A stretch of 64,000 nucleotides of DNA from Candidatus Bathyarchaeota archaeon (GTDB taxonomy: Archaea > Thermoproteota > Bathyarchaeia > Bathyarchaeales > Bathycorpusculaceae). Numbering within the stretch: position 1 is the first letter of the stretch; each line of letters opens with the position of its first letter. This document shows, piece by piece, positions 1 to 64,000 of this stretch. Both the position numbers and the translations under genes were made by a program. Under the pieces are notes generated by a model, which was given only the letters and a program-made list of their open reading frames with translations, had not been told where the DNA came from and did not search any database. Location: NCBI GenBank assembly GCA_963702095.1, contig OY969706.1, positions 192,001-256,000 of the forward strand, in the 5' to 3' direction.

Positions 1-2
1 GT

Positions 3-2306
3 GCCAAACGCTCTGTAAACGCGCTAAGGCAACTGGCGCCACCTACGGCAACTGTGCTTCGCAACGGGCAAACAGTGGAATTACAGACAGCTAATTTGGT
101 TCCAGGCGACGTTTTGCTCCTCAAAGTTGGGCAGAGAGTTCCAGCGGACGCGCGAATCTTGGAATCCTACGGTTTAGAAGTCGATGAATCTTCCCTGACC
201 GGCGAATCTTTCCCCGTCGCCAAAGACGCCACGGCAGTTTTACCCCCAGAAACTCGCGTCACTGAACAGACCAACATGGTTTTCACTGGAACCGTTGTTA
301 CTCGGGGGAGAGCAAAAGCCCTGGTGACCCAGACAGGCGTAGCCACCGAGTTGGGCAGAATCCAAGGCATAACCAAAGCAGGCAAAGAACCCAAAACCTC
401 CCTCCAGTTGGCTATGAAGCAACTATCCAAAACTCTGGTCTGGGTGGCGCTCTTATTTGCAATACTCATCCCCCTGCTAAGCTATGCCCGTGGGTTGCAG
501 CCTAGCCCAGCAGAAGCTGTCCTCTACGGCTTATCCTTGGCGTTCGTTGTTATCCCCGAGGAATTGCCCATAATCATCACTATGGTGTTGGGCGTCGGCA
601 GCTACGCGTTGTCCCGCAGAGGCGCCATCGTGAAGCGGCTTCGTGCGGCAGAGACTTTGGGTAATGTTACCGTTATAGCCACCGACAAAACTGGAACCAT
701 AACCGAGAACAAGCTGAGGGTTGAGCACCTCTACTTCGACGGCTCCATCCATGCCTCTGCCGAGTTTAAGGAAAACGAGAAAGCGGCCCTGAAAACAGCG
801 TTTCTCGCCAGCGACGCCGCGGGAGCGTTGAGTAATCCGTTGTCGAATGCGATTTTTGAGCGGCTAAAACAGGGGGGCTTAGACGTTAAAACGCTCACTG
901 AGGGCTGGGTGCTCAAGGATGAGTTAAGTTTTGATGTTAACCGCAAATTAGCCTCATACGTTTACCAGTATGGCGCCTCAACCGTGGTGCTCTCAAGCGG
1001 CGCCCCCGAAAAAGTGCTCGCTCAATCTTCTCGGATTCTGCTGGAAGGCCAAGAGAGCCCCCTGACAGATGAATTGCGAAGCCAAGTCATAACGGTCACG
1101 GCGCAGATGGCGCACACTGGCGAACGGCTACTGGCTTTTGGCTACCACCGCTTAGCCCCAGACGCTAAAGAGGGCTTGGAGCAAGACATCGTTTTAGTCG
1201 GCGTCATAGGCTTCATTGACCCACCTCGCCCCGAAGTAAGAGACGCCATCCGCACCTGCCAACAAGCAGGCATCCGAGTCATCATGGTTACAGGCGACCA
1301 CCCTGAAACCGCCAAAACAGTCGCGGGACAAGTCAGCATAAACAACTCAAAAGTGTTAACTGGCGCCCAAATCGCAGCGATGTCCGATGAGTTGTTGAAG
1401 GATGCACTGAGGAGCACCAGTGTGTTTGCTCGGGCAACTCCTGAAGACAAGTTGCGGTTGGTTCGGTTGTTGCGTGAGATGGGGGAGATTGTGGCGGTTA
1501 CAGGCGATGGCATAAACGATGCGCCTGCCCTCAAAGAAGCCCACATCGGCATAGCCATGGGCATCCGGGGAACCGATGTAGCCAAAGAAGCCGCCGCCAT
1601 GATAATCACCGACGACAACTTCGCCACTATAGAAACCGCTGTTAGCGAAGGCCGCCGCCTCTACAGCAACCTCCGAAAAGGCGTCCGCTACTACTTAGCC
1701 TGCAAAGTCGCCTTGGTATCCATCTTCCTTGTCCCAATCATACTGGGCATCCCCCTGCCTTTTGCTCCCATCCAAATCATCGTGCTCGAACTTTTCATGG
1801 ACTTAGCCGCCTCAGCCACTTTCGTTGCAGAGCCACAAGAGAAAGGCGCCATGAAAAAGCCGCCCAACGACCCCAAAGAGCCCTTCATGGATTGGCGCAT
1901 GCTAAGACCCCTGTTCTTGGGTGCATTGAGCCTCTTCTTAGCTGTCACAGTCACCTACCTCTTTACATACTACACAGGACTCTCCACCATGACAGTCGAA
2001 CAAGCAACAATTTACGCGCGAACAGTTGCCTTTGCAACATGGATGTTTGGCCATATCTTCTTAGCCCTCAACTTCCGCTCCGAAAACGCGCCGCTACTAA
2101 AACAGGGTATCCTCTCCAACAAGGTTATGCTGCTGTGGGCGCTGGTGGTGTTTGTTGTGTTGCTTGCAGGCACCACATTACCCGCTTTGCAGTCGGCAAT
2201 CCAGATAACCTCGCTTAACGCGGCTGATTGGGTATTGGTGATTGGTGTGGCGTTTGTGGCGACGTTTTGGATGGAGCTCAAAAAGTTTCTAACAGGAAAA
2301 ATTTAA
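3..2306 (+). CDS. P-type cation-transporting ATPase (type II-like), 5'-truncated by window edge
   Basis: TGES, IPEELP, DKTGT phosphorylation motif, TGD, GDGINDAPAL; frame open from base 3. Confidence 0.95.
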   Translation, partial: AKRSVNALRQLAPPTATVLRNGQTVELQTANLVPGDVLLLKVGQRVPADARILESYGLEVDESSLTGESFPVAKDATAVLPPETRVTEQTNMVFTGTVVTRGRAKALVTQTGVATELGRIQGITKAGKEPKTSLQLAMKQLSKTLVWVALLFAILIPLLSYARGLQPSPAEAVLYGLSLAFVVIPEELPIIITMVLGVGSYALSRRGAIVKRLRAAETLGNVTVIATDKTGTITENKLRVEHLYFDGSIHASAEFKENEKAALKTAFLASDAAGALSNPLSNAIFERLKQGGLDVKTLTEGWVLKDELSFDVNRKLASYVYQYGASTVVLSSGAPEKVLAQSSRILLEGQESPLTDELRSQVITVTAQMAHTGERLLAFGYHRLAPDAKEGLEQDIVLVGVIGFIDPPRPEVRDAIRTCQQAGIRVIMVTGDHPETAKTVAGQVSINNSKVLTGAQIAAMSDELLKDALRSTSVFARATPEDKLRLVRLLREMGEIVAVTGDGINDAPALKEAHIGIAMGIRGTDVAKEAAAMIITDDNFATIETAVSEGRRLYSNLRKGVRYYLACKVALVSIFLVPIILGIPLPFAPIQIIVLELFMDLAASATFVAEPQEKGAMKKPPNDPKEPFMDWRMLRPLFLGALSLFLAVTVTYLFTYYTGLSTMTVEQATIYARTVAFATWMFGHIFLALNFRSENAPLLKQGILSNKVMLLWALVVFVVLLAGTTLPALQSAIQITSLNAADWVLVIGVAFVATFWMELKKFLTGKI

Positions 2307-2366
2307 GGCGGGCTCGGCGGGTTCTTCATTAATTTTATTAGGACTATCCGCCCAAATTGGTGGGCG

Positions 2367-3452
2367 ATGGGTGCGAACGTGGGGGATACCTTGGAGCCTA
2401 AACCAGCCGCCGGTTACTCGGTTGATTTAATCCGCTTCGTCGCCATCTTCGGCATCATCTTAGTCCACACCTCAGGATACCCCTACCCAATACCGGGCCC
2501 CGGAATCACAGCCACAGACGTGGTTTACTGGTTCACCACCGACATCTACAATACTCTGGGCACGGTGGGGGTGCCGTTGTTTGTTATGTTAACAGGCGCT
2601 CTGCTACTGGACCCAGTCAAAGCCGATGAACCCCTAAAGGATTTCTACAAGAAACGCTTCAACCGCATCGCTTGGCCATTCTTTTTCTGGACTTTGTTCT
2701 ATTTTGCTTGGGACTTCAGCGTTCGCGCAAAGCCCTTAACACTCTTCAACGTGGGACAGGGGCTCCTCACAGGGGCATACCCTCATCTGTGGTACATTTA
2801 TTTGCTTATGGGGTTATATGCTGTAACGCCGATTCTGCGAATACTCCTAAAACACATAGACCGCAAACTATTCACCTACCTGCTTATCCTATGGTTTGCG
2901 GGTACAGTGTTTACCCCTTTCATTCACACCTTCACAAACTTCACCTACGACCCCGTTTCTTTCATGTTTTTTGATTGGATAGGCTACTTCCTCTTAGGCA
3001 TCTACCTGCTCCAGAGCAACTTCCGACGCCAAACCGGCTACGTCTTTGCTGCTGTGGGGCTTTTAGGCGCCATCATCGGCGACTGGCTCCTCACCGCAAC
3101 CTTTGGCGAACAGTTCACAGGTTACCTGCATAATTACATGAGCATCACCATGATAGTGGGGTCCGCAGGCTTGTTTTTCCTCTTAACCACCGTAAAAGCC
3201 TCAGTGTTCAGTAGCCGACCCAAGGTCAACCGTGTGCTTCATTGGGTAAGCCAAAACACCCTTCCGATTTACCTCATCCACATGATAGTTCTCGAAGTCT
3301 TGACAATGCAGGTTTTCGGCGTTTACCTAAACACCCTGACGTATAATCCCCTCATCGACATCCCCGTCTTCACTTTACTGGTGTTTTCTGTTTCGGCGGG
3401 GTTGGTTTTTGTTCTCAAAAGGATTCCGGGTGCTGCAAAAGTAATCGGCTAA
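2367..3452 (+). CDS. Acyltransferase family 3 (OafA/WecH-like) membrane O-acyltransferase, copy 1
   Basis: D-x-I-R...VH, VPLFVMLTG, KKRFxRI, HLWY, YLIH motifs; about 10 TM segments. Confidence 0.9.
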   Translation: MGANVGDTLEPKPAAGYSVDLIRFVAIFGIILVHTSGYPYPIPGPGITATDVVYWFTTDIYNTLGTVGVPLFVMLTGALLLDPVKADEPLKDFYKKRFNRIAWPFFFWTLFYFAWDFSVRAKPLTLFNVGQGLLTGAYPHLWYIYLLMGLYAVTPILRILLKHIDRKLFTYLLILWFAGTVFTPFIHTFTNFTYDPVSFMFFDWIGYFLLGIYLLQSNFRRQTGYVFAAVGLLGAIIGDWLLTATFGEQFTGYLHNYMSITMIVGSAGLFFLLTTVKASVFSSRPKVNRVLHWVSQNTLPIYLIHMIVLEVLTMQVFGVYLNTLTYNPLIDIPVFTLLVFSVSAGLVFVLKRIPGAAKVIG

Positions 3453-3588
3453 TGCTCCTTAAGGCGCTCGGTTAGTTCGCTTGGGAATTTTTGGTTTTAT
3501 GTCGGTCACTTTTAAATGGGATGGTTTTGTTGGGTGGGCGATATATCGGTGAAGTCTTAGGCAATCTGTTCAAACTTACAATGCACCC

Positions 3589-4632
3589 TTGAATTTGTCG
3601 GTGGATCTTGTCCGCACAGTAGCTATTGTGCTGGTGGTTTTGGTTCATGTAACCTCTTTTCCCTTCAGCGTCCAAGGCTTAATGACTCCAGCGGCGATGT
3701 TTGACTGGTGGACAACCGACGCGTATGGCGCAGTTGCAAACCTCAGTGTGCCCCTCTTTATCATGCTTAGCGGTGTTTTGCTGCTTAATCCTGAGAAAGC
3801 TGATGAGCCAATTGGGGTTTTCTTCAAGAAAAGGCTTGCACGCATAGGTTTGCCCTTGATTTTTTGGACCGTAGCCTACTTTGCCTGGGACCACTACATC
3901 CACGGTTACGCTCTTACGCCAACCAATGTCGCCGAGGGCTTGCTGGGCGGTTCATACTATCACCTGTGGTTCCTCTACCTTTTGGTAGGGCTCTACTTGG
4001 CTACGCCTGTTCTGCGTGTACTCGTAAAAAACCTTGACCACCGCCGATTCAGGTATTTCTTGGCGTTGTGGGTGGTCGGCACCTTTGCGATTCCATTCGT
4101 CAACGCATTTGGCGGATTAGGCTTCAACGCCGACGTCTTCATTTTCGTCGGTTGGGCAGGATACTATCTCTTAGGAATTTATCTGTTGCAGACACAGGTT
4201 TCGTCTCGGGTGCTCTACGCCTGTTTAGTTGGGGGGCTTGTGGCGACTGTTGTTGCGGATGGTTTGGTGCCTGCTGTTTTGGGTGCTAACTTTATGGGTT
4301 TTTTCCATCAACCCCTCAACTTCACTTTGGTCTTGGCGTCGGCTGCACTGTTTCTCATCTTAATGCGCACCACAGCAAACCAAACAGGCAACAATCATCC
4401 TACATTTAATCGAGGGGTAAGCTGGATAAGCCAAAACACACTGCCAATTTATCTGCTTCACATCATGGTTTTGGAAGTCCTTGAAAACGGCTATTTGGGG
4501 CTTTCTTTGAACATGTCGGTGCTAAGTCCAATTGTGGAGATTCCCCTGCTTACGTTAGTGACTTTTGGGTTAACTGCGCTGATAGTTTATCCGCTTAAAA
4601 AAATACCCCTAGTGAATCGGTTAATCGGGTGA
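3589..4632 (+). CDS. Acyltransferase family 3, copy 2
   Basis: Same motifs (DLVR, VPLFIMLSG, HLWFLY, IYLLH); paralog of neighbours. Confidence 0.9.
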   Translation: MNLSVDLVRTVAIVLVVLVHVTSFPFSVQGLMTPAAMFDWWTTDAYGAVANLSVPLFIMLSGVLLLNPEKADEPIGVFFKKRLARIGLPLIFWTVAYFAWDHYIHGYALTPTNVAEGLLGGSYYHLWFLYLLVGLYLATPVLRVLVKNLDHRRFRYFLALWVVGTFAIPFVNAFGGLGFNADVFIFVGWAGYYLLGIYLLQTQVSSRVLYACLVGGLVATVVADGLVPAVLGANFMGFFHQPLNFTLVLASAALFLILMRTTANQTGNNHPTFNRGVSWISQNTLPIYLLHIMVLEVLENGYLGLSLNMSVLSPIVEIPLLTLVTFGLTALIVYPLKKIPLVNRLIG

Positions 4633-4734
4633 TTTCCTTGCCAAAACACGCCTGTGGGCACTTAACTTTTTTAACCTCAACTGACCTCCAACCCTAAAAA
4701 ATCCGTATGGCTGCGGGGGACAGAGATTACAAAC

Positions 4735-5796
4735 TTGGAGCAGAAAGCCGTAACTGTAGATTACCCAGTTGATTTAATCCGCACCGTAGCCATCCTCATG
4801 GTGGTTCTGGTTCACTGCTCCTGCTTCCCCTTCCGCATTCCAGGCGAAATAACGCCCCTTGTTATGGTTGACTGGTTTGCCTCAGACGTTTATGGAGCCA
4901 TTGGCTACCTAGGCGTGCCCCTTTTCATAATCTTAAGCGGCGCATTGCTGCTTAACCCCGCTAAAGCCGACGAACCCATGCGTGTCTACTACAAGAAACG
5001 CTTCGCCCGCGTTGGGTTGCCTATGATTTTCTGGACCATAATCTACTTCGGCTGGAGCTTTGGCGTTCGAGGCAGCCCTTTTAGCCTCTACAACGTCGGG
5101 CAGGGACTAATATCTGGCTCTTACCCGCTGCTGTGGTTCCTCTACTTGTTGGTGGGGTTGTACTTGGTTACACCGATGCTGCGAGTGTTTGTCAAGCATG
5201 TAGACCGCAAAAAATTCACAGTGTTGCTTGCCCTCTGGTTTGTGGGCACAGTCATAAGCCCCATCATCCACACCTTCACAACCTTCAACTTTAACCCGTT
5301 GTCGTTTGTGGTGCTGGATTGGATTGGGTACTTCCTATTGGGCATCTACCTCGTCAATAGCAAAATCCGTTCCCTTTGGGCTTATCTGGGCTTGTTTGGG
5401 GGTTTGCTGGTGGCAATCTTGGGTGACTGGTTGCTAACCGCCAGTATGGGCGAATCCTACACTGGCTTCTTCCACGGCTATTTGAGTTTCAACATGATAA
5501 TCGCCTCCGCCGCCCTCTTCATCCTTCTTACCCGAATTCCGCAGAGCAAAATGGACCGCCTAAACCCCACCGTCAACGGCGTAATCCACTGGATAGGACA
5601 AAACACGCTGCCGATTTACCTGTTGCATATCATGATTTTGGAGACGCTGCAGTTGGGGCTGTTGGGGTTCGCGTTCCCCTACACCTACATCTTCATAGTG
5701 GACGTGCTCTACATGACCGTGGTAAGCTTCGGCCTTACAGTCGCCATCATCTACCCCCTCAAAAAAATCCCCTACTTGGCTAAACTCATCGGTTAA
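4735..5796 (+). CDS. Acyltransferase family 3, copy 3
   Basis: Same motifs (DLIR, VPLFIILSG, LWFLY, IYLLH). Confidence 0.9.
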   Translation: MEQKAVTVDYPVDLIRTVAILMVVLVHCSCFPFRIPGEITPLVMVDWFASDVYGAIGYLGVPLFIILSGALLLNPAKADEPMRVYYKKRFARVGLPMIFWTIIYFGWSFGVRGSPFSLYNVGQGLISGSYPLLWFLYLLVGLYLVTPMLRVFVKHVDRKKFTVLLALWFVGTVISPIIHTFTTFNFNPLSFVVLDWIGYFLLGIYLVNSKIRSLWAYLGLFGGLLVAILGDWLLTASMGESYTGFFHGYLSFNMIIASAALFILLTRIPQSKMDRLNPTVNGVIHWIGQNTLPIYLLHIMILETLQLGLLGFAFPYTYIFIVDVLYMTVVSFGLTVAIIYPLKKIPYLAKLIG

Positions 5797-5943
5797 CCTT
5801 CTTAGTGGTCGAAACTTGCTGTTCTGCTTGTAGAAACCTCCACAACCCGCCTGCAACCCCTCTATGGTACAAAACCCAAAAACACAGCCGCTCACTAAGC
5901 TCACTTAATTTTTAGTGATTGATTAAAAATAAAAAAGAGGAAG

Positions 5944-7089
5944 TTATTTGTTTATTCGCTTCTTAAGCACCACTGCAATGATTGCAGCTGAAATCAAGAC
6001 AGCAGCTAAGATGGCAGCGACGTATGCAAGGGGAAACTGGTTGAATTCTGCAACAGTTTGGTCCTTAGAGAGGGTTGGGTCAACCGAAGAGGAGGCGCTA
6101 GGTGAACTATCCGGAATGTACCCTCCGCCAGATAAAGTTACACAAGAGATTATTTCGCCACTGTCAGCCCACAACTGAACACGAATTTGACTTACAAAGT
6201 AAGGGTACAATTCGCTTAGCGGCAGATAAACTACCCAGATCGGATGCAAACTTCTATCTTCACCGCGGCTCTTAGAAAACGGTTCTGCACGGATGTAGTC
6301 ATGTACTATTGAAAAGTTTGAGATTACTTCGCCATCGTCCATTCGGTATGAGAAGGTTTCCGCCCGCTTTAATGCCAAATCTATCGCCTGCTCTCGGGTA
6401 ATGTTTACGGTGGTGTCGCCGATAGAATTGAGGCTTCGACTATCCGCAAAGGAACTAAATTGTCCGTCCTTGAAGCTTACGTTTATTCCAGGGTAGTCCA
6501 CGCCGTTGAAGGTTGGTTTCCAATGGAATAATGTAGTATTGCCATTTGATGATACTTCAAGCTTTAAGTTGCCCTCGATTTTCGATGAATCCTTTGAGGG
6601 GTCTATATTGACAAGCATGTTTCGCATTATGGCTATATCTTTATCACCGGTAAATTCTTCGCATTTTTCCATGAATGCAGCTGCATTATTGACAATATTG
6701 GCTGATGGGTTTTTGGTATAAATCGGCGACCCCGAAGTTGCATATAACTTACAGGATAATAGATTACTGCCTGCGAAGTTGAAGATACAATGCAGAAGAC
6801 TGTTTTCGTGGTTTTCGAAATCTAGATAATCTAAATCATAGCGTCCAGATGTTTGAATGTATCCAGCCTCACCAATTAAACTGATTTCGGAAAGATTGGT
6901 CGTGTAAAAAGAGTTAAGGTGTATTTCGTACTTCGATAAATCGAGGTTAACAACATTACTTAAGAAAGTTAGGACTTTTTCAGGATCAGCTTGCGATTCA
7001 ACTTCAGATGCACGGCAATATGAAAGTGGCTCGGACAGTGTTAGTGCTAGGAAAGCTATCAGAATGGCTGTTGTTAATTTTTTGTTCAT
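5944..7089 (-). CDS. Secreted, C-terminally membrane-anchored protein with PepSY-like segment
   Basis: N-terminal signal peptide; ITREQAIDLA...LWADSGEI PepSY-like pattern; Ser/Pro linker then TM helix and basic tail. Confidence 0.7.
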   Translation of the reverse strand: MNKKLTTAILIAFLALTLSEPLSYCRASEVESQADPEKVLTFLSNVVNLDLSKYEIHLNSFYTTNLSEISLIGEAGYIQTSGRYDLDYLDFENHENSLLHCIFNFAGSNLLSCKLYATSGSPIYTKNPSANIVNNAAAFMEKCEEFTGDKDIAIMRNMLVNIDPSKDSSKIEGNLKLEVSSNGNTTLFHWKPTFNGVDYPGINVSFKDGQFSSFADSRSLNSIGDTTVNITREQAIDLALKRAETFSYRMDDGEVISNFSIVHDYIRAEPFSKSRGEDRSLHPIWVVYLPLSELYPYFVSQIRVQLWADSGEIISCVTLSGGGYIPDSSPSASSSVDPTLSKDQTVAEFNQFPLAYVAAILAAVLISAAIIAVVLKKRINK

Positions 7090-7101
7090 TTTTTCACCGT
7101 T

Positions 7102-8664
7102 CTATCTTGGAATTGTTGCATATCCATCGCCCCATACACGTAACTGTGTGGTGGTATAGTTTCCATGCACAGCATCCCACACTACTTGCTGATTTAAATA
7201 GAGATCACTATTTGCGAAGTCTACGCCGTTTATAAAGTATGAAGCGTCGTCAAGAGCATTTTTGACATTCTCTCCTTGGAGAAGAGTGTTGAAGAATAAG
7301 ACAACAAATTGTGACATATATCTATCATCCAATTGTCCCATGTCATTGTAATTGGCCGAGATTGATGTGAAACAAATGAAAACATGATCAGAGAGATCAG
7401 GGTCTGCATATCCATCGTCCGCCATTTCGCTATTAGGATCTGTGATGTCAAGCCAAGATGCAAGCATACCCCAAGCGTGATCTCCTGAGATTTCTCCAGC
7501 ATTGTCAGGATGCCCTTCTACGCATGACCAGAGAAAAACGAAGTCATGTGTGCCACGTGTATGACTCGTTACAGATTTTGCAGCTTGTACACTAGCAAAA
7601 AGCTCATAGTCTGTTATAGGATCCAGTGAATCGTAACCATTTATATCGACGATTCCCCAATGGTTGATGGGGCAGCTAGGATTACCGCAGCCTCCAGCAC
7701 TGTCATCCAGCCAGAAATGCCCTTTGTAGATAACTAAGGAATAATCGCATACTATTTCGTTCGCATATGTATTATAATAGACAGTATCCGTGTATGTTCC
7801 ATCATTTCTATTTCCCCAATCATCGATGCAAGGGCTATATTTGCCAGTATTAGCGAAATAAGTTGTAATATAGGACGAAACTGTGCCTGACATCGAACGT
7901 TCAGCTTCTCCGCCATACTCGGGGGGGTACCAGAGAGTGCCATAGGAGGTCATGCTTGGTGTTCTCAATAAACCAAAATCATAGGAAGTATCTGTTCGAT
8001 CCATGATTACTGGACCTACAAAATAACAGGTCTTTAGAACATTATTGCTTGAATCTAAAACTTGTATATAACAAACCTGAAGCCCCGTAGTGTCTGCTGT
8101 CCACAAATCTACTCCTCTGATCACAACATCGACAGTTGAACTTGAGAAACCTGATAGATTTAGGATACCCGATGTATCTTGTCTCCAACCAATCCATCCG
8201 CCATTGCTAGTAGCAGGGTAGCTACAGGCCAGTACAGAGGTGTAATCGCTGATTGGATGTTGTACGTTATCTACTGTCGTCCTAAATTCATCGTCATTTA
8301 TAAGTCGCCTGTTGAGTTCGTGGTCAACCACATAAAGTTCGGCAAGAGTTACGGGATCACCGTAGTAATCATAATACCATTGCCAGTAAACTCGCAATTT
8401 CTTTCCGTCAAGATAGCTTCGGTCAAATGGCATAAAGATGTAGGCGTCACCAAGGCCGTTATCTGTTGACATAGCTTGAAGAACTGAGCCGGAGTCTTTA
8501 CTAAAAGTGTATGCTGGAGTGTATGCGTTCCATTGTTTGTACTCTTTTAATGCTTCTGTGCTGTATAAGTCTGTGGAATTTGCTTTAACAGGTGCAATAC
8601 CGATGAAAAGGGATGCAAGAAGTGAAAGCAATAGCAAACTTGGAATTATATGTTTCCTATGCAA
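7102..8664 (-). CDS. Secreted protein with possible clan CD (C25/caspase-like) cysteine peptidase domain
   Basis: Signal peptide ending VKA; YKGH and FVFLWSC candidate His/Cys dyad; terminal VWGD. Confidence 0.55.
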   Translation of the reverse strand: MHRKHIIPSLLLLSLLASLFIGIAPVKANSTDLYSTEALKEYKQWNAYTPAYTFSKDSGSVLQAMSTDNGLGDAYIFMPFDRSYLDGKKLRVYWQWYYDYYGDPVTLAELYVVDHELNRRLINDDEFRTTVDNVQHPISDYTSVLACSYPATSNGGWIGWRQDTSGILNLSGFSSSTVDVVIRGVDLWTADTTGLQVCYIQVLDSSNNVLKTCYFVGPVIMDRTDTSYDFGLLRTPSMTSYGTLWYPPEYGGEAERSMSGTVSSYITTYFANTGKYSPCIDDWGNRNDGTYTDTVYYNTYANEIVCDYSLVIYKGHFWLDDSAGGCGNPSCPINHWGIVDINGYDSLDPITDYELFASVQAAKSVTSHTRGTHDFVFLWSCVEGHPDNAGEISGDHAWGMLASWLDITDPNSEMADDGYADPDLSDHVFICFTSISANYNDMGQLDDRYMSQFVVLFFNTLLQGENVKNALDDASYFINGVDFANSDLYLNQQVVWDAVHGNYTTTQLRVWGDGYATIPR

Positions 8665-9091
8665 TTTTTTATTCTCCCAAATTTGTGTCTAAGAGCTAAG
8701 GCGTTAGCTCTCAGCAAGTAATGTATTAAGAGCAATCTATTAATAAAGTTAATTCAGAAATTGAATATTTTGATTAAAACAAAAAGGCTTACTTTTTCAG
8801 TTTAAACACAAGAGCACTGTACAGGGCTTAGCTCCACATCTTGAATTTTAGATTAAATAATTTGCTGGTCTATGGATCGCCACAACCAGTATGCAAGCCA
8901 ACCCAGACGTAGCCACAGAAAAGCAGCCGTCTGCCAAGCCCCTAAGAAGTTGTTGTGTAAGGCCGACTTTTCACTACTTCTAACAATAGAAAAACAAACA
9001 CTTCAATCAATTTGAATGCAGCTATGGGAACGCTTAACTTTTTAACCAAAACAACATATCCTACAGGATAAGCAGAAGAGAGGGAAGCGGC

Positions 9092-9499
9092 ATGCCTATC
9101 AAGTATTATGAGGCTCCAGAAATTAAAAAGCAGGTTGACCAGTTGGCGCAGGAATGCGAATTCTACCATGTAGTGCCCCAGTTCGTGTTCTGCGTCCGAA
9201 GCCGAGGCTCTAAAGCCCGCCGCACCATCGCCCGCATCCACGGCTTGGGCAGAATCTGGCAGGGCGTACTCAACCTTCCGCCGTCCTACACCATCGAGGT
9301 CATCTCGGAGATCTTTGACAGGATGTCATCTGAAGACAAGGAAAGAACCCTCATCCACGAACTCATGCATATTCCCGGCGGCTTCGGCGGCGGCTTCCGA
9401 CCCCACAAGGGCTATGTGGAACGCAAAAACGTCGAAGCAGTCTATAAGAAGCTGCAGTGCGACCGCGCGGCGAAGCGGCAGAAAACCCTTTTTTCCTGA
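9092..9499 (+). CDS. Putative zinc metallopeptidase (archaeal/phage metallopeptidase-like)
   Basis: HELMH zincin motif; RSxGSK..ARI pattern. Confidence 0.8.
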   Translation: MPIKYYEAPEIKKQVDQLAQECEFYHVVPQFVFCVRSRGSKARRTIARIHGLGRIWQGVLNLPPSYTIEVISEIFDRMSSEDKERTLIHELMHIPGGFGGGFRPHKGYVERKNVEAVYKKLQCDRAAKRQKTLFS

Positions 9500-9635
9500 C
9501 AAAAACTGTGGCTGTAGCGCCAAATTTTTAAGCTACGCAGACGGGATACTGGGAGTTGACGTTTTCGGCAACAAAAGGATTATAAACCCAAATAAGCAAA
9601 GTCACAAAGAACTTTGCCGCAGACGAGGAAAAAAA

Positions 9636-11296
9636 ATGAAGCATGTTATGAAAAGCCTAAAACACAACGGCATATTCGTCCCACCCTACGACCTCAAAGG
9701 GTTCACAGTTAAAATTGCAGGTCAACCAATCAAACTATCAGAGAAAAGCGAGCCCATGGCAGTCGCTTGGACCCGCAGAGTCCTATCCACAACCATCCCC
9801 GCGCCAGACAAGGTTTTCACACGCAACTTCATGCGGGAATTCCTCGACCGAATCAAACAGGAAAACCCATCTGCAGCTTACCTCAACACGTTTATCCCAA
9901 AATACATTGACAGCATCGGAAACGCGCCTGCCACACAGAACAATGGCGGCAGCCAAGTCAGCGAAATCGACTTCACACAAGTCCGCGCTTTCATTTTGGA
10001 GGAAAAAGCCAAAAAGGAAGCCCTAACCAAAGAGGAAAAGAAAAAACAAGCCGAAGAGCGCAAAGTCAAACGGTTGGAATTCAAGGAAAAATACGGTTAC
10101 GCCGAAGTCGACGGTCAAAGGTTGGAAGTTGCCAACTGGACCGCGGAGCCCAGTTGCCTCTTTGCAGGACGCGGCGACCACCCGCAGCGGGGCAAATGGA
10201 AAGAAGGCCCCGCCAAGCAGACATCACCATAAACCTCTCACCAGACGCGCCTAAACCAGAGGGGTGGAACGTCACTTGGGAACCTAACAAAATGTATGTT
10301 GCCAAATGGGTTGACAAACTCACAGGCAAAGTCAAATACGTCTGGTTTAGCGACACCGCTTTTTTGAAGCAAAACCGCGAGAAAGAAAAGTTCCAGAAAG
10401 CCGAAACCCTGGGCAAACAAATCAAGCAAATCGAAGCCCACATACTCAAAAACCTCAACGCCAAAGAAGAGGAACGCCGCAAAGTCGCGACGGTTTCATG
10501 GCTGATTCTTGTTCCCAACATGAGGGTCGGTGATGAAAAGGATCCTGACGAAGCCGACACAGTAGGCGCCATCACACTGCGCCCTGAACACATCACAGTC
10601 AACGGTGAATCCCTTCACTTTGACTTCTTAGGCAAAGACAGCGTCCGCTGGGTAAAAGAGTACACGGCACCCCCCTCAGTAATCAGAAACATCGAGGAAT
10701 TCTCCAAAGACACAACCAAGCAGTACCTTTTCGAAGGCATCGACAGCAAAAAAGTCAGCCGCTTCCTCTCTGAGAAAATGCCTAAACTCACCGCCAAAGT
10801 CTTCCGTACCTGGCGATGCACCAAAACCGTCAAAGAAGAACTTGAAAAAAGCGGCGTAACCAAAGAAGACCCCGACTACAAAAAGAACTATGCGGCGAAA
10901 ATGGCTAACTTCAAAGTCGCAGAAGTCGCCAACCACAAACGCAAAATCCCCCCCACCTTTGACCAACGCGTCGCAGAGAAAGAAGCCAAACTCAAAGACA
11001 TGCAGGAAATTCTCAACGCAAAAAAGAAAGAGGGCAAAAAAACTGAGACGCTTGAAACCCGCATTGAACGAGCCAAACTCGACTTAGAACTCACCAAACT
11101 CACCAGAGAATACAACTTGGGCACATCGCTCAAGAGCTACATTGACCCAACCGCCTACGTGAAATGGGCTAAGAAAGTCAAGTTTGACATAGAGAAATTC
11201 TACCCCACGACGTTACGGAGCAAGTTCAGCTGGGCATTGGAGCAGCAAAAGAAGAAAGCGACCGCAACCTGCGACGCCGAGTGCATCACGCCTTGA
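9636..11296 (+). CDS. DNA topoisomerase IB (eukaryote-like), one-base frameshift at ~10208-10211
   Basis: LKHNG, KYGYAEVDG, EP..LF.GRGDHP..GKWK in frame 1; MRVGDEKD, FDFLGKDS, AKVFRT, ANH, TSLKSYIDP in frame 2; adding one C to the C4 run joins the frames (GPRQADI). Confidence 0.92.
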
Positions 11297-11586
11297 GCAT
11301 CAAAGAAACCGGCGACGGCGTCCTATTAACCATTTACGTTAAACCCAACAGCCCCAAATTCAAAGTGGCACTCGACGGAGGCGAAGTGGTTGTTTATGCT
11401 ACTGAGGAACCAGAGAAGGGCAAAGTAAACAAAGAAATCATAAAAGAACTCACCAGGCTTTTGCATGCACAGGTGGAGCTTGCAGCTGGGTTCACTTCTA
11501 AACATAAACAACTGATCATTAAGGGCTTGAATAAGCAGGAACTTGAAAAGGGGCTTTTCGCTAAAAATAAGATTGGAAAAACATAA
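11293..11586 (+). CDS. DUF167/YggU family protein
   Basis: IYVKPNS...PEKGKVN...GFTSKHK pattern; TTG start overlaps topo IB stop. Confidence 0.85.
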   Translation: MSIKETGDGVLLTIYVKPNSPKFKVALDGGEVVVYATEEPEKGKVNKEIIKELTRLLHAQVELAAGFTSKHKQLIIKGLNKQELEKGLFAKNKIGKT

Positions 11587-11615
11587 AAGGCAAACAATAC
11601 AACGCTAGCACGGCG

Positions 11616-12059
11616 ATGAAAATGAAAGCTGATCAGAGAACAACAGCTGAAGTAACCCAAACCTTCAAAGCAATGTTTGAAGCCTTCAAGAAAAAAGACC
11701 TCCAAGCAACCCTCTCCTACTGGGCACCCGACCCCGATCTGGTAGCCATCGGTACAGGCGCCGACGAGAAAGCAGTCGGATTAACCCAGTTCACCGAGAG
11801 CCTAAAGCGGGATTGGGCACAGGGAGAATTACAATCCATCGGCGTCACCGACTTCTCCGTCTCCGCGGCGGGTTTAGTCGCATGGTTCTCAGCCGACATT
11901 ACCTTGCACGGCACCTCAACCGATGGGAACTTTGATTTTCAAACACGCTTAACAGGGGTCATGGAGAAGCGGAATGGGAAGTGGTTGTGGGTGCAGATGC
12001 ATCTATCCACGCCCAGTTGCGAGCAAGAGCATGGGCATTCTTGGCCCACAAATCCGTAG
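11616..12059 (+). CDS. NTF2-like/SnoaL family protein
   Basis: Typical size; RLTGVMEKRNGKWLWVQMHLS C-terminal strand motif. Confidence 0.85.
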   Translation: MKMKADQRTTAEVTQTFKAMFEAFKKKDLQATLSYWAPDPDLVAIGTGADEKAVGLTQFTESLKRDWAQGELQSIGVTDFSVSAAGLVAWFSADITLHGTSTDGNFDFQTRLTGVMEKRNGKWLWVQMHLSTPSCEQEHGHSWPTNP

Positions 12060-12259
12060 CCGCATGGATATGTCGAATCTTGAAATATGCCTTATATGCG
12101 CTGGAACATTAATTGAGCTAAGAACTGAGAGAGGGGCTAACACCCTCACCTTACCATTAGTCGGCTTTTCGTAATTCTTACAAGTTTTGAACTGGAAAAT
12201 TAAAATAAAACTGTTTACTTGTTGTCAGGGCTACAAACATTAGCTTAGAGGTAAAAAGT

Positions 12260-13849
12260 ATGACTGGCAGTCCTGACGAAAACCGAATCATCCCAAGAAC
12301 AATGTCCACTCAGCACCCTGACAACGCAAACAACCCTGAATGGAGCAAAGACGAAGTCATAAACGGCAGCTCAGAAGTCTACGAAGCCTACTGCGCCTAC
12401 GCCTCACTAGGTTGCCAAGAAGTCATGTGGGATTCAGAGGGCAAAGACACCGACACCCACGTTTCCCGCAAACTTCTAGAGAAGTACTGGGATTATTTTG
12501 CCAGCCACACAATCGGCGAAGACGTATACCTCACCTACCGCATACCCAACCCCAAAATCGAAGGCGCCGAAAAGAAAATAATAGTAGAAACCCTACAGAA
12601 CATCCCCGTGGCGTTCGATGTAGCTTCAATGGTGTACAAGCGCGAAGTTGCTCCCATCTTCGAAGTCATCCTCCCATTCACCACCGAAGCCAAAGAAATA
12701 ATCATGCTCTTCAACTACTACAAAAAAGCCATCGTAGCCGCAGAAGACGCCGCCCTCTATGAATCCACAACGGTGAAAGACTGGATTGGCAACGTCAGAC
12801 CCAAAGCCATCAAAGTAATCCCGCTGGTCGAAGACTTCGACAGCATACTACACGTTGACAAAATCGTGGAGCCCTACCTAAAAGCCATCAAGCCCAAACA
12901 GCAACGCGTCTTCATCGCACGATCCGACCCCGCCCTCAACTACGGATTCATCTGCGCAGTTTTGCTCTCCAAAATCGCCCTGAGCAAGCTTAAGGCATTG
13001 GAGAAGCAGCAGAACACCCAAATCCACCCCATCTTAGGCGTCGGCTCTAAACCCTTCAGAGGACACCTCTCCCCCGACAACGTCGACAACTTCCTCGAAG
13101 AATACAAAGGATTATCCACAGTCACCATCCAATCAGCATTCCGTTATGACTACCCCGCCGAGCAGGTTAAAGAGAGCATACAAAGCCTCAGCCAACGTCT
13201 CCCCAACGGCAACCCAGCCGCCATCGGAACCGAAGACATGGACACCTTACAGAATATACTGGGCAAGTTTAGGCTGCAGTATGAACGCCAAATCGAAGCG
13301 TTGGCGCCCTTCATCAACAGCGTCGCCGTCTATGTGCCCCAGCGTAGAGCAAGAAAACTCCACATCGGCCTCTTCGGTTACAGCCGCTGTGTCGCAGGCG
13401 TATGTCTCCCCCGAGCAATCAGCTTCGCCGCCGCCCTCTACAGCGTTGGACTACCCCCCGAATTCATCGGACTCAAAGCGCTGGCTGAATTAAACGACAG
13501 GGAATGGCAGACACTGAACCGCTACTACCTCAAAATGGTCCTTGACCTAAAACTGGTCGGCGAATACGTGTCACTGGAGAACTTTAGCATGCTGTTGGAG
13601 ATGAGCCGCACAACCGCGAAGAGGGCAGGCATGAGCGAGGAAAAACTCAAAGATGCCCTGACCATGGTGCTTGAGGACTTAAACACTGTAGAGCAGAAAA
13701 TGGGCATCAAACTGGGGCCGAAAGGGGTAGCACAGCGCAAACACGAAAACTTTACCAACAATTTCTTGCTCAGCTACATCCAAAAGCAGGATGCAGAGGC
13801 TAAGACGGCGCTGGTGGAGTCGGCTAAACTGCGCAAATGCTTAGGCTAA
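12260..13849 (+). CDS. ppcA: Archaeal-type phosphoenolpyruvate carboxylase
   Basis: IPRTMSTQHPDN, EVMWDSEGK, ARSDPALNYG, PFRGHL, LPRAISF. Confidence 0.97.
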   Translation: MTGSPDENRIIPRTMSTQHPDNANNPEWSKDEVINGSSEVYEAYCAYASLGCQEVMWDSEGKDTDTHVSRKLLEKYWDYFASHTIGEDVYLTYRIPNPKIEGAEKKIIVETLQNIPVAFDVASMVYKREVAPIFEVILPFTTEAKEIIMLFNYYKKAIVAAEDAALYESTTVKDWIGNVRPKAIKVIPLVEDFDSILHVDKIVEPYLKAIKPKQQRVFIARSDPALNYGFICAVLLSKIALSKLKALEKQQNTQIHPILGVGSKPFRGHLSPDNVDNFLEEYKGLSTVTIQSAFRYDYPAEQVKESIQSLSQRLPNGNPAAIGTEDMDTLQNILGKFRLQYERQIEALAPFINSVAVYVPQRRARKLHIGLFGYSRCVAGVCLPRAISFAAALYSVGLPPEFIGLKALAELNDREWQTLNRYYLKMVLDLKLVGEYVSLENFSMLLEMSRTTAKRAGMSEEKLKDALTMVLEDLNTVEQKMGIKLGPKGVAQRKHENFTNNFLLSYIQKQDAEAKTALVESAKLRKCLG

Positions 13850-14094
13850 ATACGCAGCCCTACTCATTTTCTCCTCCTTCTCTGAAGAAACATGAAATTT
13901 AATGTTAAGTCGAATGTTTTTAATGTCATCAAATGTTGACTCGACCCGCTCTATCAGTGGAATCAAAGGATTCTTTGGTTCTGCTTGTGATTTGCTCCAC
14001 AACCAGCCAGCAACCCATTTCCGTTGCTGAAAAAAAAATGCAGCCGCCCACCAAAGCCACAGGAAGAAGAGTAAAGGGGCTCCTCTGCCTTTTT

Positions 14095-14310
14095 CTAACA
14101 ATAGAAAAAACAAAGTAAATAGAAGTTGGAGCCTTCGGCGGGATTTGGACCCGCGACCATTACCTTACCAAGGTTTGATGGAAGTAAAAGCTTATGATAA
14201 TGATAGACGCGCTTGCCATTTTTGAATCCTTCATAATGCTGGATTCTCTGGCTGTTCCCTCTCTGTTGTAGGATTCCTTCGACACCACAAACAGAACAAA
14301 GAGCTTTCAT
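14095..14310 (-). CDS. Integrase N-terminal fragment (intN) with CxxC..H..H zinc finger
   Basis: Reads through att as LGKVMVAGPNPAEGS, the same peptide and frame as the start of intC. Confidence 0.85.
   Translation of the reverse strand: MKALCSVCGVEGILQQRGNSQRIQHYEGFKNGKRVYHYHKLLLPSNLGKVMVAGPNPAEGSNFYLLCFFYC
14127..14174 (-). repeat. att copy (48 bp) duplicating the 3' part of tRNA-Thr
   Basis: TGGAGCCTTCGGCGGGATTTGGACCCGCGACCATTACCTTACCAAGGT identical to 20841-20888. Confidence 0.97.
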
Positions 14311-14430
14311 TCTTTAGCCTCCATGTACGCCATGGCTTCAAATGAGCGTTGGTTTGGAAGGGATTTGAACCCTCGACCCGCAGATTGCAAATAGGATTGA
14401 GTGTTTTTCATTGGAATGCCCTCCCGTTGT

Positions 14431-14904
14431 TTACTCTTTATTAGGGTGGTATAATGCTTCAACTTTTTCTTCTCTTTGAGTAGTCTCTAAGCTTATGCAA
14501 ACCAAGGTTGCAGATGCGGCGAATTTTCCCAATCGACTTAGCTCTTTGTTCGGAACAGCGTTCCACAGTGAAACATATTGGAAAGCACCATTTCTTTTGA
14601 GCGGCATAACGTCAATGTAGTCGTCTGTGCTCATTGCAGAAAGCACAATTCCACCTTTTGGAGTTCTAAAAATAACCTCGTCGTCGAAGTCTAATTTGAA
14701 TTCATGGGTTCCACCTTTTGCAAATTGAAGCTGTACATCCATTGGTTCGAGTGAGTCTGCACTACTTATTTTTCTAAGTCCAAACTCGGCAAGTTTTGTA
14801 ATAATTTCGCTCCTCGAAGACTTAGAGTCTTCTGACAATTTATCAATCTTTTTGACTATGTCTTCGGGCATTGATATTGACATTTTTTCGTAATTAGGGC
14901 TCAT
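14431..14904 (-). CDS. CopG/RHH DNA-binding protein with C-terminal domain of unknown function
   Basis: MSISMPEDIVKKID..SRSEII ribbon-helix-helix pattern. Confidence 0.75.
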   Translation of the reverse strand: MSPNYEKMSISMPEDIVKKIDKLSEDSKSSRSEIITKLAEFGLRKISSADSLEPMDVQLQFAKGGTHEFKLDFDDEVIFRTPKGGIVLSAMSTDDYIDVMPLKRNGAFQYVSLWNAVPNKELSRLGKFAASATLVCISLETTQREEKVEALYHPNKE

Positions 14905-15124
14905 TTTATGCTACCTCAATCTTACCAAAGTACTACTGTGGTAGTATTAATATACTTTTTGTAACTTGAGGAAAAACCTAAGGAAATCCTTAGGGTATTT
15001 GAGCTTATTTTTTAATTTTATAGTAATATTGAACCTAAAAACTTTAAAGAAAACTTTAAAGCTGTTTGTTCGTGCAATAAGCCTTAAAAACACGTCGAAA
15101 TACATTGTACTCTGTTGTGATAAT

Positions 15125-15301
15125 ATGGCGACGAGAGAGCGATTTGTAACGATTCGGGAAGAATCCGACATTATTGACAAAGTGGATAGGCTTGCAAGAG
15201 AGCAGGGGATAGACCGCTCAGGTTTTTACAGGATGGCTGTGAGAGACCGAATCAGGATGGAAGCCGACGAAAACGCCGCAAGATACAAGCGAATTAAATA
15301 G
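15125..15301 (+). CDS. Small CopG/RHH regulator
   Basis: FVTIRE..IDKVDRLAREQGIDRS; divergent from the other RHH gene and heads the rep operon. Confidence 0.75.
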   Translation: MATRERFVTIREESDIIDKVDRLAREQGIDRSGFYRMAVRDRIRMEADENAARYKRIK

Positions 15302-15305
15302 GGAG

Positions 15306-16772
15306 GTGAAAGCAATGACTGAACAAGACCCAGAAAAAAGCCACATTGGCATAACCAAACAATATTGGGATGCCAAAACAGACGCACCAACAACCTATGG
15401 GGTCGGGATGGCTTACTTGACCCTTGGTCACCTTTTAGGTCGAGAGGTAACCAACCATATTCAACCCTCTGAAGTCTTTCATAACATGTATCTGGTCAAT
15501 GTAGGGGATAGCACTACCACAAGGAAATCCACAAGTCAGACAATGGGTTTGGAGCCGATTCCAGCCACTCGGCTAACAGACAATGACGTAGCAAGCCCCG
15601 AAAGGCTCGTGGAAATAATGAGCAAGAAAAACGAGATTATCCAGCCAATGGGCGAATTCAGCAAATTGCTCAAAGGCATAAAAAATGGAAACTACCAAGC
15701 AACATTCGCAGAAGTCTATAATGACTTGCACTCATGCGCTAAATTTTCAAGGAGCTTAAAAAGCAGAAATGGCTCTGAAACCCAATTCACCGTCGAAAAG
15801 CCTTTCCTCTCCATAGTGTCCTCTTGCACCTTTGAAGTATTGCAGGAGACATTGACGAGGGAAATGACTTATGGAGGTCTACTGCCCAGATGGATAATCA
15901 ACTATGGAGAGGCAAAGCGCAGACCGCGAGGCAGGCTTACGGCTGAGGCTTTTGAGCTTCAAGCTCGCTTAACCGAAAACTTTGCCCTCCTTGACAAAAT
16001 CGACAAGAAAGGCGCATACTTTGAGCTAAGTGATGCAGCCTTGGCATACTACAATCAAATCGAGAATGAAGTCTATGAAAACCCCCTGTTTGCCAATGTC
16101 AAGGCTTTTGGAGGAAGATACCTCAATTATCTCATAGCCTTTGCCGACATAAACCTCATCAGCGAAGCCCTTGGAGAGTTTAGCAAGCTCTCAACCCTCA
16201 GGAAGACTTCAATTCGTAAATTAGTTCAATTAGTACAGTTAGTAGAATTAGTAGAGAATATAGAGGGTACTAACGCACATAACCCTTCTAATCCAACTAA
16301 TTCAACTAATCGACTAACCCAGCTACCTGACCCCAACCGCATAATAGTGCAAAAGAGACATGTCCAAAGAGCATGGGCTTTCCTCAAACCCTGCTTAGTA
16401 TCTGCCTCAGAGTTAGCCACTTATGTTGATATGGATAAACCCCTCACCAGAGTCAGAGAATACCTCAAAACCCATGCGATAAACGGTCAGAAAGTCTACC
16501 ATTCCGACCTTATGCGAATGGCAAATGTCAATGCAAGAGAAGCCGAACAGTCAATCCAAAGCCTCAAGCTAAGGGAAGAAATTGAGCAAGGCAGCGAGGC
16601 CTTCACAGCCAAAAACAACCGTCAAATCACGAAGCGATTTTATCTTTGGGTTCCCCTCGAAGCTGAAGAATCAATCGAAGGCACTTCGCACCCTTCACTA
16701 CAATATAGCGAGCCGCATCAGCGGCGAGCCAATATACCAAACCTAATGCCAACCGAGGGGGTGATTGAGTGA
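15306..16772 (+). CDS. DUF3987/YfjI-like P-loop NTPase, putative replication helicase
   Basis: NMYLVNVGDSTTTRKST Walker-A variant, SPE, GEFS, GLLPRW; GGAGG before start. Confidence 0.75.
   Translation: MKAMTEQDPEKSHIGITKQYWDAKTDAPTTYGVGMAYLTLGHLLGREVTNHIQPSEVFHNMYLVNVGDSTTTRKSTSQTMGLEPIPATRLTDNDVASPERLVEIMSKKNEIIQPMGEFSKLLKGIKNGNYQATFAEVYNDLHSCAKFSRSLKSRNGSETQFTVEKPFLSIVSSCTFEVLQETLTREMTYGGLLPRWIINYGEAKRRPRGRLTAEAFELQARLTENFALLDKIDKKGAYFELSDAALAYYNQIENEVYENPLFANVKAFGGRYLNYLIAFADINLISEALGEFSKLSTLRKTSIRKLVQLVQLVELVENIEGTNAHNPSNPTNSTNRLTQLPDPNRIIVQKRHVQRAWAFLKPCLVSASELATYVDMDKPLTRVREYLKTHAINGQKVYHSDLMRMANVNAREAEQSIQSLKLREEIEQGSEAFTAKNNRQITKRFYLWVPLEAEESIEGTSHPSLQYSEPHQRRANIPNLMPTEGVIE
16213..16317. 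repeat. Converging 9-bp-periodic iteron-like array inside the DUF3987 gene
   Basis: TTAGT at 16221, 16230, 16239, 16248; ACTAA-like at 16269, 16278, 16287, 16296, 16305, 16313. Confidence 0.75.
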
Positions 16773-17305
16773 GCTATATGAGTGTAGATTCAATGTATGC
16801 CAAGGAAAACATTGAGATTGACATAAGGGAATTGGCTGAATCCCTAAAGGCACAGCAGAGAAAACAGGCAGATGCAGATTCCCAATTCAAGCCTAATGCA
16901 TCCAACGGAATCAATAAACCGAAACAGTCCCCTGAAGCCCTTAGGGCAAGAATGGAAGAGTTCCTGCGGAAAGGCTGGATATCCGCCGAGCCTAAGCCTA
17001 CTGAGCCGATTGTCATTAAAATGGAGCCCAAAGATGCCTACTTGCATAGACTGCCAAAAGTGCTTGGCGCCTGCCCCTATTCAGTCAATGAGATGCTTGA
17101 GCGAGGGAAAAATCAAGGTATCATCAATGACCTCTATGGCGAACGGCAAAAACAACCCAAGCCCTTAGACGAGGTCTATCGGGCTGAAGGCATGCTGCCA
17201 GCCGAACCATTAGACTTGTACCGACAAAGAAATCAAATTCGAAGGACAGCGACTTCCCCAGAGAAAGAAGCCTTAGCATTGATTCAGAAATTCGGTTTAA
17301 GGTGA
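16769..17305 (+). CDS. Hypothetical protein (element operon)
   Basis: GTGA overlap with upstream gene; GGGGGTG SD-like sequence. Confidence 0.7.
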   Translation: MSYMSVDSMYAKENIEIDIRELAESLKAQQRKQADADSQFKPNASNGINKPKQSPEALRARMEEFLRKGWISAEPKPTEPIVIKMEPKDAYLHRLPKVLGACPYSVNEMLERGKNQGIINDLYGERQKQPKPLDEVYRAEGMLPAEPLDLYRQRNQIRRTATSPEKEALALIQKFGLR

Positions 17306-17676
17306 AGGAGGCAATGGAAGCGTTGATAACTCAAGAAAGCAGGCAGAAACCAACATTGACAGATAAACCCAAAGAGCGTAGAAAGCGACTATTTCAGGTA
17401 TTGGACTCAATAATAAGCTTCGCTGAAGAAAAAAGAGTGCTTAAAGGCAACTCAGACAAAGCTAAGCAGGCATGGAGCCGAATCGCGATAAGCGCAATCG
17501 ACAGCTATGGTAATCTATTGAAGACGGATGAACTCCAAAACATTGAGGCTCGACTTGAAGCTCTCGAACATGGGAAAACAAGAATCCTTGAGCCTCTTCC
17601 CATGAGGGAAAACCTGCTTGACAGACTAAAAAGAGAAGAGAACGAGCGAAAGCAAGCTGGGATGCAATATGACTAA
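17302..17676 (+). CDS. Hypothetical helical/coiled-coil protein
   Basis: Translationally coupled; IEARLEALE heptad. Confidence 0.7.
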   Translation: MKEAMEALITQESRQKPTLTDKPKERRKRLFQVLDSIISFAEEKRVLKGNSDKAKQAWSRIAISAIDSYGNLLKTDELQNIEARLEALEHGKTRILEPLPMRENLLDRLKREENERKQAGMQYD

Positions 17677-17941
17677 GACACTGAAGCGTAGAATCAAGCA
17701 ACTGGAAGAAAAGAGCAGCTACAAACACCTCTTTCCTTCAATCACCTTTGACCTTGTGAAGCTAATCGTGGAGCAGAGAAAGGAAATCGAGCGCTTACGC
17801 AATCTCAGCGACGCCGAGTTTGAAGCCTACCTTACTGAAGCTGAAAAGACGTTAACTGACCCCACAGACGAAACGGCAACAGCAAAACGGGCAGCTTTAC
17901 GGGTCTTATTACAAGAAAAGAAGCGCCAACCTTTAGACTGA
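17669..17941 (+). CDS. Hypothetical coiled-coil protein
   Basis: Overlaps upstream stop; LKRRIKQLEE. Confidence 0.65.
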   Translation: MTKTLKRRIKQLEEKSSYKHLFPSITFDLVKLIVEQRKEIERLRNLSDAEFEAYLTEAEKTLTDPTDETATAKRAALRVLLQEKKRQPLD

Positions 17942-17977
17942 CACAGAAACAGGACGGGTATACCTTCCCCATCCTTG

Positions 17978-18022
17978 GGCTCACGTTGCTATCCCTTAGG
18001 CATTTGGGTGGCAGCGTGAGCC
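17978..18022 (+). other. 17-bp-stem hairpin after the element operon (terminator or single-strand origin)
   Basis: GGCTCACGTTGCTATCC/GGGTGGCAGCGTGAGCC with three G-T pairs favouring the + strand. Confidence 0.6.
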
Positions 18023-18093
18023 TGTCTCAGATGCCATGCGTGATAACAGCAGCAAGCTCTATGTGAATATCAGAAGTAAAACCGAGCATTAAC

Positions 18094-18849
18094 TTACGCT
18101 TTGTACGGTTTAGCGGTTTTTCGATGCCTAACTATCAAGGCAACAGAGAGACCGAGTAGTAGCAGAGGCACAACCGCTAACCAAGACAACTCTGGAACAG
18201 TTGGAGATGGAGTTGGTGAAGCAGAATTCGCTGGAATAGTTAGTGTTTTCGTGTTACTCCAAGCACTTGCTTGACCGTCAAAAACAAATGGATACATATC
18301 TAATTGATTTGTTGCAGAAGCGTTGTAGCCACGATGTACTGCCCCTATTAACGCTTGAACTTGAAAGTCTATCTGATAATTTGTTGTAAGACCGTTTGGA
18401 TTGAATTCTTCTGAATAGACCATAGTATAATCAGAGTTTGATTGGGTTGGGAAGTCTGTGTCAGGGCTATAAAGTATTTTCCAATTATCTTCAAAATGCC
18501 CCTTCATACGGACGTTATAATATAATGTTGGAATAAAACCAGAATTTCCTTCTGGATTCCATTGTGGCGTAAATGGTTGGTTCTTTACGATAACTTGTAT
18601 GGAGTAATTTTCTATGTAAGAACTTGGGCTTGTTTCGTTTTGCCCTGTATAAGGGTTAATCGTTGAACTTGCAGGTATCTCATAAGATGCGTTTACAAAT
18701 TTGACGCTAAATTCAGGAATAGAAGGAACAGGTACGGAAGGATTTGGGGTTGTTTGAGCATTTGCGGGTTTAACCATTAACATAGTCAGGCATGACAAAA
18801 CGATGATTAGTGTTAGCATTAATGCCAAAGTCTTGCTCTTGCTACCCAT
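18094..18849 (-). CDS. Secreted cell-surface protein with PEF-CTERM-like anchor
   Basis: Signal peptide, PSIPEFSVK, PTPSPTVPEL followed by TM helix and RHRK. Confidence 0.8.
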   Translation of the reverse strand: MGSKSKTLALMLTLIIVLSCLTMLMVKPANAQTTPNPSVPVPSIPEFSVKFVNASYEIPASSTINPYTGQNETSPSSYIENYSIQVIVKNQPFTPQWNPEGNSGFIPTLYYNVRMKGHFEDNWKILYSPDTDFPTQSNSDYTMVYSEEFNPNGLTTNYQIDFQVQALIGAVHRGYNASATNQLDMYPFVFDGQASAWSNTKTLTIPANSASPTPSPTVPELSWLAVVPLLLLGLSVALIVRHRKTAKPYKA

Positions 18850-19083
18850 GACAGTATTAGGTGCATAAAGCCGATATAACGTTAATTGTTTAGGTTTGTG
18901 GACTAAGCCCAGTCAAGGATTCTTGACTACTTACGCTTCCTAAACAACCTAAACCCATCCATTTCAGTTACATACTCAAAACTTGCATCAATCAGGACTG
19001 TTGCTTTCTTGGTCTCTGGACTTCATCGGTACGAGTAAAAAGTTAAATGCTCAAGAAACGATTAGCCAAACAAGGTCGGTTGA

Positions 19084-19749
19084 ATGCCAAGAGAAAAATT
19101 GGAAGAAAAACTTTACTCTCCTACAGTTAAAGCGCTAAAAAAAATGTTTGACAGTTATTATTGCGATAAAAGCCGACTTTATGGTAAACCACTTCCGGGT
19201 ACTGATTACCGACCTCAAACTGGTTTAAGCGAAGCCGAAATAGATAATCCCCACCTTGAGATAACAGCACAAGGTCAGTTTTCCGAACCGTTAAAATTCA
19301 AACAATCCGACCCTTACCTGTTTGAACAACTTTTTGCCGAGGAGTTGCGACCGGATATTCTTGGCTACGTAATAAAAAGCACAGGTAATAAACCAAGCCC
19401 TCCCGAAACCATTGTCGTTGAAATAAAGGCACACGAGTTGACTCTACGAGATTTGATGCAGGCTAAACTGTATGGAACTATCTTTGGCGCTAAGCATACG
19501 TTTTTGCTTTCGCCACAGGGGATGAAAGGCGAAAAAATGGCAGTTATTATGAAGCATGGTGAACTTCTAAGGGGTAACGTGATAATAGGCAAATGTCACG
19601 AAAACGGTGTTGTGCTGTTTGACCCAAGGCTTGTTGACTGCATGCCCTCGGAAGGGTTTAAGCACTTCTGTATAGAATCAAGATACTACTCTAATGCATG
19701 GTTCGCACTTACCCTCGAAGAAGCAATGAACCCCAAACTGAAAAAATAG
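19084..19749 (+). CDS. PD-(D/E)xK restriction-endonuclease-like protein
   Basis: LRPDILG...IVVEIK...LMQAKLY. Confidence 0.6.
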   Translation: MPREKLEEKLYSPTVKALKKMFDSYYCDKSRLYGKPLPGTDYRPQTGLSEAEIDNPHLEITAQGQFSEPLKFKQSDPYLFEQLFAEELRPDILGYVIKSTGNKPSPPETIVVEIKAHELTLRDLMQAKLYGTIFGAKHTFLLSPQGMKGEKMAVIMKHGELLRGNVIIGKCHENGVVLFDPRLVDCMPSEGFKHFCIESRYYSNAWFALTLEEAMNPKLKK

Positions 19750-19819
19750 CGATTATGTGAAGTAGGAGTTATTCTCGCCTCTTCTTGAAGAGTCTCTCGA
19801 CCGTTTTGCACACCACAGG

Positions 19820-19887
19820 GGTAACCACTCTTTTCCACCTATGGTTACTCATAGTATAGGTAACCATTTCCCGCCAACTGTGGTTAC
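19820..19887. repeat. Tandem pair of GTAACCA-N14-TGGTTAC inverted repeats (39-bp period)
   Basis: Units at 19820-19848 and 19859-19887, just downstream of the intC stop. Confidence 0.7.
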
Positions 19888-19938
19888 TCGTCTTTGAGGA
19901 CTCCAAAGTACATCGAAACCAAACCTCTAACCCTTAGG

Positions 19939-20888
19939 CTACTCAACAGAGATATGAATCCCTTTGAGAGAAGGGGGCAGAACAGAGCTGATTGCGCCAA
20001 AAACCCTTTCACCAAGCTCCTTAAGTTTAGGGCTCCAATAGTGCCGAATGAAGATACTTATTGGTATTCTCCCACAAACCAAGTTCTGTTCTGCTTCCAA
20101 GATTCCATTACTGATTAAGTGAGTTCCGAAGAAATCTCTGAACTCATCCAACCGCATTGGTTTGTTGTTTCTTTGTAGCCTTTTACGAATGGAAGAATAA
20201 GTTAATGGTTCACTTTGGGCTATTTCCTCTATGAAATCTTGGGGTAGGAAGGTGAGGAAGGCATTCTTTGTTCCTCTGATGAACTGCTTTTGGTATTTGA
20301 AGTGCATAAGGCAAGCCCAATCGCTATTGTAATAATCTGACAGTTTACCGCTCTTGGAAAGCTCGATTATTAGGTTAAAAGATTCTATCCCTTCGCTCAC
20401 TCTTAAACCGCTAAAAAGAAGGAACTTGGCAAATAATCTTTCATTGTCTCTGAGTAGCGGTATAATCTCTTTGTAGTACTCTATGATGTTGGATTCACTA
20501 ACATTAAGCATCCTTATGAAGGCATCAAGAGCGTTTGGTCTATACAGCTTAATGCCATGCTCTTTCAGTCTGTCTTTGAACTGACTGTAGCATCCATTGA
20601 ATTTAGCTAACAGAAGTAAAGATTTCACTACACTACTTCTTACATCATTAGACAACAGCTCAAGTTCTGCAAGGTTGCTATCAGCCTCAATCAAATGGTA
20701 ATACTTCTTAGCATAGCATAGTGTTACCTTTCCATAAGAAACAGAATACTTAGCTTTTATCCACTCTTCGAATTTGGAAGTAAGTGGAAGTAAATGCATG
20801 GAAGTAAAAGTGGTCGGATTAAGACTTATTTGGTTAGAAATGGAGCCTTCGGCGGGATTTGGACCCGCGACCATTACCTTACCAAGGT
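19939..20888 (-). CDS. Integrase C-terminal catalytic fragment (intC), SSV-type tyrosine recombinase
   Basis: SGLRVSE, RGTK, EFRDFFGT, CGR, RHY; 5' end lies in the tRNA/att. Confidence 0.9.
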
Positions 20889-20917
20889 AACGCCCCACCG
20901 GGCTAGGCTACGAAGGC
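20841..20917 (-). tRNA. tRNA-Thr(GGT)
   Basis: GCCTTCG/CGAAGGC acceptor stem, anticodon arm TTACC-TTGGTAA-GGTAA, T arm, encoded CCA. Confidence 0.96.
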
Positions 20918-21072
20918 AAATTTCTGTTCTTCCCCCAAAACAAATACGATAGTAAATAAAGAGGTTACGGTGCGGGAGTCAACCTTCGACGGCAAAACCG
21001 TCTTAAAGCACGGAGTTTTGGGGCAAATAAATATTTAGGGAGGAAGAACTATCCTCATACGCGCATCTCTGT

Positions 21073-21160
21073 GCAGGGGTCTCCAAGCCAGGTCAACGGA
21101 GTAGGGCTTAGGACCCTATCGCGTAGGCGTTCGTGGGTTCGAATCCCACCCCCTGCACCA
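21073..21160 (+). tRNA. tRNA-Leu(TAG)
   Basis: GCAGGGG/CCCCTGC acceptor stem, TAGGG-CTTAGGA-CCCTA anticodon arm, long variable arm, GTTCGAATC, CCA. Confidence 0.96.
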
Positions 21161-21217
21161 TATATAAATAAACTACAGGGGGTTTGTTCTGGCGATGTTA
21201 GGTGGTTTTTTGTCATG

Positions 21218-22507
21218 TTAAAGCTTCCTTTTTCTAAAGATTTTCGCGTCTTGAAAATCGGTGACATATTCAAATCCTGCCTCTATTAGGCTGCAGACGT
21301 CTTTTTCGGTTTTAGCGACTTTTGAGATGTAGTCGGTTTCGCCTTGGAAGAGGGCTTCTTCGAGTTGGATGTAGAGCAGCGTGTTTTTGATGTTTTTATG
21401 TCCGAGGCGTTGCATTACGTAGTAGATGTCTTTGGTTTGATGGTAGAGTATGGTGCCTTTCCAGTGTCGGAAGGTGTGGAAGTGGATTTTCATCAGTCTT
21501 GGGTTGCTGAGCTTATGGGCTAATCGTTTTCTTTGTATGCAGAATAGTGTTCCGAAGTGGTCAACTGGCATGGGTGCATGTGAAAAGATTCTTTCGCCGT
21601 AGATTTTAGGTATCTGCGTAAGCATTTCCAACAGTTTGTTGCTGAGGTGTGCGACTCTTGGGTTGCTGTTTTTTTCGGCTGTGATGTTTACGACTTTGCT
21701 TTCGAAGTCTACGTCGTCCCATTTGAGTTGCCAGATTTCGCCGCATCTTGCGCCTGTTTCTTTAAGCATCTGCAGGAAGGTTGCCACGCGTTGGGTGCAT
21801 CCTGCGATGAGCTGGTCAATTTCTGTTTCTTTGGGAATGAAGGGCAGTTTTCGTATGCATTGGTATAGTGGGGCGTCCCATTTGCCGCCTACCATCTTTA
21901 GGAATGATGAGTAGGCGTCGACTGCGTTGTTTTTTCTTCCGTTACTCCAAGTTTGTTTAGCTATGACTGCTTTGATTGTTTCGGGGTCGTAGAGGTCTGC
22001 GCCTCGCTTAGTCATCACCAAGAGCAGTTTTGAGCGTCCGAGAATCGTTTGTTCGCTGTAGCCGCCTTTTTTCAGCCACCAGATGTATTCAACGATTTTT
22101 CCTTTTACGTCAATTTCGTTTCTCCGCAGAACTTCATTTGTTTGAGGTTCTGCCGCCAAGTTTTTCGTCTCCATGACGCATATTTGGCTACCCTCTAGTA
22201 TGCCCTCGAAGGTTTTTAATGACTTCGTATCAACAGTTGAAATATTTTCAATGGCTTTTTTTGCCTGCTCTAGGTCGTTTGGGTCTGAGAATCGCATGCC
22301 ACAGTCTCGGCAGATCCAGCGTTGAATCTTCTGGCCATAAAAAATTCGGCTGCCGTCGCGCCATACTTTTGGGGAGTCGCACTGTGGGCATTGGAGGCTG
22401 ACGTCGGCGGAGCCGTCTGCAGACTCCGACTTGCCTGAGTTTGAACCGACTTTAGTGCCAAATACGCAATCCGGTGGAAGTGTTGCGTTTGGTGTAAGTT
22501 CAGCCAT
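21218..22507 (-). CDS. Tyrosine integrase with N-terminal zinc ribbon
   Basis: TGARCGE, AEKN, HTFRH, LGH, Y; CPQC...CRDC N-terminal domain. Confidence 0.93.
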   Translation of the reverse strand: MAELTPNATLPPDCVFGTKVGSNSGKSESADGSADVSLQCPQCDSPKVWRDGSRIFYGQKIQRWICRDCGMRFSDPNDLEQAKKAIENISTVDTKSLKTFEGILEGSQICVMETKNLAAEPQTNEVLRRNEIDVKGKIVEYIWWLKKGGYSEQTILGRSKLLLVMTKRGADLYDPETIKAVIAKQTWSNGRKNNAVDAYSSFLKMVGGKWDAPLYQCIRKLPFIPKETEIDQLIAGCTQRVATFLQMLKETGARCGEIWQLKWDDVDFESKVVNITAEKNSNPRVAHLSNKLLEMLTQIPKIYGERIFSHAPMPVDHFGTLFCIQRKRLAHKLSNPRLMKIHFHTFRHWKGTILYHQTKDIYYVMQRLGHKNIKNTLLYIQLEEALFQGETDYISKVAKTEKDVCSLIEAGFEYVTDFQDAKIFRKRKL

Positions 22508-22522
22508 ACCCCCATCTCAGCC

Positions 22523-22795
22523 TCAAACGGAAGGTTTGTTCTGCTCTAAATCTGTGATGCACAGCAAATCACACAAACTCTTGAACGCCTGCAAAGCTTC
22601 CGCCTGCTTCTTTTGGTCAAAAATAGCCAAAATCCTGTTTCTGAGCAGTTCAAGCTCAGCCTTCAAGTCCAATTCCTCAATTAACTGCAACCTTTGCTCG
22701 TGGTCGTTTAGCACAGTGTTGATTTTGTTTAGGATGGCGCCGATGTCAGCGATGATTTCCTGAACGGTTACTTTTTTGGCTTTCAACAGTTTCAC
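22523..22795 (-). CDS. Small coiled-coil protein upstream of the integrase
   Basis: GTG start; helical heptads; 15 bp from the int start. Confidence 0.55.
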   Translation of the reverse strand: MKLLKAKKVTVQEIIADIGAILNKINTVLNDHEQRLQLIEELDLKAELELLRNRILAIFDQKKQAEALQAFKSLCDLLCITDLEQNKPSV

Positions 22796-22977
22796 CTTAA
22801 GCCTACATGGAAAGCTGAGGCTAAGAAAATTCTGCCGCCGCGAAGGAAACTCCCTCAAGCGCTCGCCAAGGAGTTTCCTTGGTGGGCTCACGAAGGAAAC
22901 TAATCAAAAATATCAATTATGCGCTCTTGAGAGATATCTTTTGGCATAAAAAAGCGAAATTTTGATGAAGCTACTCT

Positions 22978-23583
22978 TTATTTGTTTGGCGAGCAGGCCT
23001 GAATTAGATCAGATAGAATAATTATAGCGTCTTTATCCGTTATTTGGTTTAGCACTTCTTCAGGGCTTTTTTTGCTCATAAAAGTAGCGAGCAGAGCCTT
23101 GGGGAGCAACTCATAAAGGGCTGCTTTTACCGCTGGTTGAGCGGTTTGTATTGGCGAAACATAGCCCTCTTTTTCTAAGCAGTGAATTCTTTTATTTATA
23201 CTTGCATAATATGTGCCATGAAGGCCTTTTTGCTTGCTTAGCTGCTTTTGCAGTTCAAGTATAGTTTTTGGTCCTTCCATAGCAAGTATAGTAAATATTG
23301 CGCGGTTTAGATTTGCTTCTCTGCCCTTGAAGACAGAAAGCTTAGAGCCGCTATCGTTGGCCTCTACTTTTTTGCGTCGACTATTCTTATCTGGGCAAAA
23401 ATGGCTCGAAGAATGGATTGCAGCTATGAAAAACAATTGTGAAAAGCAGGTCGAGGGAGCATGTCCGAATATTAATTCAGAAATGCCTCCTTGGTGGTCA
23501 GCGTCCCCAGTAAAAAATGGATAAAATATCGAACAGGTAACCACTAGAGCTACCGCTAAGGCAATAATGTCCCTGCTTCGCAT
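22978..23583 (-). CDS. Winged-HTH protein (true start probably downstream, near LSVFKGRE)
   Basis: NRAIFTILAMEGPKT...INKRIHCLEKEGYV wHTH pattern. Confidence 0.65.
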   Translation of the reverse strand: MRSRDIIALAVALVVTCSIFYPFFTGDADHQGGISELIFGHAPSTCFSQLFFIAAIHSSSHFCPDKNSRRKKVEANDSGSKLSVFKGREANLNRAIFTILAMEGPKTILELQKQLSKQKGLHGTYYASINKRIHCLEKEGYVSPIQTAQPAVKAALYELLPKALLATFMSKKSPEEVLNQITDKDAIIILSDLIQACSPNK

Positions 23584-23748
23584 AAAACTTGAGCAAACGA
23601 TTGCTAAATAAAAGATTACTGGAAAAAGCGACTAACGAAAGTCAAGTTCAACAAAAATACAGAAGGCTTGTTAGAAAAATAAAAAAATGAGGAATTGTTG
23701 TCCTGCACTAGCATTGTAACCAGTTTATCTGTTGTCATTTTAGTCCTC

Positions 23749-24510
23749 TCAACTGACCACTTTCCTGAATAGGTACAAAGTAGCGCCGAAAGTCACAATC
23801 GCAATCACTCCGATTACAGCGTAAGCAGAAGCAAATGTACTCCAAGTCAACCCGCCCTCGATTAAGCCCCTTGCTACGTTTGCGACATAACTCAATGGGT
23901 TGTAGTCAGCAACGGTTTGCGCCCAAAGAGGCATGATTGATGTGGGAAAGAGACCGCTGCTAATAAACAGAAGTGGTAAGGCTATAATATTGGCCAATGC
24001 TGACAGAGTTTCTGCGTTCTTTGTCTTCAAGCCCAAGGCAAGTGAAAGCCCAAACCAAGCAAGTCCAAAGAAGGCAAAAGTCACGAAAATGAGTAAGAGT
24101 CCACCGACCCCGGTTGCGATTCTAAGACCCAGCAGCATTGCCACTCCAAGTATTATGGCTGACTGTGCCATGAGCACGAGTATGTCACTCATCAAACGAC
24201 CAAGCAAAATTGCCGATCTGCTAACAGGAGTTAAAAGCACTTTCTGAAGAAACCCCGAGTTAAGATCACTCACAATCGACTGGCCCGTTGGCAAACCAAT
24301 TACTAAATTCAACACCAATATCCCAGGCGTAAGATAAGCAAGGTAACTCCCAGTCGGTCCTAGAAAAACGCCGAGTACTTGAAGTAACTGCGAAAAAAGT
24401 AGCAGAAACAGCAATGGCGTGAAGAGGTGGACAAACAGTAGAGTAGGGTTTCTCCGTAGTTTTATTAAAGCTCTTTGGAACAAAGATTGAATGTCATAAA
24501 ATAGGGTCAT
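23749..24510 (-). CDS. ABC-2 type exporter permease
   Basis: Six TM segments, YLTPGIL, LLTPVSRSAILLGR, NPLSY. Confidence 0.92.
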   Translation of the reverse strand: MTLFYDIQSLFQRALIKLRRNPTLLFVHLFTPLLFLLLFSQLLQVLGVFLGPTGSYLAYLTPGILVLNLVIGLPTGQSIVSDLNSGFLQKVLLTPVSRSAILLGRLMSDILVLMAQSAIILGVAMLLGLRIATGVGGLLLIFVTFAFFGLAWFGLSLALGLKTKNAETLSALANIIALPLLFISSGLFPTSIMPLWAQTVADYNPLSYVANVARGLIEGGLTWSTFASAYAVIGVIAIVTFGATLYLFRKVVS

Positions 24511-24523
24511 TTCTACGTTTACC

Positions 24524-25525
24524 TCACATTAAGATTTGTTCGTTGGGTTTTCTGCCGAGTTCTTCGGGTCTTATTCTTCTGCCTGTATGGTGCAGGAAAA
24601 CATCGTCAAGTGTTGGAGAGGACATATTCAAAGAAGTCGGGCGAATGTTGTTGCGATCCAATGACGTAACTACCTCAGCTATTATTTCGTCTGCATTCTT
24701 AGCATGAGCAGCAATACCGCCGTCTGAATCAGTAACATCCACTACCCCCGGAATTTCTTGCAAAATCCTTTTCGTTTCAGATCTCAACAAGGAATCTTTT
24801 GGATCCTTAAGTGAAAGAGTTATGGTGTCATGTCCGATTGCTTGTTTGAGTTCTGCGGGCGAACCACCAGCAACAATCTTCCCATGGTCAATTATTGAGA
24901 GTCGCCGGCAGAGTTTGTCTGCCTCCTCCAAGTACTGAGTCGTCAAAAATATTGTAATGCCTTCTTCCCGGTTTAGCTCATCCAGGTAGTCCCAAATTGA
25001 CGCACGAGCTTGGGGATCAAGCCCAGTCGTCGGCTCATCGAGAAAAAGTAATTTAGGCTTATGAATTAGGGCAGAGGCGAGGTCAAGCCGTTTTTTCATG
25101 CCGCCTGAATATCGGCCAGCAGGTTTGTTTGCGAATTCTTCAAGCTGCACAGTTTTTAGTAACTCGTCGACTCGTTTCTCTAAGGCGCTACCATGCATTT
25201 GTTGGAGACGACCTTGGAGATGGAGATTTTCTTTGCCTGTTAGGTCAGCGTCTATTATGGTTTCTTGTGTGAGGACTCCGATGACTTTTCGGATTTCCTT
25301 TGGTGATTTTTCTAAATCGTAACCAGCTACTTGCACGTGCCCTGACGTCTTTTTGAGGAGCGTGGTGAGGATTTTAATTGTGGTGCTTTTTCCTGCGCCG
25401 TTTGGTCCCAGAAACCCGAAAAACTCGCCCTCTTTCACATTAAAAGAGATTCCCTCAAGTGCTCTTGTGCTGTCGGCGTAGACCTCTACTAGGTTTTCGA
25501 CCGAAATAATATTTGATGGGTCCAT
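24524..25525 (-). CDS. ABC exporter ATP-binding protein (DrrA-like)
   Basis: GPNGAGKST, YSGGM, LFLDEPT, PTLDDVFL. Confidence 0.95.
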   Translation of the reverse strand: MDPSNIISVENLVEVYADSTRALEGISFNVKEGEFFGFLGPNGAGKSTTIKILTTLLKKTSGHVQVAGYDLEKSPKEIRKVIGVLTQETIIDADLTGKENLHLQGRLQQMHGSALEKRVDELLKTVQLEEFANKPAGRYSGGMKKRLDLASALIHKPKLLFLDEPTTGLDPQARASIWDYLDELNREEGITIFLTTQYLEEADKLCRRLSIIDHGKIVAGGSPAELKQAIGHDTITLSLKDPKDSLLRSETKRILQEIPGVVDVTDSDGGIAAHAKNADEIIAEVVTSLDRNNIRPTSLNMSSPTLDDVFLHHTGRRIRPEELGRKPNEQILM

Positions 25526-25568
25526 TATTGTTCACTTCATGTAATTTTCTGATACATAGTCGCGGTTT

Positions 25569-25597
25569 CGGATTAAGTTTGTAGCGAATATACTCGC
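25569..25597 (-). promoter_or_regulatory. Operator plus promoter of the ABC operon
   Basis: Palindrome GCGAATATACTCGC next to TACAAACTTAA; near-identical block at 27349-27377. Confidence 0.7.
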
Positions 25598-25809
25598 TTT
25601 TTCATAAAATATAGGGTAACGCGCCAATCTCTATCTATGCCAGACTAGTTTTAGAGTTGTCGATAAAAAACCAAATTAAAAAAACTAAAAGACGCTGAAT
25701 AAAATATTACTTGAAAAAGTTTCTAAAGCAAATTTTGTTCGATAAAAAAGCATGTTGCGAAAAAGAAAAGAAAATATTGGAAATTTAAAGAGCGGAACGG
25801 GCTTCCATT

Positions 25810-27309
25810 CTAAGGTACAGTCTTCTTTTCAAGGGTTCTCGACACATCCTGTTTCGGTTTCTTGAAAACATCGTTCTTGATTGCCAGACTCAACGCGATG
25901 ATTAAAACGGCTAATACGATGCCTATTCCGAAGATAACGTTGAACGCTGTTGCTGAGGGCAGAGTTGCGACAATAACGCTTTTTCCACCTACGACTTTCG
26001 TTACTGCGACGGTGAATGAAGCCAAGATTGACGTTGTAAGAACTGGCCCGACTGCAGACCCAATATTCTTGAGAGTTTGGTTGAATCCTTGACCAACAGA
26101 GATGCTTTCTTTGGGCAGAGATAGGGATATCATGTTGGAGATAGGTACCAGCAGAGTGACAAGTCCTATAAAACCGAAAATTATGTTTACTGTGACGTCT
26201 ATGGCGGTTCCTCGGTTGACTATGAACAGCAAAAAGCTTACGATTTCGACGCCTGCACCCGCAGCGAGTGTTGGCTTGGGTCCAAATCTAGTCACCAACT
26301 TTCCAACAAGCGGCCCCATTATAAGCATGGCTATTGTGCCTGGCGCTATTGTTAGTCCAGTGTGGATGACATCAAGACCCAGTCCATAAGGTGCAGGCAC
26401 TTCAAGGTACTCTATGGCGACAAAGAAGAGTAGAAAGTTCGTGATGCCTGATATGAGAATAACTAAATTAGCGATAAGAACATTTCTTATTTTTAGAAGA
26501 TCAAGCCGAATTAACGGTTCAGGCACTACAGTTTCTGCGTAGAAGAATAAAATTATCAATGAAAGCCCAGGAATTAGGAATGCTAATGCTTCAAGTGAAA
26601 ACCAGCCTAGCGCTGGTCCTTCCGTTGTGTATATCAACACAAGTGCTATTCCTAGTGAAAGCAGTAGGGCACCGACGTAGTCTATTTTGCACTTTCTATA
26701 GGAGACGTCTCGTTTTATGACCGCTATGACAGCGACAAAAACTATCACGCTTAATATCGCCGCAATGTGGAAAGCAGCACGCCAACCTAAGTCTTGAATA
26801 ACGTATGATCCAAGCACTAAGCCCAGCGAAGTGCTGATGGCTGCTGAGCCCACAATGACGCCCATTGCACTAGCTAATCGTTCTTTGGGAAATATATCTG
26901 TCAAAAACGCTAGTGACAGTGGAATCATGGCTAAGCCTACACCTTGGATGGCTCGGGCAAATATTAGGAAGTAAATACTGGTTGAGAAACCCGCGATGCC
27001 GACGCCCACGGTGTAGAACCCTAGAGCTACAAGCATCATTTTTTTCTTTCCATAGAGATCACCTAGTTTGCCGAAAATTGATGAAACCACGGCGCCAACT
27101 AGGAGAACTATGGCTGTGATCCAAGACCCAATGGTTGTTGTTGTAGACAATTCATTCACAATTGTCGGGATGCCTGGAAGAACCATGGTTTCCACATAAC
27201 TGATAAGTAGAAGAGATGCAGTTAAGATTACAAGTGCCCGAATGGGGTATTTGTCGGCTTTTGTCCTACCTGTTGGTAACGAATTATCTTTTGGGTTTAA
27301 GGCTGTCAT
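25810..27309 (-). CDS. MFS drug-efflux transporter (DHA2-like, about 14 TM)
   Basis: GKLGDLYGKK motif A, ARAIQGVG, GWRAAF, EPLIRLDLL. Confidence 0.92.
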   Translation of the reverse strand: MTALNPKDNSLPTGRTKADKYPIRALVILTASLLLISYVETMVLPGIPTIVNELSTTTTIGSWITAIVLLVGAVVSSIFGKLGDLYGKKKMMLVALGFYTVGVGIAGFSTSIYFLIFARAIQGVGLAMIPLSLAFLTDIFPKERLASAMGVIVGSAAISTSLGLVLGSYVIQDLGWRAAFHIAAILSVIVFVAVIAVIKRDVSYRKCKIDYVGALLLSLGIALVLIYTTEGPALGWFSLEALAFLIPGLSLIILFFYAETVVPEPLIRLDLLKIRNVLIANLVILISGITNFLLFFVAIEYLEVPAPYGLGLDVIHTGLTIAPGTIAMLIMGPLVGKLVTRFGPKPTLAAGAGVEIVSFLLFIVNRGTAIDVTVNIIFGFIGLVTLLVPISNMISLSLPKESISVGQGFNQTLKNIGSAVGPVLTTSILASFTVAVTKVVGGKSVIVATLPSATAFNVIFGIGIVLAVLIIALSLAIKNDVFKKPKQDVSRTLEKKTVP

Positions 27310-27348
27310 GTTTTTTCGCTTCTTTTTTCTCTATCATGCCAAGACATG

Positions 27349-27381
27349 CGGATTAAGCTTGTAGCGAGCATATTCGTTGCA
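27349..27381 (-). promoter_or_regulatory. Operator plus promoter between the MFS gene and its divergent regulator
   Basis: TGTAGCGAGCATATTCGTTGCA dyad next to TACAAGCTTAA. Confidence 0.7.
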
Positions 27382-27416
27382 ACATTTATTTATTGAATAG
27401 CTGTAATGTAAATCAC

Positions 27417-28148
27417 ATGCGCAGACTAGTTGTAGAGTGGTCAATCAACGAAGCAATTAAACAAATTAAGGATAGAGAAATCGAGAAACTCAAAAAGTCC
27501 GGAGAGCAGGACGGTTCTGAATTAGTCAAAAAAGCTGGATTGACTGAATTAGACAGGCTTGAGACAATTAAAAAAATCAAATCATTTGAGGTGCTTCACA
27601 TTTTAAGATTTGATTCCTCTGAAACGGCAGCAATATTCAGATTAGAGCCCAAGGATAACTCTTTGAAAGTTGAAGAACTCTTAAAATCACTCCTTCAAAA
27701 CCTCAACGTCGAATATCAGCTTTTAGAACAGGATAGAGGCTCTTGCATCTATTTCATCAAGGGAAAAACGTTTCAGCCAAATTCAGGAACACCCAGCAGA
27801 ACAGGGATGTACCCCCTGTTGCCGGTTGCTGTCAGGGATGGAAAAGTCAGAGTCACCCTTGTCGGAGATAATGATAAGGTTAAAGAATTCCTTGAAAACG
27901 GACCCATCAATTACAAAGTGCTGTCGTTGACAGACGCTAAATTCGCCCTTGATTCGCCGATTAGCTGCTTGACTGAAAAGCAACAAGAGGCTATTTCTTT
28001 AGCATTTAGGCTTGGCTACTTTGATACGCCCCGAAAAATAAGCGCAGACGAACTTGCAGCTAAGCTTGGTCTTGCGAGTTCCACCTTAGCCGTTCATTTA
28101 AGAAGAGCAGAACGTCGCTTACTCGCTGATCTGTTAAACGAACAATAG
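27417..28148 (+). CDS. HTH_10 (Bat-like) transcriptional regulator
   Basis: LTEKQ..A..LGYFDTPRKIS..ELA..LG..STL..HLRRAE. Confidence 0.9.
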   Translation: MRRLVVEWSINEAIKQIKDREIEKLKKSGEQDGSELVKKAGLTELDRLETIKKIKSFEVLHILRFDSSETAAIFRLEPKDNSLKVEELLKSLLQNLNVEYQLLEQDRGSCIYFIKGKTFQPNSGTPSRTGMYPLLPVAVRDGKVRVTLVGDNDKVKEFLENGPINYKVLSLTDAKFALDSPISCLTEKQQEAISLAFRLGYFDTPRKISADELAAKLGLASSTLAVHLRRAERRLLADLLNEQ

Positions 28149-28236
28149 TTAAGCTTATTGAGGGCAATAACGCGCGCATTAATTTAAGCAGCAGAAATTA
28201 ACTGTGATTTGCATGGCACGAAACAGGACACGGATA

Positions 28237-29472
28237 ATGAGCAACGATTTAGCTCAGCACATACTGTTAATCCTTCGCAAAGAAGGCGCTCAAACCCTGC
28301 TGCAACTCCAAGAAAAAACTGCCGTGCAAACCTCAGGTTTCCAAAACCAGACAGGAGGACGGCGTGCACGTTCCGAAACGTTGAGTGTAGCTGCAACGTG
28401 CGATGACCTGGCGAGCCGAAAATGGATAAAACTTGCCGATAATGCTACGTACGAGTTAACGGCTGAAGGCAGGGTGCAAGCGGAAGAAATCGCCAATGAC
28501 ATGGAAAGTTTGGTCCACAGGATTGAAAACCAGATTTTAAATCCCTCTGCTGCTGCAAGGAACGCGACCGGCGGTTACTTTGTGTTAGCTATACTGAAAA
28601 TGTTGGCTGGGTTTTTTAGTGGTAGCGTCGGTTTGATCGCTGATGGCGCAGACACAACAGTCGATACAGCATCTTCAGCAATTGTTTGGGCAGGCATAAA
28701 ACTTAAAAAAGAAATCCTTGGCACGATAATCATACTTGGGTTAATGTTTCTAACAGCGGCTATTCTGTTCTATGATTCAGCAAGTTCTATAATAAAGAAT
28801 GTACACGGCATATTTCCTCCAATATCGATGCCCATAATGGTAATTGTCGTTGAGCTCATAGCTATGCTATCGATGTTTGTTCTTTCGCTTTATCAGCGAG
28901 TTGTAGGAAACAGAAACCAGAGCCTCGCGTTAATATCTCAATCTATCGACTCCAAAAACAGCGTATATTCCTCGGCAGCTGTTATTGTGGGCGTAATCTT
29001 CTCTATATTTGGCATATATTGGGTAGATGCGATAGTTGGAGCATTCATAGCTGTTAGAATCAGCATTGATGGAATAAGTTTAACCCGAGAAGTTGACAAA
29101 TCGATGAGTGGGCAACAGCCCGAGTTTTCCAAGTTCAAGTTGCCAATCGAAAAACGACTTGAACAGGCCCGCTTGGATAACTTCCGAAACTGGATATTGT
29201 ACTCCATTTACAAAGACAAATTAAGCACTAAGCAGGAGCTTGTGTGTTCGCTGGAGAAAACGTTCCGACCCAGCTATATGCCAGCAGTTTTCAATGAATT
29301 TAGGATTGGTACGGGCGTTGACTTCGAAGATAACTTTTCTGACCTTATCAAGCCCTTAATCGAGGCGGCATACATTATCGAAACAAACGGCGTTTACTCG
29401 TTGACAAGTAAAGGTAAAACTTTCATTAAAGATACGGTGGATACTCTGAGGTATAAAGAAACCGAACTCTAA
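28237..29472 (+). CDS. Cation diffusion facilitator-like transporter flanked by wHTH-like domains
   Basis: SGSVGLIADGAD, SLALISQS, WVDAIVG; YELTAEG and YSLTSKG wHTH ends. Confidence 0.75.
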   Translation: MSNDLAQHILLILRKEGAQTLLQLQEKTAVQTSGFQNQTGGRRARSETLSVAATCDDLASRKWIKLADNATYELTAEGRVQAEEIANDMESLVHRIENQILNPSAAARNATGGYFVLAILKMLAGFFSGSVGLIADGADTTVDTASSAIVWAGIKLKKEILGTIIILGLMFLTAAILFYDSASSIIKNVHGIFPPISMPIMVIVVELIAMLSMFVLSLYQRVVGNRNQSLALISQSIDSKNSVYSSAAVIVGVIFSIFGIYWVDAIVGAFIAVRISIDGISLTREVDKSMSGQQPEFSKFKLPIEKRLEQARLDNFRNWILYSIYKDKLSTKQELVCSLEKTFRPSYMPAVFNEFRIGTGVDFEDNFSDLIKPLIEAAYIIETNGVYSLTSKGKTFIKDTVDTLRYKETEL

Positions 29473-30181
29473 GATTGTTCCAATGGCGATGTATATAGTC
29501 AGCCATGGCAGCCAAACTAAAGGGCACTTTCTTGTCTATCTGCCGACTAAGGGAAAAAATGAAATAGAACTTGATTACCAAATGAAAAGCCATGGAAATC
29601 TTTTTCTTGCCTAAAGAGGCGGTGCTCCTGGAGTTTAAGCGTGTAAACGGTTCTTGGCTGGCTAACCAACTACCGCCTCATTCTATGCGATTCAGGAACC
29701 TGGTTCTATCTTTTGAGTAACTTGTTTAGAAGAAGAAAAACGGCTAAATTCCTACGGGAAAATCCGTTCTTCTTCTTTCCAAAACTAGATTAGCCATTGA
29801 GTGATAAAAGAAGAAGACATTACGTGTGTGCAGTGCTTTGTCTTCTTCTTTTAGCGAAGAAGAAAAAACAATTGTGCAGCAACAAATTTTTTCTTCTTTC
29901 AATTTAAAGCCTGACCTAACAAAAGAACAACAACAGATGGCAGTGCATTGTTGTTGTTCTACCGACCAAGTCAAGAGCAACAGTTTACTGATACACCGTG
30001 TGATCGCCTTGTAGGCTTCTGAAGGACGATTTGGGCAAAAAGAAAAGTTACTTAATTGCGTGCTTTTTATGCGGTAAGAATTCTAATTGTTCTTAGGCGG
30101 CGTTTAACGCGGTATCGATACCTAACTTGAAAGGTTATATTTATTGTGACATAATACTATAAAAGTCCAGAGTGGATAAGA

Positions 30182-33100
30182 ACGGCTGACAATAACTCTA
30201 CTGACCGCAATAGCAATCCCTTCTCAACATCTGGGTCGGGTATAACTTTTGAACAATTGGTTGGAACATATTATCTTGTATCGCTTCTATCACAGGAAAT
30301 CCCGCGGGGTATTGAGTACGGAATTTGCGCAGAAGTACGATTCCAACAGCGTTGGGCAGGCTGTTTACTTGATGATATAGTCGTGGTAGCAAGTGATGGA
30401 ACTAAAGAAATGAGACTTGCTACTCAAGTAAAGCATGATTTGACCATTTCTGATGCGACAACAAATACAGTGTGTGCAGAGGTAATAGATGCTTGTTGGA
30501 AGACGTTTAACAGCGCATTATGGAAATTCAATGAAGCAACTGATAGAGTGTGTATAGCACTCGGTATTTCTCAACCACGTTTAGACAAACATTTTAAGCC
30601 TATTTTGGAGTGGGCAAGAGCATCAAGCGATCCAGATGAATTTATACAGAAAGTGTCATCACCGGGATTCTCTTCAAAAGAAAAGCAAGATTATCTCAAG
30701 ATAATGCGAAATCTTTTAGGAAAAGCAAAAGGAAGCGATTTAAAGAATGACGAACTTTGGCGTTTTCTTAAATGTCTTGTCATTTTAGATTTTGATTTAG
30801 AAGTGGAGGGTAGTAGAGATACAACTTATTCTTGGAATCGTCTATTAAATTGTTTAAGAAGGCGTGACTATAATCAGGCGATTTTGCTGTTTAATGAGTT
30901 AAACTCGATTGTAAAAGAATATTCTCGTTGCGCTGGATCAGTTACTCTACAAGCTCTAAGTGCAAAAATTGGCTCAAAAGTGGAATTAAATGACGCACCT
31001 AATTTTAGCTCAGATTTAGTAAACCTGCGAAAGCATACCGACCTAGTTTTGTCTTCAATAAATGATGCTATCGGTCTTAAAATCAGGTTTACCCGAACTG
31101 AACTCGTTGATAAACTTGAATCGGCGGTAAAGCAATCAAATGTTGTTATTATTTCGGATGAACCAATGACTGGTAAGTCAGGGCTGTTAAAGTTATTTGC
31201 AAATCGATTAAGAAGCGATGGCGAAATAATAGCACTTTCGGTAGCAAGGTTTACAGGTTCATCTTTAAACGCTTTTTTACAATCTATCCAAGTAACCAAT
31301 GACTTTGAGGCAATTTTGTCAGCTGTTGGAGGAGCACCCTTTCGTTGCATCTTAATTGACGGATTAGAAAGAGCTAAAGATGATGATAAAAAGCGTGTTC
31401 TCAATGACCTTCTTTTATCCGTTGGAAACTATAATAGGTCAATTTTAGATGCTAAAGGTCACAATGATTATTGCTGGCGAATTGTATGTACGTGCAGGTC
31501 GTCAGAAACCCAAAATATTCTTCTTCATACTGAATTTAGAAAGAATTTAGCGAATAGTTCCCTTAAAACAATAGACGTAGGCAGGCTATCCAACAAAGAA
31601 ATTAAAGAAGTTTCACAAGAGTTTCCAGCACTATCGGACATTATATCAAAGGAAAATTTGAAGGAATTCACATCATTTCCTTTAATCTTGGACATTCTTA
31701 CCCTTCCAAATATAACACTGCCTTCAAAGTCTTTGCCATCAAAAATTACTGAGTCATGGCTACTCAATTGGTATTGGAACGAAATTGTACGATTAGGTGA
31801 AGGAACACGCTACGGTGTAGGAAGCCCTGAGCAAAGAGAAAAAATTTTGCTGGCTCTTGTAATGAAGGCGCTTATGGGTGAAACAGTATGCCTGAGTGAT
31901 ATTAATGAAACTGAAGCGGTATCTGGTTTAATATCTGACAGGCTTGTAATAAAAGAAGGGAATTCTCTTCGATTTTCACACGATGTAATAGAAGATTGGG
32001 CAGCAACCGTGTTATTGAAATACAATGAAAACGATTTGTGCCAATTTTTGCTTAAGTTTAATGATAATCTCTCATTAACACGACCTTTTACCTTGTATCT
32101 AGCCTACATTTTGGAATACGATAGGTCTCCTGATTCTTGGTTTAATATTCTAAACTTACTGGAAAAAGAGAAAGGTCTGTCTCCCCGGTATCGTCAAAGT
32201 GCACTAACAGTTCCACTTATCTCGCCAATGATTCTCGAGATATTGCCGACAATACAACGGTACCTCTTTGAGAATAGCCTGTTGCTGAGAGATTTTTTGA
32301 AGGTTATGCGGACCATCTGTGTTACTCCTGATCCATCGGTGTATTCGATTTTTCACGGTTTGCCCGAAGAAGAACTAGAGAAATATCTCGCATATTGGAC
32401 AATACCTAATGAGAACCAATGGGTTGCAGTCATTGAGTTATTGCTAGAAAAACAAGACATAATAAAGGGCGAAGTCCTTGAGGAATTCTCGTTTATTTGC
32501 GAAAAATGGATGATAGGCTCTATCAATCATAATAATCAGTCACTTAGAAAGAAAATAGCTTTGTTCAGCTTGAGCGTTTTAAACGATGGTTTATTACACG
32601 ATTATGAAGATCAACCAAAAAATCGCTATATTCTTTCAGCACTCTATGCCGCTAACTGTTTGGTTGAAGATATATCACAATTCGTTCAAACTAAAGCATT
32701 AAGAGATAGCAGTCATGAAAACTGGGGCTTTGAGGATCTAATTTTAGAGCAAGGGTGGATACCTATTTGTCGTTTCTTACCCGAAGTAGCAACTGACTTG
32801 CTAAAAGCTATTTTATGTATTGATAAAAGAAATGATGAATTAGAGTATCATGATTTCTTTGAGTTAGGCATAAGGCACAATCACTGGAATCCACCTACCT
32901 ATTTCGAAGGACCATTTCTCGGTTTTCTTAGGCTGCATGAAGAAAAAGGTTTAGAACTTATCACTGCAATTGTTAATCATGCAACTGAGGTCTGGAAAAA
33001 AAGAGAGCAATATGATAACAGAAAACCCCTGCCTCAAATACTGAAAATAGACGATAATACTATTGAGTTATGGGGAGACGATCATGTTTATCAGTGGTAT

Positions 33101-35197
33101 AGGTTTCCAAGCGTAGCACCGGACACGATCACCTGTGCATTAATGGCACTAGAATATTGGATGAATGAACAGATTAAGAATAACAAAAAGACCCCGCAAC
33201 AGCTTTTCAGGGCTGTTTTGATTGACACACAGTCTATTGCCACAGTAGGTGTTTGCGGGTCTGTTGCTTTGGCAAATATCACTGTTTGTCAGGAAACTAT
33301 TTTGCCTATTTTGCAGAACCCAGCATTCTGGATATGCGACAAACAACGGTTAATTGCTGATTCAACAGCTGCAAATTCAGTACAAGCGTTCGCTAAGACT
33401 TTCTCCTTAAATAGACAAAGAGAAAAAAACAATTATCGAATTCTGCTTGAATTAGCGCAACAACCTCACAGAAGGTTAGACTTTAGAGATTTCATTCTAC
33501 GGATTTTACTAGGACCCAAAAGTCTCAGTCAAAAGCTTGTAGAGTCTATGCAGGACTTTCCAAACAAAGTACCTGTATTTTTTGAAGAGGAAAAGCAGAA
33601 CGATGACCTATTAGAGAGCCGCTTAGATGATTGTAAAATTTTGGCAGCCCAAGCTGAAATAAAAAACTATGAAATTTCGGAAATCAATGGGCAAGTTGTA
33701 ATGCAATTCAAAATGCCCTCAGAATTAGAAGAAGAACAAAAAGAACGAACAGCGCGAATTGAAACTAATATTAAGCTATATAATTTTCTTGGTTGGGCAC
33801 TTTCTTCGTTAAATGGTGATAAGAACGTTTCTTTTCCAGATATTGATTCTACCTTTAAGTTTGCTAATGAATTGGTAAGTGAAGATGATCCTAATTACCA
33901 ACCAAAGGACGCTACGGAGTATTCAGAGATGCGGGCTGACGCTATCGCCGCTTTCGCTGCAGCAATAGTGATTAATAACTGGCAATGGATTCAGGACAAT
34001 GAAAAAATTGCGTGGTTCAAAAAACAATTATTAATTGCTGCGACAAGACCCTTACCGCCCTCAGAAATCAACAACCCAATTACTATCTTTCCAATGGGTT
34101 ACCGACGCTCAACTGCACGGGCAATTTGTGTCCTTCAACAAAAAATTAACGATAGAGACGTTAGAAAAAACATTTTGGCTCTATCTATTGATGTTAATAA
34201 TGAAGTAAAATGTTTTCTTTTTAACGGTCTTAAAGGTCTCTGGGTACTTGATTCTAAACTAGTTTGGGAATGCATTGATGCTAATATTAAGAAAGCAAAC
34301 ATTTTTCACGAGTCCAGTAGAAGAATTAGCAATTATTTGCCTACAGAAATAGAGACGGATATTCTTCTACCAGTACTTTGCTGTATTCCATCGGGTAAGG
34401 AAATAACTGAAACATCTCAGGCAAACACTATAATAGATTTTCTTGAACAACTACTGCTTTTTACAATAGCAAGCTATTCTTTTTATCAAGAAAAAGAACA
34501 TGATTACAATCCTTGGGACCACAACGATTGGAATCAGGTCATATTCAGAATAGTGGCCAGTATTGGTCTTCGGATCCCAGATGATATAGCCAAGGCAAAG
34601 TTATTTGACCATATTTTAAAAAACTGGACTAAAAATCCGTCAATGATGGCAACCTTTTTGAGATCATTGCTCTCGGTAGGCTGCACACCTGAACTTGAAG
34701 ACAGACTGGCGAAACTATGGCCGATAATTGGAGATAATATTATTTCAGCGGACCATTCTAGCAATTTATGCGATTTTTCTGAGATAGATAGTTTACTTAT
34801 TTTTGTAGATACACATGGTATTATGTCCTGGAATGTAACGGAATGGAAACCTCTTAGAAGTCTAATACCCTTCATTGAAAAATGGTGCAAAGAACTCGGG
34901 GCTAAGTCAGAATGTTTTCCAAGTTTAGTGAGACTATTAGAGACAATAGGCTTTGAACTGTTTTCTGAATATGGAATAAATTGGCTTTATGATTGTCTGT
35001 CTAGAATCGGCGACAAAGGTTCGGTTTGGCAGCAGGTTTCATTTTCTCTTTCCCAGCTTCTCTCGAATGCTTGGTTTAAACAGAGTGAAAGGATTAAAAA
35101 CGACCCAGAAAGAATGCGTCGTTTTGTTTTCATGGTTGATAAATTAGCAAATCAGGGAGATGCTGCTGCGGTACGATTGCAATCAAAATTGTTGTAA
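30182..35197 (+). CDS. Avs/AVAST-like protein: N-terminal PD-(D/E)xK nuclease, STAND NTPase, long helical C-terminus (start uncertain)
   Basis: In-frame SNPFSTSGSGITFEQ upstream of TTG 30257; LDDIVV...QVKH nuclease motif; EPMTGKS and ILIDGLE Walker motifs; RFSHDVIEDW. Confidence 0.75.
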   Translation, partial: TADNNSTDRNSNPFSTSGSGITFEQLVGTYYLVSLLSQEIPRGIEYGICAEVRFQQRWAGCLLDDIVVVASDGTKEMRLATQVKHDLTISDATTNTVCAEVIDACWKTFNSALWKFNEATDRVCIALGISQPRLDKHFKPILEWARASSDPDEFIQKVSSPGFSSKEKQDYLKIMRNLLGKAKGSDLKNDELWRFLKCLVILDFDLEVEGSRDTTYSWNRLLNCLRRRDYNQAILLFNELNSIVKEYSRCAGSVTLQALSAKIGSKVELNDAPNFSSDLVNLRKHTDLVLSSINDAIGLKIRFTRTELVDKLESAVKQSNVVIISDEPMTGKSGLLKLFANRLRSDGEIIALSVARFTGSSLNAFLQSIQVTNDFEAILSAVGGAPFRCILIDGLERAKDDDKKRVLNDLLLSVGNYNRSILDAKGHNDYCWRIVCTCRSSETQNILLHTEFRKNLANSSLKTIDVGRLSNKEIKEVSQEFPALSDIISKENLKEFTSFPLILDILTLPNITLPSKSLPSKITESWLLNWYWNEIVRLGEGTRYGVGSPEQREKILLALVMKALMGETVCLSDINETEAVSGLISDRLVIKEGNSLRFSHDVIEDWAATVLLKYNENDLCQFLLKFNDNLSLTRPFTLYLAYILEYDRSPDSWFNILNLLEKEKGLSPRYRQSALTVPLISPMILEILPTIQRYLFENSLLLRDFLKVMRTICVTPDPSVYSIFHGLPEEELEKYLAYWTIPNENQWVAVIELLLEKQDIIKGEVLEEFSFICEKWMIGSINHNNQSLRKKIALFSLSVLNDGLLHDYEDQPKNRYILSALYAANCLVEDISQFVQTKALRDSSHENWGFEDLILEQGWIPICRFLPEVATDLLKAILCIDKRNDELEYHDFFELGIRHNHWNPPTYFEGPFLGFLRLHEEKGLELITAIVNHATEVWKKREQYDNRKPLPQILKIDDNTIELWGDDHVYQWYRFPSVAPDTITCALMALEYWMNEQIKNNKKTPQQLFRAVLIDTQSIATVGVCGSVALANITVCQETILPILQNPAFWICDKQRLIADSTAANSVQAFAKTFSLNRQREKNNYRILLELAQQPHRRLDFRDFILRILLGPKSLSQKLVESMQDFPNKVPVFFEEEKQNDDLLESRLDDCKILAAQAEIKNYEISEINGQVVMQFKMPSELEEEQKERTARIETNIKLYNFLGWALSSLNGDKNVSFPDIDSTFKFANELVSEDDPNYQPKDATEYSEMRADAIAAFAAAIVINNWQWIQDNEKIAWFKKQLLIAATRPLPPSEINNPITIFPMGYRRSTARAICVLQQKINDRDVRKNILALSIDVNNEVKCFLFNGLKGLWVLDSKLVWECIDANIKKANIFHESSRRISNYLPTEIETDILLPVLCCIPSGKEITETSQANTIIDFLEQLLLFTIASYSFYQEKEHDYNPWDHNDWNQVIFRIVASIGLRIPDDIAKAKLFDHILKNWTKNPSMMATFLRSLLSVGCTPELEDRLAKLWPIIGDNIISADHSSNLCDFSEIDSLLIFVDTHGIMSWNVTEWKPLRSLIPFIEKWCKELGAKSECFPSLVRLLETIGFELFSEYGINWLYDCLSRIGDKGSVWQQVSFSLSQLLSNAWFKQSERIKNDPERMRRFVFMVDKLANQGDAAAVRLQSKLL

Positions 35198-35332
35198 GGA
35201 GGTCTCCAGAGAAGGCAACGTCCGCGCTACAAAGGCATGTGGCGCCAAAACAGCTATTGTTTATCCGGCTGATGTTTATTTGGTTTCATATTAGTAAAAT
35301 GCTTATATATTATTTTACTTTAATGAAATAAT

Positions 35333-36274
35333 ATGAAAAGTTGCGCTCCCCAATACGCCTTCAACAAAACAGAAATACGGTTGCTTAGGGAGCTCGCTAA
35401 AGGCAAGCAACCGCTCCTACAAATTAAAAGGCTTCTTCAAATAAAACCAGCATTTCTCTCCCGCAATTTGAAAAAGCTCCAGCAGAAGGGAATTATCCAA
35501 ATCGCTGCCGAAGGAAACCAAAAAACCGCATATTTTAGTGAAACTAAGCACGCTTCTCTTCTCAGGGACTTGTTGTTATCCTACGATTTTATGGAGTGGG
35601 AAAACATACTTAGTGGGAAATCAATTGAAATCCTTTTCCGAGCCCTCGATGATGGCGATTTATCAAGTTTTTCAGGCGCTACACTTTGGCGCTACCTCAA
35701 AGAACTTAAAGCAAGAGGCATAATCACAGAAACTCAGAAAGGATACATAATCAATACGCGCTTCGTGATCCTCGCAGATTTCCTAAAAGAATACGAGCGA
35801 TATTTTGTTAACAAGATTTCCAAGACTCTCTCTGAAAACTCTGTTATCCTTTGGCAAAAGGACATGGAATTTCTAGTCAGAGCACCCAAAGCTGTGAAGC
35901 CGCCGTCTGAAGACTTCCATAAAACCGCTACCTCAATCTTCGCTCAATATGATCTTCCGCTTTTCTCAGAATTTGACACCTACTTTTACTCAACAAACAA
36001 AAGAGCAATCAAACCTGAGGATGCTATACTGCATACGCTTGTTGTAGAACCGGGCAATGTGCGATACACAACTTACGCTCTTTTGCTGCTTAAAAAAACC
36101 GAAAAGGAAATCGACAAAACATATTTACTCAAGGAATCTGAAAGATTTAGGCTTAAAAATCAAGTTATCGGTATGCTTGAATTCTTAGAGACTCACACGC
36201 GCCCCGAAGGCCAACCACTACCATTTTGGAACGAATTTATCGCAAAAGCCAATGATTATAAGGTGACGGCGTAA
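35333..36274 (+). CDS. Tandem winged-HTH protein, putative antitoxin/regulator
   Basis: Two wHTH patterns (LSRNLKKLQQKGII; LWRYLKELKARGII); TAATG coupling to the next gene. Confidence 0.75.
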   Translation: MKSCAPQYAFNKTEIRLLRELAKGKQPLLQIKRLLQIKPAFLSRNLKKLQQKGIIQIAAEGNQKTAYFSETKHASLLRDLLLSYDFMEWENILSGKSIEILFRALDDGDLSSFSGATLWRYLKELKARGIITETQKGYIINTRFVILADFLKEYERYFVNKISKTLSENSVILWQKDMEFLVRAPKAVKPPSEDFHKTATSIFAQYDLPLFSEFDTYFYSTNKRAIKPEDAILHTLVVEPGNVRYTTYALLLLKKTEKEIDKTYLLKESERFRLKNQVIGMLEFLETHTRPEGQPLPFWNEFIAKANDYKVTA

Positions 36275-37116
36275 TGGCTCAAAGACGCTCCTTTGACAAG
36301 AACTATCTCAATCAAGAATTCGACAAACTAAACAAGACAACAAAACAGCCTCTTACACTTTATCTTATAGGCGGAGGCGCCATGGCATTCTACGGTCTGA
36401 AAGCTGCTACAAAAGACATAGACATAATCCTCACCGGCCAAGGCGACCTAAACATCCTGCAAACAACCCTAAAAGCCATAGGCTACATAGAGCCCAACCC
36501 AGTACACATTACTAGAGCTTACAATAAAATGCAAACTAACGCCATACTAGAAAACCAAGACGGTTTCAGATGGGACCTGTTTCTTAGCAAAGTCTGCAAT
36601 GCCCTGACTCTATCTGATGAAATGCAGAAAAGAGCAACCCTACTCTACCAAGGCAGCCGCCTAAAAGTTCTCATTGCTTCAAAAGAAGACCTCTTCCTCT
36701 TCAAAGGAATCACCGAGCGAGAAGCTGATCTGGATGATATACGAATTCTTGCCCAATCGGGACTCAACTGGGAAATCATAAGCCGAGAATGCAAAAGCCA
36801 ATCCGAAGCTTCAGGCGTTTGCTGGGAAGATGCACTCTACCAAAACCTCATCGACCTTAAAGCTAAATACGGCATCGAATCTCCAATCGAAAAACCCCTG
36901 CGGAAAGCTGCAGAACAAAAGATTATTGAAACAACGCTGATAAGGCAAATCCAAAAAGGAAACCACACCGTCAAAAGCATAGCAGAAGAAATCAAGGAGC
37001 CGCAGAATTTTATCAGAGAAGAACTGAAGCGATTAGTAAACAGAGGACTAATTACAACAGATAGATCAAACAAGCCCCATAAATTCTTCATTAGTGAAAA
37101 ACAGGGGCCAAAATAA
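36274..37116 (+). CDS. DUF6036/AbiEii-like nucleotidyltransferase with C-terminal wHTH
   Basis: YLIGGGAM...TKDIDI, DLFLFK, READLDD. Confidence 0.8.
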   Translation: MAQRRSFDKNYLNQEFDKLNKTTKQPLTLYLIGGGAMAFYGLKAATKDIDIILTGQGDLNILQTTLKAIGYIEPNPVHITRAYNKMQTNAILENQDGFRWDLFLSKVCNALTLSDEMQKRATLLYQGSRLKVLIASKEDLFLFKGITEREADLDDIRILAQSGLNWEIISRECKSQSEASGVCWEDALYQNLIDLKAKYGIESPIEKPLRKAAEQKIIETTLIRQIQKGNHTVKSIAEEIKEPQNFIREELKRLVNRGLITTDRSNKPHKFFISEKQGPK

Positions 37117-37184
37117 TGACAAGCAAATTATTAGCCTACTTGCGATAATAACGCTTTAATGCCAATTCAGGGAGAATACGAACA

Positions 37185-37424
37185 ATGAACCTTACAAAAA
37201 GAGAACGCGCCATTCTTCAACTTGCAAAGCAAGGATTAAGCGATTATAAGATAGCACGCAAACTCAAGACAGACCCACCAAGCGTAACCCGCTCACGCAA
37301 GAATGCACACAGAAAACTCGCCAATGCCATAACAGACATTGAATGGGCATCAAAAATAGCGGTTCGCGTTTCAGAATTAGACATAATACCGCGTTGCATA
37401 ACTAATTTCAGTTATTTTTTATAA
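37185..37424 (+). CDS. LuxR-type HTH protein
   Basis: LTKRERAILQLAKQGLSDYKIARKL. Confidence 0.75.
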   Translation: MNLTKRERAILQLAKQGLSDYKIARKLKTDPPSVTRSRKNAHRKLANAITDIEWASKIAVRVSELDIIPRCITNFSYFL

Positions 37425-37566
37425 TCTTCATTTTTTAGGTTTAAAAGGAAAAATAATGCCCAATGTTTTTAAAATAAATGACATTATACTCAGATCACTA
37501 CCAGATAGTTCTTTAAATAGGCAAAATTTATCTATCAATTAAGCTTATACAAGCACTAAGCTGACG

Positions 37567-39501
37567 GTGACAACTTTGCTTCTATTGTCTGCTCAAATTG
37601 AGAACTTTAAATCAATTGACAGCTCTAACGAATTTTCTGTCAAACCAGTAACTTGTCTTGTAGGAAAAAACGAAGCGGGAAAAACTACCATACTTCAAGC
37701 ATTGTACAAATTAAACCCGGATATTCCCGAAAAAGGTAACTTTGATGGATTGTTTGATTATCCTAGACGAAAGTGGTCATCGTATAAAGAGCGCAAAGAA
37801 GCTCAGCCAGATAATGTGTTAACAACAAAATGGGAATGTCAACCTTCCGACATTAAAGAATTGGAAGAAAAATTTGGACAAAACATACTAAAAAATAACA
37901 TTGTAACGATAACCAAAGGGTATGATAACCAACTGAAATTTCAGGTTGACATTGATGAAAAACAAGTCCTATTAAATTGGGCTAAAGGAAAGTCTTTTTC
38001 AGAAGACGAAACAGCAGAAGTGAGCAAATATACAACTTTTTCTGGCCTCGCTGCTCTAAAGGAAGCAAACCCTACAGAAATTCAAAAGAAAATTCTAAAT
38101 AATTTAGATACAGATTTTCCTAAAGGTCCACAAACTGCCCTTCTGGAGCTATTAAGGAAACGCTTGCCTGTTTTCCTTTTCTTCTCAGATTTCTCTCGAA
38201 TGGCTGGCAAAGTTTCTTTAAATGACCTCCAATCAAGAAAGAATCAAAATCGTATGGAGCAACCTTACAGAATTTTTGAAGCATTATTAAATCTCGCAGG
38301 AACTACAACAGACCAAATGAACGGCATTCAGAATTCTGAAGCTCTCATAGCTGAATTAGAAGCCATTTCCAATCGACTAACTTCAGAAATCTTTGAATAT
38401 TGGAGTCAAAACAAGAACTTGCAAATTGAATTTCGATTCGAGTGCGGCAGACCCCAAGACCCTGCGCCGTATAACAATGGCTATGTTTTTCACACAAGAA
38501 TATTGAATACCCGACATGGGGTAACTGTAGGTTTCGACGAACGTAGTCAAGGTTTTGTTTGGTTTTTTTCATTTCTTGTCTGGTTTTCCCAACTGAAAAG
38601 AGTTTACGGAGACAACCTGTTTATACTCTTAGATGATCCAGGATTAAGTCTACATGCTCGAGCACAAGCAGATTTATTACGATACATTAAGGAGAAGTTA
38701 CAACCACACTATCAAGTTATCTATACAACGCATTCACCTTTTATGATTGACCCAGAAAATTTACAAAACGTTAGAACCGTAGAAGATGATTTAAAATCCA
38801 AAAAAATTCTGGGAACAAAGGTAAGCGAAAAAGTTCTAGGCACAGACCCTGATACCCTTTTTCCTTTACAAGCAGCGATTGGATATGATATAGCGCAGAC
38901 ACTGTTCATAGGTAAAAATACTCTGTTGGTCGAAGGGCCTTCAGACCTACTCTACCTTAAGCTCTTTTCAAAAGAACTGGAAAGCGCTGGAAGAACACAT
39001 TTAGACTCCAAATGGGCCATAACGCCTTGTGGTGGTGTAGAAAAAATCGCGAGTTTTATGGCTCTGTTTAAGGGCAACAATCTCAATGTCGCAGTACTAA
39101 CAGACTTACATAAAGGCATTAAAACAAGAATTAGAAGCCTTCAGGAGTCCGAAATTCTCAAAGCAGGGCACATTTTTACCGCTGATATGTATGCAGGAAA
39201 AGAAGAAGCCGATATTGAGGACATAATTGGGCGGTCCAACTATATTAAAATAGTAAACGATTGCTACACACTCGATAAAACTCATCAAATGCCTGAAGAG
39301 AACAAACTCGATTCCTCGAAAACAGTACTTGAAGAAGTGGAAACCTACTTGAAAGCAAACGTTCCGGATTTAGAATTTAATCATTATACGCCTGCAATGT
39401 TTCTAACCGAGAATAGAAAAGAACTAAAAACACTACCACAAATAAGCGAAGCTCTGGACCGTTTTGAAAAACTATTCAAAAGCCTAAATGCTTTATTTTA
39501 A
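37567..39501 (+). CDS. OLD-family-like ABC ATPase-TOPRIM nuclease
   Basis: IENFKSI, GKNEAGKT, RSQG, ILLDDPGLSLH, TTHSPF, LLVEGPSD. Confidence 0.85.
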   Translation: MTTLLLLSAQIENFKSIDSSNEFSVKPVTCLVGKNEAGKTTILQALYKLNPDIPEKGNFDGLFDYPRRKWSSYKERKEAQPDNVLTTKWECQPSDIKELEEKFGQNILKNNIVTITKGYDNQLKFQVDIDEKQVLLNWAKGKSFSEDETAEVSKYTTFSGLAALKEANPTEIQKKILNNLDTDFPKGPQTALLELLRKRLPVFLFFSDFSRMAGKVSLNDLQSRKNQNRMEQPYRIFEALLNLAGTTTDQMNGIQNSEALIAELEAISNRLTSEIFEYWSQNKNLQIEFRFECGRPQDPAPYNNGYVFHTRILNTRHGVTVGFDERSQGFVWFFSFLVWFSQLKRVYGDNLFILLDDPGLSLHARAQADLLRYIKEKLQPHYQVIYTTHSPFMIDPENLQNVRTVEDDLKSKKILGTKVSEKVLGTDPDTLFPLQAAIGYDIAQTLFIGKNTLLVEGPSDLLYLKLFSKELESAGRTHLDSKWAITPCGGVEKIASFMALFKGNNLNVAVLTDLHKGIKTRIRSLQESEILKAGHIFTADMYAGKEEADIEDIIGRSNYIKIVNDCYTLDKTHQMPEENKLDSSKTVLEEVETYLKANVPDLEFNHYTPAMFLTENRKELKTLPQISEALDRFEKLFKSLNALF

Positions 39502-39532
39502 TACCAAGAAATCGTTTAAGTAGGGGTCCTCT

Positions 39533-40030
39533 TTAAGCCCCAAAATCCATTTCTGTCTTTCTCCAACTATCCTGACCAAAGCTCGTCATAGCCCAATGCC
39601 AACCTCGCTTCTCTGCAATGTGTTCGCCGAACTCTTTTTCCAAACGCTTATTCATTCGCAAAATCCTTCGGCTTACCTGATGGCGAGTAACCTTAAATCG
39701 TTCCAGCTTCGCCTGCAATTCTTTAGGTAGCAAACCTGGGCTACCAGCTTCAAAGAGTAACTGTAAAATTTCCCGATCCACTTCATCACTACAGGATAGA
39801 CGCTCAATTAGAGATTGCTCAAAATTGAAAGACCCCTTCAGGCCTGCAAAAATCGTTCGAAGTATAAGCTTAACATCTTCGACCTCTGAAAGCGTCTGCT
39901 TGAGTAACTGCTGATTATACTTTAAACGACCTATCTTTTCGCTTTGGCTACGCTTCTTTTTGGTATTCTGAACAGGTTTTTCATTGCTTTCCATTTCAAA
40001 ATGCACACTCCATGTTTTCCGCTCCATCAA
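39533..40030 (-). CDS. Winged-HTH protein
   Basis: DEVDREILQLL...VTRHQVSRRILRMN. Confidence 0.65.
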   Translation of the reverse strand: MMERKTWSVHFEMESNEKPVQNTKKKRSQSEKIGRLKYNQQLLKQTLSEVEDVKLILRTIFAGLKGSFNFEQSLIERLSCSDEVDREILQLLFEAGSPGLLPKELQAKLERFKVTRHQVSRRILRMNKRLEKEFGEHIAEKRGWHWAMTSFGQDSWRKTEMDFGA

Positions 40031-40176
40031 GATATGGCAAAATTAGCAGTGGGTAATCAGGACCAAGCAACTGTAGACAAGTGACTTCTGAAAAGCATGG
40101 ACTTTTCCCATGCCCTGAGCTTAGTGCTAAAAGTGCTTTTGAACAGCTTTTTACTGCCATTAACTCGGAACTTGAG

Positions 40177-41136
40177 CTAAGAGACGTAGCTTTTGCCTCC
40201 ATTTTCCGACGTCTTAGACGCTTCTTGGGTATTGCCTTCTAAACTTCCCACGAGCCTTCCTAAAGCATCAGCAACCTTAGCCAAGTCACCGCCCAAATTC
40301 TCCAACTTTGCAAGACTAACAGAAATCCTCTCTAAATCACTCAGGGCAGTTTCCACTTGGCCTTCCAGTTTCTTGACCCGTTCAGGCATAAGCAAATACT
40401 CTACTGCAGCGTCACGGCCAAGATGATCCAACTCGCCTTCATCCTCTCCTAGGCTATCGTCAATCAACCGCTTTGGCGTGCTTACCTCAAAATAGCGATT
40501 TAACAGATTAGCCACTGGGTCATCAATACCTAATTCATGGCGCCTGTTAATCTCTCCCTGACCCAAAACACAACCATACTTGCTCATTAAACCCTGAGCC
40601 ACCTTGTCAGCCAAATTCTTAGCCAAAGTCACCAGCTCCCCGGGACTACGACCGTAAAAAGTCTCAACATGAACAATCCACGATGTCGTCGTATGCCTAA
40701 CTTTCACACCCTGCTCTAAACCCAAAAGTGCGGTCCAATTTTGCATCTCAATCCGCCTAAAATCTCCCATTGGATAAACTCCCTCCCGTAAAACTGGATA
40801 CTTGAAAAAACAACGGTGCAAGCGGAAGACGCCGCTGCTGAAGAGGACTCCCTCACAGGATATGAGAAAGTTTTGACCTCGCTCTGTAAGCTCAAAATCA
40901 ACAAAGTTACTGCGCTTCAAACGGCGAATTAACCCTGCCTTTTCCAGCTTTTTAACGTAGTAAGCAACATGCTGGCGCTTCCATCCACGGACACGCCCAA
41001 TCTTGGCAGGATACATTTTGACTTCGATGCCTTTGAGTATTGGTATGACGCGGGAGCGAACCGTATTGAAGTCAAATTTGACTTTTGACTTTGAAAGCGA
41101 AATATTTTGACTTCTACCTTCAGAGGATTTAACCAA
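40177..41136 (-). CDS. wHTH-containing protein, possible replication initiator of the element
   Basis: YYVKKLEKAGLI...ELTERG wHTH; RLH..FFKYP; IDDSLG..GELD; C-terminal coiled coil. Confidence 0.55.
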   Translation of the reverse strand: MVKSSEGRSQNISLSKSKVKFDFNTVRSRVIPILKGIEVKMYPAKIGRVRGWKRQHVAYYVKKLEKAGLIRRLKRSNFVDFELTERGQNFLISCEGVLFSSGVFRLHRCFFKYPVLREGVYPMGDFRRIEMQNWTALLGLEQGVKVRHTTTSWIVHVETFYGRSPGELVTLAKNLADKVAQGLMSKYGCVLGQGEINRRHELGIDDPVANLLNRYFEVSTPKRLIDDSLGEDEGELDHLGRDAAVEYLLMPERVKKLEGQVETALSDLERISVSLAKLENLGGDLAKVADALGRLVGSLEGNTQEASKTSENGGKSYVS

Positions 41137-41148
41137 AACGTCAGCTCC

Positions 41149-41472
41149 CTAACGGAAAAGTTCTAGCCTGATTGTGCCGCCGCCCTCAGTGAGCTTTTCA
41201 CGCAACGGCAAACCAACTTTGAGAATGCCTTTGAGGATTACTTCTTTGCTGGCGCCAAATCTCTTGTTTATCTTTTCAAGGATGGCGTCTTGTTGCTGGG
41301 CGGTCAGTTCCTTCCAGTCTACGAGGAACACTTTTTCAATTCCATCGACGCCTTCCAAGTTTGCAGGTTGAGGAATAATGCTCTGTATGGGTACATCGCC
41401 GTCTAGAAAAATGTCGCCCAAAACGGTTTTGCCTTCAGAGTTTAAGCATGCCCATGTCCGGTATTTCCTCAA
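41149..41472 (-). CDS. Hypothetical protein (element core operon)
   Basis: Overlaps upstream gene by 4 nt; GGGGG SD-like sequence. Confidence 0.65.
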   Translation of the reverse strand: MRKYRTWACLNSEGKTVLGDIFLDGDVPIQSIIPQPANLEGVDGIEKVFLVDWKELTAQQQDAILEKINKRFGASKEVILKGILKVGLPLREKLTEGGGTIRLELFR

Positions 41473-41690
41473 ACATGAGCCCCCTGAACCTGACTGTTTT
41501 GCTTTTTTCCTCGAAATTTGGAGCAGGCTTCACTTGACGCGATTTTGTTAACCGACATCTTAGTATGCGCCAAAGTGGGCTCGACACAGCGTCCACACCA
41601 GAAAACGCAATCCATGCAAAAGAGAACGTGGGCAGAAAGCGGAGTCAAGTTTATGCCTCCCGTTTCCAGTAGCAACCGTTGCCTTTGCAA
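41469..41690 (-). CDS. Small Cys-rich protein
   Basis: CMDCVFWCGRC...CSKF; GGGGG SD for the next gene at its 3' end. Confidence 0.5.
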   Translation of the reverse strand: MQRQRLLLETGGINLTPLSAHVLFCMDCVFWCGRCVEPTLAHTKMSVNKIASSEACSKFRGKKQNSQVQGAHV

Positions 41691-41750
41691 GCGCTTTGCG
41701 GTTCATCGGGGCATGGTTTACCTGGATAGCCACAGAAAAGTTGCCCCATT

Positions 41751-41948
41751 TTACATCACCACCTCCTGCGCCTTCGGTAGATACTGCACCAAAACAGGCA
41801 CCGTGTTCTCTACGCCTCGGAAAACCTTCATGCAATTATGCGAGTTAACCTCAACCGTGCCAATATGGAGCTCTCCGCGATACATGTAAACGTAAAGCTG
41901 GCCATCGTTGCCACGGCGGTAGGTTACATTTAGCGTCTGGTCTTTCAT
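41751..41948 (-). CDS. Hypothetical protein
   Basis: AGGAGG SD; ends EVVM overlapping a GGAGGTG SD. Confidence 0.6.
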   Translation of the reverse strand: MKDQTLNVTYRRGNDGQLYVYMYRGELHIGTVEVNSHNCMKVFRGVENTVPVLVQYLPKAQEVVM

Positions 41949-41992
41949 TCAGACGCCTCCTTGAAAAAGAAAAAAAGAGAGCGGTCGAATCA

Positions 41993-42202
41993 CTAATGTT
42001 CTGAGAACCGAGTACCGCAGTCTCTGCACAAGTATCGTTGAACGTTTCCTTGTGGCGTTTTCCTCATGCCGTCTTTCCAGTTTCGTTGGCTGCCGCACGA
42101 GGCGTATTTGACCTTCTTTCGAGGAATGCCAGTGAATAGATCGTCTGGCAATACCTTGCCACAGTGCGGGCATTTGACTATTTTTCGATTCATGTTTTTC
42201 AT
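41993..42202 (-). CDS. Small zinc-ribbon protein similar to the integrase N-terminal domain
   Basis: CPHC; WKDG...VQRYLCRDCGTRFS versus WRDG...IQRWICRDCGMRFS in int. Confidence 0.65.
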   Translation of the reverse strand: MKNMNRKIVKCPHCGKVLPDDLFTGIPRKKVKYASCGSQRNWKDGMRKTPQGNVQRYLCRDCGTRFSEH

Positions 42203-42322
42203 CTCCCGCCAAACTTGCGACGACTTGACATTGGAGACCTCTAAAAAAGAAAAAAGGGAGAGAAGCTGCGGAGAAACTGAGCTGGAAATTGGACGCCGAT
42301 GGTGATACAAGGGCGATTTTTC

Positions 42323-42388
42323 GGGTCCGAATCCCACCCCCTGCACTTTTATAAGTAAAACTACAGGGGGTTTGTCCTGGCGATGTTA
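42323..42388 (+). repeat. attR of the tRNA-Leu element with extended imperfect repeat of 21135-21200
   Basis: 19-bp exact core plus AAACTACAGGGGGTTTGT(T/C)CTGGCGATGTTA. Confidence 0.9.
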
Positions 42389-42526
42389 TGCTCGAGTCTC
42401 AAAATCAGAATACAAAGTGCACTCAGAACATGCACATTTTACGCTTAATTCCTTCACAATCTCCGCTTGCGAGAAGCCCAATCCTTCGAGCTTTAGCAAT
42501 CCCGGCCTCCGCTCAACCGTATCCAA
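42386..42526 (-). pseudogene. Truncated HTH gene (LKLEGLGFSQAEIVKELS...TLYSDFETRA)
   Basis: GGGGTG SD plus TTG; HTH pattern; ends exactly at the edge of the att repeat. Confidence 0.5.
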
Positions 42527-43023
42527 GCTAAAGCACCCCCATGAAATTGCAGAAAAACTTCAAACCTGAGCTACGCTGAGCCAATAGCTTGAATTTTTTT
42601 CTTGTTCTTTTTTAGCCAATAGTTAAGCGCCTTTCCACTTTCTCGTAAAGACAACAATAGAGAGCCCGCTCTCAAGACACCACAAAACGAGACAACGATA
42701 ACTAAATAATTAGTGAATAGAAATAAAATTTTCGCTTGGTTCTATGGGTTTGCTGAGTCTCTGGATACATGATTTTAGTTAAGCTAAAAAACAAACGAAA
42801 ACCTCGTCAAACCTTCCTTTAATAAAAAAGGTGGTATGCGGGCGACATCTCCAAGCTCAGAGGGTTCAAATCCCATCTTTGAGCCTTAATAATTAACCAG
42901 TACTTATACTTCTAACTAGATGTAACCATAACTTTATTTTGATAATATATTGATAAGCAAATTAGCTATAATTACTACTTGACATTTATTAGTGGTACTG
43001 GCATGTATAATTTGTGTTTATTA

Positions 43024-43325
43024 TGGCAACACCCGAAGTAGGTAAAAATAGAAAAATTGTGGCAAAAGTAACCCCTGTAAAAGAAATACCTGAAGGCAGA
43101 AAAAGAACTAAAGTCCCCGAGTATGATGAAGTGTTTAAACAGATTGCCGATAGCCCAGATAAAATGTTTAAAGTTGAGGTTGAAGGCAAAACCGTGAGGT
43201 CAATGTACGCTCCATTTACATTCCGGATAAAATTATACAATAAGAATCCTGACAGAAAGTTCAACCTAGCAATTAGAATACGCAATAAAGAAGTCTATGT
43301 AGTAAAATTGGATAGAAAAGAATAA
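43024..43325 (+). CDS. Basic hypothetical protein, possibly DNA-binding
   Basis: ATG start; Lys/Arg-rich; coupled to the next ORF. Confidence 0.6.
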
Positions 43326-43327
43326 AG

Positions 43328-43645
43328 GTGAAGGACTTGAAAGATAGAAATGAAGCTGTGTGGGGACAGGTAGAAAAAATTGGTAAAGGCACAAAAGCGA
43401 ACTATGATTCTGTTAGGAAGACCATTACATTCTGCTTCAATAGAAGTGCTGAGACATCCAGCGATATTTTGAGAAATTCTCGACAACAACTCATTGAAGA
43501 ATTAAAAGAACGAGGTTTTGCAAGCCGCATGAAACCTAATGGTGAAATAGTCGTAGATAATATTGCAAAGGAAGATGTGGTTCTTGAAAAGAAAAATCAC
43601 AAACTTATAATACGGTTGAACAGGAAACAAACTGGAGAAAAATAA
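43328..43645 (+). CDS. Hypothetical protein
   Basis: 2 bp after upstream stop; protein-like composition. Confidence 0.55.
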   Translation: MKDLKDRNEAVWGQVEKIGKGTKANYDSVRKTITFCFNRSAETSSDILRNSRQQLIEELKERGFASRMKPNGEIVVDNIAKEDVVLEKKNHKLIIRLNRKQTGEK

Positions 43646-44229
43646 CCAAAAAAAGGATGCAAAAAAAACTAAATATTCTTTGTCGGTATCGACAGCTAAG
43701 TCATAGACCAAACTAGACTACGACCAAGGCATTTAAGAAGAAATAAGTCTCTCTGAAATAAAGAGGGTAATAAGGATAAAGGGTCTTCTGGAGTATCGTT
43801 TCCTTTCGGACCTATTACAAAATAAAAATGATTTCTAAAAAAAGAGAAAGTGTAGGTTAAGACTGTGGGAAAAAAATAGGTGCCAGATCATATTAAAAAG
43901 AAAGAGGGTTTTTGGGGAGATTTGCCCCCTCAACTTTATAGAAGCCAAAGTGCTAAAAACAAGCGAGCCTATTTGAAAAAAGAGATAAGCGGGATATGTC
44001 TCCTCGGTTTTGAGGGTTCGAGGCAATAAAAGTGCATAGGATGTTTTTACTACCTCCTAACAAGACGGTGAATCGTGTCAAGAAAAACCGCTGTACTTCA
44101 GAAGTAGTCTACTAAAGCAGCTGGGTTAGACCCAGAAAAGATATTAACTAAGATGCATTTGTTAAAAATGGAGTCTCCTTAAAAAAGGCGAATTTCTCAT
44201 AGAAACGATTTGCAATAGGAATGTTAAAC

Positions 44230-44394
44230 ATGAAGGATTTTAAGTGTTCAGTTTGTGGAAAAAATACTGAGAAAATATGGGAAAATAAGGAGAAAACAAA
44301 ATACGGTATGAAATGCACCAGAGGACATAATAACAAAGATGGAAAAACAGAGTATCCCACGTTTATTGTTCCAGCTGAGGAGTTGGAACCATGA
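44230..44394 (+). CDS. Small zinc-finger protein (54 aa, not in ORF track)
   Basis: MKDFKCSVCGK...MKCTRGH; AGGA upstream. Confidence 0.6.
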   Translation: MKDFKCSVCGKNTEKIWENKEKTKYGMKCTRGHNNKDGKTEYPTFIVPAEELEP

Positions 44395-44569
44395 GTCACG
44401 TAGTAACAGAATCTTTCGATGGTTCTGTACGTCTTCTTCTTACTTGAGCAAGTTTCTCTCCAGGTGGAAAATCGTCACGTAACCCTTATTTTGTTATAGC
44501 GGTTACAGGTTGGGCTTTTTAAAACAAGTTTTTGACTTTTCCTTCGATGATATTTCGCATAGTGATGAG

Positions 44570-44862
44570 GAAAAAGAGGGGTTGCGGGTGATATCTCCTC
44601 GGCTGATGGGGGTCGAAGCCACCCCCCACAAGAGGGCGATGCTCAATTTTATATGCCAGTTACGCAACTGGAGGATCGGTAATCACTATGCAAACTGCTC
44701 CCTTAAAGTCTAAACGGGGTAGGGAATCGTACTTGAAGTCAGATGCCCACCCCCCGCTCTAGCAACGAGTTAAAGCTGTTTCTTTCGATAAAAAAGGGAA
44801 ATGCTTGTGATATCTCCACTTAGATTATGCAACTTTAATGGCTAAGTCTTCCGTTATGCCGA
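44570..44862 (-). ncRNA. Candidate structured non-coding RNA (~290 nt)
   Basis: GC-rich multi-hairpin block in AT-rich DNA; TTATATAC upstream on - strand; TCTTTTT at 3' end. Confidence 0.4.
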
Positions 44863-45012
44863 GATTTGCGCGTTTAATCACATATGTATATAAGATACTA
44901 TGCACATAACATGTTATGCTCATAAGCACTAAAATACAAATAGAACATAACACAATAACAGAATTAACTTCTGAAGAAGAAAATACCAAAATAAACAAAG
45001 TGGCGATAAATT

Positions 45013-45147
45013 CTGGGTCGAATTAGCGTAGATATTTCAGACGAACTAGAAAAACAACTAAGATTGAAAACCGTTGAGCGATTTGGCGGGAAAAAAGGCG
45101 ACCTGTCCCGCGCGGTTGAAGACGCAGTAAAAAAATGGGTATCTTAA
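45013..45147 (+). CDS. Small RHH-like protein (CTG start)
   Basis: GRISVDISDELEKQLRLKTVERFGGKKGDLSRAVEDAVKKW; paralog at 60364-60505. Confidence 0.65.
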   Translation: MGRISVDISDELEKQLRLKTVERFGGKKGDLSRAVEDAVKKWVS

Positions 45148-46211
45148 AACAATAATGCATCTAAGAATTCAATTTACAACGTTTTTGTGCTCTTTCAAAG
45201 AGAAAGGAATTAGGGGAAGCCGACTAGCCTCAACGCATGGCTAAGATTGCGTAAGGAACTAAGTAGTCGTGGTCCCCCCGGTTTAGAAGAGCAGAGTATG
45301 GTAATCCTAACATTATTTGAGATGAGATATGTGATTAATAAAAAGTTGGAACTTGTCTTCCTCGATAAAGACGGTAAGTTTTACCCGCTAGACGAGGTTG
45401 ACAGCGCCGAGTTAGCAAAGGGACTTGAAAGTATCTCTAAAGAAATTGCATCAAGACTTAGGTTGCAGAAAGAACAAAGATAGGTTAATGTTAATGCTTA
45501 ATAGAAAAAAAATGGGCGCTATCAGTCAACCGATTAAAGCTCAAAAACAGATACTGCTAAAACCCAAGATTGATAATCAAAGGCTAACTACTGGGACAAG
45601 TTTTATTGCAAACGCGATATACGCGTTGCATGTTGTTCGAAAAATTCCATTTATAGATTATATGATTCTAAAGACAAACTATTTAGAAAATCGAGAGTCT
45701 TATCATCAAAAAATGAATCATGCATTTGCTAGCCGAACAGGCAACACATCCATTGAAGCGTTTGATAACCTGTTTAGTGCTGTAGAATTTAATGATACTT
45801 CGACACTTTGGGAAAGAAAAGCAAGTCTTGCCAAAAGCATTAACGATAACAAGATAGATGTTATGGGCGCTCTGATAGGCGCAATTTCCTCTTACATTAG
45901 CTCTATTGGAGTTTTCATCCCAATGGTACTCACATTCTACGAGATTGGCATGAAAGCATTCTTTGATTTCTTTTCTTAGGTTTCTTGGGATTTCTTTTGT
46001 TTGGAATCTATGAAGGTTACTTTAGCCAATGTAGACTCAAAAGATTGGTGCAGGAGCACAAGGATTACAGCAGTGAATTGATGAGATTACCCTTCTTCTT
46101 GAAAGAAAGAAAGATTTGAGAATTCGATAAACCGCTCTAATTTTAAAGAAATTTCTATGGAACAAGAAAGTCTACGGAGTATGAACAATTGGAAACAATT
46201 GAAATGTAGAA

Positions 46212-46545
46212 ATGATTGAAACACAGGAAGAAAGCGAAAAAGACGATGAAATTATCTTCAAGCTGCTTGTGAACGGAAAAACTTTCTTGGGCTAAGAGCA
46301 CACTCTACAGCAGTTTGGACGATATACACAATGTTTGCCGAGAAAAATATAAAGGATATGGCCGCGAATTGCTATCGTTCATGGAGAAAAACGCCAAGAA
46401 CCACGGTGCAACTTCAATGACTACCTGTGATTTTGACTCTTGTAATGATGAAGCGGCTAGTTTCTTCAAGAATATGTGTTATGATATTAATCCCTCTCTA
46501 AGGGGGTTAAACGGTTACTTAAAAGGACGAAAACTGTTCAAATAA
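46212..46545 (+). pseudogene. GNAT acetyltransferase, frameshifted near 46280
   Basis: YKGYGRELLSFME...AASFFKNM GNAT motifs; upstream ATG frame differs. Confidence 0.6.
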
Positions 46546-46803
46546 GCTATCAGGAACATTCTGGCTAGGTCTTAGACTATTCGTGGAGTTTTTTGGCAGA
46601 AAAGCCTGATTTTATAGTCTCTATTTCCTGTGTTTTCTCGGGGTGGGGATTTAGGGGTTAAAGAGGATGGATTTATTGATTGTAACCCTCTTTGAGCACT
46701 TAGAAACAGTTGTGTTAACAGATTGGCTATCTGTGTTTGAAGCTTTTTCTTGAATACAAAGGGATTACAACAAAAATGAAATAGAAACGCGGCTAACCCG
46801 GCG

Positions 46804-47034
46804 CTATGGGGCACCAAACCATTTTTTGAACCATATGATTGCTTCTTTATCGCCGTCAGCATAAAAGAAGCTGCCGTATTCATTTATTTGAGGAAAATCT
46901 GTTTTTGCCTCGTATATAACCTTATTGAAAAGTTTCTCCACTTCTATTACGTTTTGTTTTCCTGAATCAATTATTTTAGATCCAAGTATTTCCCACATTT
47001 TGTCAAAGAGTTTGCCTTGCTGTTTTTCACTCAT
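46804..47034 (-). CDS. Hypothetical protein
   Basis: GGTGA SD plus ATG. Confidence 0.55.
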   Translation of the reverse strand: MSEKQQGKLFDKMWEILGSKIIDSGKQNVIEVEKLFNKVIYEAKTDFPQINEYGSFFYADGDKEAIIWFKKWFGAP

Positions 47035-47443
47035 TCAAGTCACCTTAGGCTGATTTATTCTCTGCTTTGCCAGAATAAGGACTTTTACTTATGCTCGGTA
47101 CAATTCGTCTTGATACCCCGACGCACGATAGCACGATACCACTTTTCTATTTTATTTCTGCTTCCGCTGTATTGCCTCCAACCCGATTAATCTTTATTTT
47201 CACTGGACCTTGGAGCTTGGCATCGGCAACATATATTACTGTTTATAGACAGACAACGTAGTGGTTGTTATTTTTTCAGCGGCAAGCTCGAAAAGAGCTT
47301 TTGAAGAACCGAAGCTTTCATTTTGAATGTTGGTGGTAAGTAACATTAAGTAATATCGGCACACTTTAGAGTATACATAAGGAAAATCGCCATCCAAAAA
47401 AGTTAACGTTGGCAGCGTCCTTTTCAGATTTGAGGGGAATAAC

Positions 47444-47932
47444 TTGACAAAAACTGATGATCTTTTATTTGAGCTCAACAGATCAGTCGCCGATTATATG
47501 AGGCGTATTCATCCGTTCAATTATAAGAACAAACCATTCTGTTTAATCGACAATTACGTCGCATTACCCAACATTATGTGTGATGTATGCGGAGATTATC
47601 CCGAACTGGAGATTTCAATCATTGAGAGCGCGGACGGCCACACACTACACGCAGGAGATGACTGTATTGATCGTTTGACTGGGCAGAATGTTTCAGAGTG
47701 GATGAAGAATTTTAGGAAAAAACGAGAAAACATAATTTCAAACAGAAAATACATTGACCAACTAACATTGCTTTTCGAGGCGTATGATAGAAAGGAGCCC
47801 TCAGTTCAGATACCTGAGGAGGATGCTAAAAAGCTCAGAGCAATGTTAAATCAATTGAGCAACGGCCTAAACCTCACTGCAAAACAGCAGCAACTGGCAG
47901 ATGCATATCTAATCGTAACAGTCACAGCATAA
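47444..47932 (+). CDS. Hypothetical protein with CxxC..HxxxxC metal-binding motif
   Basis: CDVCG...HAGDDC; GAGGGG SD. Confidence 0.7.
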   Translation: MTKTDDLLFELNRSVADYMRRIHPFNYKNKPFCLIDNYVALPNIMCDVCGDYPELEISIIESADGHTLHAGDDCIDRLTGQNVSEWMKNFRKKRENIISNRKYIDQLTLLFEAYDRKEPSVQIPEEDAKKLRAMLNQLSNGLNLTAKQQQLADAYLIVTVTA

Positions 47933-47942
47933 ACTTTGGCCT

Positions 47943-48971
47943 TTAGATGCTGACGTGAAATGCCCAATGCATGTATGCACTAATATCACGTGAAAGCACT
48001 AACGAAGGTTCAACGTAGCAGTGCAGACTACATTTTTGGCAGTTTTCGATTTTTTTCCAATCAAATCCTGAAACGGCGCCCTTAATGCCGCCTTCAAAGA
48101 TAGAAGTGCTGCTTGCGTAATCGTTGTGGACATAGCAGGGCAAAACAACCTTCCCGTTTGGGTCGATGTTTATCATGGTCCAGGGTTTGCATTGCCAGTT
48201 TTTCTCGTTAGCCATCACTTTGAGGTAACCGATTGAGTTGGCAAGGGGGTAGCCTTCCCTTTTCATTTCAATAAGTCTATGCGCTATTTTTGGTATTCTG
48301 CCATTGGCAGGTGCCGACGTGTTAGCGTTGCAGTATTCGTGGGCGACGGCTACGGATATTTTTGTGCCCAACTCTTTGGCTAGCGTCACCAAGCTTTCTA
48401 TATCATCAACGTTTTCAGCCATTACGGTGGTGTTAATGGTTACGGGAACTTTTTCTTTTGCCGCATTTATGCCGTCTACCGCTTTTCTAAAGCTTCCAGC
48501 CACGCCTCTTATGGCGTCGTGGGTTTTCTCCAGCCCATCTAACGAAACGTAAATGACGCCGTTAATGTAGGGAGCTATCTCGTCTATTCGGGATTCAAGC
48601 AGTGTACCGTTAGTTATCAGGCTTGTATGCAGGGGCAACGATCGGGAAAAAGCAAGAATCTCCACCAAATCCTTCCTAAGAAGCGGTTCACCACCCTCAA
48701 ATGCAACTCCGCAAGCGCCCGAATTGTAAATTTGCCTCAGAATTGTTTTTTCCTGCTCTAAACTCGAATCTCGGCTGCGCCGTCTCCAAAAGGGGCACAT
48801 CTTGCATTTTAGATTACAGTTGTAGGTTAGCTTGTGCCCGCAGAAAAAAGGAACCCTAACACCTAACAAATTTGAGACTAACCCATTATAAATCCTGAAG
48901 CCCATCCGCACGTTGTCCAAGAGATGGGGGGAATTTTTTTCCAAAGAAAAGTCATTAGAAACCTGTTTCAT
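47943..48971 (-). CDS. Radical SAM protein with C-terminal Cys cluster (resembles the archaeal PTO1314 family)
   Basis: CNLKCKMC, EGGEP, TNG, SLDG, CQKCSLHC. Confidence 0.88.
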   Translation of the reverse strand: MKQVSNDFSLEKNSPHLLDNVRMGFRIYNGLVSNLLGVRVPFFCGHKLTYNCNLKCKMCPFWRRRSRDSSLEQEKTILRQIYNSGACGVAFEGGEPLLRKDLVEILAFSRSLPLHTSLITNGTLLESRIDEIAPYINGVIYVSLDGLEKTHDAIRGVAGSFRKAVDGINAAKEKVPVTINTTVMAENVDDIESLVTLAKELGTKISVAVAHEYCNANTSAPANGRIPKIAHRLIEMKREGYPLANSIGYLKVMANEKNWQCKPWTMINIDPNGKVVLPCYVHNDYASSTSIFEGGIKGAVSGFDWKKIENCQKCSLHCYVEPSLVLSRDISAYMHWAFHVSI

Positions 48972-49183
48972 GCTTGAGACCCGATGAAGTTTGAAATCGA
49001 TAAAACGAGTGTTGTTTTTCAGTAAAGTTAGTCTTGCGTTTCCTTTAAACCTAACGTTCTCTCGCAACTTATAGCCTTCCATTTTAGTGCTTACACGAAC
49101 CCATCGCAATCAAACAATCCCACGTTTCTTTATATGACGCTTTTCTTTTTTTGAATATTTTAAACAAAAAAATAGATTATGGT

Positions 49184-49342
49184 TTATTTCCACAGCTTTT
49201 TTCCAGTCAGCAGCCAAATGACTACAAAGATTACGGCAATCACGAGCAGTATATGTATCAATGCGCCTACGCCTGGCAAAGCAAAGAACCCAATCAGCCA
49301 AAGTATCACAACAATGATTGCAATCGTCAACCAGGTATTCAT
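49184..49342 (-). CDS. lmo0937/DUF5670-like small membrane protein (not in ORF track)
   Basis: MNTWLTIAIIVVILWLIGFFALPGVGALIHILLVIAVI. Confidence 0.8.
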   Translation of the reverse strand: MNTWLTIAIIVVILWLIGFFALPGVGALIHILLVIAVIFVVIWLLTGKKLWK

Positions 49343-49356
49343 AGCAAACGCTCCAA

Positions 49357-49647
49357 CTAAGCCTCAACTACTGGTCTTAGGTACATGTGAAGCTGATCTT
49401 TTGATACTTTTAAGTGTAGACCCTTCTCTGTCCAGCGTGCAACCCCTTTTTCTAAGGCTGAAACGGCTAACATGTTTCGTACTCCACCTTTCTTTGCGCC
49501 AAGTACTGATTCAGCTATGCTCTTTTCTAATTCAATTTCAAGATGAGTAATCTTCCACTCTTCAGGATCAATTTCTATTTCTTTTACTTTGCCGATTTTC
49601 TCGTCTAACGCAAAAACATCTTTATCCATAAATTCTTTACTTTTCAT
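49357..49647 (-). CDS. PRC-barrel protein
   Basis: DVF..DEKIGKVKEIEIDPEEWKI; GGAGGG SD. Confidence 0.85.
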   Translation of the reverse strand: MKSKEFMDKDVFALDEKIGKVKEIEIDPEEWKITHLEIELEKSIAESVLGAKKGGVRNMLAVSALEKGVARWTEKGLHLKVSKDQLHMYLRPVVEA

Positions 49648-49720
49648 ACTATTTACCCCTCCTCGGTATACCCCTGATTTGAGATGTCATAAACATGGTC
49701 ATTGGCAGAGTTAAGCGCTT

Positions 49721-49742
49721 GTGACTGCGAGCCCACACCGAC
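49721..49742 (-). promoter_or_regulatory. Regulon palindrome 1 (PRC-barrel promoter)
   Basis: GTCGGTG-N8-CAGTCAC then 6 nt to TTAACT. Confidence 0.75.
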
Positions 49743-50049
49743 AGACTGACCGTTGAGCCTTAGAAAGAATTTGAAACTTGAAAACAAATAAAAAATGAAT
49801 TCTCAGGTTAGTCTTCAGCTTTTTCAATCAGGCTCAAAAACTTGTTGTCAGAGGTTGGTTTTTCTCATAAAACGCTTCAATCTTCATCTCAAAAGATTGC
49901 CAAGTGATGATGTTTTAATTTGGGAGAAAACTGCTTCTAAACAGCTCGGAAGGCTATTTCGACTAATATCGTGTTCCCCGGGATGTGGACCAAAAAGCGC
50001 ACGGCTGCACACAGTTCTGGCTAAATAAAAAAAGAAAGAAAAGTTAGGT

Positions 50050-51045
50050 TTAGGTTACTGCAGTGGTTTGATCGATTATTTTTGCTTGTGGAGCATTCGT
50101 CTTTACTGATGCTATGCCATTTTCAGCTGACTGTTTGGATAGGTAGGATTGGCTTACAGCAATTATCTGTCCAGTAGCAGCTTTCAAACGGAAACGATAT
50201 CTATCAGGTGCATTGCATTGAATTTCAAAAACCGGGGATTCAACAATTTCAACGTGGTGAACGGGTATAGTTCCACCTGTTGTGTAATCAGTGGTCTTAG
50301 CTATTGGAGCATTCTTTTTTATTGAAGCAATACCTTTTAGAGCATTCTCTCTTGTCCCGTACGAGTGGCTTACAGCAATTATCTGTCCGTTAGCAGCTTT
50401 CAGATGGAAACGGAATCTACCGGCAATATCACATATAACCTCAAAGACACCTGTCACTTTCGCTACTACCGGAATCGGTTCAGTTATCACTTCAGTGGGC
50501 GGCAATGGTTCCTCAACTGGTAAGATGGGTTCTGGGATTTTATCAGTTGCGTGACCCTTCTGTGTATGAGCATTCATTTCGTAAGTAGTCATGAAGCCCA
50601 ATCCGCATATAGGACATGTTAGATCCATATTTGGCATAAGTACGCCATTCAAAACGTGTATTATGCCGTTGTCTGTTACAATGTCTGTGTTTATCATGTG
50701 TGCATCATTGATTAACGGGTTATAGTGAGAAGTCCACCAGTGGGCGGCGTCAATTTTAACCTCTTGGCCTTGGAAAGTTTTCATGTTTTTCATTTGACCT
50801 ATTTCGTCTACTGTGAACTTTCCTACTACAATATGGTACATCAGAATCGCCTTGAGCTTTGGAATATTTTTCAATAGTCCCTCGACTGTACCTGCAGGAA
50901 GCTTTGCAAAAGCATCATCATTTGGCGCAAAAATTGTAAACGGTCCTTTGCGTTTCAATGTTTCAACTAATCCGGCCGCTTGGACTGCGGCTACAAATGT
51001 TGTGAAGCCCCCGGCTTCAACAGCAATATCAAATATATCTGCCAT
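50050..51045 (-). CDS. Fasciclin + C2H2 finger + two YegP/DUF1508 domains
   Basis: GPFTIFAPNDDAF, NGIIHV; CPIC..H...H; two FRLKAANGQIIAVS..Y..GIAS.K.NAP repeats. Confidence 0.88.
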   Translation of the reverse strand: MADIFDIAVEAGGFTTFVAAVQAAGLVETLKRKGPFTIFAPNDDAFAKLPAGTVEGLLKNIPKLKAILMYHIVVGKFTVDEIGQMKNMKTFQGQEVKIDAAHWWTSHYNPLINDAHMINTDIVTDNGIIHVLNGVLMPNMDLTCPICGLGFMTTYEMNAHTQKGHATDKIPEPILPVEEPLPPTEVITEPIPVVAKVTGVFEVICDIAGRFRFHLKAANGQIIAVSHSYGTRENALKGIASIKKNAPIAKTTDYTTGGTIPVHHVEIVESPVFEIQCNAPDRYRFRLKAATGQIIAVSQSYLSKQSAENGIASVKTNAPQAKIIDQTTAVT

Positions 51046-51118
51046 TTATTTTCATCTCTTCAAAACAGTTTTCAAGTTTTATCTGAGTTGTAATGGTGTT
51101 CTTATAATAAATAACTGT

Positions 51119-51140
51119 GTGACTGGGGAGCCCCAGCAAC
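51119..51140 (-). promoter_or_regulatory. Regulon palindrome 2 (fasciclin promoter)
   Basis: GTTGCTG-N8-CAGTCAC then 4 nt to TTATTTAT. Confidence 0.78.
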
Positions 51141-51207
51141 GGGATGGCAAGCTACACGTAAAAGGGCTAATCGATTTGAAGCGACCGGAGAAATTAGATT
51201 TCTCGGG

Positions 51208-51993
51208 TTAGCTTTCAGCTTTTTGCCAGTCAGACTCAAAACTTGTTCTAAGCACACCAATAAGGTTGCGGTTGTTTGTCCACAAAGAAGGGCTTTCGCC
51301 TAATCCGCTTTCTTTGGAGGTGGTAATCAATGCTTCTTTATCATCAGACATTATGAAGTGATTTAAGGCTTCACGATGAAACCTGATTTGAACCGAAGCG
51401 ACACCAATGAATTTTTTCACTTGTTCTATTAGCAAACCATCTGGGCTTTCTCCTTCAAAAAGTAGTCGAACCTGAGTACCTTCCTTTATTGCCAGTCTGT
51501 ATTCATCTGAAAACTGAGCCAAAATGGGCATGATTCTCGTCTTGTCTGCAATCAAAGCGACTTCTTTTCGTGAGTTATTAATCAGACCTGAGGTCTTTGT
51601 TAAAATTGATTTCTTTTCCGCTATCAGTATGTAGATGCTTTCTTCTCCAAGAGACTGTTGCTTCCACTCTTTGAGGGATAGTTTCTGGACCCTGCTCCTC
51701 ATATCCGTCAACCGTTCCTCGGCTCTGTTTTTTTCTTTCGCCAGTAGTAAAGCCAAGGAATCAGAAATAAGAGTAGCCCGGACCTCAGTTGGTTTACCCA
51801 GCAATCTTTCAACCAAACCCATTTTTTCGAGTGCTGGCAGAAGCCTATAGACGTCTTCCCTGCGCACTTTTGAAAATTTTGCTACTTGTCCTACCGTGGT
51901 TTTTTCCAGTTTAAGTATTGCTAAGTAAACCTTTGCCTGATTAAGAGTCAACCCCAAACCAAGCAGGAGTTCCGTGTTTTCGTCGTTAGCCAT
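51208..51993 (-). CDS. TrmB-family transcriptional regulator
   Basis: LGLTLNQAKVYLAIL...VRREDVYRLL..LEKMGLV; C-terminal effector domain ending FESDW. Confidence 0.88.
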   Translation of the reverse strand: MANDENTELLLGLGLTLNQAKVYLAILKLEKTTVGQVAKFSKVRREDVYRLLPALEKMGLVERLLGKPTEVRATLISDSLALLLAKEKNRAEERLTDMRSRVQKLSLKEWKQQSLGEESIYILIAEKKSILTKTSGLINNSRKEVALIADKTRIMPILAQFSDEYRLAIKEGTQVRLLFEGESPDGLLIEQVKKFIGVASVQIRFHREALNHFIMSDDKEALITTSKESGLGESPSLWTNNRNLIGVLRTSFESDWQKAES

Positions 51994-52348
51994 TCCCGAC
52001 TTCCTATTATTTTTTTGTCTAAATTTATATTTATTTTTTTCGGTTGCTTGCTCCTTCAACTGTTAATTCGCATCAACAATTATGAATCCTCATCTACAAT
52101 GTTAAAATGACTCGCAGGTACTCACAGGACTAAACTGCAATAGGTTTGCATACGATAGTCCGTAATCAGGTTGGATGTTTGAATTAAAAAGAATCACCTA
52201 CAAACACCAAACTCTAAAAAAGTACTTCCAAAGAAAAGGAGTATAGCCGATTGGGATGCAACTAATCTTTTTTTAACTACTGAGGTATTGTTAAGGTTCG
52301 TTTCCTTGCCATTCTTGAGGAAATTAGCAAGAAAATTTTTTTCATTTT

Positions 52349-54097
52349 TTAGATTGCTTTTTTGGCGGTGAAATCCTTTTTATATTTATCCATTTTATCC
52401 TTGAAGACTTTTTTATCAGTATCTTTTTGTTCTTCGAAATCGCTCTTGTCGCTGTCAGTTTTTTCCCTAAAGTCTTTTTTGTCACTGCCTTTCTGTTCAT
52501 TGTAGTCGCTTTCGTTATTATCGCGCACTGTCTCGAAGTCTTTTTTGTCGCTATAGGTTTTTGCCTTAAAATCTTTCCTGTGAATATCCCTTTGGGCCAT
52601 CCGTTTACTTTTGTCGTTGCCAGTTTTGTCCTCAAAATCTTTTTTGTCTATGTCTTTTTGTTGGTTGTACTCTTTTTGGTTATTATCGCGCAGTTTCTCA
52701 AAATCCTTCCTTTGACCGTCGATTCTTTCTTCAAAATCTTTTCTGTCGCTATCTCTTTTTTCCTTGTAGTCGTTTTCGTTATTGCTGCTTAGTTCCTCAA
52801 AGTCCCTTTTGTCACATTCAGTTTTTTGTTTAAAATCTTTTCTATGAATATCCCTTTGCGCTAGCCATTTACTTTTGTCCTCACCTGTTTTATCCTCAAA
52901 ATCCTTCTGGTTGCTGTCTTTTTGAGTTTTGTATTCATTTTCGTTATTGTCGTTTTGTTCTTTGAAGTTCTTTTTGTCGATATCAGTTTTTTCCTTAAAA
53001 TCACTTTGATTACTGTCAATTTGTTCTTTGAAAACTTTTTTATCTCTTTTATTTTTCTCTTTAAGTGCTTTATTCAACAGCTTTTCAGCAGCAGTTCCTA
53101 ATCCATACATTTCAAAAAAGATGAATGATAAAACGAATACAAACCAAAAACTCGCAAACCCCCATAGTAGACTTGAAGCTTGCGCCATGGAGATATTTAT
53201 GCCGAGAACTTGATAGATGCCACTGGAAACTATTTGTGAGAAACCTGTTAATGCTATGCCTTGATTGCTTATAGTGCTAACTATGGTATTTGTGATTATA
53301 ATTTTGTCAAAGCCTATGAAGGAGCCAAGGGAAATGAAAACAAGGTACAAAGCTGCAATACTGCAAATCCAAGTCATGGTTTGAAAAATCATGGGTTTTA
53401 CCATACTTTTTGGTTTTTCCTTTATAATCATTACTACATCATGAAAATTAGCTATTTGAACAACAATCTTTTCTCCAAATTCGACATCAGTTTTTTTGTG
53501 CTTTATTTTAGCAATTACTTGAACAAGAAATTGAAGAAGCTTTTTAGTTACTGAAATATTTGTGCTCAAATAAACTATCAAAATGAGCGGCAGCGCAAAA
53601 AACGCCATAGTTACTCCAATAGCAACTAAAACGAAAGTGTCAATTGAATAATTCAATATTAACAGAAACATTCCCACTATCAAGGCCAAAAGAGTGACTA
53701 AAAGCTCAAGAATATCTTTGACTATTACTGAAGCCGCTACTTTAACTACATCAACACCTTCATCTCCGCCCAAAAGATAAGTCATGAAGATATCCCCCGA
53801 CCAACCCCCAATTATAAGGCAATCAAGAAAAGCGCCAACCCAACCCAGACAAAAAACCCTCTTAAACGTAGTTTTAACAGCAACATTATCAAGAGTAGCT
53901 TTCCAAGCCAATGAATTGAACGCTGCTTGACCTATAACAAGCAAAAAAACCAAGGCGTAAACTGGAATACTTACACCGCTAATTATTATTGCAACTTTTG
54001 TAAGATCTGTAAAGAAAAAAAGGTAGACAACAAAAATTATAAAACCTACTATGGCAAGTAGGCTTACCCATTTCTTAATTTCTGGTCTATTTGACAA
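52349..54097 (-). CDS. LPG-synthase TM/flippase-like (UPF0104) membrane protein with C-terminal 11-residue repeats
   Basis: About 8 TM segments with AWK/GGWSGD pattern; 21 hendecad repeats at 52352-53044. Confidence 0.75.
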   Translation of the reverse strand: MSNRPEIKKWVSLLAIVGFIIFVVYLFFFTDLTKVAIIISGVSIPVYALVFLLVIGQAAFNSLAWKATLDNVAVKTTFKRVFCLGWVGAFLDCLIIGGWSGDIFMTYLLGGDEGVDVVKVAASVIVKDILELLVTLLALIVGMFLLILNYSIDTFVLVAIGVTMAFFALPLILIVYLSTNISVTKKLLQFLVQVIAKIKHKKTDVEFGEKIVVQIANFHDVVMIIKEKPKSMVKPMIFQTMTWICSIAALYLVFISLGSFIGFDKIIITNTIVSTISNQGIALTGFSQIVSSGIYQVLGINISMAQASSLLWGFASFWFVFVLSFIFFEMYGLGTAAEKLLNKALKEKNKRDKKVFKEQIDSNQSDFKEKTDIDKKNFKEQNDNNENEYKTQKDSNQKDFEDKTGEDKSKWLAQRDIHRKDFKQKTECDKRDFEELSSNNENDYKEKRDSDRKDFEERIDGQRKDFEKLRDNNQKEYNQQKDIDKKDFEDKTGNDKSKRMAQRDIHRKDFKAKTYSDKKDFETVRDNNESDYNEQKGSDKKDFREKTDSDKSDFEEQKDTDKKVFKDKMDKYKKDFTAKKAI

Positions 54098-54233
54098 TAT
54101 TTACTCAATACCTGTTGTCTGCCTAGTGTTTCACGCATTTCAGTACCTATTCAGTGTTAATTGTGAAGTGGGGGTCAAATCCTTAGCTCGTGTGCGCTAT
54201 CTTGCGTTATTACTGTCAAACTTACATTTGCTG

Positions 54234-54434
54234 TTATGCTTTCTTTGGTTTTATGCTAAGTTTAACGTTAATCTCAATGGTGTATTCTTTGTCCGTGTTT
54301 CCAACAGCGAAGTTCCAGTTCTTCACCTCTACGTCCATATCCTTAAAATGATTCATTAAAGAATTCTTATATTCACTAACGGTCTGGCCCATATTCTGCA
54401 ACCGTTCAGTTATGTCTATATTTTTTTCAGTCAT
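54234..54434 (-). CDS. Small hypothetical protein
   Basis: GAGG SD; own promoter with regulon palindrome. Confidence 0.7.
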   Translation of the reverse strand: MTEKNIDITERLQNMGQTVSEYKNSLMNHFKDMDVEVKNWNFAVGNTDKEYTIEINVKLSIKPKKA

Positions 54435-54498
54435 TCAAATACGCCTCTAAAACTCCAATTTATACAACCGTTAACCTGCACATTGCTCTTAAGGCTAT

Positions 54499-54520
54499 GT
54501 CGCTGGGAACTAACACCTAC
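54499..54520 (-). promoter_or_regulatory. Regulon palindrome 3
   Basis: GTAGGTG-N8-CAGCGAC then 6 nt to TTAAGA. Confidence 0.72.
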
Positions 54521-54753
54521 AAGTAAATTACAAATTCCGGTACATGAAAATTTTCTGTGAGATTACACTTTCTATCCCAGATCAACGCATGAGAATTTTC
54601 TTTGCAAAAGAAAAGTTACAGGACCATTTTTGAATCGTATCTGAAAAAGGTTCAAGACTGACTCAAAGAGCCTCAATGACCCTGCCTAAGGTGTGTTTTG
54701 AGCATATTTAGAGGGATATAACTTTTTAGCGGTGAAATGGATGTGGCAGGGCT

Positions 54754-54775
54754 GTAGCTGTTAGTTACCAGTCAC
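54754..54775 (+). promoter_or_regulatory. Regulon palindrome 4 (holin-like gene promoter)
   Basis: GTAGCTG-N8-CAGTCAC then 5 nt to TTAAAA. Confidence 0.78.
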
Positions 54776-54819
54776 ACACCTTAAAATTTCAAAGCATCTC
54801 CTTTGAAGCAGGAAAATAG

Positions 54820-55179
54820 ATGTCTGTAAAATTTTCACTAAGTGAAATAATCGCTGCAATCCTAAATGAAATCAAAGAGGCACTCAAAGAATACGCCAAT
54901 CAAGCGGAAGTCGCCTTCAAAAAACGCATCAAAAAACTCTTAATAATAAGCATAGTCGGCGCCGTCTTGATGTCGCTGGGAATCTCACTCGCTGGGTCAG
55001 CAGCCCTGTTCATCCTCATTGGCTCACTAAGATACCTAGAAACCTCTATGCCCGCATGGCAAGCCTGGCTCATCATGGGAACCACCTCCGCCATCGCAGC
55101 AGCAGCACTATTCACAGTGCTCTTTCTAACAATAAGAAAACAGTTATCCTCACCCAAAGTGCCGCCTGAACAAAAATAA
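54820..55179 (+). CDS. Two-TM holin-like (DUF1469/YqjE-like) membrane protein
   Basis: Amphipathic N-terminal helix, two TM segments, MPAWQAWLI. Confidence 0.65.
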   Translation: MSVKFSLSEIIAAILNEIKEALKEYANQAEVAFKKRIKKLLIISIVGAVLMSLGISLAGSAALFILIGSLRYLETSMPAWQAWLIMGTTSAIAAAALFTVLFLTIRKQLSSPKVPPEQK

Positions 55180-55379
55180 GGCGCCTACTCTTTTTATTGA
55201 CATTTTCTGAGTCCAATCAGCATTTTGAATTTTTGCCTCTTTATTTCTTGGTGATGAGAAAAACAATGAATTCATGCATAATTTCTACGAAAAGCGAAAA
55301 CAGTCGATTAGTTTGAGGGGTAAAGGAACTATAAATACCCATTGATATAAAAATAATTGAAGTCCAGATTGAAAATCTT

Positions 55380-55401
55380 GTAGCTGTAGGGCCCCATTCA
55401 C
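55380..55401 (+). promoter_or_regulatory. Regulon palindrome 5 (no long ORF downstream)
   Basis: GTAGCTG-N8-CATTCAC then 4 nt to TTATTTAT. Confidence 0.7.
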
Positions 55402-55729
55402 AAAGTTATTTATCCAAAATTAAGCATTAGGTGGAATTGCTTTGGCGGATCAGCGTTAAACAAGATGCGAATGGTTTGTAACCCCTGTTCCTTCTCGAAT
55501 GTTCGCGTTCTGATGGCGTGTGTAGGTCCGCCAAAAATATTCTAAGTCACTTGCGGTTTATCAAGAGACTTATTTGCGCAATCCAAGTTTTGCCGATCTT
55601 AGCAACTGTTATTTCTGAAAAAAAAGCTTAAACAAAAAAGGACAAAGAAAGCAAGTTAAGATTTCGCCGCTTGTAAATTGATTAGCCGTACCACAACCTT
55701 TCGCAAACAGATAAAAAAGATGGGCGTTG

Positions 55730-56099
55730 TTATCTTGCCAGCAAACCGCCTATGAATCCGCCGATCGTTGACGCGATCGCTCCAAAGATAGCAAGGATAA
55801 TCGCTATTACTCCAACTGCCAGCCCAGCCAAGCCGCCGAAAAGCGCCGCCCATAATCCCGCCGGAGACTCCTCCAATAACTGCGAGACCGACGACTGCGA
55901 GGAGGGTAATTATGATACCGCCGAATATGCCTGCGAGGAAACCAGCTAATGCGCCTGTCAATATGCCGCCGCGTGCTATGATGCCTGCTACAAATCCGCC
56001 TATTAACCCACCTATCAAATGTCCAATGCCCGGAAACAGCCAACCAAGAACTAATGTTATGAGGAAACCAACTAAAGCTCCAAGCCACAAACTTCCCAT
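55730..56099 (-). CDS. DUF5518-like Gly-rich membrane protein, frameshifted at a T4 run (~55840)
   Basis: IGGLIGGFVAG...GALAGFLAGIFGG; removing one T restores ...STIGGFIGGLLAR*. Confidence 0.75.
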
Positions 56100-56181
56100 A
56101 AAATCACCACCTTTTTTCCAATCAGAAAATTTTTGTCCATAAAACAACATACAACATTACAATTGCGTTTGAATGCTAAGT

Positions 56182-56508
56182 TTATGAGAATATGAAGCCT
56201 ATGATTACACCTGCTATGAGTCCAATGCCTAGCGGTAGCATGCCTATGAGAAGTACCCCGTATTGAACTACTATGGAACCATATGTGTCTGATAGGCCTT
56301 TCAACGCCCCAAGACTCAAACCGAAAAAGCCGAAGTAGCTAACTACCAAGAGTATAATCGCAGCAATAATAGCAATCTTTAGCATTTTGTGGGCTAGATA
56401 GCCGACGACTAAGCCAAGAATGAATGGAATAATCATTAACACAATTGGCGGCAAACCGCCTATGCTCCCGGAAGTAATAAACTGAATTACTTCATCTATC
56501 GCGCCCAA
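56182..56508 (-). CDS. FUN14-like membrane protein
   Basis: GLVVGYLAHKMLKI...GLIAG; GGAG SD plus TTG. Confidence 0.7.
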   Translation of the reverse strand: MGAIDEVIQFITSGSIGGLPPIVLMIIPFILGLVVGYLAHKMLKIAIIAAIILLVVSYFGFFGLSLGALKGLSDTYGSIVVQYGVLLIGMLPLGIGLIAGVIIGFIFS

Positions 56509-56561
56509 AATCTACAACTCCACAGTTAAGCCATAGTAGTATAAATGGCTATTAAGCCTGT

Positions 56562-56583
56562 GTAGCTGGGGCTCCCCAGCAAC
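56562..56583 (-). promoter_or_regulatory. Regulon palindrome 6 (FUN14/DUF5518 promoter)
   Basis: GTTGCTG-N8-CAGCTAC then 6 nt to TTAATA. Confidence 0.78.
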
Positions 56584-56829
56584 AGAGCGGTGTGCTGTTT
56601 GGGGAATTCAGGGGCGTAGCGATTTAGACTAAAACTCAGCTTATTCTCTTCAGGGAAAAGTTTTTAGCGTTTTCTTTGTTGTCTCTGTTTTTTACCAGTA
56701 GACCATTTGCCCGTTTGGGATTCTCCTAGTTTGCGGGGCTCTTTTTTGTTCTCGTGTGAGTATCTTGGCGGTTGCTTTTTTATATGGGGTGTTTGCGGGG
56801 TTGTTTCTTGCTTTTCTGCATTTTCTTTC

Positions 56830-57147
56830 TCATTCATGCTCTTTTACCTCAGCTCTGTCTTCGCTGTAATCTCTATCCTCATGGGCTTCTTCTTCCACTT
56901 CATCCTGCAACGCTTCTTCACGTCCGCTTGCTTCTTCACCTTCAACGCTTGCCCTGTCTTCAGCCTGACCTTTCGGCGGATACACCTTATCCAACCAAAC
57001 CTCAAACTGTACCTTATATTCAGAGCTCGAAAAGGCCCAATCGCATAATCCACCAATGACTTTACTAACGTCAATATCGTGATCGTCAGCTAACGCTTTT
57101 AGAAAATTCGCCCAATTTACAGGTAAAGGAACTGAAGAACTACTCAT
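56830..57147 (-). CDS. Hypothetical protein with acidic C-terminal tail
   Basis: GGAG SD plus ATG; Glu/Asp-rich tail. Confidence 0.65.
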   Translation of the reverse strand: MSSSSVPLPVNWANFLKALADDHDIDVSKVIGGLCDWAFSSSEYKVQFEVWLDKVYPPKGQAEDRASVEGEEASGREEALQDEVEEEAHEDRDYSEDRAEVKEHE

Positions 57148-57447
57148 AAATAGAATCTCCAGTAACCTTATTACTGTTAAGGAATATTTAAGCTTCTTAA
57201 GCACTTGAAAATAGAGTCAACCGAGAAAAATCGACCTAATTGCTAAACGAGTTTAAATCTCCGTGTGGCAATATATAGGCTGTAAGTCAGCGGTTTTGGA
57301 ACAGCAAAATGATAGCCCCCAATCTCTTACTGATCAAATCTATCTTATTCGGCATGACTCCAAAACATGAGCGATCCCCCAAAATTTCGTAGAAAAGCTG
57401 ACTAAGTTAAAAAAATCATTAATGAATAATACCGAGGAAAAAATAAC

Positions 57448-59088
57448 ATGGCATATTTAACACAAACCCAAAGTGGTCAACCTGTACTCATCTTGAAAGA
57501 AGGAACCACACGAAGTAGAGGCAAAGAAGCCCAACGAAACAACATTATGGCAGCCCGAGTAATCGGTGAAGTTCTCAAAACTACATTGGGACCACGTGGC
57601 ATGGATAAAATGCTCATCGACAGCCTTGGAGACATCACTATAACCAACGATGGTGCCACAATTCTCAAGGAAATGGATGTGGAGCATCCAGCAGCAAAAA
57701 TGATGATTGAAATCGCCAAAACCCAAGACGACATGGTCGGCGACGGAACCACAACCGTTGTAGTGCTAGCCAGCGAACTTCTCAAAAAAGCCGAAGATCT
57801 CCTAGACCAGAACGTCCACCCCATGATACTCGTTGCAGGATACCGCAAGGCAGCACAGAAAGCAATCGAAATCATAGCGAAAAATGCGGTGGCCATTGAC
57901 GTTGAGGATCAAAAGATGATGATGAAAGTCGCTTTAACATCCATGGGAAGCAAAGCGGTGGGTGGTGCTAAAGAGCACTTTGCAGAAATAGCAATAGAAG
58001 CTATAAAACAGGTAGCTCAGAAGCAAGGTGATAAGACGATAGCTGATATAGATAACATACAACTGGTGAAGAAGACGGGAAAAAGCCTCATCGAGACGCA
58101 ACTCGTCAGAGGCATAATCGTAGATAAAGAAGTCGTCAATCCAGGAATGCCCAAAAAGATAGAGAACGCGAAAATCGCACTTTTAGATATTGCACTAGAG
58201 ATTGAAAAAACCGAAATAACCGCGGAAATACGCATCCATGAGCCAAACCAGATGAAAGCGTTTCTAGACCAAGAGGATAGTACACTCAAAGAGATGGTAA
58301 CAAAGATCAAAGCTTCAGGCGCAAACATTGTGTTCTGCCAGAAAGGTATCGACGATATGGTTCAGCACTTCCTATCCAAAGAAGGCATCATAGCAGCACG
58401 CAGAGTCAAAGAATCCGACATGGAAAAGCTCGCGAGAGCCACAGGCGGACGAGTAAACTCCAACTTGAATGATTTAAAGGCGGCAGACTTGGGTTTTGCC
58501 GGCTTAGTGGAGGAACGCAAAATCGGCGATGACAAAATGATTTTCGTCGAGAAATGCAAAGACCCCCATTCAGTGGCCATCCTCATTCGAGCAGGGCTTG
58601 AAAGAATGGTGGATGAAGCTGAAAGAGTAATAACCGACGCGTTGTCAGTAATTTCAGATGTCACGGAAAACAATAAAATCGTCGCTGGCGGGGGGGCAAT
58701 CGAAATCGAAATCGCCAAAGGACTCCGCAAATACGCAACCAAAGTCGGCGGAAGACAACAACTCGCAGTAGAGGCATTCGCAGATGCAGTTGAAGTTATC
58801 CCACGCACGCTCGCAGAGAACGGAGGCTTAGAACCAATCGACATACTCATAGAGCTACGTCAAATACACGACAAAGAAGACGGCAAATACATCGGCATCA
58901 ACGTCTTCACAGGCAAACTCCAAAACAGCATCGAAAACGGCGTCATAGAACCAGTTGTTGTCAAAGAGCAAGCTATCAAATCCGCAGCCGAATCCGCAGC
59001 CATGATACTGCGCGTAGACGATATTATAACTGCCAAATCCCCAAAGGGTGGACCAGGTGGAATGCCTGGCGGCATGGGAGAAGAATAA
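57448..59088 (+). CDS. Thermosome (group II chaperonin) subunit
   Basis: LGPRGMDKM, TNDGATIL, GDGTTT, GGM tail. Confidence 0.97.
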   Translation: MAYLTQTQSGQPVLILKEGTTRSRGKEAQRNNIMAARVIGEVLKTTLGPRGMDKMLIDSLGDITITNDGATILKEMDVEHPAAKMMIEIAKTQDDMVGDGTTTVVVLASELLKKAEDLLDQNVHPMILVAGYRKAAQKAIEIIAKNAVAIDVEDQKMMMKVALTSMGSKAVGGAKEHFAEIAIEAIKQVAQKQGDKTIADIDNIQLVKKTGKSLIETQLVRGIIVDKEVVNPGMPKKIENAKIALLDIALEIEKTEITAEIRIHEPNQMKAFLDQEDSTLKEMVTKIKASGANIVFCQKGIDDMVQHFLSKEGIIAARRVKESDMEKLARATGGRVNSNLNDLKAADLGFAGLVEERKIGDDKMIFVEKCKDPHSVAILIRAGLERMVDEAERVITDALSVISDVTENNKIVAGGGAIEIEIAKGLRKYATKVGGRQQLAVEAFADAVEVIPRTLAENGGLEPIDILIELRQIHDKEDGKYIGINVFTGKLQNSIENGVIEPVVVKEQAIKSAAESAAMILRVDDIITAKSPKGGPGGMPGGMGEE

Positions 59089-59126
59089 ATGTCTCCCTTT
59101 ACGATAACGCTGAGAAGGGATTAATC

Positions 59127-59351
59127 ATGCCAAAATGTCCAAATTGTACAGCGCACACGCAAAGGCCTGATAAGGAATGGGACTTTGGGCGATTCCGTGT
59201 CAAGTTATATAAGTGTCAAAAATGTGGAAATCAATTTAGAGAATTTTTCATGGAAAATACGCTGAAATTTGTGTTGAGCGCACACAACGGTGGTTTAGGA
59301 AAAATCAGAGCTACAAAAGAAACGCTGGACAGACAAAAAACCTACCAATAA
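59127..59351 (+). CDS. Small zinc-ribbon protein (Cren7-like pattern)
   Basis: CPNC...PDKEW...VKLYKCQKCG.QFRE. Confidence 0.65.
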   Translation: MPKCPNCTAHTQRPDKEWDFGRFRVKLYKCQKCGNQFREFFMENTLKFVLSAHNGGLGKIRATKETLDRQKTYQ

Positions 59352-59436
59352 CCGTTTTTTAGGTACAACAGAGAAATGATTTCTTAAAATATTGCAAGAA
59401 ATATAGTGAGTGAGCATAAAAAGCTCACTTTACCAA

Positions 59437-60006
59437 CTATTTCACTACCACTTTATGCTTTTTAGGTGCGGGTGCAATCATCTTCTTTGGAACGCAGACC
59501 TCAAGTAATCCGTCCTTAAATGTGGATTCAGCTTTCTCAGGGATTACTTCTTCGGGGAACGACAGTTGTTTGTAAACATGCGAGTAAACGCGTTCTCGGA
59601 CAACAAAGGTCTTCTCCTTGTCTTCTGTTTCAACGTCTGTTTCAGCCGAGATTTCAATACCATCGTTCGTTAGGGCTACATCAATCTTGTCTTTTGCTAC
59701 GCCTGGCAATTCAGCATGCAAAACAAACCTGTTTTCTTCATCAACCAGATCAACAGTTGCCTCACGAACCGGAACTTCAGGTTCAAGACTCACCCAATCC
59801 CAAGGAAAAGCTATGCTTTCAATGAAGTTTTTGCGAAAATCACTGTACAATTCATCAAAAGTTGTCAGAACATGAACTGCGGGAACAGTCTTTGCAGGAA
59901 CATGTTTCGCCGGAAGATGTTTAGCAGGGATAATTTTTACAGGTTTTACTGTTACTTCAGCTTTCTTTATCGCCTTCAACGGCGTATTCTTTTCTTCTTT
60001 ACTCAT
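59437..60006 (-). CDS. hsp20: Small heat-shock protein (Hsp20/alpha-crystallin)
   Basis: AELPGV.K, FKDGLLEVCVPK, C-terminal VVV (IxI-like) motif. Confidence 0.92.
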   Translation of the reverse strand: MSKEEKNTPLKAIKKAEVTVKPVKIIPAKHLPAKHVPAKTVPAVHVLTTFDELYSDFRKNFIESIAFPWDWVSLEPEVPVREATVDLVDEENRFVLHAELPGVAKDKIDVALTNDGIEISAETDVETEDKEKTFVVRERVYSHVYKQLSFPEEVIPEKAESTFKDGLLEVCVPKKMIAPAPKKHKVVVK

Positions 60007-60363
60007 TTTTTTCACCTCGATTAATTTTTGTTACTAAGATTAACTTGAATCAGCTCTTTTCTTTCTGCAGCTACCGTCTCCCCGCAATTTCTTTGGAGAT
60101 ATTTTCAAGTCCCATTGCTAACTCCTACGCTGTCAAAACTGAATAGCGCGTAAATCTTACCTTCTTTGTCGATGAAGCAACCACCAAATTCCTTACGGCG
60201 GTATTCTGAACCTTTTCAGCACCACATTTCTGAGACAGGGGGACCTCAGCTATTAGCCCTTCACGCATTGAACCTTCAGGTGTCGAGGGCTGGCTGGCTT
60301 CCCTAAATTCTCTCCACAAAAAGATGCCTCAAAATTGAGTTAATAGACGGGTGAAAGAGGGGG

Positions 60364-60505
60364 GCAATCTTTTTTGGTTATCCATGTTATTACTGCTTCT
60401 TCGACTGCTCGGGATAGGTCGCTTTTTTCCACCAAATTTCTCCACCGTTTTCAACCTGAGTTGCTTTTCCAAGTCATCATGTATATCCACAGTTATTCGA
60501 CCCAT
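60364..60505 (-). pseudogene. RHH-like paralog of 45013-45147, frameshifted in an A run
   Basis: MGRITVDIHDDLEKQLRLKTVEKFGGKK then DLSRAVEEAVITW in another frame. Confidence 0.65.
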
Positions 60506-60716
60506 ACCAATCATCTTTAGTGTTAGTTTATTGCACGGTTCCACGTGTCAAGCATATTTCCAATAAGCAAACTGCCAAACGCCGATTTTAAATTTTATTT
60601 GAGTCGTCATTTTCATTCACAACGCCTTAGCTTATTGGTTTATCAACATAAGTTACTATACACATACGTGCTTATACGCATATCTGTTTACGTCAGAGTC
60701 TATTAAGCAAGCATTC

Positions 60717-60908
60717 GAAATCGCTAAAGAACTACGCAAAGACAGCATTGAAAACGGCGTCAACGAACCAATCGTCGTTAAAGAACAAGCCATCAAATCC
60801 GCAGCCGAATCAGCAGCTATGATCCTACGAGTAGACGACATCATAACAGCCAAATCTCCAAGGGGCGGTTCAGGCGGCGGAATGCCTGGCGGCATGGGTG
60901 AAGAATAA
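60717..60908 (+). pseudogene. Thermosome C-terminal remnant with internal deletion
   Basis: EIAKELRK joined to DSIENGV...[12 protein letters not shown]...MPGGMGEE*. Confidence 0.85.
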
Positions 60909-61492
60909 AATTCACCTTTAAATTTTAAAATTTTCTCGTAGAAAACTCTTGATTTTAGGGGTTATTTCGCCCTGCGATTGTGCTTCTCTGGTTAGCGATT
61001 ATTCAGAGTCTATGTCTAAAGTCCATGTCAGTTCTTTGGCGGTTCAATATTGTTTACTTAGTTTTCTTTCGATGATGACCCCTCACGGGCGCTTCCATCT
61101 ACCTAAAAAAAGATAAAATCCGCCAAGATAAAAACACAACAAAATTTTAACTTAAAAGAGCATACAATCCTGCTTATGGTTAAGTTCCCAAGCGCTCTTA
61201 TGTTTTAACCTTTATTCACATACTCTTATGTAACGTAGGATTAGGAAAAGCAAACTCCACCCTGAAGGTTAAAGGATGGACGGTTCCGTCGTTGCTATAT
61301 GTTCCCGCCAAATAATTGCTCTTAATCAATTTTAGTCGAATTGACGTATTATTTGTCTAAAAATTAAAAACAGGTATAATAACTACGCTTTATCTTAATT
61401 GAACTGCGCAGATTGTATTATTCACTTATTAAAGCCCTAATTCGGTTTTTTTGGTTTAGTGAAGATTCTGGCGGGAAAATACAGGTAGAAAA

Positions 61493-62443
61493 ATGACTCT
61501 AATTCAAGAAGTTCCAAAAACACCTCAACGCTTAGTTGAGAAGTGCCCTGAATGTGCCGGCAAAAATCTTGTCCACGACTATGATACCGGCGAAACCATC
61601 TGCGGCGACTGCGGCCTCGTTTTATATGAGCAGATGTTCGATAAAGGCCCCGAGTGGCGAGCGTTTACCCAGCAAGAGAAAGCCTCACGAAGCCGAGTTG
61701 GTATGCCAACATCTTATTCAGTTCACGATAAAGGATTATCCACAACTATCAGTCAAATTGACAGAGATGCCTTTGGAAGAAAGCTTCCTCTTTCCACGAG
61801 GTTGCAGATGTGGCGCCTTAGGAAGTGGCAAATACGAAGCCGTGTGCACTCCTCTGTTGACCGCAACCTAGCACAAGCTATGGCTGAACTTGACCGTTTA
61901 TCGGGCAAAGTAAATGCTTCGCCGCCAATCAAAGAACAAGCCGCACTTGTTTACAGAAGAGCACTCGATAGAGGCTTAGTCCGTGGAAGATCCATATCTG
62001 GCGTTGCTGCTGCCTCGTTATATGCTGCTTGCCGCAAAAGTGGGTTACCCCGATCCCTTAGGGAAATCGCTGAGGCAAGTCTGGTGAATAGGAAAGATGT
62101 TGCACGCTGCTACCGTTTGCTGTTGCAGGAGCTTGATTTTCATATGCCAATTTCTGACCCTTTGACATACGTTTCGAAGATCGCTGAGAAAAATGGTATT
62201 TCAGGCAAAACACAGGGCGCTGCCATAGCGATACTTAGGGAAGCAAGAAAACAGCGGGTTGCGTCAGGAAAAGATCCAATGGGCATGGCGGCGGCTTCAC
62301 TCTACATAGCTTGTCTGCAGAATAATGAAAAGATAACGCAGAAAGACATTGCAGAAGCAGCCGGAGTCACTGAGGTTACGGTTAGAAACAGATACAAGGC
62401 GCTAAAGAAGCAGCTAAAACTTGAACTACCTGAAAAAGCCTGA
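61493..62443 (+). CDS. tfb: Transcription initiation factor IIB
   Basis: CPEC..CGDC zinc ribbon, GPEWRAF B-reader, two cyclin repeats, GVTEVTVRNRY. Confidence 0.97.
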   Translation: MTLIQEVPKTPQRLVEKCPECAGKNLVHDYDTGETICGDCGLVLYEQMFDKGPEWRAFTQQEKASRSRVGMPTSYSVHDKGLSTTISQIDRDAFGRKLPLSTRLQMWRLRKWQIRSRVHSSVDRNLAQAMAELDRLSGKVNASPPIKEQAALVYRRALDRGLVRGRSISGVAAASLYAACRKSGLPRSLREIAEASLVNRKDVARCYRLLLQELDFHMPISDPLTYVSKIAEKNGISGKTQGAAIAILREARKQRVASGKDPMGMAAASLYIACLQNNEKITQKDIAEAAGVTEVTVRNRYKALKKQLKLELPEKA

Positions 62444-62744
62444 TTTTTAGCTTGTAGAAGAAGTGCAAATTGTTGCTCTTTCTTCTTCAATCACGCTATA
62501 AATAAAAACACTGCAACGTTTAGCTAAGGATCTGCTTCTAACTCAAGCTTGCACGACTCTATCTGAACTACTGATCATTAATCATACCCACCAAACAACA
62601 CTACAAAAAGCAAAAATGGATAGGTGTAGGTGCGGGTCTTTTCACCGGTTTTTTTACCCACGGGCAACCACTAAAAGGCCACTAAAAGGAAGGAATAAAT
62701 GAAACGCCTAAATACATGCGTGAACTCACTGCAAGATTGATTTT

Positions 62745-63501
62745 ATGAGTAAAAGAACTGTTAGCACATCCAATATCTTACCTTCAATTGCTGAAGAACG
62801 CAAAAACGAGCAGCCGTTGTTTGCTCGCGATAAAATGCTGCCTGCAAAACACAAATATGTTTGTTGGGTTGACGTCATGGGCTCTCAAAGCGTAATGCTA
62901 CGTTCCCTAAACATGTCAGCACACTTCCTAATGAAACTACATCTAGCTTCCTTGCACGCTCATGACGTATCTATAGAGTTATTTCCGGTTATCGATGGAA
63001 TATACGCGTGTTCATCTTCTCAAAAGTCTATCCTGACTTTTCTAAATAAAGTCAACGCAGCCCTTGCAATTACATTCATACTTGAACCAGCAGCTCTCCA
63101 CAAATTTATGATAAGAAGCGGGTTAGCATATGGACCCGTCATTACGGGAAAAGAAACATTAGCATGTGCTAACGAACTTCGACAAAATTCTAAACATATC
63201 AATCAAGTATTTTTTGGCGCTCCATTGACCCAAGCGTTTCAAATCGAAAAAAAAATCCGCGCCATTCGGTGTAACTTTACATGAATCGGTTCGGTCTTTT
63301 GCGCCAAATAAGGAAACCCCTGTGTCTGGAACCTACTGGAAATGGTGGAAACGACCTCAGGAAGATGCACTTGCATCGGAACTCTTTGATTCTCTAAAAA
63401 AATATTATGCATGGTGTTTAGAGCATACTGCAATGTTATCTTATGAGAAGGCAGATATTGAGCGGCATATTGAATTAGCAAAGGAGTACTTTTCAGATTA
63501 A
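62745..63501 (+). CDS. Class III nucleotidyl-cyclase-like protein, frameshifted at A9 run (63247-63255)
   Basis: VCWVDVMG, VIDG, IRSGLAYG, GAPLTQAFQIE; removing one A continues SAPFGVTLHESV...EYFSD*. Confidence 0.55.
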
Positions 63502-64000
63502 GTGCGCTTTGTCTCTAATTTGACTAAATAACATTTGATCAAATGACACCACAAGAGGAGCTATTTAATTCCCTGAGAGCTTTTTTGAGTTCCCCCTAAA
63601 AACTGCGGGAATTATTTCTCTCTCAAGTAACGAATATGCACTAATGCCTCTTGTTTCACTATTTGTCTGAGGTAATATAGTAATATTAGAGAATTTTACG
63701 GCTCATCCTTCTTGAGCTAATTCATTTAACTCCTGTTGAAACTTTGATTTTACTGAGGTTCCAAAAGCTAATTCTCCAGAGTAATCTTCCCAATAAACCA
63801 CTTTGTATTCGTTCATGTTATAGTCAATGGCCCCTCTGCGTTCACTATACAATTTAACACTTTGCTATCTGATGCAGTTTTTCGGTAATCAAAAGTTGTA
63901 CTTGATTATGGGAAGGCCCCTGAGATTTTAGTTGAAAATTTGGCAAACACTGAAATGCTTGTCTGCTATATTTTGTACTCGGAGACAATTTTATGAAACA

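Follow-up and report, generated by a model that had tools for sequence, protein, structure and literature searches.

A palindromic box in fixed register with TATA marks stress-type promoters across a genus of Bathyarchaeia

We report that a 22-bp palindrome of the form GTNRSTG-N8-CAKYNAC is a real promoter-linked cis element, held in a fixed register with TATA, in a genus of uncultured Bathyarchaeia from peat and soil, each genome having about fifty stress-type promoters that bear it. To our knowledge, almost nothing is known about gene regulation in the Bathyarchaeia, an abundant, uncultured group. The box was noticed in a 64,000-nucleotide stretch of a Candidatus Bathyarchaeota archaeon (hereafter the window; contig OY969706.1, positions 192,001 to 256,000), where six copies surround the gene of a TrmB-family regulator between positions 49184 and 56583. 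We propose that a dimeric DNA-binding regulator docks on this palindrome, which would be built into the promoter and would most likely be an activating site, and that the box joins about 40-65 promoters per genome of this genus in one regulon. The regulon would be a general stress, desiccation or dormancy programme of which the window holds one dense island, and the box would be read both by the embedded TrmB, which comes from an old clade and very probably recognizes it, and by at least one further factor in the genus. We would give this reading as a whole an even chance.

An earlier note, made from the letters of the window, had placed the palindrome at six promoters, and exact matches are indeed found at 49721, 51119, 54499, 54754, 55380 and 56562 (six sites, nine strand matches). 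After dinucleotide shuffling (100 runs) the pattern matched 0.09 times on average and at most twice, a control that is generous because the pattern was itself built from those six sites. The same pattern has 22 matches in the 2,937,366-bp source genome. A position weight matrix (PWM) of the six sites, partly circular in that it was trained on the same hits it scores, yields 40 genome matches of at least 17 bits versus none in the reversed genome; 31 of the 40 are intergenic, while intergenic DNA makes up 14.5% of the genome, both gene positions and intergenic share being taken from our own crude gene caller. The refined box, TGTDRYTG-N8-CARYHACA, held up in the source genome (53 copies versus 4 in the control) and in related ones, with 26-65 copies per genome in 20 of 24 sampled genomes of the same genus; 16 genomes of other families carry only 0-9 copies each. 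The consensus of the palindrome is tGT[GT][AG][CT]TG-N8-CA[AG][CT][AC]ACa, in which the half-sites are conserved and the N8 centre and the flanks are free to vary. At half-site position 5, the frequency of T is 0.03-0.04 near trmB genes and 0.25-0.37 elsewhere; because these sites are orthologous copies, we draw no conclusion as to whether there are two sub-motifs.

Within the island, box 1 (49721..49742, minus strand, 21.8 bits) lies 73 nt upstream of the start of a PRC-barrel gene (49357-49647, minus strand; Pfam PRC 21.9 bits, cut-off 21.2), with a TTAACT 6 nt past the core, and this gene forms one unit (49184..49647) with that of a DUF5670 small membrane protein (49184-49342, minus strand; Pfam). 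Box 2 (51119..51140, minus strand, 23.2 bits) lies 73 nt upstream of a gene (50050..51045, minus strand) encoding a fasciclin domain, a C2H2-like linker recognized from the translation and two DUF1508 (YegP-like) domains, the domains being assigned by Pfam. Next come the trmB gene (51208..51996, minus strand) and a gene without a box of its own (52349..54097, minus strand) for an LPG_synthase_TM membrane protein (Pfam) with a long, K/D/E-rich repetitive tail. Box 3 (54499..54520, minus strand, 20.5 bits) is found 64 nt upstream of the gene of a 66-aa protein (54234-54434), and box 4 (54754..54775, plus strand, 25.1 bits) 44 nt upstream of that of a holin-like membrane protein (54820-55179; Pfam 23.7 bits, below the 28.4 cut-off). 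Box 6 (56562..56583, minus strand), at 27.5 bits the best of the genome, stands 53 nt upstream of the gene of a 108-aa, FUN14-like membrane protein (56182-56508, minus strand), which is followed by a DUF5518 gene (55656-56099; Pfam). Pfam thus upholds most of the names (PRC, DUF5670, Fasciclin-DUF1508, TrmB, LPG_synthase_TM and DUF5518), while the holin-like assignment stays below cut-off and FUN14 was not found for 56182-56508 at E<=0.01. Hsp20 (by Pfam) and TFB genes are confirmed nearby, and a neighbouring thermosome gene is identified from reading the sequence only.

Box 5 (55380..55401, plus strand, 24.1 bits) forms the promoter of an ORF-less unit containing a candidate structured small RNA (55439..55537, plus strand) with a long hairpin closed by UUUGGCGGAUC...GGUCCGCCAAA. 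The candidate is 71-84% conserved over ~160 nt at 8 loci, and RNAalifold returns 30 hairpin pairs, 3 of them with a compensatory change; the z-score is -3.19. Rfam 15 covariance models gave no match at E<=0.1 in window positions 49000-57400, including the ORF-less unit.

The register with TATA is tight. A TATA-like box (TTAA/TTAT) starts 4-7 nt downstream of the palindrome in all six window copies, in keeping with the spacing first described, and 34 of the 40 PWM sites have one starting 4-8 nt after the core (mode 6) on at least one side, versus 18.9% of random intergenic positions (n=20,000) at equivalent spacing. On 32 of 36 promoter sides the gap between core and TATA is 5-7 nt; the centre of the box therefore falls near -47 and its proximal flank reaches into the BRE, where the CACA of the flank overlaps positions -8 to -5. 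Promoters with a box are C-rich at -3 to -1 but, as in ordinary promoters, A-rich at -6 to -4, and so give no clear sign of a weak BRE.

A factor bound at this place would most likely assist TFB/TBP loading, and hence activate, by analogy with two systems of other archaea: TrmBL1 activates from sites upstream of BRE/TATA and represses from sites downstream (PMC4706686, in part), and TFB-RF1, whose palindrome precedes a weak BRE by a conserved distance, activates through TFB recruitment (PMC5937170, in part). A site touching the BRE could equally block TFB, a consideration counter to simple activation. The bound factor might then be a repressor that covers the upstream half of the BRE and excludes TFB, its release depending on a stress signal or sugar effector, a reading that differs from ours in sign only. 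The overlap of the CACA flank with the BRE suits it, and it has a precedent in P. furiosus TrmB, which is described as a repressor acting through steric hindrance of TBP/TFB (PMC4706686, in part). Distant members of the clade provide the only cases of a repressing geometry, with the box of their trmB genes placed downstream of a TATA-like box and ahead of the gene start, although a divergent promoter would look alike. We nevertheless consider repression rather unlikely: the tight TATA spacing fits stereospecific contact better than occlusion, and the repressor sites of TrmBL1 are located downstream of TATA (PMC4706686, in part).

Positional conservation is borne out at orthologous promoters, whose sites are non-independent observations. 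The box is present in 32/32 orthologues of the FUN14-like promoter (median 53 nt) and at 28/29 orthologous PRC loci (median 73 nt), as well as in 19/29 orthologues for DUF5670, 10/14 for the holin-like gene, 3/4 for fasciclin-DUF1508 and 6/15 for the 66-aa protein. Among neighbouring genes, it was found in none of 13 p105 orthologues and none of 7 orthologues of the LPG_synthase_TM gene, first described as a flippase gene. The FUN14-like gene is present in 19 of 24 relatives; being genus-wide, it is therefore no TrmB-linked accessory gene. Its promoter carries the box in one of five checked genomes that lack the TrmB clade of the window and, by coordinates, in G020 also.

Genome-wide, the families linked to the box comprise hydrophilins (KGG/LEA-like, CsbD), PRC-barrel, DUF1508/YegP, DUF5670, dodecin and bPH proteins, together with small membrane proteins, glycosyltransferases, stand-alone RAM-domain proteins, a small wHTH protein, the small-RNA candidate and a trehalose synthase (TreT) with a PEP synthase-like gene. 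These families fit the stress/envelope character initially suggested for the targets, and one element is common to many stress-protectant promoters, as in a general-stress regulon. The set resembles that of bacterial general-stress responses, a resemblance from which we infer a stress signal.

The 262-aa TrmB protein of the island matches the N-terminal PF01978 wHTH at 52.9 bits (cut-off 25.6) and, by profile, the solved TrmBL2 over residues 3-260 (E 5e-11); for the C-terminal effector (sugar) domain, Regulator_TrmB PF11495, it scores 20.4 bits, below the 22.2 cut-off. Its recognition helix, KVRREDVYR, belongs to a pattern (KVRRE[DE]VYR) that is invariant in alignments of close and distant clade members and persists where C-terminal halves are down to 33-38% identity. 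In 16 of 23 distant clade loci the trmB start is preceded by a box at -57 to -75, and the box-bearing loci include one in a MAG labelled Nitrososphaeria and one in a MAG labelled Promethearchaeota (Asgard). Because the clade helix is invariant and the box stands upstream in these 16 loci, the embedded TrmB is a credible reader, and we consider it the likely candidate by association. The 79 loci around trmB orthologues hold 270 matches of at least 15 bits in 1,054,184 bp, a density 12-fold higher than that of the whole 2.94 Mb genome with its 67 matches. Genomes with few boxes have them clustered at trmB genes: in G041, which has two trmB genes, 6 of the 11 perfect boxes are no more than 2 kb away from them, and in G042 the figure is 4 of 6. 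G036 has one pattern match genome-wide; 59 nt ahead of its gene for a TrmB with an IRREE helix stands a box of 22.6 bits, which may differ from that lone match. The weaker copy that had hinted at autoregulation (52056..52077, minus strand) was rejected: it scores 5.4 bits and is not conserved when the upstream sequences of 54 close trmB orthologues are aligned, and these orthologues have no box at their own promoter.

The clade travels with the box in distant archaea, but boxes are kept in genomes of the genus where the clade was not found, namely G001 (9 contigs), G014 (1 contig), G010, G023, G008 and G017. Over the 42-aa helix segment, no protein of the first five exceeds 50% identity; these genomes carry 64, 38, 61, 63 and 42 boxes, respectively (26-64 across all six). 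The PRC promoter keeps its box at 72-77 nt in 6/6 close orthologues from clade-lacking genomes, and G001 has islands of the same target families with boxes and no TrmB gene inside. The embedded TrmB, put forward at first as the controller, is therefore neither necessary nor the sole one, and, judging from these genomes, another reader besides the TrmB clade must exist in the genus.

Such a factor X might even be the sole reader there, the TrmB being an island resident or target that recognizes something else and the distant trmB genes being members of the X regulon. Box numbers that are equal with and without the clade, the kept PRC box, the islands of G001 and the close trmB orthologues that have no box of their own all agree with this; we find it doubtful all the same, since it sits poorly with a TrmB helix that is invariant despite diverged C-terminal halves, with the fixed distance from box to trmB in 16/23 distant loci and with the clustering at trmB genes where boxes are few. 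Nor did any candidate emerge for X among the HTH_45 proteins of the L092 type, the universal TrmB, the TFB paralogues and a C2H2 protein.

Of the 10 orthologue loci of the HTH_45 protein L092 (G000:1186592), the PWM places a box ~60-90 nt upstream in 9, and a pattern match adds the tenth, from G017; the protein was rejected as a reader, an orthologue being found in only 9 of 24 relatives, and G022, with five HTH_45 genes, has no box near any of them. Of a second HTH_45 type (G000:1454300), highly conserved and boxless, no copy was seen in G017. The helix of the universal TrmB (G000:2847554-2848336) is the same in the box-less G006, boxes are absent from the other TrmB paralogues (second clade, L008-L012), and full-length Lrp/AsnC proteins fail to distinguish genomes that have the box from those that do not. 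The number of stand-alone RAM-domain proteins follows the box (by ORF length, ~9, 7, 5, 1 and 0 in G000, G001, G017, G006 and G018), but these proteins have no DNA-binding domain. TFB paralogues number 5, 3, 2, 2 and 2 in the same genomes and therefore show no link with the box, and the small C2H2 protein L133 has a patchy distribution (12/24 relatives).

The idea of the earlier note that the embedded TrmB is master of a private regulon, defined by the six promoters around it, draws on six boxes in 7.4 kb and on the 12-fold density at trmB orthologues. With boxes genome-wide and genus-wide, at 26-65 per genome, and conserved independently of the TrmB clade, we judge it very improbable. An account with no protein reader, in which the palindromes stem from a repeat or mobile promoter cassette or from chance, would suit their clustering by itself and is hardly credible given half-sites conserved around a variable N8 centre and flanks, sites at orthologous promoters across species and near-zero matches in reversed-sequence controls.

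Going beyond the two-reader activation that we favour, we tentatively suggest, while leaning somewhat against it, that soil and peat Bathyarchaeia have their own equivalent of the bacterial general stress response, in which a single box within the promoter would switch on about fifty genes, among them those for hydrophilins, PRC-barrel, YegP, dodecin, trehalose synthesis and a small RNA, and would have redundant readers: an ancient TrmB clade, its operator kept from Asgard to Bathyarchaeia, and a new factor that would have replaced lost TrmB. Among the titles and abstract openings of the literature found, none describes an archaeal general-stress regulon with CsbD/PRC-barrel; no publication was found that ties Bathyarchaeia to a TrmB regulon or promoter motif, the Bathyarchaeia-TrmB match in the literature concerning proviruses. 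The box yields a list of ~50 putatively co-regulated promoters per genome, predicts genes for surviving drying, freezing or starvation in peat and provides a concrete candidate regulator-operator pair testable with recombinant protein, while genomes with and without the TrmB clade offer a natural experiment on a regulon surviving a change of reader.

KGG/YciG-GsiB-like, CsbD, PRC-barrel, DUF1508/YegP, bPH and dodecin proteins and trehalose synthesis belong to the sigma-B/RpoS/EcfG regulons of bacteria and recur among the targets here, but the wiring is archaeal, with an operator beside TATA and no alternative sigma factor. TrmBL1/Tgr of Pyrococcus and Thermococcus is likewise a TrmB-family protein with a palindromic operator over tens of promoters (PMC4706686, in part), and gluconeogenic/trehalose-type genes (PEP synthase-like, TreT) are in the regulon here too. 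In contrast, its operator, the Thermococcales glycolytic motif (TGM) TATCAC-N5-GTGATA, is a different sequence, the box here being 22-24 bp long with GTGACTG half-sites; the regulon consists mostly of stress hydrophilins and small membrane proteins, not of sugar catabolism; and the box survives in genomes without the matching TrmB clade. TFB-RF1 (PF1088) of Pyrococcus furiosus shares a palindrome, of 13 nt, at a short conserved distance upstream of BRE/TATA (PMC5937170, in part), but with two known operons versus ~50 promoters here, and with another protein family and motif.

The palindrome GTNRSTG-N8-CAKYNAC, reported in the earlier note at six promoters of the window, matches at 49721, 51119, 54499, 54754, 55380 and 56562, and all six copies are followed, when read toward the nearest gene, by a TATA-like box (TTAA or TTAT, 4-7 nt past the core), with start codons 44-73 nt downstream of the core. 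Shuffled window sequence holds the pattern 0.09 times on average, a generous control because the pattern was derived from these same six sites, and we therefore sought independent support. The source genome (G000, one contig of 2.94 Mb, with the window at C1:192001-256000) contains 22 matches to the original pattern. A weight matrix built from the six window sites describes a longer box, tGT[GT][AG][CT]TG-N8-CA[AG][CT][AC]ACa, and finds 40 matches at ≥17 bits (0 in the reversed genome) and 67 at ≥15 bits (10 in the reversed genome), a partly circular procedure. Two properties lie outside the training of the matrix: 31 of the 40 stronger matches are intergenic, compared with an intergenic share of 14.5% of the genome, and in 34 of them a TATA-like box starts 4-8 nt past the core, compared with 18.9% of random intergenic positions. 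Core-to-TATA spacing is exactly 6 nt at 19 of the 36 promoter sides of these matches. Allowing at most one mismatch, TGTDRYTG-N8-CARYHACA occurs 53 times in G000 (43 intergenic) and 4 times in the reversed control.

Targets in the window comprise PRC-barrel and DUF5670 genes and a fasciclin-2xDUF1508 gene (50050-51045), all by Pfam, a 66-aa protein, a holin-like protein (weak Pfam match), a 108-aa membrane protein with DUF5518 (Pfam), and a unit without an ORF; the name FUN14 given earlier to the 108-aa protein finds no confirmation from Pfam. Elsewhere in G000 the box precedes two operons with five KGG/LEA-like hydrophilins, a P-type ATPase-TreT-PEP synthase-like operon, a PPDK-like gene, an LPG_synthase_TM paralogue (G000:1624494), a GT4-GH127-like-CBS operon, BrkB, AHSA1, UPF0047, three stand-alone RAM-domain proteins, two small C2H2 proteins, an HTH_45 protein, ABC transporters and numerous small family-less proteins. 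Flavodoxin-2xDUF1508, bPH_3, dodecin, CsbD and a GT2 are further recurrent targets near trmB orthologues. In bacteria, the same gene set is a hallmark of the general stress response.

The ORF-less unit behind the box at 55380 (55439-55537, + strand, ~100 nt) is conserved in eight loci, folds into a single long hairpin (z -3.19) and has no Rfam match; it is therefore a candidate stress-regulated small RNA.

DUF1508 (YegP) pairs are fused behind either a flavodoxin or a fasciclin head, the latter with a C2H2-like linker (window 50050-51045; L017:2494-3432 and L218:13200-13934 in other loci); in other cases fasciclin is accompanied only by a C2H2 finger. Stand-alone RAM (AsnC ligand-binding) proteins, several of them box targets, are expanded in box-bearing genomes (for example at G000:1490321-1493455 and elsewhere) and almost lacking in the box-less G006 and G018. 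The window LPG_synthase_TM protein ends in a ~250-aa tail (52349-53100, - strand) built from K/D/E-rich repeats that follow the scheme KKDFE...K(T/S)D. At G000:1625976-1626983, an Old Yellow Enzyme-type FMN oxidoreductase lies in two ORFs of 84 and 246 aa (L105, L106), spanning profile positions 2-80 and 89-340, a split that could reflect either a frameshift or misassembly. Upstream of the box island, a defence-like block (30257-39501) encodes a protein of 1646 aa that weakly matches nSTAND3, a wHTH protein whose C-terminal domain is HVO_2833-like, a DUF6036 nucleotidyltransferase with HTH, a LuxR-type HTH and an OLD-like AAA_15-TOPRIM protein. Four TFB paralogues of G000 (window 61493-62443; G000:577935, 2106746 and 2921527) are mutually 79-84% identical and a fifth stands at 47%; relatives have 2-3 TFBs.

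Judging from close-relative MAGs, the source lineage belongs to Bathyarchaeia of peat and soil. Among 24 sampled same-genus genomes, 20 carry 26-65 boxes (control, 0-6); the exceptions are G006 (5, control 4), G018 (2, control 3), G024 (9, control 5) and G011 (8, control 0; 58% complete). Sixteen genomes from other families have 0-9 each. Near trmB orthologues we count 270 boxes per 1.05 Mb (79 loci). The position of the box is maintained at orthologous promoters: FUN14-like (32/32, median 53 nt), PRC (28/29, 73 nt), DUF5670 (19/29, 47 nt), holin-like (10/14, 52.5 nt), 66-aa protein (6/15, 65 nt) and fasciclin-DUF1508 (3/4, 71 nt), with none at the neighbouring LPG_synthase_TM (0/7) and 105-aa protein (0/13) genes. 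At other FUN14-like promoters, what survives of the box in G017 (L459, compared with L460 of G001) is a degraded trace at the usual 52 nt, and those of G008, G014 and G018 have no box; TTTAATAG is retained in G017, G008 and G001 and TTTAATAA in G018, and the G014 upstream region is unlike the others. Given this uneven retention, box turnover varies by promoter. On sequence grounds, the box is a predicted operator, genus-wide and promoter-embedded, of a stress-type regulon; the six-promoter stress/envelope regulon proposed earlier thus holds as to operator and gene type, but is too narrow.

Control had been assigned to the embedded TrmB (51208..51996, - strand), which is one among many, since G000 has 18 TrmB-family matches. 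Its clade keeps the recognition helix KVRRE[DE]VYR and the wing invariant as the remainder falls to 33-38% identity, and 16 of 23 distant clade loci have a box (≥13 bits) upstream of the trmB start, 57-62 nt away in 15 and 75 nt in one, from a MAG labelled Promethearchaeota. Of the perfect boxes, 6/11 in G041 (complete, 1.7 Mb; two trmB genes) and 4/6 in G042 lie ≤2 kb from trmB, and the gene of a related TrmB in G036 is preceded by a box at 59 nt. This deep pairing makes a link between the embedded TrmB and the box plausible, but boxes are also kept where the clade is lacking. A DNA-binding domain ≥55% identical to that of the embedded TrmB was found only in G000, G002, G003, G013, G016 and G019 and, as a fragment, in G012; G001, G014, G010, G023 and G008, where the best identity over the 42-aa helix-wing segment is ≤50%, nevertheless hold 64, 38, 61, 63 and 42 boxes. 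In genomes that lack the clade, close PRC orthologues retain the box 72-77 nt upstream in 6/6 cases (G001, G023, two each in G010 and G020), and no TrmB is encoded in the G001 islands that carry CsbD, DUF5670, holin-like, fasciclin-DUF1508 and GT4-CBS genes. Promoters of trmB genes closely orthologous to the window copy show a strong TATA box but no copy of the palindromic box. Clade trmB is multi-copy in several MAGs (L013-L091; for example, three copies on a single contig in L037, L046 and L062) and often sits at contig ends of short-read assemblies, so its absence from fragmented MAGs is unreliable, a caveat inapplicable to one-contig G014 and nine-contig G001. Taken together, the evidence shows that the embedded TrmB alone is insufficient to account for the box; each candidate considered for the role of second reader failed.

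The box core falls at about -58 to -36; on the promoter-proximal side, its flank covers the upstream half of the BRE. It is possible that a box-bound factor occludes the BRE: in distant clade members the box separates a TATA-like box from the trmB start, an arrangement suited to repression, although the same TATA could serve a divergent gene. The tight core-TATA register fits a factor contacting TFB/TBP, and such a contact would most likely activate the promoter. We favour activation by analogy with two known systems: TrmBL1, which activates from upstream sites (PMC4706686), and TFB-RF1 (PMC5937170).
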